A stretch of DNA of 64,000 nucleotides from Mizuhopecten yessoensis (lineage: Eukaryota): NCBI RefSeq assembly GCF_002113885.1, contig NW_018408062.1, forward strand, positions 336,073-400,072, in the 5' to 3' direction. This document shows positions 1 to 64,000 of the stretch, piece after piece; the first letter of the stretch is position 1, and each line of letters begins with the position of its first letter. The notes under the pieces are model-generated. The model searched no databases and had not been told where the DNA came from. It saw only the letters and a program-made list of their open reading frames with translations. Made by a program: the position numbers and the translations under genes.

Positions 1-124
1 TACACCTGAGACACAGAGATACACAGCCGTCCCTGGACCCTGTCCTGCGCCGCTCCCTGTCACTGCCGATACTCGACATTTAACGTTACATTCCCCTTTA
101 GATATTCATTCATTATATCAATAT

Positions 125-3100
125 TTATACATGTGTGCGCGTGCGAATTTATGTATGCGTACATGTATGAGTATGCGTACATGTGAGTATTCGTACATGT
201 GTGAGTAAACGTACATGTGTGAGTATTCGTACATGTGTGAGTATGCGTACATTTGTGTGTATGCGTACATGTGTGTGTATTCGTACATGTGTGAGTAAAC
301 GTACATGTGTGTGTATTCGTACATGTGTGAGTATCCGTACATGTGTGAGTAAACGTACATGTGTGAGTAAACGTACATGTGTGTGTATTCGTACATGTGA
401 GAGTATCCGTACATGTGTGAGTAAACGTACATGTGTGAGTATGCGTACATGTGTGTGTTTTGTGCGTACATGTGTGAGTATTCGTACATGTGTGAGTATG
501 CGTACATTTGTGTGTATGCGTACATGTGTGTGTATTCGTCCATGTGTGAGTAAACGTACATGTGTGTGTATTCGTACATGTGTGTGTATTCGTACATGTG
601 TGAGTATGCGTACATGTGTGTGTATTCGTACAAGTGTGAGTAAACGTACATGTGTGAGTATGCGTACATGAGTGAGTGTGCGTACATGTGTGAGTATTCG
701 TACATGTGTGAGTAAACGTTTATGTGTGAGTATTCGTACATGTGTGAGTATTCGTACATGTGTGAGTGAACGTGCGTACAAGTGTGAGTAAACGTACGTG
801 TGTGTGTATTCGTACAAACTGGAGAAAACGTACTTGTGTGGGTATGCGTACATGAGTGAGTATGCGTACATGTGTGTGTCTGCGTACATGTGTGTATTCG
901 TACATGTGGTAGTAAACGTACATTTGTGTGTATTCGTACATGTGTGAGTAAACGCACATGTGTGTGTATTCGTAGTATGCGTACATGAGTGAGTGTGAGT
1001 ACATGTGTGTGTATTCGTTCATGTGTGAGTATGCGTACGTGTGTATGTATGCGTACATGTTTGTATTCGTACATGTGTGAGTATTCGTACATGTGTGAGT
1101 ATGCGTACATGTGTATGTATGCGTACATGTGTGTATTCGTACATGTGTGAGTAAACGTACATGTGTGTGTATTCGTACATGTGTGAGTATGCGTACATGC
1201 GTGAGTAAACGTACATGTGTGAGTATGCGTACATGAGTGAGTGTGCGTACATGTGTGAGTATTCGTACATGTGTGAGTAAACGTATATGTGTGAGTATTC
1301 GTACAAGTGTGATTAAACATACATGTGTGAGTATTCGTACATGTGTGAGTATTCGTACATGTGTGAGTAAACGTACATGTGTGAGTATGCGTACATGTGT
1401 GAGTATTCGTACATGTGTGAGTAAACGTACATGTGTGTGTATTCGTACATGTGTGAGTATGCGAATATGTGTGAGTATTCGTACATGTGTGAGTAAACGT
1501 ATATGTGTGAGTATTCGTACAAGTGTGAGTAAACATACATGTGTGAGTATTCGTACATGTGTGAGTATTCGTACATGTGTAAGTATGCGTACATGTGTGA
1601 GTATGCGTACATGTATGTGAGTATTCGTACATGTGTGAGTAAACGTACATGTGTGAGTATTCGTACATGTGTGAGAATGCGTACATGTGTGAGTAGTCGT
1701 ACATGTGTGAGTATGCGTACATGTGTGTGTATTTGTACATGTGTGAGCATTCGTACATGTGTGAGTATGCGTACATTTGTGTGTATGCGTACATGTGTGT
1801 GTATTCGTACATGTGTGAGCATTCGTACATGTGTGAGTACGCGTACATGTGTGAGTATGCGTACATGTGTGTGTATTCGTATTCGTACATGTGTGAGTAA
1901 ACGTATATGTGTGAGTATTCGTACATGTGTGAGTAAACGTACATATGTGAGTATTCGTACATGTGTGAGTATGCGTACACGTGTGAGTATGCGTACATGT
2001 GTGAGTATTCGGACATGTGTGAGTATTCGTACATGTGTGAGTAAACGTACATGTGTGTGTATTCGTACATGTGTGAGTATGCGTACATGTGTGAGTATGC
2101 GAATATGTGTGAGTAAACGTACATGTGTGAGTATGCGTACATGTGTGAGTTTTCGTACATGTGTTAGTGTGCGTACATGTGTGTGTATTCGTAAAAGTGT
2201 GAGTAAACGTATATGTGTGAGTATTCGTTCATGTGTGAGTTTTCGTACATGTGTTAGTGTGCGTACATGTGTGTGTATTCGTACATGCGTGAGTAAACGT
2301 ACATGTGTGTGTATTCGTACATGTGTGAGTATGCGTACATGTGTGTGTATTCGTACAAGTGTGAGTAAACGTATATGTGTGAGTATTCGTACATGTGTGA
2401 GTTTTCGTACATGTGTGAGTAAACGTACATGAGTGTGTATTCGTACATGTGTGAGTATTCGTACATGTTTGAGTATGCGTACATGTGTGAGTATTCGTAA
2501 ATGTGTGAGTATGCGTACATGTGTGAGTATGCGTACATGTGTGAGTATTCGTACATGTGTGAGTATGCGTACATGTGTGTGTATTCGTACATGTGTGAGT
2601 ATGCGTACATGTGGGAGTATTCGTACATGTGTGTGTATTCGTACATGTGTGAGTAACCTTACATGTGTGTGTATTCGTACATGTGTGAGTATGCGTACAT
2701 GTGTGAGTATTCGTACATGTGTGTGTATTCTTACATGTGTGAGTATGCGTACATGTGTGGGTATTCGTACATGTGTGAGTATGCGTACATGTGTGAGTAT
2801 TCGTACATGTGTGAGTAAACGTACATGTGTGTGTATTCGTACATGTGTGTGTATTCTTACATGTGTGAGTATGCGTACATGTGTGAGTATTCGTACATGT
2901 GTGAGTAAACGTACATGAGTGAATAAACGTACATGTGTGAGTAAACATACATGTGTGAGTATGCGTACATGTGTGAGTAAGCGTACATGTGTGAGTAAAC
3001 GTACATGAGTGAATAAACGTACATGAGTGAATAAACGTACATGTGTGAGTAAACGTACATGAGTGAATAAACGTACATGTGTGAGTAAACGTACATGTGT

Positions 3101-3196
3101 GAGTAAACGTTCATGAGTGAATAAACGCACATGAGTGAATAAACGTACATGTGTGAGTAAACGTACATGTGTGAGTATGCGTACATGTGTGTGTTT
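125..3196. repeat. 18-bp tandem satellite, consensus GTACATGTGTGAGTA(TTC/TGC/AAC), ~170 copies
   Basis: Continuous 18-nt periodicity with three dominant unit variants. The 6-aa periodic ORFs (HMYEYS, THVRIL, RTCVSI) are translations of the unit. Confidence 0.98.
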
Positions 3197-3299
3197 TTGA
3201 TTTCATTATTATTATTTTATTTTTCCATTGTCGCAACTCTAGTCTATCACGACTCTATCGACACAGATGAAACGGATATACATTTGTACCAGGAGAAAT

Positions 3300-3750
3300 G
3301 GAAGGAAAAGGAGTACGCACCATAGCACTGGATATTACGAACTTTTGTAAAGTTAATAGTTTGGAATAGTGGATGATTATAACAAGTACATTTGTATAGG
3401 TTGTGTCGGGATGGACTGTTCACACGATCCCATGATCCACTGAATGTATCTGGGCGGAAGTACAGTGCTATAATATAATTATCATGGTAGTTCTTTTTTA
3501 CACACCGTCTAACTCTCTTAATGATTTTTCTCGTAAATTAGAGTGGTCTCTTGAATCTGTTTGTGATCGTAGTTCTGAAATAGTTCTTCTTTGTGTTTTT
3601 AATGTTGGCCTCAAACGTCCTTATTCAAATTTTGAGATTTTAATTCTTAATTATGATCTTTGTGTTATTATTTTTGAGCCTACTTGTGATACCCGAACCC
3701 CAGCCACGCTACTGGACCATGTTTTCATTTCTGATAACATAACCTGTTTC
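3300..3750 (+). pseudogene. Degraded older LINE remnant: AP-endonuclease fragment, preceded by a possible SGNH-esterase ORF1 C-terminal remnant
   Basis: 3484..3750 translates to VVLFYTPSN...IVLLCVFNV...IFEPTCDTRTPATLLDHVFIS, a decayed form of the LINE EN motifs YRPP, GDFN and EPTR..S.TLLDHVF. 3330..3460 gives, across frameshifts, FCKVNSLE.VDDYNK...RDGLFTR..IH.NVSGRK, resembling the SGNH block V motif DxxHLNxxG. Confidence 0.6.
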
Positions 3751-4172
3751 GATAGTGATAAAAGATGGCGACGGACCTGGAGGAATGCCGATAGGTACGT
3801 TCGAGAACTTTGGTGTTTCATCGAGTTCAGAGAATTTATTTATTTCTGAGATTTCGCAAGCTGATAAATTAGCCATCCCGCCATGTATCCATGCTGTTTA
3901 TTTTACACCAAATGCTTTATTTATTGCCAATATTCGATGTGCCTATACTGAAGCTATTGTTTACAATATGAACTTTGAACTTTTCTATCGACATTATCAC
4001 TATTTACCTGAGCTGGACAATGCACTATGCGCGGTATTTCGTCACGCTCCACCGAGCCGAAAGCAGTTTACGCACGGGGGTGAAACCGTACTGTTGTGAA
4101 TTTGTTCCCGTGTGTGTTTCGATCGTTAATTTATAAAAGAATAAAACTGTACTCTCTGATTGATTTGCCGGT

Positions 4173-5327
4173 ATGGGTAAAAAATCCAGGAAACGTAAGA
4201 AGGTAGCTGAGAATGAAAGCACTGACACTTCCGACGTCAGTATTCAATCCTCGGGTTTTCTAAGTTCGATCCTCCATGCAGCGAATGGTGTGCTTTACAG
4301 CAGCCCAACAAAGTCAGTCAACGCAAAACCTCCATCGGCCTCTACTCCGACAGCACCAAAACCTCCGGTTAACAATGATGCTGCTGAAATAAAGACAAAA
4401 TTAGATTTTATCCTAAAAAAGCTGGAGATGTTGGATAGTATAGAGAGTAAGTTGAACAATCTTTCTTCTAAGGTCGCGGGGATAGAGAAAAGAGTTGTTG
4501 ACGTAGAAAAGAAAACTGAGGAATTTGAACAGTCGGTACATTTTGTGGCCAATAAGCTTGATGAGATTGAAAAATCCAGCGTAGGAGGACAACAGGTGTG
4601 TAGCAAGATAGAGAAACAGGAACGAATGATTGCTGATCTGAGTGATAAGGTGGAAAAGGTAGTTGAAGAACGGGGCTCCCTTCGTGACACTGTGTTAGAT
4701 TTACAATGCAGATCTATGAAAAATAACTTGGTTTTCACTGGCCTTGCTGGAGAATCTAGGAGTGAGGATACCGAGTCTCTCATCAGAGATTTCATTTTCC
4801 ATGAGCTCCGTATTGAACAGAGGATCGAGTTCGGCAACGTTCATAGGTTTGGTCGTCATGTTCATGGTAAAAATAGGCCTATAGTTGCAAGATTCTTGTA
4901 CCAACAAGATCTTCAGTTGGTGAAAAATAGTTCCTATCGTCTGAGGGGTTCTGGCTTTGGAGTCTATGAGCAATTTCCGGCCGCTATAGAGGACCGTCGT
5001 AAGAGGCTCTACCCTGTCATGAAGCACCACAAACAGCTCGGTGACCATACCAAGATGGTCAGGGATAAGTTGTTCATTAACGGCCAGTTGTACACGGGAT
5101 CCGATGACATGTCGTTCACAGAGCCTAAAAGAACACTTAGTGCACCACACAGAGAATTGAACCCACACAGTGAACATCAGCGACCGCACAACAACGATGA
5201 AACATTCCGCGGTCCACCAAGAAACATCCATCGTGTACCTCCTGGACCAAGTCAGCCCTGGAGAGCACATTCTGTTCCCCAACGATCCAACCCTACGAAT
5301 GGTAATTCCCAGATGTATGGGAGATAG
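4173..5327 (+). CDS. LINE ORF1 protein (coiled coil + RRM/CTD, L1 ORF1p/Transposase_22-like), 384 aa
   Basis: ATG start; basic N-terminus MGKKSRKRKK; heptad-rich coiled coil; DLQCRSMKNNLVFTGL, NVHRFG, RPIVARF, EQFP, RDKLFING motifs typical of this ORF1 type; Pro/Gln-rich tail. Confidence 0.9.
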   Translation: MGKKSRKRKKVAENESTDTSDVSIQSSGFLSSILHAANGVLYSSPTKSVNAKPPSASTPTAPKPPVNNDAAEIKTKLDFILKKLEMLDSIESKLNNLSSKVAGIEKRVVDVEKKTEEFEQSVHFVANKLDEIEKSSVGGQQVCSKIEKQERMIADLSDKVEKVVEERGSLRDTVLDLQCRSMKNNLVFTGLAGESRSEDTESLIRDFIFHELRIEQRIEFGNVHRFGRHVHGKNRPIVARFLYQQDLQLVKNSSYRLRGSGFGVYEQFPAAIEDRRKRLYPVMKHHKQLGDHTKMVRDKLFINGQLYTGSDDMSFTEPKRTLSAPHRELNPHSEHQRPHNNDETFRGPPRNIHRVPPGPSQPWRAHSVPQRSNPTNGNSQMYGR

Positions 5328-8300
5328 GACAGACAGGAGAGTGGTATCTCAGTGTGTTCCTGGAATGTGTGCAGGGGTCTAATAGGTAAACTTGAGGATC
5401 CGGAATTCCGGAATTTGTTAGTATCGTATGATATTGTATGCGTATCGGAATGTTGGATAAAAGAATTTGATGTTTTACAGCTTTCGGGTTACAGTCATTT
5501 TGCATTCCCAAGATCAGTATGTAGAGGAGGTGGTATAGTAATTTTTTACAAACCAGAACTGGCCGATCAAATTGAAGTGGTTGAAAATATCTACGACAGT
5601 ATTGTCTGGCTTAAGATTAATAATACAGGTACCTGTAACTCCGGAGAACACACATTTATTGCATTTTGTTATATCCCTCCTGAGGGAAGTGTTTTTTATG
5701 ATCACTGTAATGAAGATTTATTCCAAATTTTAGAAGATTCCGTTGGTAGATATAAAAGCATGGGTGATGTATATGTTATCGGTGATATGAATGCACGCAC
5801 TGGAAGCAGGCATGATTATATAGAATTAGATACATTACATGATAGTTTAGTACATAATTTAGAAAATGTGGTTAATTATAATGTTGAAACTGTCAGCACT
5901 GAGCGTAAGAATATGGATAAGGGGGTAAACACTTTTGGCCGTAAGCTTATTGACTTGTGCAAGTCATCAGGTCTGCGTATAGTTAATGGGCGGCACCCAG
6001 ATGACGATACTGGTACATATACATTTTTTAATAATAATGGTAAAAGTACGATTGATTACTTGTTGGTTGTAAATGCGACAATAGACAATATACTTAAGTT
6101 TGATTCTGGTAAATTTAACATGTTTTCTGATCACTGTCCAGTTGCGTTTCATATATGTATTGGCAAATTTTTAGATACTCAAATTGTAAATGAGTTGGCT
6201 GATTACAATGCCATGTACAGTAGAGGAACCTGTACGTCTGTGAAATGGAAAGGCGAGAATACTATGCTAATTTTAGATAAATTAAGTGAGAACTGTGAGT
6301 TAATTGATGAACAATTGAATGTTGATTTAAATAACCAAGATGCAGTTGATGAATGTGTGAATAATATAAGTAGAATATTAAATGATTGTACATTACCTTT
6401 TTGTGAGTGTAGAGATACCCCTCTGAGAAACTCCCGCGATCACCGCACTAAAACTGTTGTTATTGAAGATAAACCGTGGATAACTCCTCGGTGCAAAGAT
6501 CTATATACTGAATACAGAAATTCGTTGATTAATTTTAACCGGGATAAATCAAATCAAAATTACAATATATTAATAACCGCCAAACGTAATTACAAAAGGT
6601 TGGTGTTTAAACTTAAAAGAGATTATAAACGATATGAAGGCGACATGCTGGTCCTTTTGAAAAGAAATGATCCAAGAAAATTTTATAGTATCTTTAATAA
6701 TCGGAAGTCGAACAGAGCTATGAATACACTCACAATAGATGACTTCTATAGACACTTTAAATATCTGGCGCAAAAGGAGAATGATGGCGCTGACCAACAT
6801 GTTCCTAATGTTAATATAGAGTCAGTTTATGAAGATCTTGATTCTAATATCACAACAAAAGAAATTGTTAAAGCCATTGAAAACCTGAAATCAAACAAAA
6901 GTTGTAGTGAAGACTTAATCATAAACGAAATTTTTATTCAAGGAAAGCATATTCTGGTGCCATATTTGGAACGGTTGTTTAATGCTATTTTTAGATCTGG
7001 GTTTTTCCCTGAATCTTGGTCACAAGCATGTATTGTTCCTGTTTTTAAGAAAGGCTGTATTAACGACACTAATAATTATCGTGGTATATCACTTGTAAGC
7101 TGTTTTGGTAAATTATTTACATCAATCTTGAATAATAGAATTATGACATGGGAAAAAGAAAATTGTATAATAACAGATGCTCAGTTTGGTTTTAGAAAAG
7201 GCAGTTCAACCATTGACGCCATATTTGTTTTACAAACATTAATTAACAAGAAATTGCGTAAAAAAGAGAGACTTTACTGTTGCTTTATAGATTTAAAAAA
7301 AGCATTTGATTTTGTTAATAGAGGAAAACTGTGGAGTAAATTAATACACCAAGGTATTCGTGGAAAATTTTTAAAAATATTATTATCTTTGTATGATAAT
7401 GTCAAATCCTGTGTAAAATTTGAGGGTCAATTAAGTCATTGTTTCCCTAATTATACCGGTCTCTTACAAGGGGAAATATTGTCACCTGTGTTGTTTTCTT
7501 TGTATGTGAATGATTTTGAAATTAATTTTATTAATGATAATTGTCCAAGTATTGATTTACAGATGCTTAACCTTTTCCTGCTAATGTATGCTGATGATAT
7601 GGTTTTTTTCGCTGATAGTCCAGCTGCATTGCAAAACATGTTAGATTCTTTACACAGTTACTCTAGAAAATGGGATCTGGAAGTCAACATTGATAAAACA
7701 AAAGTCATGGTTTTTAGAAACGGGGGAAACATAAGAAATAATGAAGTGTGGAAATATAATAATGAGAACATAGAAATTGTTGACTGTTTCAAATATTTGG
7801 GAATGTTTTTTAATTATAATGGTAAATTTTATAAAACCCAAAAGCATTTAGCGGACCAAGGAAGAAAGGCTTTATTTTCATTATCATCCTCTTTAAAGAA
7901 CCATTGTTTGAATTTGGAAACCCAATGCTCTGTCTTTGATATTTATGTCAGCAGCATCTTAAGCTATGGTGCAGAAATATGGGGGTTTCACAAAGCTCCT
8001 GATATAGAGAGAGTTCATTTGAATTTCTGCAAAAAAGTCCTTAGAGTATGTAAATCTACATTCAATGATTTAGTTTATTGTGAATTGGGTAGACTACCAT
8101 TAATTGTTACAAGAAAGCTAAAAGTATTCAAATATTGGTTGAAGTTGACGAAATCTGATAATTTGATATTAAAAACTTGTTATGATGAATGTGTCAACGT
8201 GAATGATCCGTGGATTTGTAACATTAAGAATGAATTAACTGCCCTAGGTCTTGGTTATATTTTTGAATCGAATCTACCATTGGTAAACACTTTTGAAATT

Positions 8301-8744
8301 ATTGAACACAGATTGAAAGATGTTACTAAGCAAAATATGTTGGCAAAGATAGCAGCTTCATCAAAAGGTAGACTATATCAATATCTTATAGACAGTCATA
8401 GTATTCAGTTTTATCTCCGTAAACATATTGAAACAAAATACAAATATATGTTAACTAAATTTAGAACGTCGTCTCATCAACTGAATATCGAAAAGGGTAG
8501 ACACAATAATATCATTCGCAGAAATAGAAACTGTAGCAAATGTGATTTGGGAGACGTCGAGGACGAATTTCATTTCATTTTTGTATGTCCTTTTTATAAT
8601 GATTTGAGGTTAAAGTATATAAAGAAGTATTATTATAAGAGTCCCTCTGTTTACAAACTTGTCCAACTTTTATCTGTAAATAATGTCAAAGAGTTGTCAA
8701 ATCTAGGTAAATATTTATATCTAGCCACTAAGCGGCGAAATTGA
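5328..8744 (+). CDS. LINE ORF2 polyprotein: AP endonuclease + reverse transcriptase + C-terminal CCHC zinc finger
   Basis: EN motifs SWNV, VSECW, GGGIVIF, GDMNAR, STIDY, SDHCP. RT motifs NYRGISL, QFGFR, FIDLKKAFD, QGEILSP, MYADD, FKYLG. C-terminal CSKC..EDEFHFIFVC. The frame is open from 5328 (the ORF track starts at GTG 5352); no internal stops. Confidence 0.97.
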   Translation, partial: DRQESGISVCSWNVCRGLIGKLEDPEFRNLLVSYDIVCVSECWIKEFDVLQLSGYSHFAFPRSVCRGGGIVIFYKPELADQIEVVENIYDSIVWLKINNTGTCNSGEHTFIAFCYIPPEGSVFYDHCNEDLFQILEDSVGRYKSMGDVYVIGDMNARTGSRHDYIELDTLHDSLVHNLENVVNYNVETVSTERKNMDKGVNTFGRKLIDLCKSSGLRIVNGRHPDDDTGTYTFFNNNGKSTIDYLLVVNATIDNILKFDSGKFNMFSDHCPVAFHICIGKFLDTQIVNELADYNAMYSRGTCTSVKWKGENTMLILDKLSENCELIDEQLNVDLNNQDAVDECVNNISRILNDCTLPFCECRDTPLRNSRDHRTKTVVIEDKPWITPRCKDLYTEYRNSLINFNRDKSNQNYNILITAKRNYKRLVFKLKRDYKRYEGDMLVLLKRNDPRKFYSIFNNRKSNRAMNTLTIDDFYRHFKYLAQKENDGADQHVPNVNIESVYEDLDSNITTKEIVKAIENLKSNKSCSEDLIINEIFIQGKHILVPYLERLFNAIFRSGFFPESWSQACIVPVFKKGCINDTNNYRGISLVSCFGKLFTSILNNRIMTWEKENCIITDAQFGFRKGSSTIDAIFVLQTLINKKLRKKERLYCCFIDLKKAFDFVNRGKLWSKLIHQGIRGKFLKILLSLYDNVKSCVKFEGQLSHCFPNYTGLLQGEILSPVLFSLYVNDFEINFINDNCPSIDLQMLNLFLLMYADDMVFFADSPAALQNMLDSLHSYSRKWDLEVNIDKTKVMVFRNGGNIRNNEVWKYNNENIEIVDCFKYLGMFFNYNGKFYKTQKHLADQGRKALFSLSSSLKNHCLNLETQCSVFDIYVSSILSYGAEIWGFHKAPDIERVHLNFCKKVLRVCKSTFNDLVYCELGRLPLIVTRKLKVFKYWLKLTKSDNLILKTCYDECVNVNDPWICNIKNELTALGLGYIFESNLPLVNTFEIIEHRLKDVTKQNMLAKIAASSKGRLYQYLIDSHSIQFYLRKHIETKYKYMLTKFRTSSHQLNIEKGRHNNIIRRNRNCSKCDLGDVEDEFHFIFVCPFYNDLRLKYIKKYYYKSPSVYKLVQLLSVNNVKELSNLGKYLYLATKRRN

Positions 8745-9784
8745 TTAATTAGCTACACGTATTTATAATTTTTGTGCTTTTGTATTATGTTCTTTGTTTA
8801 GTTTGCACTTGTATGCTTATAGTCACTCTCCTATAACATATATACATGTACAATGTATCATGATTGCTTTGTACCTATAAGTCTTAAGACTTTTGGTGAA
8901 TAAAGAACTTGAACTTGAACTTGGTGTGTTTGAGTAAGATGCCGCGATTAGCGATCATAAAGCTACTTACATTTCTATGAAATACTCGTACAATCGCAAG
9001 TGTGCCAAAAGAGGCCTGTATAGAATTATGGAAATACAGATTTTGTTACTCCTTATAACCTTCTTTACGATATTAATTGGCAAACAACTCTCTAGCTGAG
9101 ACACAGAGCTGCACAAATACAGACAAACGTACATTGCTGTTGTCTAATCGTGCAGGGAAATGGTCACCTTGTCATATTTCCTATCCTACCTCGGACTGCT
9201 ATCACGTGGGTGGCAAACCATTGTATTGTGGAACATGGGATTGAAGAACTACGCCTTACTTAGAAGGTGGGGAAGTTTTATTGTGAAGAGAATCATCTGA
9301 CTGGGTCTCTTAACTTCTGTTATTGTTTCGAATTTTCTGGGCCACCCACTTGTTTGAGTGTTGTCTGGTCTCCTCTGTTGTCTCTTAAGAAGCTCTTTAC
9401 GTAGCAAACGTTCCTTTCAAATCTAGAAGAACAAATCTATTTTTTCTACCTTTTTATAAGATTCATAACATATAAGTTCCAGGTCATCTTTATTATTTGC
9501 TTCCCTTTAAAGAAAATATCCTCATCACTGTCTTCGTAAACCAGTTAACTATCAAATGGCAAGATGTATATTAGATGTGTTCAATAGTCATTTATCCACT
9601 CTCCAATAAGCTTATGGAAAGGACTTGGGAATTATGTACAAATTATTTTATACACATTTGCTTAAGAAAGTATTATCTATGCCAGGCGTTTTACTAGCAT
9701 ATTTAAATGCCGGAAACCGACCGATATATTTCAGTCCTTTTAGCAAGAACATAACTGTAGTGATCTTAAAGGTGACATTTTTCG

Positions 9785-10481
9785 CGTTGGTATTTGTCAC
9801 TGTGGTGATGGTAATTAAGATACGTATCTTAAAATGTACGAATAGTAGAATGAGTAAATATCCTTGTGACCGTTGGAATTTGTCACTGTGGTGATGGTAA
9901 TTAAGATACGTATCTTAAAATGTACGAATAGTAGAATGAGTAAATATCCTTGTGACCGTTGGTATTTGTCACTGTGGTGATGGGAAGTAAGATACGGATC
10001 TTAAAATGTACGAATAGTAGAATGAGTAAATATCCTTGTGACCGTTGGTATTTGTCACTGTGGTGATGGGAATTAAGATACGTATCTTCAAATGTACGAA
10101 TAGTAGGATGAGTAAATACCCTTGTGACCGTTGGTATTTGTCACTGTGGTGCTGGTAATTAAGATACGTATCTTCAAATGTACGAATAGTAGGATGAGTA
10201 AATACCCTTGTGACCGTTGGTATTTGTCACTGTGGTGATGGGAATTAAGATACGTATCTTCAAATGTACGAATAGGAGAATGATTAAATACCCTTGTGAC
10301 CGTTGGTATTTGTCACTGTGGTGCTGGTAATTAAGATACGTATCTTCAAATGTACGAATAGTAGAATGATTAAATACCCTTGTGACCGTTGGTATTTGTC
10401 ACTGTGGTGATGGTAAGTAAGATACGTATCTTAAAATGTACGAATAGTAGAATGAGTAAATATCCTTGTGACCGTTGGTAT
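9785..10481. repeat. 86-bp tandem repeat, ~8 copies
   Basis: Unit GGTATTTGTCACTGTGGTGATGGTAATTAAGATACGTATCTTAAAATGTACGAATAGTAGAATGAGTAAATATCCTTGTGACCGTT; its TTGG junction recurs at 9787, 9873, 9959 and onward. Confidence 0.97.
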
Positions 10482-10954
10482 ACAGCCTGATCCTGACCAC
10501 CCATTCCAAACCAATATCGATATCATTCTCGCTATAAAGTCTTACATTAAATCCACAAAAGGTTTGAAACAATTTAGTGGACACCTAATGCAACCAGGAC
10601 ATCTCTCTTCTCATCCCCAATGTCACCTATTCCCTCACTCTTTTACTTCTTTTCTTATTTTACATACCAAGTATTAGGTACTTAATATATGTTAAACGTT
10701 TGGTCATCACGTGATATTTGTACTATTTGATATTAATGGGAGAGATCGTAGTAAGTTGTAATCTGCTTTGACTGTTTAGTGTCAATAAAATATAAAGGTC
10801 AGTAAGCCGCGTCTTTGTTATGAAATATAATATAAATGTCAATCATATCCCACTTTGCTTTGATATACAATGTACACGATGTTTATATATAACAATAACA
10901 ACATCGTTACATGTATATCAAAAACTAAGCAAATTAACTGAGTGTTAATCATCT

Positions 10955-12120
10955 GTATGATGCATCTACTTAACTTAATACTTGAACAAGTGGCATGTCT
11001 ACTGAGCTTATTGCATTGTTACTAGGTGCATGTCTACTTAATTTAATATATTGTAACTAGTGGCATGTCTACTTAATTTAACACAGTGTAACTTGTGGCA
11101 TGTCTACTTAATTTAATATATTGTAACTAGTGGCATGTCTATTTAATTTAACACATTGTAACTAGTGGCATGTCTATTTAATTAAACACATTGTAACTTG
11201 TGGCATGTCTACTTAATTTAACACAGTGTAACTTGTGGCATGTCTTCTTAATTTAACACATTGTAAATAGTGGCATGTCTATTTTATTAAGTAGACATGC
11301 CCCAAGTTACAAAATATTATATTAGGTAGACATGCCACAAGTTAAAATGTGTTAAATTAAATCGACATGCCACTAGTTCCAATTTATTAAATTAAGTAGA
11401 CACGCCACAAGTTACACTGTTTTAAATTAAGTAGACATGCCACACATTGTAACTTGTGGCATTTCTACTTAATTTAACACATTGTAACTAGTGGCATGTC
11501 TATTTAATTTAACACAGTGTAACCTGTGGCATGTCTACTTGATTTAATATAATGTAACTAGTGGCATGTCTACTTAATTTAACACAGTGTAACTTGTGGC
11601 ATGTCTACTTAATTTAATATATTGTAACTAGTGGCATGTCTATTTTATTTAACACATTGTAAGTAGTGGCATGTCTATTTAATTTAACACATTGTAAGTA
11701 GTGGCATGTCTTTTTAATTTAACACATTGTAAGTAGTGGCATGTCTACTTAATTTAATACATTGTAACTAGTGGCATGGCTATTTAATTTAACACATTGT
11801 AAGTAGTGGCATGTCTATTTAATTTAACACATTGTAAGTAGTGGCATGTCTACTTAATTTGATACATTGTAACTAGTGGCATGTCTACTTAGCGTAAAAC
11901 ATTGTAACTAGTTGCATGTCTGATTAACCTAATGCATTGTTAATAGTGACATGTCTTCTTCACTTAATACTTTGTAACTAGTGGCATGTCTACTTAGCTT
12001 AATACTTCGTAACTAGTGTCATGTTTACTTAGCTTAATACATTGTAACTAGTTACAGGTCTATTTAACTTAATGCATTGTAACTAGTGACATGTCTACTA
12101 AAGTTAATGCATTGTAACTA
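10955..12120. repeat. 35-bp tandem repeat (~33 copies) with an internal inverted block at 11287..11443
   Basis: Unit ACTAGTGGCATGTCTACTTAATTTAACACATTGTA (TGGCA at 11061, 11096, 11131). The central ~4.5 units read as the reverse complement (TAAGTAGACATGCCAC). Confidence 0.95.
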
Positions 12121-12275
12121 ATTGAATATACAATGTATACTATATGTACATTGTATGTTTATAGGCATTCCTATTCAACTTTATACATTCATCTCTGACT
12201 AATAAAATAATCGTTCTTTTTTACGAGTTTTGTCCCTTATCTTCATTTTGAACTTTTATTCTGTCCTTTTTTCAG

Positions 12276-12497
12276 CGGCATCGTCATCAGTGCTGCATTC
12301 TTTGTCAGTGCCTGAAAGTTCACTTTGCTTCTTGTATGAACACCCAGATGTCTGTAGTGTTGTCTGATACTAGTTTGCACACCATGATTTTTGTACACGC
12401 CTATCCACCATGTGTACTTCCGGTGATGAACATCGAAGTTGAGACTCTCGTAATATGGTTTCAGATACAAAATCTGTTATGACTAAGACCTTCACCG
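12276..12497 (+). other. Candidate 5' UTR exon of the IgGFc-binding-domain gene
   Basis: Polypyrimidine tract + CAG acceptor (12275) and G|GTAGGT donor; more GC-rich than flanks; stops in all three + frames. Confidence 0.4.
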
Positions 12498-12866
12498 GTA
12501 GGTTGCTGGTGACCTACCAACATTCATGAGAACATCGTTTGGTTCTGTTTTTCGTACTTTATTGTTACATTTTATTTTTTTGTGACACTGTGGTAGATAT
12601 TTCTGTTTTGCGGTATGTTTTATGATACAACTATGATATATATAGTAGCACTAAACGTCCAATTTTCTGGCATAACCGCCTTCCAATAGGTATAAAAAGG
12701 CATTCCGCGTTAATATTTTTGAAAGATATCTACAGTTTGTTTCTTTTTATTTTTCGATTTTTCCCCATCTTAATTTTTAAACCATAAACATTTTACTAGT
12801 TGATCGCAAGAAAACAAAATAACCAAGAAGTATGTATGTATACTGAAGTATATCTGATTTTTGCAG

Positions 12867-13091
12867 GCAAACATCACGTAGACAGGAAGGATCAATACAC
12901 AGGTGAAGCATTACATGTCTACAGCCCGACTAATTATCGTGATTGGAATTGTTACCATGGAAACTGCTCTTTCATTGATATACTCCTTCCATCATATCAT
13001 AACCTGTCCAAACATATACTCTCTGTGTCGGACGAGGTCATTTGGAAAGCATCGACTAATCCAAAGAGGAACACTCTTTGATGGCTTTAAG
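12867..13091 (+). other. Candidate 5' UTR exon (contains upstream ATGs) of the IgGFc-binding-domain gene
   Basis: TTTTTGCAG acceptor at 12866 and AAG|GTAGGT donor at 13091/13092, on the same strand and upstream of the first coding exon. Confidence 0.45.
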
Positions 13092-13808
13092 GTAGGTGTT
13101 ATTATAGTAGTACAGATTAGTGTTTAGCAGAACCTCCATTATTTGTTTGTAAATATGGTATGTACAAGGTACTCATTCGGGCTGAAATGAAAATGATCGT
13201 CCTGTTGATCTCTATGTATGTCTGACGCGTAAGTATACATATATAGGTACACTGTACTTTCAGTAACGTAATATGTTATCATACTGCACATTGTTTCGTC
13301 CAAACAAAGAAGAGAAATTAATTTGTTCTTGATGTATAACATGGCCTATCCTAACACTGATCTTCGTAGTCCACAATTTCAATTGTACGACACCGTTGTC
13401 AAAGAATGAAACACAAAGGTATCACATGTACCTATACATTTGATTTATGAAATGCATTGAAAAATATTTTTATGAAAAAAATAATGCATGGACTTTACAG
13501 GTTTTACTGCTATAACTATGTTTGGTCTTTTCGTTTGTATTTTTATAAAATCACTTAGTACACATTGATTTAACAATACTATTTGTATAACGTTGAACAT
13601 TTGTTGATAGGACGTAATACTGTTGAATATTTAATACACCATGTTTTCAATTTATTACTTAAATGTTCAGAAAACAAATCATCATAATTTATTATCGTAC
13701 GATGTTCAGTACACACTGTTAAATATATACAGCGGGACATGTGTTTCACATCACTGACTTGTTTTCTTTCACAGGTACAAATAATGGTATGTGCGATGTC
13801 AAAGCTAC

Positions 13809-13854
13809 ATGCGGACCAACATGAACATGTGTCACCTACCAGTCAGCATTGTAG
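13809..13854 (+). CDS. Coding exon 1 of a membrane-anchored IgGFc-binding-domain protein (start of signal peptide, MRTNMNMCHLPVSIV)
   Basis: Exon 13775..13854 bounded by TTTCACAG and TAG|GTAAGT; in-frame upstream TAA; ATG at 13809 or 13821 (caacATG); the phase-1 end joins the next exon in frame. Confidence 0.7.
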
Positions 13855-14024
13855 GTAAGTACACATATCTTGGAGTATGTTCACCTTGCCTCAATGATAA
13901 AGATTAAGTGACACTTCCCATTGTCTTCGTACAATAGATCATTCACGTAGATACGATATGTATCTGACATAGCGGTACATTGGTACAGACAATGTCACTT
14001 CAAGAGTTCCTATTGTATCGGTGT

Positions 14025-14155
14025 CTCAGTCATCGATGAAGCAGGAGAACCTTTCCCTTCTGGAACACTTGATCTTATTATTTTTTTGCCTTTTCAATGG
14101 TCTCTATGCAAATCGTTCCATTGCTCATTTTCCCCCTGGTTTTATCGATTTTATT
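14025..14155 (+). repeat. Dispersed short repeat (3' module shared with the Penelope-like fragments)
   Basis: GAAGCAGGAGAACCTTTCCCTTCTGGAACACTTGATCTT...CCCTGGTTTTATCGATTTT matches copies at 17160-17300 (-), 41520-41920 and 48180-48240. Confidence 0.65.
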
Positions 14156-15359
14156 TTTTATTTTTTTATTTTTTATAAATGCAAAGTGTCCGTCCATTGG
14201 TACATGTGATTGCATACTTATATATATATATATAGATATTGTGGGCTTTGCTGGCACACAAATTTGATAAGTGGGGAAAACTACAGGTATTTAAAAAGAA
14301 AATCTAAAATAATCGAAATATTACAGAATTAGGATAAGTGAATGATGTATATATATATATCTATTGATTACTTTCTTCTGTATAACGTGCAAGTACTATT
14401 TCCAATTCATTAAACATTGGCAGCATTACTAAATATCCCGTGGGTTTGCGTTCCACGTGTACAGTCTGGTCGCATGTTAATACTATCAGACAAAATTACA
14501 TTTTTCACGCGCCACGCGTACCAACAAGCTTTCTCCAATGTAAAAGAATAACGACTGGGAACTATTACTTTTATGTTACAATAGCAAAAGACTTTTGCTT
14601 TGCTTTTTTGGTGGAAAAAAGGTGTTCTTACAACAAAATGGCTATCAAAGTATTGGTCAAGTGTAGCATAATATGATATAACCCATGTCTTGATAAAATG
14701 CATAATTAAGGAAACCCATAAAGTCAAACCACAATAGAAGACAATCGGAAATCAAAATCAATACTAAAAGACAACAGCAGGAACCTTGCTTTGATACACA
14801 CAGGAAATCAGCTAGGTGACATCGACAGATAACTAGCTTTGAAACATTTTAAATCGGTGATAGCAACATGAAACTAGCTAGGTGATATCAACATGAACTT
14901 AAGGACAAAAAGATAGACAAATACTTACCAAAAAGCTAAAGCCAGTCATATTCATATCATGTAAGTAATTTGTATTCATTCATTATGCATGTATCTGAGG
15001 AAAATCCAGTTTTCATCCATCTGATTTCATAATACCTGTACGGACAATAATAAACATAAAAATTTTCACAACAATCCAAAGTGTTTAAGGATGCTCAACC
15101 CTTTTGCAATTAACCAGAAGAGTTCATTGAAACTTTCACATAATGGTTATGCAACTTTGAAAAGGTGATTATAGTGGGTTTTTTTAAGTGTGTGGCGTTG
15201 CTTGGAACAATCATAGCAATAACAAATGAAAACAAAACTTTTAAACCTTCAAATATTTTATTTATCACAAAATATGTTATTTATCACAAAATATATAAAA
15301 CACGTAACACAAAGTGTTTTTTATTGAAATTATATGGATTAAAGTGATTCTCTACGAGC

Positions 15360-15993
15360 TTAAAGCAGCAAAAAGGTAATGTCATCGACCTTGTAAATTA
15401 GTGAAAGCACGTGAAATGTACATCAGTCCATTTTCATACGCTTCATATATGACCTTCTTGACGTCGTCTGGTCTAATGTCAGTGTGTTCCCTTGAGTCAA
15501 TATATGTCTTTGTATATATGAAGACAACTCTCATCGGAATCAAAGTGGTAACAAAATGAAAAATAAATGAATTATAAAGTCATTGTTTATATTTTGTTCA
15601 ATTTTTCACTCTTTACGTATAAAACTATGCGTCCTATCTGCTTTTAGCTTGTAGATAATCGCTTTTATCCATACCATTTTAGTACAAATTCTTTTTGTAA
15701 CGTTTTTTTTATATATTTCGTTATTAATAAAATATTTGTAGGGTTAATTGACGATGCTTCCGTTCAATTTTTTTATCGTTATTATTGTTCCGAACAATTC
15801 CACACATCAAAAAATATGAAAAATATTAAAATTGACAAAACCTCAATTTTTTGGGGTATTTTTCCAAAAATAATCCCCAGTCTACTCAGAATGTTTAGAT
15901 TTTTATCACTCATCTTTACATTGTTGCATAATCATTATGTGAAAGTTTCATCGTATTCTTCCGGTTATTTGTGAAAGGATGGTGCTTCCTTAA
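15360..15993. mobile_element. Possible decayed non-autonomous Kolobok-like DNA transposon in intron 1
   Basis: Begins TTAAAGCAGCA and ends TGCTTCCTTAA (TTAA flanks, short imperfect inverted termini), with a subterminal GTGAAAGTTTCATCG motif of the kind seen in such MITEs. Weak evidence. Confidence 0.3.
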
Positions 15994-16490
15994 GACAGAT
16001 ACTGGTGCAGATTTTCTCAAAAATGCAAAAATGACAGCATTATTTTTTTAATATGTGCATTAATATGATATTTATTTTTATCAGACATGTAGAGGTATAG
16101 ATCTAAGATAAAAGTTAGAAAAGAAAAGGCTTACCCAGCTGGAAACATGGTAAGGTGTGGGGTTTTTTTCAGTTTAATATTTCATCTTTGTGTTTTGATT
16201 TTTGGGTTCGGATGTTGTCGGATATATAACTCTGCGAGGCAATCCATCCTCTTATTGTGTTTTCATCTTGTCGTTTATGTTATTTATGTAAGTGTTTATG
16301 TTTGTCTTGGCAACAGGACAGGTGATAAATATGTTCTAGCTGTCTTTATTACGTCCAAAAATTTAAAGGATTTTTTAACAAATACGTATCAACTACCCAT
16401 ATTGGACCATAGTGTCGTCATAACCCGTTAGACTTCCTATGTATGTATTTCTTTTTTTTATTAACTCGTTATTCTTTTCACTGTTTGCAG

Positions 16491-16538
16491 CACTCTATTC
16501 ACTGTTCCGGATGGTGTCCTGCTTCACATATGAACAAG
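16491..16538 (+). CDS. Coding exon 2 (ALYSLFRMVSCFTYEQ; end of signal peptide)
   Basis: TTTGCAG acceptor, AAG|GTAAGT donor, 48 nt, phase 1-1, completes the hydrophobic leader. Confidence 0.75.
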
Positions 16539-17159
16539 GTAAGTCGTTTTGCAGATTATATTTTTAATTTAAGTGCATATAAGTTCACTTGGTAATAAGT
16601 AAAGGCTTAACCCAATGTTTCGATGTTTGTACCACATAAAATACTCGAAAAGGTATAATAATTCGCAAAGACACGCGGAAAATAGCAAAGGTTCAGAAAG
16701 TGTTAGTCCCCTATTGAATTTTTTAAGGTTACATGGTTATGGCAAAGTTGTGATAAAAATACGAAAAAAGGAAATAGCATCGCAGATACTTTTATCACTG
16801 TTCGGACATGGGACAATATATTTTATCTTATTTATATAATATCGTTTAATAAAGTGAAGCAAACCGTCAAAAATAAAACAATAAACCGAAGCGTCACTAA
16901 TGCATCTTAAACCATAGCTTCATTTTTACATAAATATATCAGAAAGCTTACACTGTCAATATATGTCGGCGAATCACTCACACAAGTAAAACCACAGCGT
17001 CACTTATATTACAAAATAGCGTTATTAATGCAAAAAGTATGCCACAGCGTTGGTACTTATGAAAATACGTTAGCGTACACATAGTATCATCTGTTTAAAA
17101 AATGTCACAGCATCACTTTTACATAAACAAGAGCATATTGAAGTATCAACAAAACTATG

Positions 17160-17305
17160 ATACGAACTCAAAATCGATAGAACTACATTTAGATATGAAC
17201 AAAGGATAAATTAACACTGAGACCCTTGAAAAAGTCAAAAAATAATAATAAGACCAGGTGTTCCGGAAGGGTAAGCGTCTTCTCCTTCATTGACGACAAC
17301 CGCCA
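17160..17305 (-). repeat. Dispersed short repeat, intronic reverse-orientation copy of the same module
   Basis: Reverse complement reads GAAGGAGAAGACGCTTACCCTTCCGGAACACCTGGTCTT...GTTCTATCGATTTTGAGTTC. Confidence 0.65.
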
Positions 17306-18607
17306 AGTCTTAAGCACGTCATGTCATGTCTTCACTGAAATAACTCGGGCAGTGACAACAAATCCACAAGGCTCACCAATAATCATAATAACAAAAATAA
17401 TCTGCATGTCACACGAATAAACATATACTGGATGTTAGTTACAAAGAACATTATACAACAGTTTAAATATTCATAACTGATAAATGCACAATATAAAAAG
17501 CTTTGCATGTTTTTTAAAACAAATATACAATCGCGATTACTAAATACACCGAAGAGTCAAAAACTCAAAAAGACAATAATATATGTTAAAAGACTATTCA
17601 AATATTCCTTTTTATCATGTTTTGCATCATTAAGCCGTGTCAAACACTCAAACATTATTTTACCTTGTGACGTAGACTAAAAGATATAAAAGTTTCGTTT
17701 TATGTTCATAAGGTTTTATAATGAAAATTATAAGATTTCTTAAATTCACCAATCACATGATTTTGAATGTACACTGTATGTTAAAAGATTTAATATCAAC
17801 CACCAACTACAAGACTTTTCGAATCGGAATAAAAAAATATATCCTTATACCTCACAAGATCCGGGTTGTTCACTACAACACTTCAAATATGAGAATTAAA
17901 TCTCAAATATTAATTACATATTTGAATACGAATCACAAGTTTTATAATATAAACCCTGCAAGTTAGAACACAAATAACACAATTAAGAATGCAATGTAAT
18001 CAAAAGATTAAAAAACATATAATTATCAAAAGGTGACTGCAATGTTTGTTACAACACATATCATTGGGAAATCCATTTGAATATACTATGTCATACGGTC
18101 ATGTCATAAATATGGTATTACATACGTGTAATAAAACCTAAAGATGAAGCGATTGGTCAAACCATGGGAACATATTCCTATGCTACAAGAGGTACTACTT
18201 ATATTGACTATAATAAATGATACATTTAATGCTACTTTAAATATATTTGGAATGCCAGTTTGGTTAGTAAATTCATTGCATTTGAAACTGTTCATCATTT
18301 AAAGAAAATCTGTAACTACTGTGCACTGCGCGGAACGACAATACTGTGATTGGAACACCTTGTTCTTTCACCTTTATAGAGTCATTTGAAAAAGAAACAC
18401 AACCATCTGATACATATAATTGTGTTTTTTTTTCAAACTATAAACGTTATGTGATAAATAGAATTATACATACGTGTCCATATTATATTGAATTAGTAAA
18501 TCTCTTATTGGCTTGTGTCAGGTTAACTTGTAACTCGTTTATGACATTTAGTATTATATAAACACTCATGTAAGCTCCTCTATGTAATACACATTTAAAT
18601 ATTTCAG

Positions 18608-18826
18608 ACGTACCTGACACTAACGGCAAACTATTCTTTTATGTAACTCCCTTGTGCTCGGACAATGCTAAACCTATCCTGTTCATCGTCCCTCAGTCAT
18701 CCCGATCCTGTTTTGCAACCATAGCAACGCCCTTCAACGTCACAAACGTTCGTTTCAACAACGGTTTGTCTCGCAGATTCTCGGTGGATTGTGTGGAACC
18801 CAAATGGAACAGTCTTGGTGAAATTG
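18608..18826 (+). CDS. Coding exon 3 (DVPDTNGKLFFYVTPLCSDNAKPILFIV...), N-terminal region of an IgGFc-binding-protein-like ectodomain
   Basis: TTTCAG acceptor, G|GTAAAG donor, 219 nt, phase 1-1. PDxxGxxF is the typical start of FCGBP-like N-termini. Confidence 0.85.
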
Positions 18827-19055
18827 GTAAAGCCTAACGATTTCAAACTCTTAGAATTACACAACAATTTTCCGTGTGAATGTATTCTATTTTAATATTT
18901 GTCTCTTTTTGTTTCAAATAATTGATAAACATATTAAGTAATCATTCATCATAATGAAAGAAAATTTTATGTTTCGACGTCAAGACGTTGATAGACAAAA
19001 TTGTATCTAACTGTAAGAAATATGTAAGGTTTAAAATACTTACTCATTTCTACAG

Positions 19056-19547
19056 GAGGCCAAATCCGGTCGACTTGTGAATTAACAGTCTACGTGGAGT
19101 ACAGTAATGACAATTACCTCGTCCATCCTCTGGATATCGCTGGGAACAAGTACACTGTCGCAGTTCCTGCTGACTTCACGTCTTGGGAGTGTTTCATCGC
19201 CATATTCCCAGTACGTAACGCAACCAACGTCACCGTCATGGCGGAAGCGCCGACAACTGATTACGTCCTGATCGACGACAGTAGCTGGACCAAATACGAC
19301 TCCAAGTACAAGATGATGGTTACCCTCTACGAATTTGAAACAATTTATATCAAGTGTGCTTGTAGTTTGTCTGGTGTAGAAATCATATCACCAAATGCCT
19401 TCTTGGTTGTTGCTGGCGCCATACCAATACATCCTAGCCCTCGAGCAATTCTTATTGAACAACTTTCGTCGGAAACTACATGGGGTCGACAGTTCTTGTT
19501 TCCAATGCCAACTCTTGTTAACATCACAGCGACATTGTATATATTTG
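19056..19547 (+). CDS. Coding exon 4, IgGFc-binding protein N-terminal (IgGFc_binding-type) domain
   Basis: CTACAG acceptor, G|GTATGT donor, 492 nt, phase 1-1. Motifs DNYLVHPLDIAGNKY, FIAIFP..NATNVTV, LYEFETIYI, LSGVEIIS, LIEQLSSETTWGRQF. Confidence 0.9.
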
Positions 19548-19966
19548 GTATGTATCTGCTAATTCACATTTTTGTTTCTTTATAAATGTAATATCGTTTA
19601 ATTTTTTTGTGTGTATTTACTTATTTATAAAATTGTTTTATCGCTTCGAATTTACCATCTCTTTTAACTAAAGCATCTTGATCGAACATATTTATGTATC
19701 AAATATGTATTGATTTTGTCATAAATTGAAGTAAATACAATGTAACATAACTTCTATAAATATCAATTTTTATGTTTATTTTTCTCATAACTATGTATAT
19801 CTGAGTTTAATGATGATATGTTAATTACGGATTATACAACATGGATGCTCTGTGTGTACTGATAAATCATTTCCGGCTATGATTTAACTGGCAATATTAT
19901 GTTCGATACAATACATAATCTGTCATGTAGATGAATTATAAATACACATTTTGTTGTTTGTTACAG

Positions 19967-20817
19967 GTAAAAACAATACAGCTGGTCTGTTTGTTAATAC
20001 TGATCGTGTTAACCCTAGTTTTGTGTCTATATCATCATTCCCCCACATCCTGGAGATCGAAGCAGATGAATACATCCACGTTATATCACCCAACTCGTCC
20101 GTCTTACCCATGGTGCTGATGGAAACTTTGAATAATGACAGAGACGTCAGATTCATGTACATGACCCTACCACCAGTGTCACAGTGTCTTCCGAGACATC
20201 GATTCAACGACGACAGAGGAAACCGAAGTATGGCGATGTCTCTTTGGGGTACATTCGGATACAACTACCTGATTAATTCGCAGAACCTTACAAAGACAGC
20301 ACAAGTCACGAATTTTACTCATGACAACATATACCTTTATACAAATTTTGAAAGTTATCTTAGTTTTGAGATAATACCGAAACGACATACAACATTATTT
20401 CCGTCTGTCTGTGGTATTGTTGAAATTGCACGTAGAAAACAATATCATCTTTATTCACTTGGAATGCGGCAAACGAATGTATTCGATTCATGCGTCATTT
20501 CCGGCAAACTGACATTTACAGCAGCAGATGGAAATGATAACGACTGCGATGGTTTGGTGGACGAGGAACTCAGAAATAAGCGTGACGATGATGGAGATGG
20601 TTTAATCGACGAAGATGTTGGCTCGTGGACGAACGTTAGACGACAGGTTGATGGCGAGGAGGCATTGGTGATGGAGGGGGCCTTAGTTGCCGTCATCATT
20701 TCTATCGTAGTGGCGTTGTTTGCCGTAATAGCCTTTATAGGAGGGATGGTTGTGGCCGACCAGCTGCTGGGCGGAAACAGTGTAGCACCCGTTCTGGATA
20801 GTCCAGATTTACAGTAA
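19967..20817 (+). CDS. Terminal coding exon 5: rest of the IgGFc-binding-type region, DGNDNDCDGLVDEE/DDDGDGLIDED acidic motifs, transmembrane helix, short cytoplasmic tail
   Basis: TTACAG acceptor, phase 1, open to TAA at 20815-20817. MTLPPVSQ motif; ALVAVIISIVVALFAVIAFIGGMVV hydrophobic stretch. Spliced CDS totals 1656 nt = 551 aa + stop. Confidence 0.92.
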
Positions 20818-21579
20818 ATCTCAGGTAGAATATCAACTGGTTCAAACGTATTAGTATTACAATATCTGCACAGATATAAATGTTCTCTCTTAGGGAGTGG
20901 ATACTTAAGTTGAATCTCAGTATTATAGCATATCGGATAGAAAGTAAGATCCATTGTTATTGCACCATCTAAACTCGAGAATCATAGATCGCACAACATC
21001 TCCTACAGAATATATCAACATGTATGTTTATCAGGTTTACTACATGTACCAGTGCTAAAGATCTATAAATTACACAGAGCTCGATAAAAACATACTAACA
21101 CTATAATAATAATCCAATTTTACATTAGTATCAAGTCTTTACATTAAATATAACACATTAATGATGCATGTTACGTTTTCTTACAAATGATGAAAAATAA
21201 TATCTTTCACTAGAATTCTTTTTCTTTTATGGTCGAATGTGAATATATAATTACTTGTAATTAAAATCACGGAAATAGCACGTGGTTACGTCATAAAACA
21301 AGGTGCGCTTATTCACATATCTCTTTTTTCACAACACACACTCACACACTTTTTACCCATCTTTTCTAATTTCAAATATCAATTGCTTACGGCAAAACAA
21401 TAGTTTGTGATAAACACTACTTTTGTCATTGATATGACACATGATGACACATGTTTGTTACATAGGAAAAACGGATCCTTCCAAAACATTTACATTTTCA
21501 CTGGTGTGTTGTATAAATGACACACGACAAACAAAAATGTTTCTCAATTACATTCTACCAACAAATATTTTACACTACA

Positions 21580-22150
21580 TTCAACCCACAAAGACATCAA
21601 AAACAAAACAAATACATGTACCAGCATTTAGCCTAAACACAACAAACACTTATTTTTCATCTTAATACACAAACAACAAATATACTTAAAACTAACAAAT
21701 TACCAACACATACATGTATATGCCAGGTTAACACACAGCTAAAAGATACATTATAAATTAACACAAAATCAACACTGGTATTTTACACTAACACACAACT
21801 AACAGATAAAGTCATTATCGACATGCAAAAACAAACATATGTTACACTAACAAACTACCAAACACTGTATCGGACACGTATACACAAACTACAAGTGTAT
21901 TTTACAGTAACACGTGAGACGGAACTGGACATAATGTAATATTAACTAACACACAACAACCACACATATTTCATATTTACACTCCACAAACACATTTATT
22001 TCATACTAACACACAACAAACACATTATTTCATACTAACAGACAACAAACCCATTCATTGTATACTAACACTAAAAAAAAATATGTTTTATTTTAACACA
22101 CACCAAACACATTTATTTCGTACTTAAACACAACAAATACATTATTATTC
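21580..22150. repeat. Degenerate CA-rich ~30-bp tandem repeat
   Basis: Recurring ACACACAACAAACACATTTATTTCATACTA-like units, clearest at 21945-22145. Confidence 0.7.
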
Positions 22151-23089
22151 GCGCCACACATGGCTTGCAATTTTATTTCAATTATATAACAGTAGTATTT
22201 CTTTTGTACTTTGTCATGCAACAAATATTTCAAAATTAATTATGATTATTGTTATCCTTTTGTAAGCAATAACACGGCCATGTTATATACCCTAGATGGA
22301 ATGTTATCCAACTGCCCTATGTGTCCGTTCTAGGAATGGCGTGTCTAGATGCGATACTAACAGTTTTACATTACTCAGCAAATGTCCCCAACGATACCAG
22401 TCTGGCCTGAAGTATTGTGATTTTTATGTTTTGACAATCGACGTCCGGAAAAAAGTAATGTATTAAGGAATTCAGGCATTTTTCCTTTGAACTTTCAATT
22501 TTAACATTTATTAGAAAATATTTTAACTGTAATAAATGTATTCGTCGGGGATAATATCATTTTATGATATATCACATACCTTCCTTAAAAAACAGTACGT
22601 GTCATTAATACATTTTTGTTTCAGGCATTTGATGAAAGGTTAAATCCCATCAACACAAAAACAGAACAGGTGTTTAGAATTTTATTTGTGCGTAATGTTT
22701 TGCATAAACATTATGTTAAATGGTGAAGAATCACTAGCAACTTCATTCATTTCATTTTTAAAAGCACATTTTGAAAAATATTTTAGGAATTTAAAGAACT
22801 CAAATAAGAATTCATTACTTATCGAAAATATACATGATATGTATCGAAACTAATAAGGTTATTGCCACTGTTTTAATGGACACATGCTCATTACATAGGG
22901 GTATTATATATCGTATTACACGTATATGAAATTATGCAACATCGTATTATGTTATATCAATGGAATCTGTACATCTATATGAACTTGATCTCGCTTCTGT
23001 TTGCATGGTCCCAAATGCCACGAGAAATCATTACTTAGAACGAGGCAATAACGTATAAGTGTGCGTGATTTTTCTTTGAACTGTTTGGA

Positions 23090-23950
23090 CATGTATCCTA
23101 CATTAACATTGAATACATCCTTAACTATACTTGACTCTAGTTAGAACTCTTTTGGGAAGGATAGATACATGCATCCTATATTTACATTGAAAACATACTT
23201 AACTGTACTTGACTCTAAGTAGAACTATATTTGGAAGGATAGATGCATGCATCCTATATTTACATTGAATACATCCTTAACTGTACTTGACTCTAAATAG
23301 AACTATATTTGGAAGGATAGATAAATTGTACAGGCATCCTATATTTACATTGAACACATCCTTAACTGTACTTGACTCTAAGTAGAGCTATATTTGGAAG
23401 GATAAATACATGCACCCTATATTTACATTGAAAACATCCTCAACTATACCTGACTCTAAGCAGAACTCTTTTGGGAAGGATAGATACATGCATCCTATAT
23501 TTACATTGAACACATCTTTTACTGTACTTGACTCTAAGTAGAACTATATTTGGAAGGATAGATAAATTGTACATGCATCCTATATTTACATTGAACACAT
23601 CTTTAACTGTACTTGAATCTTGGTGGAACTCTTTTGGGAAGGATAGATACCTGCATCCTATATTTACATTGAAAACATACTTAACTGTACTTGACTCTAA
23701 GTAGAGCTATATTTGGAAGGATAAATACATGCACCCTATATTTACATTGAAAACATCCTTAACTATACCTGACTCTAAGTAGAACTCTTTTTGGAAGGAT
23801 AGATACATGCATCCTATATTTACATTGAAATCACCCTTAACTGTACCTGACTCGGGGTAGAACTCCTTCGGGAAGGAAAGTAAAACAAACTAGTATCCAA
23901 CTTTTACACCGGATACACCCTTAACTGTACCTGACTCGGGTAAACTCTTT
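23090..23950. repeat. ~79-bp tandem repeat (~10 copies; some units carry a short TAAATTG-containing insertion)
   Basis: Unit CATGCATCCTATATTTACATTGAAAACATCCTTAACTGTACTTGACTCTAAGTAGAACTATATTTGGAAGGATAGATA (CATGCATCC at ~23168 and ~23247). Confidence 0.95.
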
Positions 23951-24984
23951 TTTAAATGAGGGTATCTCAGTGAACGAAGCATACATCCTTAAATGTACTT
24001 GGTTTAGGTGAAACACAGTTTAGATGAAGAGTGCTTTACAGCAATGCAATTAATATCCTTCAGTTTTTGTGACTTCGGCAGATATCTCTGCTGCATAATA
24101 AGCATTTTTTCAGTTTTATTTGTACTGTACATAAAACTTCTGTACCGGTGATATATTGTTTTTATTAAGAAGATGGTTTCTATTATGTTTTGTTATCATG
24201 TAAAATCTTTATAATATTTTTTACCTTAAAACTCAAATATGGATTGTACACTGTTTATGACATTTCTATGCTTCTTCTCCAGAAGTATCAGTTCATCATA
24301 CTTAATTTTCTTTATTTGGCTGATTTAGACCTAATATTTGTTTTATTTCTTGTTTGTTTCGACCCCCTATGATGGATCGTGTACTTTTGAATGTGGCGTT
24401 ATTACGTTTGATACTACGCTTGGAATTACTTTAATCCAATTTCCTGAGAATGGTCTTTTATTTTAATACAAAAGCATTATACATAATGTTATATGCAAAA
24501 AGTATGTGTTTTTATGAACTTTATATGTATAATGATGAAGCGTGTAATTGGTTGATTGCATGGTCTGATGAAATTATTGACCCTCAAGATTACTCTTTTA
24601 ATATATTTATTCATAGTTCACTTTATTTAAACGACGCTCCGTTCTTATCAGGAACGGACCGAATCCTTGAATATATGTAAGTCAGTGTAACGCCTTATGA
24701 CAAATTAAACTTATTATGTTTTCGTATAATTCTATATAAACTTTGTGTGCCGAGAGATTATGTAATAAGATGTGAAAGGTATTCAAATTATTCCATCCAT
24801 TATTTCAAATGAGCGACGCTTAAATGATGCATATTGACTTGTACAAGTGACCGTACAGTTTGTACACAGTAACAAGGTGTCAAGACAAATTTATTCAATA
24901 CAGTTTAATATTATGATCTTAAATCGTTATTATTTAGAATTAAAATGGTTCAAAACATTGTTGTATTCACGTGTTTGTATTTAT

Positions 24985-26790
24985 CAAATTTGAGGTTTCT
25001 CTTGTGAAACTAATTTCTATTATAAATATTTACCACAGTCATTATAATGCATATTTCAACCTTACTTGGCTCTTTTCATACGTAAAATAAAGAGACCCCC
25101 CTCCCTGCAGAGCCCTGGAAAACACCACCAAAGAGACGGCAGTATCCACGCACGTGGTCTACCACGGGGCCATGCTACCCACTTCATAATTCCAATGACT
25201 GTGGTGAGTACTTATAATAGAAATTGGTTTCACAAGAGTAACCTCAATTTGTTATCAGAATACGTTACCACAGTCATTATAATGCGAATTCGACTTACTA
25301 TTGTACCACAGTGATGTCTCCGTGGAGCGATGAATGGTTCCAACTAACAGGACCCATTCCCCCAGAGGAAGAATTCATAATATCTTTAACTTTGTGACCA
25401 GAGCCTGATTATGACCAGCATTCCTGATCACGCAGATAAGACATAAGAGGCTCGGGCATAAGAAGAGGGAGGACAGACGACGGAGTGGGCAGTCAAAGGA
25501 GGACCTAAAGAATACAACCCGTCAGACTGTCCCGACAAAGATTAGAAATAAAACTCCGTAAATGTAGAATGACCCCTCCAAACAGCAGCTGACATGACCT
25601 CAGCGTAAGAAGAACTATTAAACGAGGCCCACGAAGCACCTAAGGCTCTGATCACCAGCCGACTCATACGCAGACTGAAAAGTCCGTGCTGGAGAGACTG
25701 TAACAGCCGAGATTGGTGTCCCAAACCAGGCAAAGAGACCGGAACACCGAACGCTTGAGGTGTCGGCCAGAGCATTCAGGGTTCAGCTCAGAAGGGCCTT
25801 CCGAGTCCAAACCATACGATTCGTATGACTTCGAATCAGAGAATTCCCCGGCTTAATCCCCATCCCGAGTCTCCGTAAAATTGAAGCAACAGGGGAAACC
25901 CCGAAGAACCTCCCTCTCATCGGTCGGAGAGGCACCCGCCGAATCCACCTCCATCTACTTAACCCTCCGAATAGGGATGCGAGGAGGGAAGAGACTGCGA
26001 CCTACCTGAAGGAACTATTGTAGGAGGCAAAAGTCCCCGTGAAGCAGCAGGAGCAGGATCAAGATAACCTGGCACCTGCTGAAAGGGAGGAGCCGACACA
26101 GAAGGACGCCGGAAGTTACTTGTAGACTCAAACTCCAAAATAGGAGCCTGAGACACCGCAGAACGACCAGCAGCCTTAGTCTTAGCCTGACAGAACCAGC
26201 AAAAGAAGCTGGCCGGGAGCGCGAACGCTTACGGCCAGCTTGCTTGGAAAATCCCGTAGACTCCCGTAGGCGGTCGGTGATTGGGGTGGGGCGAATAAAG
26301 GAACCTGTTGACCCCAATGCGCTCCGTTTCCACCTGGCAGAAAGGTCGGGTTAACCAGGGAAGGTCTTGGAACAGAGCCACCACCCTAACGACCAAACCC
26401 GGTGGCAAGACCGGTTTGGGGGAGGGGCGGTGTAGGGAACGTAGGGCCATATACACACCCGTCGCCATGGCCGCACCTGGCTGACCTTGCCAACCTCACA
26501 CTGATGGGCCAAAACATGTGGGGCAGTAAAACCAGCCCCACCTGTAGCGCAGCCTACACCAGCAAAACCGAACCCAGCGGGGCCGGCACCAACCGTAGGA
26601 AAATTGGGGAAGGGGGCACAAGAAACAGTGCTGGAAACACAGGTTAAAACCAATTGAGGCTAGCGAGGCCAATGCATCACTAACCACCGGACCGGGCAGC
26701 AAATGATGCACAGGTATGGACGGTGTGCTAGACGCTATCATCGAGCCAGGGGCAACATCAGGGGTACAGGACAGAACCGTATCTGTAGCT
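24985..26790 (-). mobile_element. Internally deleted, decayed DIRS-type (tyrosine recombinase) retrotransposon
   Basis: GC-rich island. The minus strand at 25680..25480 encodes IRALGASWASFNSSSYAEVMSAAVWRGHSTFTEFYF*SLSGQSDGLYSLGP, the DIRS YR C-terminus. 3' inverted repeat 24985-25043/25194-25251 plus a direct repeat 25030-25050/25265-25285. Upstream S/P/R-rich gag-like broken ORFs. Confidence 0.85.
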
Positions 26791-27671
26791 AAATAATACG
26801 TCAAGTCAAAGATTTAAAATTTGTTCTAGTAAGTTCGCTAATGATATTATATTCATTCAATCCTATGCTCACAGTTTTAAAAGTGATCAGAATATTTTAA
26901 TTTCACCTTTGGGAGCCCGATACCACTATAAAGGATACTTCGTATGCTGACAATTTTATCATTATAGGAATTTTAGGAATTATGTTTCTCGTCTCAAAAT
27001 TGCATATCAATATTATCCACGTCTCCAAGGGGCAGCTATAGGGCATATTTACAGACAAATGGAACTTCACATCGATTGATATTTATGGCCACTAAAGATG
27101 GGTGAAACCAATACAAATTTTGGTAACTTTTTTTTTTACAACTAAGGTCGATGCCGGAGTGAACAGACATAGACTTTTCATAAATAAATAGAATTTAAAT
27201 TGGAAAGTACTCTTTCCATTCATATTAATTATTGATTACTCTATTTGTATGGCAATCTGTCGTAAAAATATAGTGATAATGTACCTTTTCCACTTTCCTT
27301 CAAAACGGACAAGTGTCGATTGATATACTAGAGTTATCTTTCTTGGTACAAGCGCTACGTGTATCAACAGTGAAGTTAACATAAAATGACAGCTATTTTC
27401 TACTACATCCTGGATGGTACGATGGTTTTCATTGGACAGAAAAAGATGTTATTGAATGACGGCTCATACACATGATCAAGGCGTGAAAGTATCATTATTC
27501 AATAATTCTTTATTATATTACAATTCGTACATGTATGCAATTATATTCCAGCTTGTGACATTTAATATGATATGGACTGTAACGTAATAATTGCATAGAG
27601 TAGACAAAGACTCCCATCGGTATATTCAATGCACAAAGCTGAGCAATGCATTGACTCAGAGATACCGAATT

Positions 27672-28006
27672 CTTCCAAAGCCGCTTTTTATCACACAAAA
27701 AAAAGATAGTCCGTTATTACTGGTTACGCTATCTCGTTATAACGAGTTTGTGTTATGTAGTTATTACGAGTTACGTTGTCGATATTACTGGTTACGCTAT
27801 CTTGTTATAAAGAGTTGTGTTATGTAGTTAATACGAGTTACGTTGTCGATATTACTGGTTACGCTATCTCGTTATAACGAGTTGTGTTATGTAGTTATTG
27901 CAAGTTACATTATCTCGTTTTGACGAGTCACACCATGTCGTTATTATGAGTTACGTTGTGTTGGTATTACGAGTTATTTTCGTGTCGTACTAATCGGCTT
28001 CCGTAG
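27672..28006. mobile_element. MITE-like non-autonomous element with internal ~22/67-bp palindromic subrepeats (CTCGTTATAACGAG)
   Basis: Tandem TATTACTGGTTACGCTATCTCGTTATAACGAGTTG units; right end CTAATCGGCTTCCGTAG; decayed left end AAAGCCGCTTTTTATCAC followed by an A-run. Confidence 0.5.
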
Positions 28007-28389
28007 TTTTCATTTTTAATGGATAAACTAGTGTTTTCTATCCTACGTGCTTTGAACAATGAATACCAATATAGGTCTACCTAAGGCCCGGTACAAACGA
28101 TTCAGGTGATAACCGCAGTCTCATCATTCCATTTATTTAACCATTTCATTAAGAAATCAATATCTTATTTAAATGTCAATCGTTACAGATCATGTTCACG
28201 TATGACATCCGGACCTTCTTTAGTAAAGCAGCATTTTCACGAAAGAAACTCTCATAATTTAGCGGGTTGCTACATGTAGCATAAATTCTATATAAAACTA
28301 TACGTCTACTTCGGGACACACGTTTGTCCTTGCTAGGACTTCTTGGCATCTCCAACCCCGAATGTGTTTGCAAGATTAGCATTTTTGAG

Positions 28390-28538
28390 GTACAACACCT
28401 GAGTACCAACACCTGGGGACCAACACCTGATTACAACACCTGAGTACCAACACCTGGGTACAACACATGAGTACCAATACCTGAGTACAACAACCTGAGT
28501 ACAACACATGAGTACCAACACATGAGTACCAACACCAC
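28390..28538. repeat. Short 12-13-bp minisatellite (ACAACACCTGAGTAC)
   Basis: About 11 imperfect units. Confidence 0.85.
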
Positions 28539-29944
28539 GTTACGCTACCATTGGACCTGTTTAGAGTACCCGGACTTTCTTGAAAGTTGTGTCTTGGTAC
28601 GTATCTAATTACTAAGCCTATGCATTGTATTGGCAAACTACTTCAACAAAAATAGTCCAGTCACTACTTTTATCAAGTGGGTGTACACTGTCTTTGTTCG
28701 GTGTTGACCGATATACAGTTCCGGAGTTGATAGCATCACTTGAGCCACGGTGAAAGAAACACTTAAGAATTTGGAGAACCTCTGTTTATTGTTGGATGAT
28801 TTTTCCTGTTTACAGAACAAGGTTTCAGCCGTTGTTCTCGAGCTAAGATTATGTCCGTGGGTGTTGGCGCTGGCTGGTATGACGTAATTCGCGTCTTATT
28901 ACAATAAAAGATCTTTGGTGCATTTTACGTTCAAGAGATTCTTTAATTTAAAAGGTATTGAGATAGATAAATATAGTACTAAGTACGATTTTATTTAAAG
29001 CAAATTTTCCGTCCACATTACAATATAGATTTACTGTCAAAACGATTTCACTCCCGGGTATATAAAAAGGTCGATGACTGACCACACAACACGCATATAA
29101 TGGATTAAGTATTACGTGTTAGGTCCGCAACAAAGTCATATGTCGTCGCTATCCCGTGTTTCTGTCGTCTATATTACAACTGACACCCTGTACTTTTAAA
29201 TCACAAAGATGTGATTTGGTTGATTCTAGTTACTCATCGACCGTTTGTCTTAATAACCAGGGATAAAAGCTACTTGGTATCCTCTGTCCCGTTATGATTA
29301 CTGCAGCGGTAAGTCTGTGTATACAAAATCGATCAATAATTATTGATTCCAGTTTCTTACAAACAAAGAGGAATATAATTAGCGGATGAGCCCAAGAAGG
29401 ACGCGTATTATAAGCGAGATGGTGTGAGCGGGATGACAAAGCGGAGATGACGGAAGAACAGCGAGTTTCCGGTTGGATCAATAAACACATGAAACAGTAA
29501 GCCTTGTTATAAATACATAATAGGATAATCTAATACAGCTCACACAACAAGGCATAGTTAAAAAACATTTATTCCGGTCTTCAATGATAAGCATTATCAC
29601 CTATTCCTGTTGATGTTGACAGATCTTAACTAATTTGCATACTAGATCACGAACATTGGTAAAGTCTTCCGTACGGTTGATCTGTGATACCACTGACTGC
29701 CTTAGTAACGCTATACATTTCTAGTCATAATGAAGTTCCTATCACAATTCTGTGTAACTTGATACAGATCATTTAAACACTGTAATTGACAACGCAACAG
29801 ATAATTGTTTTTGATTTGTATATTTTGCGGTCAATGTTTTTATAGTTACCGTGTATACATCTATGTTGACCGCGTAAAGAGACATTTGAACGTTTTAAAT
29901 ACTATGAATATAGAGATCATATCATGTTGTCATGGGTAAAGCAG

Positions 29945-31335
29945 AGAACAAATATACCGCGTCGTCAACATACAAGATAAAAAATATACCATATCTTCAA
30001 CACACAATACAGAATATACCACAGCGTCATTGCGCAGGATACTGTATACCACAATGCCAAATCATAAGGACAAAATGTACGTGTTGTGGCAATAAAGAAC
30101 AATAGAATAGATCCATGGAAAAACAATAGAAAATATCATGCAGCGTTAATACAAATTAATTAGATATACCACAATGTCCATTCCCACGAAAAATACCACA
30201 GCGTCAGCACACAAGAATATCATATACGTATACCTCAACGTTCATACACAGGGATGAAATAGATGACAGCGTCAGCACAAAAGACAAAATATACTGTACA
30301 AGTCAATACACAGGGACTAAATATACCACAGTGTCAATAAACATGGATTGAATACACCACAGTGTCAATAAACATGGATTGAATACACCACAGTGTCAAT
30401 AAACATGGATTGAATACACCACAGCGTCAACACAAACAAAACAAAACCAACAGTTTAAGCGTCAACACATCAGACAAAATATACTACAGTGTCAACACAC
30501 AGGGATTAAATACACCACAGTGTCAATAAACATGGATTAAATTCACCACAGCGTCAACACACAAAAAGAAACAACTGTTTAAGCGTCAACACATTAGACA
30601 AAATATACAACAGTGTCAACACACAGGGATTAAATACACCACAGTGTCAATAAACATGGATTAAATACATAACAGCGTCAACACATCAGACAAAATACAC
30701 TACAACGTCAATACACAGGGATTGAATACACCAAAGTGTCAATAAACATGAATTAAATACACCACAGCGTCAACACACACAAAAAGAAACAACAGTCTAA
30801 GCGTCAACACATCAGACAAAATATACTACAACGTCAATACACAGGGATTCAATACACCACAGTGTCAATAAACATGGGTTTAATTCACCACAGCGTCAAC
30901 ACATCAGACAAAATATACCACAGCGTCAACACACAGGGATTCAATACACCAAAGCGTCAGCAAATAAGGATAAAACATGGAGCGTCAATACACAAGAAAA
31001 ATATACAATAGTGTCACTACACAGGCATTCAATACACCAAAGCGTCAGCAAATAAGAATAAAACATGGAGCGTCAATACACAAGAAAAAAATACCTCAGC
31101 GTAATCATATCAGATAAAATTACTACAACGTAATTACACAGGAATAAAATACATCACCACAACCTCAACACGCAAGGATAAGAATAAATATAACACAGCG
31201 TCATCACACAGGAAAAAACATGTCATCACACAGGAAAAAACATGTCATCACACAGGAAAAAACATACAACGCGAGATGAAATAGAATAGAGAGTCAACGC
31301 ATACGATAAAATATACCACAGCGTCAATACACAAG
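29945..31335 (+). repeat. Degenerate ~31-bp tandem array (AAATATACCACAGCGTCAACACACAGGGATT), left arm of an inverted pair
   Basis: ACCACAG(C/T)GTCAA core every ~31 nt, best preserved at 30300-30960; includes a 22-bp triplet at 31200-31265. Confidence 0.88.
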
Positions 31336-33339
31336 GTCGGAATCGGAGCTTGAGACCAATAAGGACAGACGGGGAACACTTAGACACGCCAACGCAAAAG
31401 ATAACACAACAGAAGAAAGTCGAGAACGTGATTCTTTAGAAGATTTACTATTTAGACAGGAAAACACTTTCATCCATATTGCAATCATATTTATATTGCT
31501 ATTAAATACCATCACATGATTACATGACGTAACGTAACCTAACTCGTGTAGTGCTACATCTCCAAGACGTCACAAAGCGAAAGGCAATCAATACTTTCTA
31601 TCAAGGTAGCAACACAGTCTATCAAACCTTTAACAGATTGTAATAGAACGCAGCAGTTCTTGTATTATACAATGATTGACTATATCGGAAGTAATCAAAA
31701 AGACACGTTTCCGATTAAAATGGAACTCAACAACACATGACCTTAATAAGTGTAAGACATTGATTTGTGTAAGACATTTGTGCTTCTGTCTGGGTATGGT
31801 CATATATCCTCATGAAACAGAACGGAATGTTCATTTATCACGTCTGTCTTATATTTAAAGTTTGATCAAATATTATAAATATTCTAGCATTTATAATGAA
31901 TATCACCCCCGAGATAAACAAAAGCAACACGCAGTCCTAATTCTTCAACTAAACCCGTAGAAAAATCGGTGCATTTCCTCGCTGCTGAAAAGTCCTTAGA
32001 TTTATAATTCATATGAATATTGTATTATAAATAGATACCGTCTATATCTTATAAATATTTGATTATATTTTACCGTTACAAAAATAAACAGTCAAAACGC
32101 AGTGAATACGATTTATTATATATCTTTTGTATACAACATCAGAGAGTGCAACCCTTGGACATTCAAGGATGTGTCAATACAGAAATCTGGACTGAACGTC
32201 AATACAAAATATTTTAACAGGGATTGCAAGAATACCTAAACAGATTGGAATGCACCACGAACCCAATCAAACAATAACTGCATTTGGCAACCCAGTTATC
32301 GTCAAGTCCATAGTACGATAGGGTATTAAGTTTCAAGTGACATATACCAACACAAAGGTTAACTTACTACACGAAAATAGAAAAACATAGTACTGATAAT
32401 ATAAACCAGATCAAGAAAGAATAGTATATGCTCCGTCTATATATTGATTAATGGCGCGACAAAACACATGCCATAGTTGTGTACGTCGTTTCTATGTACT
32501 GGCAGCTTCTATTAAATCCTTTGACCGACACTTCTCCAGTGGGATTTGTATGTAGATCTTACATATACTGTACTAAACAAATCCGACAATCGCGTGCCAA
32601 ACTCTAAGACAGACACCATACCAAAATATGTTCCTTATATAACGTATATAAATAAACAATGATCATTTCTATATCATAAAGCTGTGGCACGTTGCATGTC
32701 TAGGTTTTTTCAGACTAAAAGCGAGCTTGTTTTCAATGTATATGTATTGATTGATATTGCGTGATGAAGTTCGCCTTGGGTTCATTATAAGGACACTCGT
32801 GATCCTCGTGCTTGTATCGAATAGATATACTAAGAAACAATTATTGGTATAAAGCATGCATCGGAAAAAATTAAGGACGAAAATCAATCTGCATAAAAAT
32901 ATTCCAGACGATTAACGTCTTTTTGATATGATATAAAGGACCACATCATTCCCCACAGAGACAAGACTGTAGAATATAATAAGTTTCTCTGTGCTCGTGC
33001 GACAGAAGATAGAACATCTCTGTTGGTATACCAAGTGCAATTATTATTACTTAATATATGTTGTACATCATAATATAAGTCAGACTCAGTATCAAAGGCA
33101 CTTGTAACAAATTTGTGGATCACGAGCTGCGATACAGTATATTAATACCGTACAGTTCATTTGCAGAAAACACTTCCTATTATTCGTGAGCGTATATTAC
33201 AGAACTGTCTGGGAAAAGAAAGAAATTGAAGAAATGTCTGTCTCACAATGTTTTCACGTGATGACGTCGAAATGGGACAACAGTGACATGTGGTTACGAA
33301 ATCAGGAACTGTTTATTTCTAAGTGCTGACGAAGGTGTT

Positions 33340-34345
33340 AGCAATGTGGGTTATTTTATTCCTATGCGTTGACGTTATGGTATATTTTGTTCCTATGTGT
33401 TGACGTTATGGTATAGTTTGCTTCTCTGTGCTGACGATGTGGTATATTTTGTTCCTATGTGTTGACGATTTAGTTTATTTTGTTTCTATATGTTGACGAT
33501 GTGTGATAGTTTGTTCCTATGTGTTGACGATGTGGTATATTTTGATCCAATGTGTGGACGTAGTGGTATATTTTGTTCCTAGGTGTTGACGATGTGGTAT
33601 ATTTTGTTCCAATGTGTTGACGTTATGGTATAGTTTGCTTCTCTGTGTTGACGATGTGGTATATTTTGTTCCTATGTGTTGACTATTTAGTTTATTTTGT
33701 TTCTATATGTTGACGATGTGTGATAGTTTGTTCCTATGTGTTGACGATGTGGTATATTTTGATCCAATGTGTGGACGTAGTGGTATATTTTGTTCCTAGG
33801 TGTTGACGATATGGTATATTTTGTTCCTATGTGTAGACTATTTAGTTTATTTAGTTTCTATATGTTGACGATGTGTGATAGTTTGTTCCTATGTGTTGAC
33901 GATGTGGTATATTTTGTTCCAATGTGTTGACGATGTGGTATATTTTGTTCCTAGGTGTTGACGTTATGGTATATTTTGTTCCTATGTGTAGACTATTTAG
34001 TTCATTGCGTTTCTATATGTTGACGATGTGGGATAGTTTGTTCCTATGTGTTGATGTTATGGTATATTTTGTTCCTATGTGTAGACTATTTAGTTCATTG
34101 TGTTTCTATATGTTGACGATGTGGGATAGTTTGTTCCTATGTGTTGATGTTATGGTATATTTTGTTCCTATGTGTAGACTATTTAGTTTATTTTGTTTCT
34201 ATTTGTGACGATGTGGTATATTTTGTTCCTATGTGTTGACGATGTGGTATACTTTGTTTCTATTTGTTGACGATGGGGTATACTTTGTTTCTATTTGTTG
34301 ACGATTTGATACATTTTGTTCCTATGTGTTGACGGTACGGTATAT
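33340..34345 (-). repeat. 31-bp tandem array (TTGACGATGTGGTATATTTTGTTCCTATGTG), ~32 copies, right arm of the inverted pair
   Basis: Clear 31-nt period. The reverse complement AAAATATACCACATCGTCAACACATAGGAAC matches the 29945-31335 unit. Confidence 0.93.
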
Positions 34346-35364
34346 TTTATTCATGTTTGTTGACAAACATATATTGTAGGTGTGCGAAGATAAACTGTTT
34401 TGGTCCTTTTATTATTTGCATTTTTATTGATTATCTATTGCTCGATTTAACAAAAAAAACAAAACAGCGAAAACATGTCAAGAAATCAAAATAAATCAAT
34501 GCAAAAAGCAGGTAAGTGCAATTTGATTGATTTCTGGTACCGTGTGTTTGTCACGGACGGAGTAACCTTAGATTGCATGAGTGTGATTAAGTGTTGACTA
34601 CCTGTTCGGATTGTCCCTGTGTAATGAGTTCGGGATGTTTTCCCCAGCTTTACCTTAGACAATCCCCATTAATACACCTCCTACACAACAGTCTATGTTG
34701 ACGGAATAGCTGTGACCATCAATATTCTGTTTACAGTCCTGTGAGAAGGGAGTGTCACTATCGCTCAATGGGCGTTGTTACAGTAAAAAGGCTGGTGTAG
34801 ATTTGCAATTGAAAGTGTTGTATTTCCCATTCAGAATTTAAAAAAATCCGTTGTGATAATGGGTTAACCATATTATCACTGAGAACGTCAAATGAATGTA
34901 TTGTAACATAATGCATTAAGTAACACATTTGTGATTTATAGAATATAACCACTCCTTTATGATGCATGCAGCAAAAGCTCATTCCGAAGATAATATTTTT
35001 AAGTTTAGCGAGATGCTTTGTCAACTGCAAAAAATCAAACCTCTTAAATTCTCTGTATTCATCACACATGAGTGATTGATAATATTTCTCCCATATTACC
35101 CTATCGGGAAAATAATTTACACGATTTAATGTGAAGCAAAATGAAGCGAGCTTGTTTCAAGAGCGCATAAATCCGTGACTAAGTCGGCGACTCTACCGTG
35201 GTGTAATTACATAAACGACACTACGTGATGTTTCATAATAATAGCATGTGCGAGCCGTAGTTTCCAAGGTGCGTAAAGACAGGATTTTCTCTCTTCATTC
35301 ACAGAATTATCTCTCGTTTTACCTGTTCATGAACTTTCTGTCATCCCCTAGGGTAAGACAGAGA

Positions 35365-35419
35365 TGACGTCAAAAGAGAGTATAGCATGCATCAACAGGA
35401 ACAATGAGATATGACGTCA
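35365..35419. promoter_or_regulatory. Pair of full CRE/ATF palindromes (TGACGTCA)
   Basis: TGACGTCA at 35365-35372 and 35412-35419, 47 bp apart. Motif evidence only. Confidence 0.3.
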
Positions 35420-38400
35420 CGATCAGCTTTCGACAGATGTCCGATGCAAATCGGGAGAAAAATAGGTGACAGGTTTGTGGAAACTATTCTTTTAACATGT
35501 AACACAATTGTTAGAAAAATGGGAAAACGACTCAACTCCTACCTTTTCCAACACTCGAGGTGAATATTTTGTTGTCTAAGGTTGGACACAAGAGAGTTGT
35601 ACAAAATATGCAGCTTGGAAACACGAGCTTTTAAAACAAAAACATGTAACTTGAACAAATGAGAGCTCGACAAACTACTAGGCTTGGACACTAATGAGGG
35701 TCCAGCTTGTTATATAAATGTAGGTATAGACAGACTGTACTTATATCAGGTGCATACACGTATGTACTTCGGTTTCAATATTTCATTTAGTGTATAATTA
35801 TAAACGTCGGAAGCTTCAAGGCAAACGCTACTACATGTAGTTCGTTTCATTTTCTTCTCGACTTTTGAACTTACATTTTGTCGATTGCACTGTGTCATCT
35901 TTAATCATATTTTACCTAATGCAGCGTTCCCTTGGTAATATATAATCGAAAACAACTACGTGTTTATTTATTTACGTCAGTATTTTATATCTGCAAGTGA
36001 ATGAGTTTATTGATTATTGAAATGTTTTAATGTAATACGTCTGGTGACGGCGGGTTTGGCGCGTATGAGCGCGGAGACAGCTGTAGCAGATCATGTTGAC
36101 CTTAAAGTGTTTGTTGTACGTAAGTATGATCGTCCATCATAGCAGATCAGAGCGGCTGGTATATCAGCAATATTTATAATCAATGTCGTATTTCTTTTGA
36201 AAATGTATGCATGAGTTGAGGAGTAAGTCAAGTGCCCAACATGATATATGGTACAAGTCAGAATCCATGAGTAATTTGAACAGATGATTCTGCCCGCCAA
36301 TATTTATATGCCGACTCCTCGTGTTATGCTAGGTCGTGATGACGTTACTCTCAAATATCAGAATCAATACTGACATAATGATATCTGTCCTTTGGTTTCC
36401 TCTTTAATTTATTAATAACGGAGTATTATTGTTGATGTTGCGGTTTTACTGATTACATAGCCATAAACGTGATTGACGACGTAGCTGTGCGCTAGAGGAC
36501 ATTCATAGAGTAACAGATTGTCTTAGATGTTTGCCTCTCCTGGAGGCCTTGCTAAGGCAGCATGGTAATTAAATGTAGTATACGACTTTTAAAACGTTTG
36601 TTGCTTTGAGCAATGTCTCAAAAGGATCAGATCATTGGTTACGAAAAGGACAGAGTGCACCTAAATCAATTGTCTGGAAATGAACAGACAAATATACGAC
36701 GACTGTTTTACATTAAGTTGTGTTCCATAGCATAACCAGTATTTACATCTTATCTAAATCTTTGAAACATTTTATGACCCTAAAAATCTAGCAGAAGATA
36801 TTCAAACAACGACTTTATCCAATTGCAAGAAAAGTTTTCAATACTAGTATAGATTGATACTATCCATAGTCAGTTTATTTTGACTCAGGCCCCTAATATG
36901 GACTTTGTCTACGGGTAGAACATATGCAGGAACTTCTGACAACGGGAAAAGGCTGTAGAATAAATAACGAATCGACAGTGCTTTTGAAAACTCCAGAGGT
37001 GCCTTAAGATTATCACAAGACATTAGAAACGAACGTCCGTGAAATTACAGTCTGATGGGGTAGTGACCTGGTTGTCATATTGCATTTTAATATGGAATTG
37101 GACGAAAATAAGTTTTTAATGTTATGTAATTCAAATTATGAGGGGTAAATTAGATAATAAAAACTTAAGCAATACTTGTTATTCAAAAGAATGTCATCAG
37201 CAAGCGTTGTTAATCAAGTCTTTTGTATACATTTTTGTAATACTATTTTAGGTTAATGCATTTAGGTTCAAGTAATATAAAGCCGTGCAAGAGAATGTAC
37301 TAACAGGTTATCGTATGCGTTCTCAGTACACACGTTTGCAGTAAAATGTATATTTAGTGCGAAATGAAATGTAACGCTTGACAAAAACATGAACACCGTG
37401 ACCTGTACGACAGTGTTTTTGTGCTTGGTAAAAAAGCTTTGACCTGAATAAGTACTTTATGTTAACCTTGCTTATCATTTTTTAGTTTTACTTCTGCGTT
37501 CCGTTCGTCTGGACACATTACTTTGGGAGATTTAATAATAGATAAATGTTGACATCCTCTCACACGTTAATGATGAATAAGCGATCTCTGTGAAAATAGA
37601 ATCAATTTATGCTTTTTATAGGAACAGTGCTGTCAGTAGCTGGAATGTCTGTCAAAAACAGACATCGATTTGCTGTCCACATTGATTCAGGCTGTCAGTT
37701 CCAACATATCAGATATACTTCGTACCCTATAATTAGACGTGGCATATTAAATTAAGAAGGACTACCCCACGTGTCAGGGCAAACTGCACTTCCATACTTC
37801 ACAGAATGTCCTTATGGTATACCCAGTGCGCGTTAGTTCCCCAGGAGGTGATTGATCGCTTGTTAAACAACGGGCGTCTGATCTTGTTGCTGTGTGACAT
37901 CTCAGATAAATGGAATGTCGACCCTTGTTTTGGACACTGTGATTGTTCTTGTCGATCCCAATATCAACAAGAAAACTTTGAAATTTTCAGTAATTGCAGT
38001 TTGGTTTACAACCCTATTGAGATTTTCAAATAATTTAAGCGATTTAATGTCAAACTTGATAAGAACATAATGGGCAAGGTTTCAAAATGTTGTTAACTTA
38101 ACGGACACTGTTTCTATAAACGAACGCAAATATAACATGTACTATACAGTGTATCAAGTTGTTCTAAATACATTATCTTTCTTCTAAAAATATGTTTCAT
38201 ATTTAGCAATGTTAGTGAAAAGCTTTTGTTCCAGAAAATTTCGACATTTAAATCATTAAAGAAACAATGGTCTTTTATTCAGTGACCTTGTACAAAATAC
38301 AATCGTTAACGTTGATGGTTATTGTACCAAATCTTTGAAATCTTAACATATCGCTGTGGTTTAAATATATCACCTTACAACTACAAACGGCATTAAACTA

Positions 38401-38776
38401 GGATATGATGAATCAAAATTAGGGGATAGCGTGTAAATAGCGTGGCATTATCAGTGTTTGAAAACGGAACCTTCAAAACACCATTAGCGGGCTTGAGTAA
38501 AGTATTGGATTTTATTTTATTTTAAGCGTTATTTGACGTGTATGATACTATAACCGCTAATGGAGACGACGAATGATACTACTTTGCTTTTAAAACCACA
38601 TACAACGACCACATGTTCAATAAGGACAAGTGTAGACTAACTTTTGAAGGACTAACACTTACGTCTTTGCTCTTTCATCACTAAGTCTTTTACTAGACAC
38701 CACAACATATTAGGCAGTATCATATCTGTACAAGCAAAGTTTTGATAGTCATGTTGATCCCTGGACTTACATAGGG

Positions 38777-39500
38777 ATTGAATGGAATTTCATTCATGTA
38801 CATTGTCGCAATGAATAGCAGTAGCTGATCTATATATCCTGTGGAGCGCAATAGCGCTCCTCAGAATATAGCTACTGCTATTCTTAACGTAATGTACATG
38901 AAAACAAATCCATTCAATTCATTGTTTAAATTACGATGAACTGCATCAGAAAAGTTATAACAGGTTTTGTAGATTTGATATTTTTAATATTAGTATTGGT
39001 CAGAAAACCATAAAAAGGAACAGCCAGAATTCCAGCCTACACACAAACTTTAAACGTTCGACTTGCGCAGATCATCTGATTTTGTTGAAACGAAAATACA
39101 TATCTAGAATCTAATAATAACCAACACTTGATATTCCTTTAATTTTGGAAACATTATCTTATTTGATTTTTTTTCGCATTAAACACCGCATATTAGATAT
39201 TTTTAAAGTTTATGTCCGCACTATTGCAAATCATCGGTCACTATATTAACCATCCACGGCACTCGTCGGCCGAGCACCCGTCGGCAGTAGGCATAGAGCT
39301 CATTTGAAGTTAAATGTACAGCCGTTAAATGTACTGTTAAACAAAAAAACTGCAGATGTAAAATATGATAAATTGATGGATGAAGTGCCCTGTGCCATTA
39401 CAAAGTTCTCTGAATTTGATGTGCAAGTTGATGTCACGTGGATTACCCAGCCGGACGTTTGGGACCAGAGTGTTAGAAGGTTCGTGCCCACGAGAAACCG
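38777..39500 (-). mobile_element. Probable non-autonomous Crypton-like remnant: ~140-nt terminal hairpin plus ORF C-terminal fragment
   Basis: Imperfect palindrome 38777..38918 centred on GGAGCGC-AATA-GCGCTCC. The minus-strand ORF 39491..39300 ends LFNSTFNGCTFNFK*, like the FxxCTFNF C-termini of Crypton/DUF3504-type recombinases. Confidence 0.5.
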
Positions 39501-41149
39501 ATTGCGAGTCGGAAGACAGTATTTAATATGACAATGTTTTAAGTCATTTTTTTAGGTTTAAATTGGAAAGAATAAAAATATAAGTACAATGGTGCACAAT
39601 TTATGATTTTGGTATGTTTATTATTAATTCTCGCAACTACGTTAACTCGGAGATGGGAAGATAACTATTCTCAGAAACGGTACTATGCGTAGTAATATGT
39701 AGTGGTCATTGTGTGTGAAATCAGCTGACTGGTTGCACGAGAATCATTGTTTTCATAGTGTATTCATAGTCCAATGGCAGTTGTTTTCAGTTGGTAGATA
39801 CATATACAGAAAAAAAACATCAAGGATATAAATATACTTGTTTGAACAATTTCGTTTTAAATACGAGTTCACGTTACAGTGTACAAATTAAAACTGCATC
39901 AGAAAGTAAAAATCATTTTACTGTGTTAGTTAAATTTTGGGAATATCACGAATACGCCTTGTCTAACACATGGCATTAGAACAGTAGCATAGTTCAAGTC
40001 AGTCTATTAAATGTAATAATCAGTTAAACATCAGAACAGTACATCGTGTAAGTGTGAGATTATGTTATGAACGAATAAGTGTTATGGTCGGAGTTATGAT
40101 CTCTTATTTCGCATTTTAATTTGCGATATGAAGGTCTCTCTATTATACTGATCTGTAACACTTGTTTCGTTTCCAATACCCTCGTTCTTACATGGAGGAC
40201 GTGCTATTATTCACAAGTTGTCGTAAATGAAGCACACAAGCAAAAAAGCTTATCTTTCCTGGAACTGTCCCTGTACAGTTTCAAGTGACACCTTGTCAAT
40301 ACTTTATAAATTATTCTGTCCTTATTTCATGGAATTTAATTTCAGATAACTGTTTTGATTACTAAGTCTTTGATATCATATTCCTCAAAGACATTTTTTT
40401 TTCTTCGACGGAAATGTTCACCTTCTATGCATAAAAAAAGATAGATTGAAGAAATGAATGTGAAATGTAATTATATTTGAGATTCGTCATCATATTTGAC
40501 ATGTAAGTGTCTCCTTTAACGTTATATTTCAATTACGAAAATGAATTCACAATTCTTGATAAATGAAATGCAATTAGGTATTTAATGAGTAATCTTTGTG
40601 TATATATAAGGATGGTTATGAGGGCTATTAACCCACCTGTGATCACCATCATCCGGATAACCAAAAGAGGACCCTTATTGTAATAAGTTTGCTGTTTGGC
40701 TTAAATGTATGATAAATGACAAGACTGTGATATTATATACATATCAGTCTAGCATAAATAGACGTAAAGCAAACATTTTGACCTTACAATCTAAATTGAT
40801 GATTAGCATTACTATTCCTCTGTCTAGTGCCTAGTGTACTTCGATTACCTAAATTGTCAGGGTTTCATTTTCTAATATACGAATTTATATTTTCAACGGA
40901 TTCAGAGACCAACAAAATTGCCAAAAATTATCACACAATTCATTTTAATGATTTAATTGATTCAGTACTATACGTGTACGATGTTCGCCAAACCTAGTTG
41001 AAAGGATGCTGCGCGCATATATAAACATGCGTGTATCGTTCTACCGTTCTGCTGGCGATCAAATATACAGTACGGACACAACTATGAGAATGAATATGTT
41101 CATATTAAAATAGGTATCTTAAAGAATTGTTCTATATCTTCGTAGTCCT

Positions 41150-41575
41150 ATGAAATAGCATTTCGATCGTGAACTTTTCCTTTCTGCAGAATAACATCCC
41201 TATATCCCATGCATATGGTCTCATCATGTTGCAGTGCATTCGGTATTCTAAAGCTTGCTCAGCATATCATGACCTCCGAAATAGATGTCGAATACTGACG
41301 GACACACCAACAAAGATGCAGGATGACGAAGAATACGGTCTAGCTTTATGGTCGTCAAAGGAAACCTTTATTTGTTTTAGAATTTCTATTTCCTTGTGTG
41401 CTATGAAAGTCGATGGTTTTGATTTTGCTCTTTGGTGTGCCTGTGGTGATGTTGTCACTACATGAGTTCTGGATGTGAGAACGTAAAATGACATAACGTT
41501 GGTTTGACTTAGATTTACAACAAGGATGTCGTAAACGAAGCAGAAGACGCTTATCTTTCCGAAACAGGGAATATT
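41150..41575 (+). mobile_element. Decayed Penelope-like retroelement 3' fragment (RT C-terminal region + 3' module)
   Basis: FSIVNFSFLQNNIPISHAYGLIMLQCIRYSKACSAYHDLRNRCRILTD resembles the PLE pattern FxIVNFPFLxSNIPxxPAYGVYISQLIRYSRACSxYxDF; followed by GAAGCAGAAGACGCTTATCTTTCCG. Confidence 0.8.
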
Positions 41576-41594
41576 ATTATCCTTGCACTTTTTC

Positions 41595-41885
41595 CAATGT
41601 ATCTATGTACAGACAATGTATCTATGTACAGACAATGTATCTATGTACAGACAATGTATCTATGTACAGACAATGTATCTATGTACAGACAATGTATCTA
41701 TGTACAGACAATGTATCTATGTACAGACAATGTATCTATGTACAGACAATGTATCTATGTACAGACAATGTATCTATGTACAGACAATGTATCTATGTAC
41801 AGACAATGTATCTATGTACAGACAATGTATCTATGTACAGACAATGTATCTATGTACAGACAATGTATCTATGTACAGACAATGT
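41595..41885. repeat. Perfect 19-bp minisatellite (CAATGTATCTATGTACAGA), ~15 copies
   Basis: Identical units; the 19-aa periodic ORFs in all three frames are artefacts. Confidence 0.99.
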
Positions 41886-44800
41886 TACCCTGGTTTTATC
41901 GATTTTGAGTTTGAGTTACAATGTATGGTTTTGTTGAAACTTTGGTATTTTCTTGTTTTGTTTTTTGAAAACCATAAAATTAACGCAGCAAATACTCAGG
42001 ATTTCCAAATTTTGAGTCATTAACCCGATGATATAAAATCATCAATACTTCGCTTGGTCCAGTGCTCTTTCATAATATTCAAGATATTTGTCACAAAAAA
42101 TCAACTATCGTTTTTTCTGATCAAACAAAAACTGAATAAAGATTTAGATTCTCAGATTTGGTTGATGAGTTATATGCATTCGCAAGTAAATCTTAGTACG
42201 TATGACTGGTTCTATTATCTTCACCCTAATGTTCGTCACTCTAACATAAGCTGAGTTTTATACTTAGTTTGCGAGCTAATCGGATATGTGAAGCTAAACG
42301 GTTCTACGAGAAAGCTCCAAAGCCCGCAAGATGACTTAATAAAACAATCTCGGATAGAATGACTTAATAAAACCGTCTTTAAAAGCATGGAATTACCACT
42401 AAGCTGTGGGAACTTCAAGGAATGATCGCCCCAGCAAAAAAACCTCTAATATCGGAATAATTGATGCTGTAATTACTATGGAAAGAATAAAGGAAACAAA
42501 TCAAAAGTGGAAGAAAATCTGTGAAGCTTTGGGGATTTAAATGTTACTTTGTGTTCGTGTATTTAAAAAGGTTATTGCTATGGTTAAATTATACTAGTCA
42601 TGGTCTCACTCAGCCAAAATTATTTCATACATACGATCAGGATAGGAAGAGAATTTCGGAGATGCATCTAAACAAAATAGCACTTGATCCCTTTCATGCA
42701 AATTGCAGATACCTTCTGATGTGTGGTAGCTTTTGTGCACAATAATGCTTAAGTTGCAGTCTTGAATTTACATTCTTCTGTAAAAACTGAAAGCACATCT
42801 GCACCAAAGATACACTGGCATATTTTTAAAAGAGTTTTCATTGCTACGCCTTACAGTTAGCTGGAGAAGATATTCCATTTTAGTTCTTACTCTATCTCCT
42901 TTTACACCAACTATTATTAGTGAGCACAGCTACTGTTTTGTGAACTTTAACAAACCATTCCGGGCTCTGTCTATTACCAAAGATAAAACTCACATTTTTG
43001 TTGGAGTACATGCTTGCCATCCTGTACATTGGAGTCATGATATCAATCCACATTCTATCCCCGCAAAACTTCACTAGATATTGAGGCAACTGAATATAAA
43101 GAGCAATTTTGTATACATGAACATATTTTCTTTAATTTGCTTATTGTTTCCCTAAATCAGTAGCTGTACAGTAGGCCCACCAGTAAGTGGTAGCTGGGTA
43201 AGCAGGCGAGGTTTGGCCGTAGAATTATTGAAACCGAGAAATTACTGACCTATCTATAAATATATAATATCTACACAATTTTCTCTTTTGAGTACAGATG
43301 TAGTAACACGGCTAATAATTTAACCACTTCATTCGTTATCAATTCGAAATTATCAAATTCTCCTGTACCCTTTTATGCACCCCTGCTGTCTCAACAGAAC
43401 TGTATTTATTACTGAATTTCAAGCGTTTGCTACGTAAGTTCATCAAAATCTAGAACAACATTAAGAATAAAGTTAAGTTCATAGCAGTGATAAAAACAAA
43501 TTTTAATTATTACAACATAATTGACCTTTTGGTTTTTAAAATGATGTTAATCATTGGTGATAAAATGTTTGACCTTTGGAGTGGAAACAGTTTACTTTTC
43601 TTTTATTGAAGCAGTCTACTAATGAACTATCACGCTCCGTGTCACATTAACCCGGAAGAGTAATTCACTTACTTATGATCTACCTCTCTCACCTTTGGAA
43701 GAAGGAATATAAATGCCTAATTAATGTCAAGTTCTAGGGAAGTGTTGGAATTTTTAAAAATATTGACTCTTATTTATCATTTACGAAATGACGATGTTGG
43801 GTGAACTAACAAACGAAGTGAACAAAACTCAAATAAAGTAAAATTACTATAATTCTCCACAAAAACGCAAATAGTCACAGTGTGTACACCAACTTTATAT
43901 ATATGTGGATGGCACGGCATAATACATGTAGTTGTGTGGTACACAAGCAAAGTGTTTATACTTGGTTTACTTACCACGTTAAACTATTTTATTACACTAT
44001 AACGTTACATTTTACATTGTACAACAGCCGCGGTTACACCATTCGGTCATTAGCAACCAGTGTTCGCTCTCGTCAACCCCAAATTGCACTATGGTACAGA
44101 AACAAAGAATAGATAATTCCTTTGTGAATAACATAAATTCGTATTGTGGTACAAAAACAAATTATAAACGCTTCAATCATATCTTGACGCTGTCGGCTTG
44201 CGGGACAAAAAAGAAGCTTAAAGCAATGCTACGTGAGGGTTCCGTGGTACAGACACCAGTTTAATTGCTTTGTTTGTGTTCCATTGAACGTATTGAACGT
44301 ATTATTGTAAAAAGTGCTTCAAAGGAGCACGTGCAATGTAATACTCGCAGAATACTCAAGATGTTTGTTATTGAATTATTTTGTTTCCTAACTAATAAAC
44401 TCTTTCAAGCATTTTTTTGTTAGCAATATTTTTTTCAAAGGTTTCATGAATGTAATAACCACGAGGCAATTGCCGCTTGAAACGTAACATTTTTTTTCAA
44501 ATACGTCGTAATGCTGTTAGTTTTGTATAATCTTGAAACATTGCAATATTAATCAAGCGATGGTAATCTATTTTAAGATTAGAATCGAATATTAATCACG
44601 ATTTGTACGATTAAAAACACGTTAAAATGTTGCCTTTTGAAAAAAAATCCCTCAAATATAGTTTTTTGCACGTAGTGATTGTCAAATGATGATCAATAAT
44701 GGATTTTCAAGAAAGTCAGTAAATGTGCAATCGATTTAAAATACAAAATAAAGCTGATTACATTTAATTTTGTCTGATCTTCCTTTATATAACCATAACC

Positions 44801-45899
44801 TAAATTTACTGTATGCATTGATGTTTAGTGAAATAGAATAAAATACATGGTTATCACAAAGTCGAGATACTAGGACCAAACATAGAACAACGTAAACACA
44901 AAAGGAGAAATTACACCACACCACAACAAACCTGTTTTATGTACAATATCAATACGTAAAGTAAAAGTCAAAAGTAAAAACTCACTTTACGAAGGAACCG
45001 AATCAAAACGTAGAACATTGTGAATTCCATCAGTTAAAAGAGAAAGTGCAGCCGGTTTTTTTACAGACAATATATAAAGGTCCCGTACACATACGAAATG
45101 CTAATGCTAAATCCACCGGTGTCATTTGTCGATTCTAAATCTTGTATTTCGGTGAGGGTCAGTTTTTACTGGTTTGTGTTCTTATTGTATTTCCATTTCT
45201 TCGGATATCTCCTCACTTCCTGTTGTTGTTTTTCTGGGTCCTTAAGCTGACCTCGGATGGTATTGATGTGTGCTATGATAGATCTGTTCCTGTAAAGACT
45301 GTCGTTACCATATGCTGCCCTGCGTTGAATAGATCTGCGGAAAACATTATCAATTACCTCATCAACTATACCTAACATATCGTACGTCCACCCACATTTC
45401 TATACAGTAAGAGTTTTGTTTTCGACCCGTGAACAATATGCATCGGTTTGTTTATTGTTTGTTTTTGGGGTTTATGACCTTGCAACAGCTCAGTATATGG
45501 GAATATAGTACTGGCATCGGACAGGCAAGGTAAATAGATATACATGTAATACATCAGTTAACACTAAAAACAGTCATTATGTAGAGTCTGATAAATATGT
45601 CGACAACGGGTATATACGTTTCAGATGCGTCTTTATATTTTTTTTCACTGATTATTTTAAGGATGTAATATGTGTATAAAGTGGTCCGAAAATATAAAGT
45701 GGTCCGAAATATAACAATAGAAGTACAACAAACAGGGGGAAATACCTTAAAAGTCTATTTAAAATGATCATCAGAACTAAAAGGAATAGAAGTACATGTA
45801 AGTTTACGTTATTACAAGATTTCAACTTCCGGCTATGAAAGCAATATTCAATTCGTATTATTTGTAAACAATGCCATACTACAGTCACGATTTAAGGTT

Positions 45900-47144
45900 A
45901 CAACAACTTCAGGGACGGTAGACAACTTCAGGGGGACTGGTAGACAACGTCAGGGACTAGTAGACAACTTCAGGGACTAGAAGACAACTTCAGGGACTGG
46001 TAGACAACTTCAGGGACTAGTAGACAACTTCAGGGACTGGTAGACAACCTCAGGGACTGGTAGACAACGTCAGGGACTAGTAGACAACTTCAGGGACTAG
46101 AAGACAACTTCAGGGACTAGTAGACAACATCAGGGACTAGTAGACAACTTCAGGGACTAGTAGACAACGTCAGGGACTAGTAGACAACTTCAGGGACTGG
46201 AAAACAACGTCAGGGACTAGTAGACAACTTCAGGGACTGGTAGACAACTTCAGGGACTAGAAGACAACTTCAGGAACTGGTAGACAACTTCAGGGACTGG
46301 TAGACAACTTCAGGGACTAGTAGACAACGTCAGGGACTAGTAGACAACTTCAAGGACTTGAAGACAACGTCAGGGACTAGTAGACAACTTCAGGGACTGG
46401 TAGACAACGTCAGGGACTGGTAGACAACGTCAGGGACTCGTAGACAACTTCAGGGACTAGTAGACAACTTCAGGGACTAGTAGACAACTTCGGGGACTGG
46501 AAGACAACGTCAGGGCCTAGTAGACAACTTCAGGGACTGGAAGACAACTTCAGGGACTAGTAGACAACTTCAGGGACTGGTAGACAACTTCAGGGACTAG
46601 AAGACAACTTCAGGAACTTGTAGACAACTTCAGGGACTGGTAGACAACTTCAAGGACTGGTAGACAACTTCAGGGACTGGTAGACAACTTCAGGGACTGG
46701 GAGACAACTTCAGGGACTAGTAGACAACGTCAGGGACTAGTAGACAACTTCAAGGACTGGAAGACAACGTCAGGGACTAGTAGACAATTTCAGGGACTGG
46801 TAGACAACGTCAGGGACTGGTAGACAGCGTCAGGGACTAGTAACAACTTCAGGGACTGGTAGACAACTTCAGGGACTAGAAGACAACTTCAGGAACTGGT
46901 AGACAACTTCAGGGACTGGTAGACAATTTCAGGGACTAGTAGGCAACTTCAGGGACTGGTAGACAACTTCAGGGACTGGTAGACAATTTCAGGGACTGGT
47001 AGACAACTTCAGGGACTGGTAGACAATTTGTGGGACTGGTTGACAACTTTAGGGACTGGTAGACAACTTCAGGGACTGGTAGACAATTTCAGAGACTGGT
47101 AGACAACTTCAGGGACTGGTAGACAACTTCAGGGACTGGTAGAC
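45900..47144. repeat. 20-bp tandem satellite (TAGACAACTTCAGGGACTGG/AG), ~62 copies
   Basis: Exact 20-nt periodicity, visible as column alignment in the listing. Confidence 0.99.
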
Positions 47145-47789
47145 CACCAGCAGAATCAATACAAAATACGACGTGAAGGACAGTTATAAGGTCTAGTTAA
47201 TAAAAATAAACGATATGGCTAATAAACAAAAAGTTGTCATTTATTGTTTATTTACAACACTGTTTTACAATAAAACTTATAAAACATGTTTCGTTAGAGA
47301 TGTATTGGTATTTCGCTATGGCTACTTTGAAGATGACGATAGACAGTGTCTCCTTACAAAACACAAATCTGTATTTCTTAACCCCAATGCCCAAACCTTT
47401 ATCAACCACCTGCATCACAGGTACAGAAGTGACTGACCTTTCGACACTTCAAACTGCCTTGCCGTCTTTTCCAATAAAGGGAAACAGCGATACACATAAT
47501 TATGAATGTATGGTTGTAGATTATCTTGTATCTCTTTTGTGAAAAGCACAAAAACGACAAAGACATAAAATGAGGACACACTTGTGAAAGTTCCTGGTTG
47601 ACTTTGTTAAGTTTGGTGGCAACTTTTTTCAAGATGACTATCGGCATGGCATATTTGTTTGTTTTTGTTCTTTTTTGTTCTTTTTTTTGCATTTAAGTTG
47701 AATGTATTGATGAATGTTTCACAACACCTATTTCAGTTTTACATTCAGATCAATCGATGATATTTAAAAAAACAAAAAAACTAAAATGT

Positions 47790-48300
47790 ATTGACTACAT
47801 CAATCATATATTCCCTCATGAGGTTGAAATCAAGAATACTGCTCGTCTGCTTCCGCTTTCTTAGGTCTCTCATTATGGCATGACAAACTTTTCCTATCGT
47901 GTGTATACAAGTTGTACTTGATTAGGCTCCTAAGAGCTTACTCCGAACATTATGACTTCCGTGATAGATGTCGACAGCTGACGGACAAACTTATAAAGGG
48001 GTTTCCAAACGATGGTCACCATCATAATATCATTGGGAAATGTGGTACTTGGTTGTGTGATATAAACGTCGATGTTTGTTTTATTATGCTTATTAGTGTG
48101 CCTAGTAGTGTTGTTGTCACAACCGGAGGTCTAGATGTTAAGACGTGATTTTACTCGGATTAAACAATGAACTACATGGCAGGTTTCGACGATGAAGCAG
48201 AATACACTTTCCCTTCAAGAATACCTGGTCTTATTCTCCTTTTACGTTTTTAAAAGTCGCCATGCAAGTCGTTCCTTTGTTTTTCGATTTCCCAATTTTG
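47790..48300 (+). mobile_element. Second decayed Penelope-like retroelement 3' fragment
   Basis: DYINHIFPHEVEIKNT..SASAFLGL (cf. IYPxELEIKDTT..SASYLDL) and LIRLLRAYSEHYDFRDRCRQLTDKLIKG, followed by the same 3' module GAAGCAGAATACACTTTCCCTTCAAGAATACCTGGTCTT. Confidence 0.75.
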
Positions 48301-51300
48301 TCCATTCTTTAGTTCAAATTATGGGTTTTTTGATTTTTTGTTTTTCATCTTGTGATGATTTTAGAAAGGATTTCATTTTTTTAAATGCTCTAGTCTTCAC
48401 TGTCATAAAAATCCTCTAAATCATATAAATTTGTGACAAAATACTAGAAGTAGCTAAACTGATGTATTTCATCATTACTTGCGTGCGGTTTTCATATGAA
48501 GAAAGTATTGACGAGTGTTACGGGAAAAATATCTCTGCTAATCTTGAATTATTGATCTTTAAATATGATTAAATATTACATCGCGTGTATGTACCCATAT
48601 TGATTTAGATAAAATAAACTTGACTTGGCCGATATTTTCTATAGTTCTATACTATCTTATCCTTGCCATATTTCTCAATTCAGTGAATTGTCAGCATATA
48701 CTTCTTTTCGTTTGTACAACTTTATTAAAAAAATAAATTGTTCATTCAGTAACTACAAACAATAATGTTCCAGAACGCATTTCACATGTTTTGCATTATT
48801 ATTTGTGTAACGTCTAAATGGGCAATTCAAAATCAATTGTGCGCTGTTTCTATTTTCCAAATTTATATTCATTTCCAAACGGATTGTAAATGGTAAAATT
48901 TCAAGATACAAAACCTGCAATATGGACCAAGCATATATACTTCCATGTTTCAAATCAAATCAGCTGAACAAAACCTTGTGATAATGCAATACTTGAAATT
49001 GTATTAGATAAGTTCTTTCAAGACAAATATGAAAATATTTAGTCAACAAATATTTGTATGCTTTACTATACAATAAAATACTATTTCGGTTTTTTATATT
49101 TAAATTTTAGTTATTCTATCATTTGTTGTTCAAAACGTTTTAAGCTTACTGCAATCGCACACTTTTTGCTGTAAACTTATTTCATCTTTTCATCTTTTGA
49201 AATTTCATGATTCCTCAAAATGCAGATTCCATATTGTTTTTCTTCTTTTCTTCAGTTTTGTCGAGCAGATTCATAAATCGCTTATCTGTTTAAATTGTTA
49301 ATGCGCTCAAACTGGATTTGCAAATATTTATAAATATTTCTTCTTTCATTTGAAAGGCAATTATTTGAATGTGAAACTATTATTTTTTGACCACTGCTGT
49401 GTGCTCCATGTTTTTTATAGTCATTTTTGCGGTACTACTCAAAGATTAGCATTACCTAAAACGTACCAGTTCGTATTGGAATTTTTCCATTAACAACTTT
49501 TCAATTTATAATTACTTGTAAATGTTGAGATTAAATATTAATGACATATGTACCGGAGCTCACACCATAGGAGCACTAGAAAAAACAACGGAAACTGAAA
49601 AGACATCAAAACAAAATCAATGAATCTATCACAAAACCCTAAGGCCAAAACAGTTGAACAGGAAAGGTGAAAGCAATGTATTGTACATTTAAGTACTAAA
49701 CAGAGCCTAGGCACCCGTGTACCAATAGTACGTTCATCCACATCCATGGAGTGCTTATCTTAATTTTAAACAGGTCATACTCTCATAGCTAACCACTGCT
49801 TCCTGTTAAAGTACAATGTTTAACTTTGCGGAAACAATACAGTATGTATAGTGAGTTGATAGTTTGTCACGTAGGGCTTATATACCAAAACACAGTCAAC
49901 TTAACGGAATATGTGAGACAAATCGTAACAGAAGATTATTTACAGCAATAGTAAAAATGATTTAACCCGTTATAAATATACAAAAGAGATAAACATAATT
50001 GATATCCTTTGTATACAGTCCTAACAAATACCATAAGAAACGTATGACGGATTGTTCTGTAAAGCTAACGAAGCGTGCAGATGAGAGGCTTTGTATCAAC
50101 GACTTTAACAATGATAGGACTACATCACAGATACAGGTCACTATTTCCTACAGTAAGCGTCTGAACCACATTTATACTCGCGTTAGAGGCCGACAACGTG
50201 AAATTAGACCTGGCGTGGATCACGGAGGTTTGGGAATGATGAAACTTTTGTGACGAAGTAAATACCTCTTTTGGAGCGCGACTCCGACCTTTTCAGGAAA
50301 ATCTGATTGTGTAAGTAGAATAAAATGTCGATTTTTACAGCAGAACAAAATACGGTTGGTCATGTTCCTTGAGATCTAAATCGAAAGCTTTGTACATCTC
50401 TTTTAATCCAGGATTTGATAAATTTAAGTTTGATTTCAGCAACTCATTGCTATTCTTCGGACAAGGATGAAATTCGAATCAGTTACAATTGTAAACAGCT
50501 TTTGATAATTACTATCCTTTCTAACTGTAAAGGAATATAAAGCACACCAGGCGCAACATTCTCGAGATCGTCTTGAAAAGTTAGCGTTGTTTCTGTTTCG
50601 GTTACATCAACACATCCATTTCTATTAAACACATGCCTGTTTGTTATCCATTTTAATTTCCGAACACTTAACTAGCGGGTGTTTACAAGGAAGTGGAATT
50701 CTAAAAGGTTCCGCTGTCTTCTGTTTGGGCTAAATGATTGTGGTGTTTTAGCCTATCAAGCGATCTACTATATTACGCTAGTGGTAAATCTGTCTTTGCG
50801 GACCTACAATTGTCGACACAAACATAATGAATTATAATGAGCAAATTGAATATCTTACAAATCGAGCAAGCTGTAAAAAGAAAAAACAACAACATTACAA
50901 GTTACAAACATAAATTAATTTCCAGAGGAGAAACAACTACAGGAACCAAACATTTAAACAAAGCAAAAGCAAACAAACAAATGTAACAATAAACATATAC
51001 ATTTAAATACAAGGTGTTTGGAAAATGTTTGCTTTTATCTTAACAGAGCATAAACACTGCATAACTGCACTCAAATTCATGACGGTCATTCAATATCGGT
51101 AAAAGAAATATAAGCAATGGCTACGTGATCGCTTTACATACGCATCGATTGTTCTGTACTTTATGCTATTTTTTTTACGACAAATCTTTCAGTTGTTTTA
51201 ATTGATAAATACAATTCATAAAAAAATGGTGTTCTTGTGCAAAAGATTCGAAAGAGATTTTAAAGTTTTACTAACAATCTGACGAATAAGTATATTCGTT

Positions 51301-52690
51301 TTCTGGATGCGAAGTTAGTTGGAGTTTTTAAGTATAGCCTGTCTCGTGAATCATATGTGGCCCCTGGTGAAATCCTGGTTATAAATAAATGTAAAACAAA
51401 TGACGTTTTAGAAAGGTACGGAAAATATTTGCAGTTGAAGATTTACTTTAAGGAAACGTCTGAAATTGTTTAAAGTCAAAACAAACATAAATTCTGTTTT
51501 GAATTTTCATAGTTTTAATTTGCAAAAGCGGTTAATATTTGTTCTCATAATCGAACTGTACTCGTCTACCTTAAAATACATTTTTAAAAAACTGTCATCT
51601 TGATCCATATGCTAACAACATTTTTGTCCTAGGTAAAACAAGATATTATAGATGCTGTGGACGAAAGACATTCTTCCAAATGCAGCGTATTAGCAGCTAA
51701 CCTTTTAAAGTGTTATTGTTTGGTTTATTTCGAGATTGTCTAGACATGGAAGACTATTAACGGTTTCCATTTAACAGAAGAATAAATTGCCTGCACTTTC
51801 AATGATTAAACCATATTTAAAGCATAGACATGTCTGAGCAACAACCGATTGCGTCAAAACATTGAACACACATTGTCATTAAACTAAAAAATAACACCTA
51901 GACACTAAGTAGACTTTGTCGCAAACATAAAACATTGTTAAAAACGAATAGCAAGAGGCACCACACTATGGCAGATCCCTCCGTGCAGAGGCATTTGCAA
52001 ACGATTAGTATATATACTTAAAAGTGGCTTTAGTGTTATATATGGACGAGTTAAATGTCGTGTTCATTTTTTTACTTCGATATATCACTCATTTCAAACC
52101 TCTTGAATTGACCTGACGACTAAACACAGAAATCATTTTCAAAGTTTTGAAGGTTAAATAGGGAACAAACGGAATGGCTAATGTATCGCAGGTTCAAGTC
52201 TTTTATACTTGAACCTGCTACAAATTATTCAATGCTATGTAACAAATTGAGTTCTAGATAAAAACAAATGTTTACCCTGAAAATTCGTTATTGTTGACGT
52301 TAAATTCATAAAATAAGTGTGACAGACTTCAGCACCAATCCCTTACAGGGAAACTGTATTCAGTAAGCCTTAAAATGTTAGGGCTCTGTACTATCATGTT
52401 TATGGCAGAAAACATCAGGATAGAGGCCACATGTTATATAAAACACTAACGCCATTTTAAGTGTAGACACGTTACGGTAGCATCCGTTATCCTGTCTATG
52501 TTACCTTTCATATAAGTGAGATACTAAATATATGTCACCTTGACAACAGATCGCCACTACATTAAAATAGTACCAGAAGTCATGCTTTACAGGTCTGTTA
52601 TAACGTTCCCGGTATGAACATTGTGACAGACACATAGAATATATAAATGACTGGGAACGTTAATGTGTGTATGTAAATAGGATATACACT

Positions 52691-52873
52691 ATGTGATAAA
52701 TAGGCAAAACCACACATACGTGTTGATCTGAGTATTCGGATCGGATGAGCTTGTGGTGGCGGAGGAATATATCCCGAGTGCGCTTCGCATGAGTGATATA
52801 TTCCCTCCGCGCCACAAACGAATGCGATCCGAATACTCAGATCAACACATGTGTGGTTTTGCTTTTATCACAT
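52691..52873. repeat. 183-nt near-perfect palindrome/hairpin, probably the terminus of a non-autonomous YR (Crypton-like) element
   Basis: Arms ATGTGATAAA..GCAAAACCACACAT..GTGTTGATCTGAGTATTCGGATCG and CGATCCGAATACTCAGATCAACACATGTGTGGTTTTGCTTTTATCACAT; centre TGCGCTTCGCA. The hairpin is certain; the family is inferred. Confidence 0.8.
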
Positions 52874-54289
52874 GACTTAACCCTATTGTAGCCTTGGTAA
52901 TAAGGAATTTTATCTGATATGACTAAATGCACATTTTATGTTTTTCCTCTTTTTGTCGTTTTCCATCGGCACACAGGTCGACGCAATGCTAGGAATTAAA
53001 CGCTCGATAAACTTCTATGAAAAAATTAGCACACAAACGAATACATGTTTCTCTAATAGTGGTATAATGTTAACATCTACACAAATATGCTAACTTTAGC
53101 ATACATCACAAAGAAATAGTTAAAGTTTATGATATCTTTTTACGTTTTTATTACAGCGCTAGGTATAACCCACTAACCAACGACAGGAAAAAAAGAAAAC
53201 TCCAATATCAGGATAGTATTGCAATTATATATTCTAAATTTAATATTTATTCTGTTTGTTTGTTTATTTGTTTATTTTGTTCATTTTTTAGCTATTTTGT
53301 TTTGAAATTGCACAATAACACCCCCATGACCAAATGAAGACCATGTCCACTAATGATGTGATCACAAAAAGGAGACCGTTAATTATCATTTTACTTAAAT
53401 ATCAAAATCTTCACACGATACCATCACGACGAAAGTGTGCTAATTAGAGTCGAACGCATAGGAAATGTCCCAAAGATATGGTTTGGGACGCAATTTTGAC
53501 ACAGGAAGAAACCCAGATTATGAAAGGAATCCCATGTAAGTTACCTCTCACGATCTTGCCATTTGGTACAAAAAGGTCAGTCTTTTTACAACGTCATTGA
53601 ACCAGGGACTGTCATTGTAGGGAACAAGCATATTATCCTTTCCTTACGTAAAGAGTTCTGGATACACTTCCATCAATACATAAAATATTAAGCCTGAAAG
53701 GGAACAACCTTGGTAATCCCATAATTATGTCACCCGAATGATGTAATGCTAAATCAGCTTAAAGCCTCACGGCTAACTAATCAGTGCGTGTACGAATGTC
53801 AGGGCCTAGACACACTTAATCCTATTTCATTGCCTCGAATCCCTAATCATGTCTCTAACTGTAACTAGGATTCGCCGTCTGTCCTAATACATCGTAATGC
53901 ATAAAGAGGATAATGAAGCGTTCGTCATCATATAAAATACGCTTATACATGTAGCAAATATGTCAAATAATGGCAGAAGCATGTAGTCATCTGCATACTT
54001 GGAATTAGCATTTGCTACCCTTTCTGATCACAAAACGGCATTTCGATTAATAAATGCATACAATAGTATGTTGCTTGTAACAGATGTATTAAAATGTTTT
54101 GCATTATATTGTGGCGTAAACCTTTACACGACAAAGCACACGACATACTAAACTTATTATCTCCGGTCAAAGGTTACGCTTGAAATATGATAGATAACAT
54201 TCTGAACTTATCTTGGTTGAGTATTGGTAGTGTTAGCACCATCGACCAGTGGCAATCATAGCGATAATTCGGCTTTATCACAGTAAAGG

Positions 54290-54657
54290 TCGGCTCACGT
54301 GTCCATAAATGACGTCTGATGTGAAAGTGTGCCGATATCAGTAGTTTGGTTCATTACCGAATAATTCTCATAATAACGTCGACTTCCGGTGCATGCTTTA
54401 GACACTTCCGGACACGTGTCCTAACTCTATCGTTATCATTAGCTGGTGTGGTTTACACAGTGCTAGAGTGACGAATGAAAGTAGAGGACAGAAGTGGCTT
54501 TGACTAATGTGTTACCACTCCTGAAGCTACCTTGGCCGATTAATTAACCTAACTTGTTATTAGCAGTGCTGGCTAATGTCATTAACCAGGGCATTAGATC
54601 CGACCGTCACGCTATTTCTGTGCTAGAGACCATATTGAACGAAAATCGTCTGTGAGT
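54290..54657 (+). promoter_or_regulatory. Candidate TATA-less promoter and non-coding first exon
   Basis: E-boxes CACGTG (54296-54301, 54413-54418), two ETS-type ACTTCCGG (54382-54389, 54404-54411), a CRE half-site TGACGTC at ~54310, local CpG enrichment, and a downstream GTGAGT donor at 54652. Confidence 0.4.
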
Positions 54658-56380
54658 ATTCGTATTTCCTGAGTCAGAATGTCACTATGATATATAAAGT
54701 AATCAAAACGAACAAACTATCTAAACTGCCGATGATAAATAAGAAGTCGATACATCCGTCAATAATATTAACTTGGAAATACACAACGCTAACGTAAACA
54801 CAGTACAAATTGTCGAAATCTATTGCTCTCCATGCGCTGAATGGTTTGTGTCTGTACCACACGCAAAAGCTGAAACTACCTCAGTTATCTGATAACATAG
54901 TCTCTGGAAAATTACCAATTGTTTTGTAATTTTAAAGTGAAGACAACGACATTCGGTGTGTTCAGCACATAACAAACAGGCATGTATATAAGTATTGAAA
55001 ATATCGTAGATAAATACATATACAGTAGAACTTGGAATTCACGATATATAAATCTTAATACTTACAGCTAGTTATGTTTATTTCACACAGTACATGGAAC
55101 ATTTGCACTATTCAAAATGGTGTAAATCTTCCTAACAAACGATTATATTTATTGGAAACTGTATAAAATCTACACAGTTATTGAAGCAGCATTCCTCAAA
55201 ACGATTCCCAGTAAATGTACTCTTATAAACCTATCTGGATATCAAATTATAAATTCCAATTATAGCTGATCTACAATTTATCCTGATGTAATAAGTCACA
55301 TGCAATTTGAAATGACATGTTTTACATGATTCATCCTCCACTCAACTAACGCTAAGTGTTCCGAACCTTATGCTTATTAGATAAACAAAACGTAGAATGT
55401 AATCAAATGCAAAACAGATACTTTAGTTGAAGTGCAACATCAGTTAATGGAATTTTGATGAAACCTGTTTGAGGTGTTTTTTTTATTATTAGTGTTGTAC
55501 TATTAAAATTGCAGAACATGTCATTGTAGGGTAAAATCTGATAATTGTTTTGTACTAGGGAACATTGAGTTCTATAAGTACATCAAGATTTGTCACGTCA
55601 TTAAATATGAAAACCGTGACCTGAGCAAGAATGCATGAAAGCTTTTAAGCCAGTTCTATAAAATTCTATAAACACAATCGATAAGCAGACCACATTGGAA
55701 CACCTTGGTTGTGCGCCGTGTATCATGGTGAGACCTGCCATCCTTGCATCGTTCACGATTTGTGAGGTAGAGGTGAACTCTTTGACACCTGCAATTGTCA
55801 TCATAAGACTTTTGCAAAAAGCCTTACGCAATGTCTATATGAAGCTATATTTCCAAAATTATTTTAGTCTTCCGTTGTCACCGCGGACAATGTTAGACTT
55901 TTGCCGGGGTGAGAACCCAATTATCTGACTGATACGCAAAGGTGAATTAGTAGTATATCATGTCCTTACCAAACGGCTAGGTCTATATACACTGTATGAA
56001 CCACCGGATACAAACTCTAATATCAAGGTTAAGCAAGACTATTAAAGTCATGATCCAGGTTTTCGTATTTGACCAATTTATCAAAAGAAAAATATATCTA
56101 ACCTCTAACAGCATGATCATAAGCTTCTATCATTGGCAATAACTTTGCCTGTAAGTACTATTAACCCAGCATCCCATGCCAGAGCACATGATCTGTCGAA
56201 CAGTCCTAATTATAACCAATCGGCATCTTCTGGAGAGAAATATTGAGCAATCATTAATCTGTACATGATACATTGTGTGTATCAACTATATACACGAATA
56301 CAGACATTCCCCTCCCCCTCCCCCCCCTCCCNCTTAGACGACAAAGTTTCATGTATCTATCTCTCAGTTTACTAGAAGTC

Positions 56381-56384
<4 letters not shown>

Positions 56385-56423
<39 letters not shown>
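56385..56423. repeat. (CT)n microsatellite
   Basis: About 18 uninterrupted CT units. Confidence 0.97.
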
Positions 56424-56426
<3 letters not shown>

Positions 56427-57717
56427 TGTCAGTAATTAAGGAGACAGATTCAAATAAGTATTTTAATATTTTTTTCTGAATCCTGTACTTATGTATTGTA
56501 TGTATGACATGAAAATATGGTACAAACGTACACCTCGATTTCACACTTAATATGTTTATACAAAATATACAATGTAACAGAACGTCCATTTGTGAGTTTA
56601 AGTATAACAGGTTATAACCAAAAAAACAAGATATATCTAGTTTAATGTGTCTACAAAAGACAAAAGAGTTCCTGAAATTGTATGACTTATTACCTTTGTC
56701 ACATCAGGAGACACTGCACTAATCATTTCACATATAATGTCAGAATAAGAAACACAAGCAATTGTTTTGTTAAATGTTCAAAGTAAATTTCAATTCTTTG
56801 ATTTGTCAGCTTATTGTAAAAAGAAAATACAAAGAGGTTTTTTTCCATACATGTAGCAAGAAAAACTACTTAAAAATTAAATTTTCGTTCAAATCATTCC
56901 TGCAACACCTGTGACCTGGCTTTGTTTTTAAAACGAGGTAACCATTTGCCATGATTTTTTCTTAACTATATTACCAAAGCCACACTCTTGCTCAGAGTCC
57001 GTTTAACAATGGCATATGCCTCAAGTTCTTACACGCTGAATATATTCAATTCCACCTGGCAAAATGCCAGTCTTCTTTTAAATTGATATATCCCAAAATC
57101 GACAAACCAGAAAAATGTATAGATTCTTATTTAGTTTCACTGGAATTCAATAAACTGGTAAGATTTAAAGCAAAAAAAAACTACTATGCGTAGGCCCGAA
57201 AAGCAAATTGGATTAGATAAACTTCTATTACAATATTTTCTGCGAAATAACGACTGTATGAATATTCGCCGGAGGAGATGGGAAGGTCTGGTCTGCAGTT
57301 CGATATGTGTTTGCTTTAAAGCTAAATTTGCCTGCGGTAAACGCGTAAAGATGTTACGGTATAGAACACAATCGTATTAGTCGTCTTAATGTTGTATGGT
57401 TGTGAGGTTAAAGACTGAGTAAAACAAATAAAACCGATTCCTTCCGCTGTAGTGTTGTATTGGGATATTTTAACAGCGTGTCATCTTAAGATCGTGACTT
57501 GAATAAAACATCATTAGATAATCAAATCAACTTGATGCACAATCTGGAAATTGCCAAGATGATTTTTTTTCAGCAAGAGTGACAAAACGATTTTTTTCAA
57601 AAAAACACCAAAGATAACATAAAACTAATTTTAATCAATTTACTTTGAAATGAATGATCCAGAACATTTAAAATGTTAGATTTATTGTCAGTATGTGAAG
57701 AACATAATTATTATTTC

Positions 57718-60700
57718 TGTAAACTATTATAGCTTCAGTAAAATATTATAGCTTCAGTAAACTACATTTATTATAGCTTCAGACAACTATTATAACTTCA
57801 GACAACTATTATAGCTTCAGTAAAATTTTATAGCTTCAGTAAACTATTATAGCTTCAGTAAACTATTAAAGCTTCAATAAACTATTATAGCTTCAGTAAA
57901 CTATTATAGTTTCAATAAACTTTTATAGCTTCAGTAAACTATTATTCCTTCAGTAAACAATTATAGCTTCAGTAAACTATGTAGCTTCAGTAAACTGTTA
58001 TAGCTTGAGTAAACTATTATAGCTTCAGTAAACTATTAGAGCTTCAGTAAACTATTTTAGCTTCAATAAACTAATATAGCTTCAGTAAACTATTAAAGCT
58101 TCAATAAACTATTATGGCTTCAGTAAACTATTATAGTTTCAATAAACTTTTATAGCTTCAGTAAACTATTATAGCTTCAGTAAAATGTTATAGCTTCAGT
58201 AAACTACATTATGTATTATACCTTCAGTAAACTATTTTAGCTTCAATAAACTATTATCGCTTCAGTAAACTATTAAAGATTCAGTAAACAATTATAGCTT
58301 CAGTAAACTATTATAGCTTCAGTAAAATGTTATAGCTTCTGTAAACTATTATAGCTTCAGTAAAATGTTATAGCTTCAGTAAACTACATTATGTATTATA
58401 CCTTCAGTAAACTATTTTAGGTTCAATAAACTATTATAGCTTCAGTAAACTATTAAAGCTTCAGTAAACAATTATAGCTTCAGTAAACTATTATAGATTC
58501 AGTAAACTGTTATAGCATCAGTAAACTATTATAGCTTCAGTAAACTGTTATAGCTTCAGTAAACTATTATAGCTTCAATAAACTATTATAGCTTCAGTAT
58601 AATGTTATAGGTTCAGTAAACTATGTAGCTTCAGTAAACTGTTATAGCTTCAGTAAACTATTATAGCTTCAGTAAACTGTTATAGCTTGAGTAAACTATT
58701 ATAGTTTCAGTAAACTATTATAGCTTCAGTATAATGTTATAGGTTCAGTAAACTATGTAGCTTCAGTAAACTGTTATAGCTTCAGTAAACTATTATAGCT
58801 TCAGTAAACTGTTATAGCTTCAGTAAACTATTATAGTTTCAGTAAACTATTATAGCTTCAGTATAATGTTATAGGTTCAGTAAACTATGTAGCTTCAGTA
58901 AACTGTTATAGCTTCAGTAAACTATTATAGCTTCAGTAAACTATTATAGTTTCAGTAAACTGTCATAGCTTCAGTATAATGTTATAGCTTCAGTAAACTA
59001 TGTAGCTTCAGTAAACTGTTATATCTTCAGTAAACTTTTATAGCTTCAGTAAACTATTATATCTTCAATAAAATTGTATAGTTTCAATAAACTTTTATAG
59101 CTTCAGTAAACTATTATACCTCCAGTAAACTATTATAGCTTCAGTAAACTATTATAGCTTCAATAAACTTTTATAGCTTCAGTAAACTATTATAGCTTCA
59201 GTAAACTATTATAGTTTCAATAAACTATTATAGCTTCAGTAAACTATTATAGCTTCAGTAAACTATTATAGCTTCAGTAAACAAGTATAGCTTCAGTAAA
59301 CTAATATAGCTTCAATAAACTGTTATAGTTTCAATAAACTTTTATAGCTTCAGTAAACTATTATAGCTTCAGTAAACTATTATAGCTTCAATAAAATTTT
59401 ATAGCTTCAGTAAACTATTATAGCTTCAGTAAACTGTTATATCTTCAGTAAACTATTATTGTTTCAATAAACTATTAAAGCTTCAGTAAACTATTATAGC
59501 TTCAATAAAATTGTATAGCTTCAGTAAACTATTATAGCTTCAGTAAACTATTATAGCTTCATTAAACTATTATAGCTTCAGTAAACTATTATAGCTTCAT
59601 TAAACTTTTATAGCTTCAGTAAACAATTATACCTTCAGTAAATTATTATAGCTTCAGTAAACTATGTAGCTTCAGTAAACTGTTATATCTTCAGTAAACT
59701 ATTTTAGCTTCAGTAAACTACTTTAGCTTCAGTTAACAAGTATAGCTTCAGTAAACTAATATAGCTTCAATAATCTGTTATAGATTCAGTAAACTATTTT
59801 AGCTTCAGTAAACTGTTATAGCTTCAGTAAACTATTATAGCTTCAGAAAACTATTATAGCTTCAGTAAACTATTATAGCTTCAGTAAACTACATTTATTA
59901 TAGCTTCAGACAACTATTATAGCTTCAGTAAACTATTGTAGCTTCAGTAAACTTAGAGCTTCAGTAAACTATTAGAGCTTCAGTAAACAGTTATAGCTTC
60001 AGTAAACTATTATAGCTTCAGTAAACTAATTTAGCTTCAGTAAACTATTATAGCTTCAGTAAACTATTATAGCTTCGGTAAACTAGTATAGCTTCAGTAA
60101 AATGTTATAGCTTCTGTAAACTATTATAGCTTCAGTAAAATGTTATAGCTTCAGTAAACTATTATAGCTTCAGTAAACTATTTTAGCTTCAGTAAATTTT
60201 TATAGCTTCAGTAAACTATTATACCTTCAGTAAACTATTATAGCTTCAGTAAACTATTATAGCTTCAATAAACTTTTATAGCTGCAGTAAACTAGTATAG
60301 CTTCGGTAAATTAGTATAGCTTTAGTAAACTATGTAGCTTCAGTAAACTGTTATATCTTCAGTAAACTATTTTAGCTTCAGTAAACTATTATTGTTTCAA
60401 TAAACTTTTATAGCTTCAGTAAACTATTATAGCTTCAGTGAACTATTATAGTTTCAATAAACTATTATAGCTTCAGTAAACTATTATAGTTTCAATAAAC
60501 TTTTATAGCTTCAGTAAACTATTATACCTTCAGTAAACAATTATAGCTTCAGTAAACTATGTAGCTTCAGTAAACTGTTATAGCTTCAGTAAACTTTTTT
60601 AGCTTCAGTAAACTGGTATAGCTTCAGTAAAATGTTATAGCTTCAGTAAACTATTATAGCTTCAGTAAAATGTTATAGCTTCAGTAAACTATTAGAGCCT

Positions 60701-63256
60701 CAGTAAACTATTATAGCTTCGGTAAACAAGTATAGCTTCAGTAAAATGTTATAGCTTCAGTAAACTATTATAGCTTCAGTAAAAAATTTTAGCTTCAGTA
60801 AACTGGTATAGCTTCAGTAAAATGTTATAGCTTCAGTAAACTATTAGAGCCTCAGTAACCTATTATAGCTTCGGTAAACAAGTATAGCTTCAGTAAAATG
60901 TTATAGCTTCAGTAAACTATTAGAGCCTCAGCAAACTATTATAACTTCGGTAAACTAGTATAGCTTCAGTAAAATGTTATAGCTTCAGTAAACTATTAGA
61001 GCCTCAGTAACCTATTATAGCTTCGGTAAACAAGTATAGCTTCAGTAAAATGTTATAGCTTCAGTAAACTATTAGAGCCTCAGCAAACTATTATAACTTC
61101 GGTAAACTAGTATAGCTTCAGTAAAATGTTATAGCTTCAGTAAACTATTAGAGCCTCAGTAAACTATTATAGCTTCGGTAAACAAGTATAGCTTCAGTAA
61201 AATGTTATAGCTTCAGTAAACTATTAGAGCCTCAGCAAACTATTATAACTTCGGTAAACTAGTATAGCTTCAGTAAAATGTTATAGCTTCAGTAAACTAT
61301 TATAGCTTCTGTAAAATTTTATAGCTTCAGTAAACTATTATAGCTTCAGTAAACTATTATAGCTTCAGTAAACTATTATTGCTTCAGTAAACTATCATAG
61401 CTTCAGTAAACTATTAGAGCCTCAGTAAACTATTATAACTTCGGTAAACTAGTATAGCTTCAGTAAAATGTTATAGCTTCAGTAAACTATTATAGCTTCA
61501 GTAAACTGGTATAGCTTCAGTAAAATTTTATAGCTTCGGTAAAATATTATAGCTTCGGTAAACTATTATAGATTCAGTAAACTATTATAGCATCAGTAAA
61601 CTATTATAGCTTCAGTAAACTGTTATAGCGTCAGTAAACTATTATAGCTTCAGTAAACTGTTATATCTTCAGTAAACTATTATAGCTTCAATAAACTTTT
61701 ATAGCTGCAGTAAACTATTATAGCTTCAGTAAACTATTATAGCTTCAGTATAATGTTATAGCTTCAGTAAACTGTGTAGCGTCAGTCAACTGTTATATCT
61801 TCAGTAAACTATTTTAGCTTCAGTAAACTATTATAGTTTCAATAAACCTTTATAGCTTCAGTAAACTATTATAGCTTCAGTAAACTACTATAGCTTCAGT
61901 ATAATTTTATAGCTTCAGTAAACTATGTAGCTTCAGTAAACTGTTATATCTTCAGTAACCTATTTTAGCTTCAGTAAACCATTATAGCTTCAGTAAACTG
62001 TTATAGCTTCACTAAACTATTATAGCTTCCGTAAACTGTTATAGCTTCGGTAAACTATTACAGCTTCAGTAAACTGTTTAGCGTCAGTCAACTTTTATAT
62101 CTTCAGTAAACTAATTTAGCTTCAGTAAACTATTATTGCTTCAGTAAACTATTATAGCTTCAGTATAATGTTATAGCTTCAGTAAACTGTGTAGCGTCAG
62201 TCAACTTTTATAGCTTCAGTAAACTATTTTAGCTTCAGTAAACTATTATAGCTTCAGTAAACTATTATAGCTTCGGTAAACTATTATAGCTTCAGTAAAC
62301 TGTTATATCTTCAGTAAACTATTATAGCTTCAATAAACTTTTATAGCTGCAGTAAACTATTAGAGCTTCAGTAAACTATTATAGCTTCAGTAAACTGCTA
62401 TAGCTTCAGTAAACTGTTATAGCTTCAGTAAACTATTATAGCTTCAGTATAATGTTATAGCTTCAGTAAACTGTGTAGCGTCAGTCAACTGTTATATCTT
62501 CAGTAAACTATTTTAGCTTCAATAAACCTTTATAGCTGCAGTAAACTATTATAGCTTCAGTATAATGTTATAGCTTCAGTAAACTGTGTAGCGTCAGTCA
62601 ACTGTTATATCTTCAGTAAACTATTATAGCTTCAGTAAACTATTAGAGCTTCAGTAAACTATTTTAGCTTCAATAAACGGTTATAGCTTCAGTAAACTGT
62701 TATAGCTTCAGTAAACTATTAGAGCTTCAGTAAACTATTAGAGCTTCAGTAAACTATTATAGCTTCAATAAACTTTTATAGCTGCATTAAACTATTATAG
62801 CTTCAGTAAACTATTATAGCTTCAGTAAACTGTTATAGCTTCAGTAAACTGTTATAGCTTCAGTAAACTATTATAGCTTCAGTAAACTATTAGAGCTTCA
62901 GTAAACTATTTTAGCTTCAATAAACTTTTATAGCTGCAGTAAACTATTATAGCTTCAGTAAACTATTAGAGCTTCAGTAAACTATTAGAGCTTCAGTAAA
63001 CTATTTTAGCTTCAATAAACCTTTATAGCTGCAGTAAACTATTATAGCTTCAGTAAACTATTATAGCTTCCGTAAACTGTTATAGCTTCAGTAAACTGTT
63101 ATAGCTTCAGTAAACTATTATAGCTTCAGTAAACTATTATAGCTTCAGTAAACTATTATAGCTTCAGTAAAAAAAAATAGCTTTAGTAAACTATTATAGC
63201 TTCAGTAAACTATTACAGATGATGGAAACTTTTATAGCTTCAGTAAACTATTATAG
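57718..63256. repeat. 19-bp tandem satellite (AAACTATTATAGCTTCAGT), ~290 copies, 5.5 kb, with local higher-order structure
   Basis: 19-nt periodicity throughout; variant units recur in ordered blocks. Confidence 0.99.
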
Positions 63257-63532
63257 GTTTGGTTTGTAAATATTACTTACGTTAATATTTGGGTACTGTC
63301 TCTAACTTTTGTTGCGTTAATATATACGAATCAGCTAATTATACAGATGGTGTTTACACGATGCAATTCATACACTACTCTACAGCATTGCCTTGTAAAA
63401 TGCATCCCTTTCCTGTTTAATAACTTACGCAGGTTTTACCATCGAAAACCGAGGCCCTACGTTACAAAATGTTTTGGTCGTCATCAGGATTTCCAACTAT
63501 AAAATGTTAATGTTTATTATCATTTAACACGG

Positions 63533-64000
63533 TGTCTGATGTACCGTGACTGTGAGTCCTGCACGATATCTGATGTACCGTGACTCCTGCATGATGTCTT
63601 ATGTACCGTGACTGTATGTCCTGCACGATGTCTGATGTACCGTGACTGTGAGTCCTGCACGATGTCTGATGTACCGGTACTGTCAGTCCTGCACGATGTC
63701 TGATGTACCGTGACTGTGAGTCATGCACGATATCTGATGTACCGTGACTGTGAGTCCTGCGCGATATCTGATGTACCGTGACTCCTGCACGATGTCTGAT
63801 GTACCGTGACTGTGAGTCCTGCACGATATCTGATGTACCGTGACTGTGAGTCATGCACGATGTCTGATGTACCATGACTCCTGCACGATATCTGATGTAC
63901 CGTGACTGTGAGTCCTGCACGATGTCTGATGTACCGGTACTGTCAGTCCTGCACGATGTCTGATGTACCGTGACTGTGAGTCATGCACGATATCTGATGT
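63533..64000. repeat. 34-bp tandem repeat with interspersed 28-bp deletion variants; continues past the window end
   Basis: Unit GATGTCTGATGTACCGTGACTGTGAGTCCTGCAC; the short form lacks GTGAGT. Confidence 0.97.

Follow-up and report, generated by a model that had tools for sequence, protein, structure and literature searches.

The window, a 64,000-nucleotide stretch of the Mizuhopecten yessoensis genome, contains a single copy of a full-length non-LTR retrotransposon with intact ORFs (3758-8923), delimited with run contigs and, like all its features below, lying on the forward strand. Its insertion is polymorphic, as seen from an empty-site contig (run X11) that connects position 3757 to the flank beginning at 8924. 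Different flanks join the element at 3758-3761 (runs X9 and X13), and any target duplication at the insertion measures at most 2 nt. Copies were checked over positions 3700-6100 in contigs of four runs from four studies, and the run contigs report many 5'-truncated copies, with eight 5' truncation points. The 5' UTR (3758-4172, its 5' end taken from loose contig ends) carries AAGATGGCG at 3762-3770, presumably a YY1-like motif, and an upstream ORF of 9 codons (3765-3794). ORF1 (4173-5327) encodes 384 residues and terminates with a TAG. Its AlphaFold model (pLDDT 77) has human L1 ORF1p as the top Foldseek matches (E 2e-8) and exhibits a similar architecture, a coiled coil, an RRM and a CTD, followed by a C-terminal tail of ~70 low-confidence residues (pLDDT <50) that runs up to the TAG. 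Searches of PDB sequences with ORF1 brought up coiled-coil noise alone, and those with the endonuclease gave no hit. The ensuing ORF2 frame (5328-8744, 1138 residues) comprises an APE endonuclease, with its Asn at codon 13 (position 5364) and its Glu at codon 41 (5448), a reverse transcriptase (RT) domain with the YADD motif (7047-7805; Pfam RVT_1, residues 574-826, E 2.5e-35), and a C-terminal CCHC-like motif, Cys-x2-Cys ... His-x4-Cys (8532-8588), whose columns are conserved in the alignment of relatives. The 3' end (8899-8923), fixed by the empty-site junction, consists of AATAAA and then a (GAACTT)3 tail. These are the features of an autonomous APE-type LINE, with PF03372 and PF00078 in an ORF2 devoid of internal stops, a simple-repeat 3' tail, 5'-truncated copies and no LTRs; an Rfam search returned no match.

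Membership of the RTE-X clade is defined by the RT, and an esterase ORF1 occurs in only some members. By eye, the RTs of the window element, of L001 and of clade Y closely match the RTE-X sequences of Table S7 in PMC10294476, and on this close match to labelled sequences the element is provisionally assigned to RTE-X. In an RT tree computed without RTE-X reference sequences, the SH-aLRT values are 98 for clade X and 100 for clade Y, and only 33 for their union. The element shares with the bivalve RTE-X LINEs of PMC10294476 a length of about 5 kb and the combination of APE and RT. Its L1-like ORF1 differs from the esterase ORF1 that some RTEX elements are reported to possess (PMC3905857), an esterase being absent here.

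ORF1 ends with AGA TAG (5325-5327) and the same frame stays open from 5328 to 8744; on this point the ORF calls bear out an earlier note on this DNA. That note located the first in-frame ATG at 5760, which is right, and ~136 codons downstream, which is not: it is codon 145, 144 codons past the stop. Its expectation that a start at this ATG would give a broken endonuclease holds, since the Pfam Exo_endo_phos match starts, at profile position 1, with residue 10 of the ORF2 frame, and the product would miss the first half of the domain. No AUG lies at, overlaps or soon follows the ORF1 stop, as it would in reinitiation, and upstream of the SWN motif near-cognate codons are limited to ATC (codon 7) and GTG (codon 9), both located within the first endonuclease strand. 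The TAG is bridged by single contigs in three of the four runs, and none of the four, each from a different study, shows an alternative letter at 5325-5327; a TAG peculiar to this copy, or a sense codon in its place, either of which would have undone the earlier proposal, did not turn up.

Across the RTE-X relatives, the ORF1 stop is a TAG in 64 of the 66 visible junctions, a count that leaves out L008, L023, L052, L070, L071 and L072 (junction off the contig or element 5'-truncated) as well as L014 (TAG) and L015 (TAA), which have no downstream ORF2 match. Among the 51 aligned junctions, 50 have a same-frame ORF of at least 150 codons directly upstream of the TAG, 44 lack a Met between the stop and the endonuclease Asn, and 9 have this Asn at codon 7 after the stop; L021 is open for 441 codons from the TAG to the first ATG. 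A family-wide ATG between TAG and SWN, the other finding that would have counted against the proposal, is not what the relatives display. The first six ORF2 codons include neither AUG nor a near-cognate in 31 of the 64 junctions, that of the window element among them. Only 2 of 49 control LINEs have an adjacent in-frame TAG, and their ORF1 stops are TAA (27), TAG (17) and TGA (5). The RTE-X elements with a TAG junction end their ORF2 with TAA (20), TGA (8) or TAG (4); a non-standard genetic code was rejected because TAG also terminates ORF2 in these 4 of 32 elements. The junction TAG is kept in relatives at 25-43% ORF2 identity, and the in-frame arrangement is conserved in two RT clades, X and Y; 51 of the 64 TAG junctions come from two MAG bins, probably of one common host. 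L068/L152 is a natural ORF1-ORF2 fusion, a single frame of 1487 codons in which a TTC aligns gap-free with the TAG of its sister L066/L155; protein and relative searches returned no further natural fusion. ORF1 profile scans of genome contigs and viral contigs gave no matches, plasmid and phage searches for relatives of the element gave nothing relevant, and viral scans with the ORF2 alignments gave three loci, all unrelated. In-frame stops number 0 against 121 expected over 1285 codons, a comparison that is partly circular and is not counted as a test.

The stop is embedded in an A-TAG-G context (5324-5328), and comparison across clade X reports A at -1 in 32 and G at +4 in 42 of 49 junctions. 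Further downstream, a conserved purine run spans +13 to +17, with purines at +14 to +17 in 45-47 of the 49, and at codon 4 all four-fold codons are purine-ending (27/27, against a background of 52%), indicating synonymous constraint. The type III readthrough class is characterized by a UAG plus a 3' G or a purine run (PMC3542737), and the element has this linear signature. It has in common with the gammaretroviral gag-UAG-pol junction the in-frame UAG, the +4 G and the purine-rich 3' bases (PMC3542737). Gammaretroviruses make their structural protein in excess and their polymerase as a fusion (PMC3542737), and the window element may, by analogy, do the same. Unlike them, it is a non-LTR element without a compact pseudoknot 8 nt past the stop, and no protease that would cut the fusion is seen in it. 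One frame interrupted by a single TAG, with mostly no start codon for ORF2, suggests readthrough, and this is supported by the clade-wide in-frame TAG, the A-UAG-G context and the natural fusion relative. From these comparisons, we estimate at roughly 0.85 the probability that programmed amber readthrough of the UAG at 5325-5327 yields an ORF1p-ORF2p fusion. The earlier note had left the choice between readthrough and non-AUG reinitiation; the former is now strongly supported and AUG-independent reinitiation is disfavoured.

Two complementarities around the stop, GAGATA with TATCTC and CAGGA with TCCTG, had been proposed to form a stem or pseudoknot. Both lie where the note placed them, but they are at chance level rather than conserved: of 49 junctions, that of the window element among them, 1 has both stems at these offsets, and at seven shifted anchors the same stem pair is found in 0-2 of 47-49 junctions. 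The first stem extends into the stop codon, using its T and A. A local stem or pseudoknot as stimulator is also unsupported by folding, which shows no conserved local structure 3' of the stop (mean z -0.04, n=49). No excess local folding was detected in 12 windows over 49 and 15 junctions, 70-nt windows from 0 to +350 display no folding excess and with it no sign of a large stem-loop downstream of the stop, and stem counts and folding with a tool that is not pseudoknot-aware gave no support for a compact pseudoknot after an 8-nt spacer. For the window element, the naked-RNA fold contains a local hairpin at 5326-5361.

The purine run belongs to a proximal element (5335-5345, +11 to +21 from the T of the TAG) that is predicted to form 11 bp with a complementary distal element in the 3' UTR (8822-8832), the core of which (8823-8830) is predicted to lie within a hairpin loop. 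No other helix predicted within the element is as stable (-13.8 kcal/mol, as against -9.5 for the runner-up). A pairing test on 33 elements, with +7 to +28 as the proximal region, reports element-specific complementarity to the RNA 3' end: own partners reach -15.6 and swapped partners -13.2 kcal/mol (z -5.2), an excess attained in 0 of 100000 permutations. The signal is strongest in the 3'-end bin out of 28 distal bins and, over the 15 offsets run, appears only with 22-mers overlapping +4 to +25. Among six clade Y elements, 3 of 88 four-fold third bases are invariant, two of these three being within the distal site, and L058 of the same clade is changed on both arms with the helix preserved. 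Thirty of the 33 elements come from two MAG bins, probably of one common host, and related elements are not independent; with one element per family the median z weakens to -4.8, -3.9, -3.2 and -2.4 at 60, 50, 45 and 40% identity (n 27, 20, 15 and 10). The distal window was picked after inspection of the data, the sole unused region giving p 0.037 (n 13). The own partner is within the top 3 for only 13 of the 33 elements and several show no pairing; that of the window element ranks 7th of 33, and 2nd in a later pairing run. The location of the distal site differs among elements, being the end of ORF2 or the 3' UTR. In cofolds the helix has P 0.99 with a proximal strand starting at +9 or +11 and 0.05 if it starts at +13; it is missing from the fold of the naked whole RNA. 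A search for a hold-out set returned only contigs already included (L142-L158, counted once) and no new full-length RTE-X. A compensatory pair, L028-L031, is not claimed because the 3' UTRs of L026, L027, L028 and L031 do not align.

If readthrough operates here, most ribosomes would stop at the UAG and release free ORF1p, while a near-cognate tRNA would decode it at low frequency to give a predicted ORF1p-ORF2p of 1523 residues. The A-UAG-G context would weaken termination, the ribosome would unwind the local hairpin, and the purine run just ahead would pair with the 3'-end element ~3.5 kb away. This pairing would then stimulate readthrough in a tombusvirus-like manner, a part of the proposal that we consider probable with noticeably less assurance than readthrough itself. 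ORF2p would be made only from RNAs whose 3' end, which target-primed reverse transcription requires, is intact, and, speculatively, the ORF1p moiety of the fusion could tether the polymerase in the ORF1p particle. Tombusvirus readthrough relies on base-pairing over ~3.5 kb to the RNA 3' end, termed PRTE-DRTE (PMC3234231), and the resemblance comprises the UAG-GGR-like context, the stop-proximal bases predicted here to pair over a similar distance, and the proposed gains, 3'-end quality control and cis preference (PMC3234231). In contrast to tombusviruses, a conserved large proximal stem-loop is absent, the proximal bases begin ~8 nt past the stop, and the distal position varies among RTE-X elements, the pairing being computational. 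The Candida Tca2 retrotransposon, an LTR element, likewise has an in-frame stop, UGA, between its structural and polymerase genes, together with a plausible structure, and its flanks alone gave no reporter readthrough in yeast (PMC2194720); it is a caution that such a stop need not direct readthrough, although, speculatively, a missing distal element could explain the reporter result. Readthrough might also be real and be stimulated by a local stem or pseudoknot, or by linear context alone, the long-range pairing then having its role elsewhere, for instance in reverse transcription, or being partly due to chance. This account shares the readthrough core and competes on the stimulator only; the window hairpin and the many elements without a distal partner agree with it, and the absent folding excess, the background rate of the named stems and the two-ended specificity of the long-range signal speak against it, leaving it possible but on the unlikely side.

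The LINEs studied in this respect, L1, SART1 and Zorro3, translate ORF2 by reinitiation or from an AUG, as a separate ORF2p. A separate ORF2p would also result here if ribosomes terminated at the TAG and restarted on it or beside it with no AUG, held by the purine run and the helix. Human L1 ORF2 tolerates replacement of its AUG by any other sense codon (PMC1965478), caliciviral restart accepts non-cognate codons and SART1 requires a downstream structure (PMC5972666), and clean natural fusions are rare. However, known restarts need neither a single stop type nor a frame, and here both TAG and frame are fixed; start-like codons are absent from the 31 junctions mentioned above, the fused relative L068/L152 keeps an intact frame, and no 2A/StopGo motif (DxExNPGP) is found near the ORF2 start in any of the 64 junctions. 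The UGGGA of the window element (5318-5322) is 3-7 nt upstream, as compared with 40-90 nt in TURBS. Such a restart is thus improbable. Human L1 and silkworm SART1 resemble the window element in their bicistronic LINE RNA, and its ORF1p fold is L1-like, but their ORFs either are set apart by a 63-nt spacer with an AUG or overlap at UAAUG, and their ORF2p is separate (PMC5972666), whereas the window element has no spacer and its RTE-X relatives mostly have no AUG.

Alternatively, TAG/G could be a splice acceptor, with the spliced RNA supplying an upstream AUG and the purine run acting as a splicing enhancer. YAG/G fits 53 of the 64 junctions, and the eukaryotic gene models P0002, P0003 and P0005, from Mytilus, join ORF1 with ORF2. 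Against this, a pyrimidine tract is absent (0.47 vs 0.47 background), AG is not depleted upstream, CAG never occurs at the junction, splicing would leave the fixed ORF1 frame unexplained, and no joints were found in the four runs, of which one is recorded as RNA and whose contigs drop rare forms; splicing is very unlikely. Regarding RNA editing, ADAR acts on the amber site of hepatitis delta, and UAG is its preferred triplet. Editing to UIG (Trp) would account for the exclusive use of TAG, and in a naked cofold a stretch beside the stop, 5313-5324, is a further partner open to the distal element. Yet an edited RNA copied in cis, a preference known from L1 and assumed here, would leave TGG, of which there is none in the four runs or the 66 junctions, making editing fainter still as a prospect. 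Lastly, one relative (L068/L152) is indeed a single ORF, but a dead single-ORF copy with a nonsense TAG is ruled out by the fixation of the TAG in four studies, by a polymorphic insertion with fresh truncated copies, and by the conservation of the TAG in distant relatives.

It has long been asked how LINE ORF2 is translated, how the ORF1p:ORF2p ratio is set and how LINEs act in cis. If the readthrough reading is true, a polymerase fused by clade-wide readthrough would give LINEs a strategy like that of retroviruses. The 3'-end stimulator, a predicted signal of two 11-nt arms, would then account for cis preference through a mechanism open to direct testing, and an animal nuclear element would have a stop recoding under the control of its RNA 3' end. 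With roughly even chances, this may extend to a whole animal LINE clade that makes its RT as a fusion via readthrough switched on by its own 3' end, a checkpoint for 3'-intact templates that would explain cis preference; as the sister clade Proto2 probably uses -1 frameshifting, at a candidate U_UUU_UUR site in a subclade, or an AUG, the superfamily would then have three routes. A literature search found no description of stop readthrough with 3'-end pairing for LINEs of the RTE-X kind, and in the main text of PMC10294476 the word "readthrough" is absent and "ORF1" occurs once. By implication, existing annotations would misplace the start of ORF2 in these abundant bivalve elements or invent introns there.

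The window carries one copy of the element, placed at 3758-8923 and considered young and polymorphic from three observations on contigs taken from one run in each of four studies (4 of the 19 runs listed, examined over 3700-6100): an empty site joining 3757 directly to the flank at 8924, eight 5'-truncation points, and full-length copies with other flanks. No joints occur in these contigs. Its 3' end, up to 8923, reads AATAAA followed by (GAACTT)3. The insertion site (3436-3757) returns no Pfam match and, by its motif, resembles the decayed remains of an endonuclease from a different LINE. On the forward strand, ORF1 (4173-5327) ends with AGA TAG and the same frame remains open over 5328-8744 as ORF2, which agrees with the earlier note's reading of one frame split by a TAG. 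A fusion would comprise 1523 residues. The earliest in-frame ATG of ORF2 is indeed at 5760, as codon 145 rather than the ~136 codons previously counted. Pfam analysis starts the endonuclease at residue 10 of the ORF2 frame (RT, residues 574-826), so translation from codon 145 would yield a broken endonuclease without the SWN and SECW motifs, as had been anticipated. The predicted fold of ORF1 resembles human L1 ORF1p, and its relatives with organism names are molluscs, bivalves for the most part; the host is probably a bivalve too. The supplement of PMC10294476, a paper whose main text lacks the word readthrough, labels as RTE-X the RT sequences that by eye match those of the window, locus L001 and clade Y; by this match the element would belong to RTE-X.

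A metagenome scan yielded 15 loci, and the 12 with an ORF1 end and related downstream sequence all display TAG followed in frame by ORF2 or an open frame, part of them with later damage downstream. A genome scan added host LINE contigs within the symbiont bins G001 and G002, including 100 further contigs from the top of 150 listed matches of 209. Clade X, to which the window belongs, has 36 rows in the RT tree of 118 sequences and clade Y has 18; SH-aLRT is 98 and 100 for these clades, respectively, and 33 for their union. TAG ends ORF1 in 64 of the 66 visible junctions of both clades (49 X, 15 Y), originating from the window (1), four metagenome data sets (12) and G001/G002 (51); the two others are L054, of unstable placement, and the fusion L068. 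Eight loci are excluded from this count: L008, L023, L052, L070, L071 and L072, with the junction off the contig or 5'-truncated, and L014 (TAG) and L015 (TAA), without an ORF2 match downstream. A same-frame ORF of at least 150 codons directly precedes the TAG in 50 of 51 aligned cases, the sole exception (L002) having a frameshift 26 codons ahead of it, and 44/51 have no Met ahead of the endonuclease Asn, which is the seventh codon past the stop in nine elements. ORF2 is 25-43% identical to that of the window, and the ORF1 tails share neither sequence nor length among relatives. Control LINEs of the same bins with an upstream ORF (n=49) end ORF1 with TAA (27), TAG (17) or TGA (5), are in frame in 4 cases and have an adjacent in-frame TAG in 2. 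Among control clades, L079 and L087 possess an in-frame TAG directly ahead of ORF2, yet an ATG lies 5-9 codons further on. L054 (G002:C216), an outlier resembling RTE-X, has an ATG of its own, and its ORF1 lies out of frame and stops at TGA. In L005, L021, L024 and L034, long AT-rich stretches of 185-540 codons separate the TAG from the endonuclease in frame and are kept open.

Regarding reinitiation after termination at the TAG, the second route of the earlier note, excerpts of PMC5972666 and PMC10275272 report it for ORF2 of the L1 and SART1 LINEs; this route depends on no particular stop type or frame and is rated very unlikely here. Splicing, editing and a dead copy, taken together, are the least probable. 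A splice acceptor at the TAG is ruled out by the lack of a pyrimidine tract and of AG depletion, and 5325-5327 has no other letter in the four runs, which answers the concern about a copy-specific mutation. Readthrough, the first route, is supported, and L068 (also L152, G001:C632) shows that a fused frame can stay intact: starting at the ORF1 Met, it reads without interruption through 1487 codons until ORF2 ends, which does not imply autonomy. Its sister L066 (also L155), with a 70% identical ORF1, aligns without gap across the junction, TAG facing the TTC of L068. At the 3' end of L068 the end of ORF2 is repeated in tandem, and no partner helix was found there. Homologue searches returned no second natural fusion; the long ORF1 homologues look like spliced gene models, and P0169, a predicted protein of 2485 residues that combines an RT with two ORF1-like domains and, close to its N-terminus, a 2A-like ELNPGP, is probably a chimeric gene model.

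The clade X junction consensus is A-TAG-G-R followed by a purine run at +13 to +17, counted from the T of TAG (n=49: A at -1 in 32, G at +4 in 42, G at +13 in 37, purines at +14 to +17 in 45-47). With kin counted as independent, four-fold codons at codon 4 all end with a purine (27/27, background 52%) and Glu is nearly always GAG there (13 GAG, 1 GAA; nearby, 54 GAG and 195 GAA), which indicates, from codon usage, that the constraint acts on the RNA. The two short complementarities reported near the stop are present, but the local stem or pseudoknot built on them is rejected: folding has no excess over the 70 nt past the stop (mean z -0.04), and both stems occur together in 1/49 junctions (background 0-2).

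Instead, in a search of 42 elements the best partner of +8 to +23 clusters close to the ORF2 stop. In the window, AGGAGAGUGGU (5335-5345) would pair with GUCACUCUCCU (8822-8832), the strongest helix of the element (-13.8 vs -9.5 kcal/mol for the next). Where both ends are present (33 elements), pairing scores -15.6 with the own partner vs -13.2 with swapped ones (0/100000 permutations), in a distal window selected after the fact, and the own partner is among the three best for only 13/33. Further scans for an independent set of elements on which to repeat the comparison yielded none. The excess peaks at -70 to +130 of the ORF2 stop among 28 bins (-2.59 +/- 0.54) and is restricted to 22-mers beginning -11 to +6 from the TAG end (15 offsets run). 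With one element per family, lowering the identity cut from 60 to 40% takes the median z from -4.8 to -2.4; the previously unused region +130 to +730 gives p 0.037 (13 elements), and four ORF2-internal control windows p 0.47-0.98. Both arms are coding in six clade Y elements, in which only 3/88 four-fold columns have an invariant third base, two of them in the distal arm, and L058 has both arms altered with 12 pairs kept. Folding the naked whole RNA of the window does not yield the long-range helix; instead, 5326-5361 forms a local hairpin, and the distal core sits in a loop. When the bases that a terminating ribosome would cover are removed from the proximal strand, cofolding predicts the helix with P 0.99 from +9 or +11 and 0.05 from +13; over 33 elements the comparison gives 0.65 vs 0.47 (p 0.002). 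In the naked cofold, the distal element (~8825-8838) pairs with 5313-5324 just 5' of the stop and not with the bases 3' of it, which may act as a switch.

Frame arrangement, conservation, stop context, the fused relative and element-specific complementarity are established at the sequence level, and a long-range 3'-end element is proposed. We give a probability of about 0.6 to the stimulator being the purine run, at the leading edge of the ribosome, paired with the RNA 3' end. By analogy with the long-range readthrough of tombusviruses (excerpts of PMC3234231), such pairing would check 3'-end integrity and favour action in cis, and a ribosome reading through would undo it, releasing the 3' end for reverse transcription. 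The junction would work like type III viral readthrough (PMC3542737). Tombusviruses are the closest in architecture and gammaretroviruses in purpose, although the large stem-loop of the former and the compact pseudoknot of the latter are absent here. Excerpts report ORF2 translation via AUG in Zorro3 (PMC1965478) and frameshifting within gag in HeT-A (PMC5009743). In the full-text literature searched, with subscription papers and Repbase Reports mostly outside it, no paper turned up on readthrough in RTE-X or on LINEs that carry a long-range readthrough element; Repbase Reports may already note the in-frame TAG.

G001 and G002, whose records are titled Sedimenticola sp. MAG, have RT matches (164 and 45, respectively) on short contigs, which are animal LINEs and represent heavy host contamination of bacterial bins; NCBI names one such ORF Sedimenticola reverse transcriptase. 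A LINE subclade of these bins, whose look-alikes, matched by eye, are labelled Proto2 (L099, L102-L104, L107, L109, L112, L114, L117, L118, L121, L123, L126-L128, L130, L131, L133, L134, L137, L140, L141), exhibits TTTTTT in ORF2 phase 0 in 22/22 examined, 90-141 nt ahead of the endonuclease Asn and, where the contig includes ORF1, within the overlapping +1-frame ORF1. Its U_UUU_UUR heptamer is a candidate programmed -1 frameshift site. Elsewhere in the window, two forward-strand host gene pieces lie at 19028-19585 (IgGFc_binding PF17517, E 3e-11) and 19942-20817 (no Pfam match), and minisatellite arrays (33 rows altogether; periods 18, 86, 35, 20, 19) cover 153-3191, 9785-10481, 10965-12120, 45903-47144 and 57715-63256, among others.
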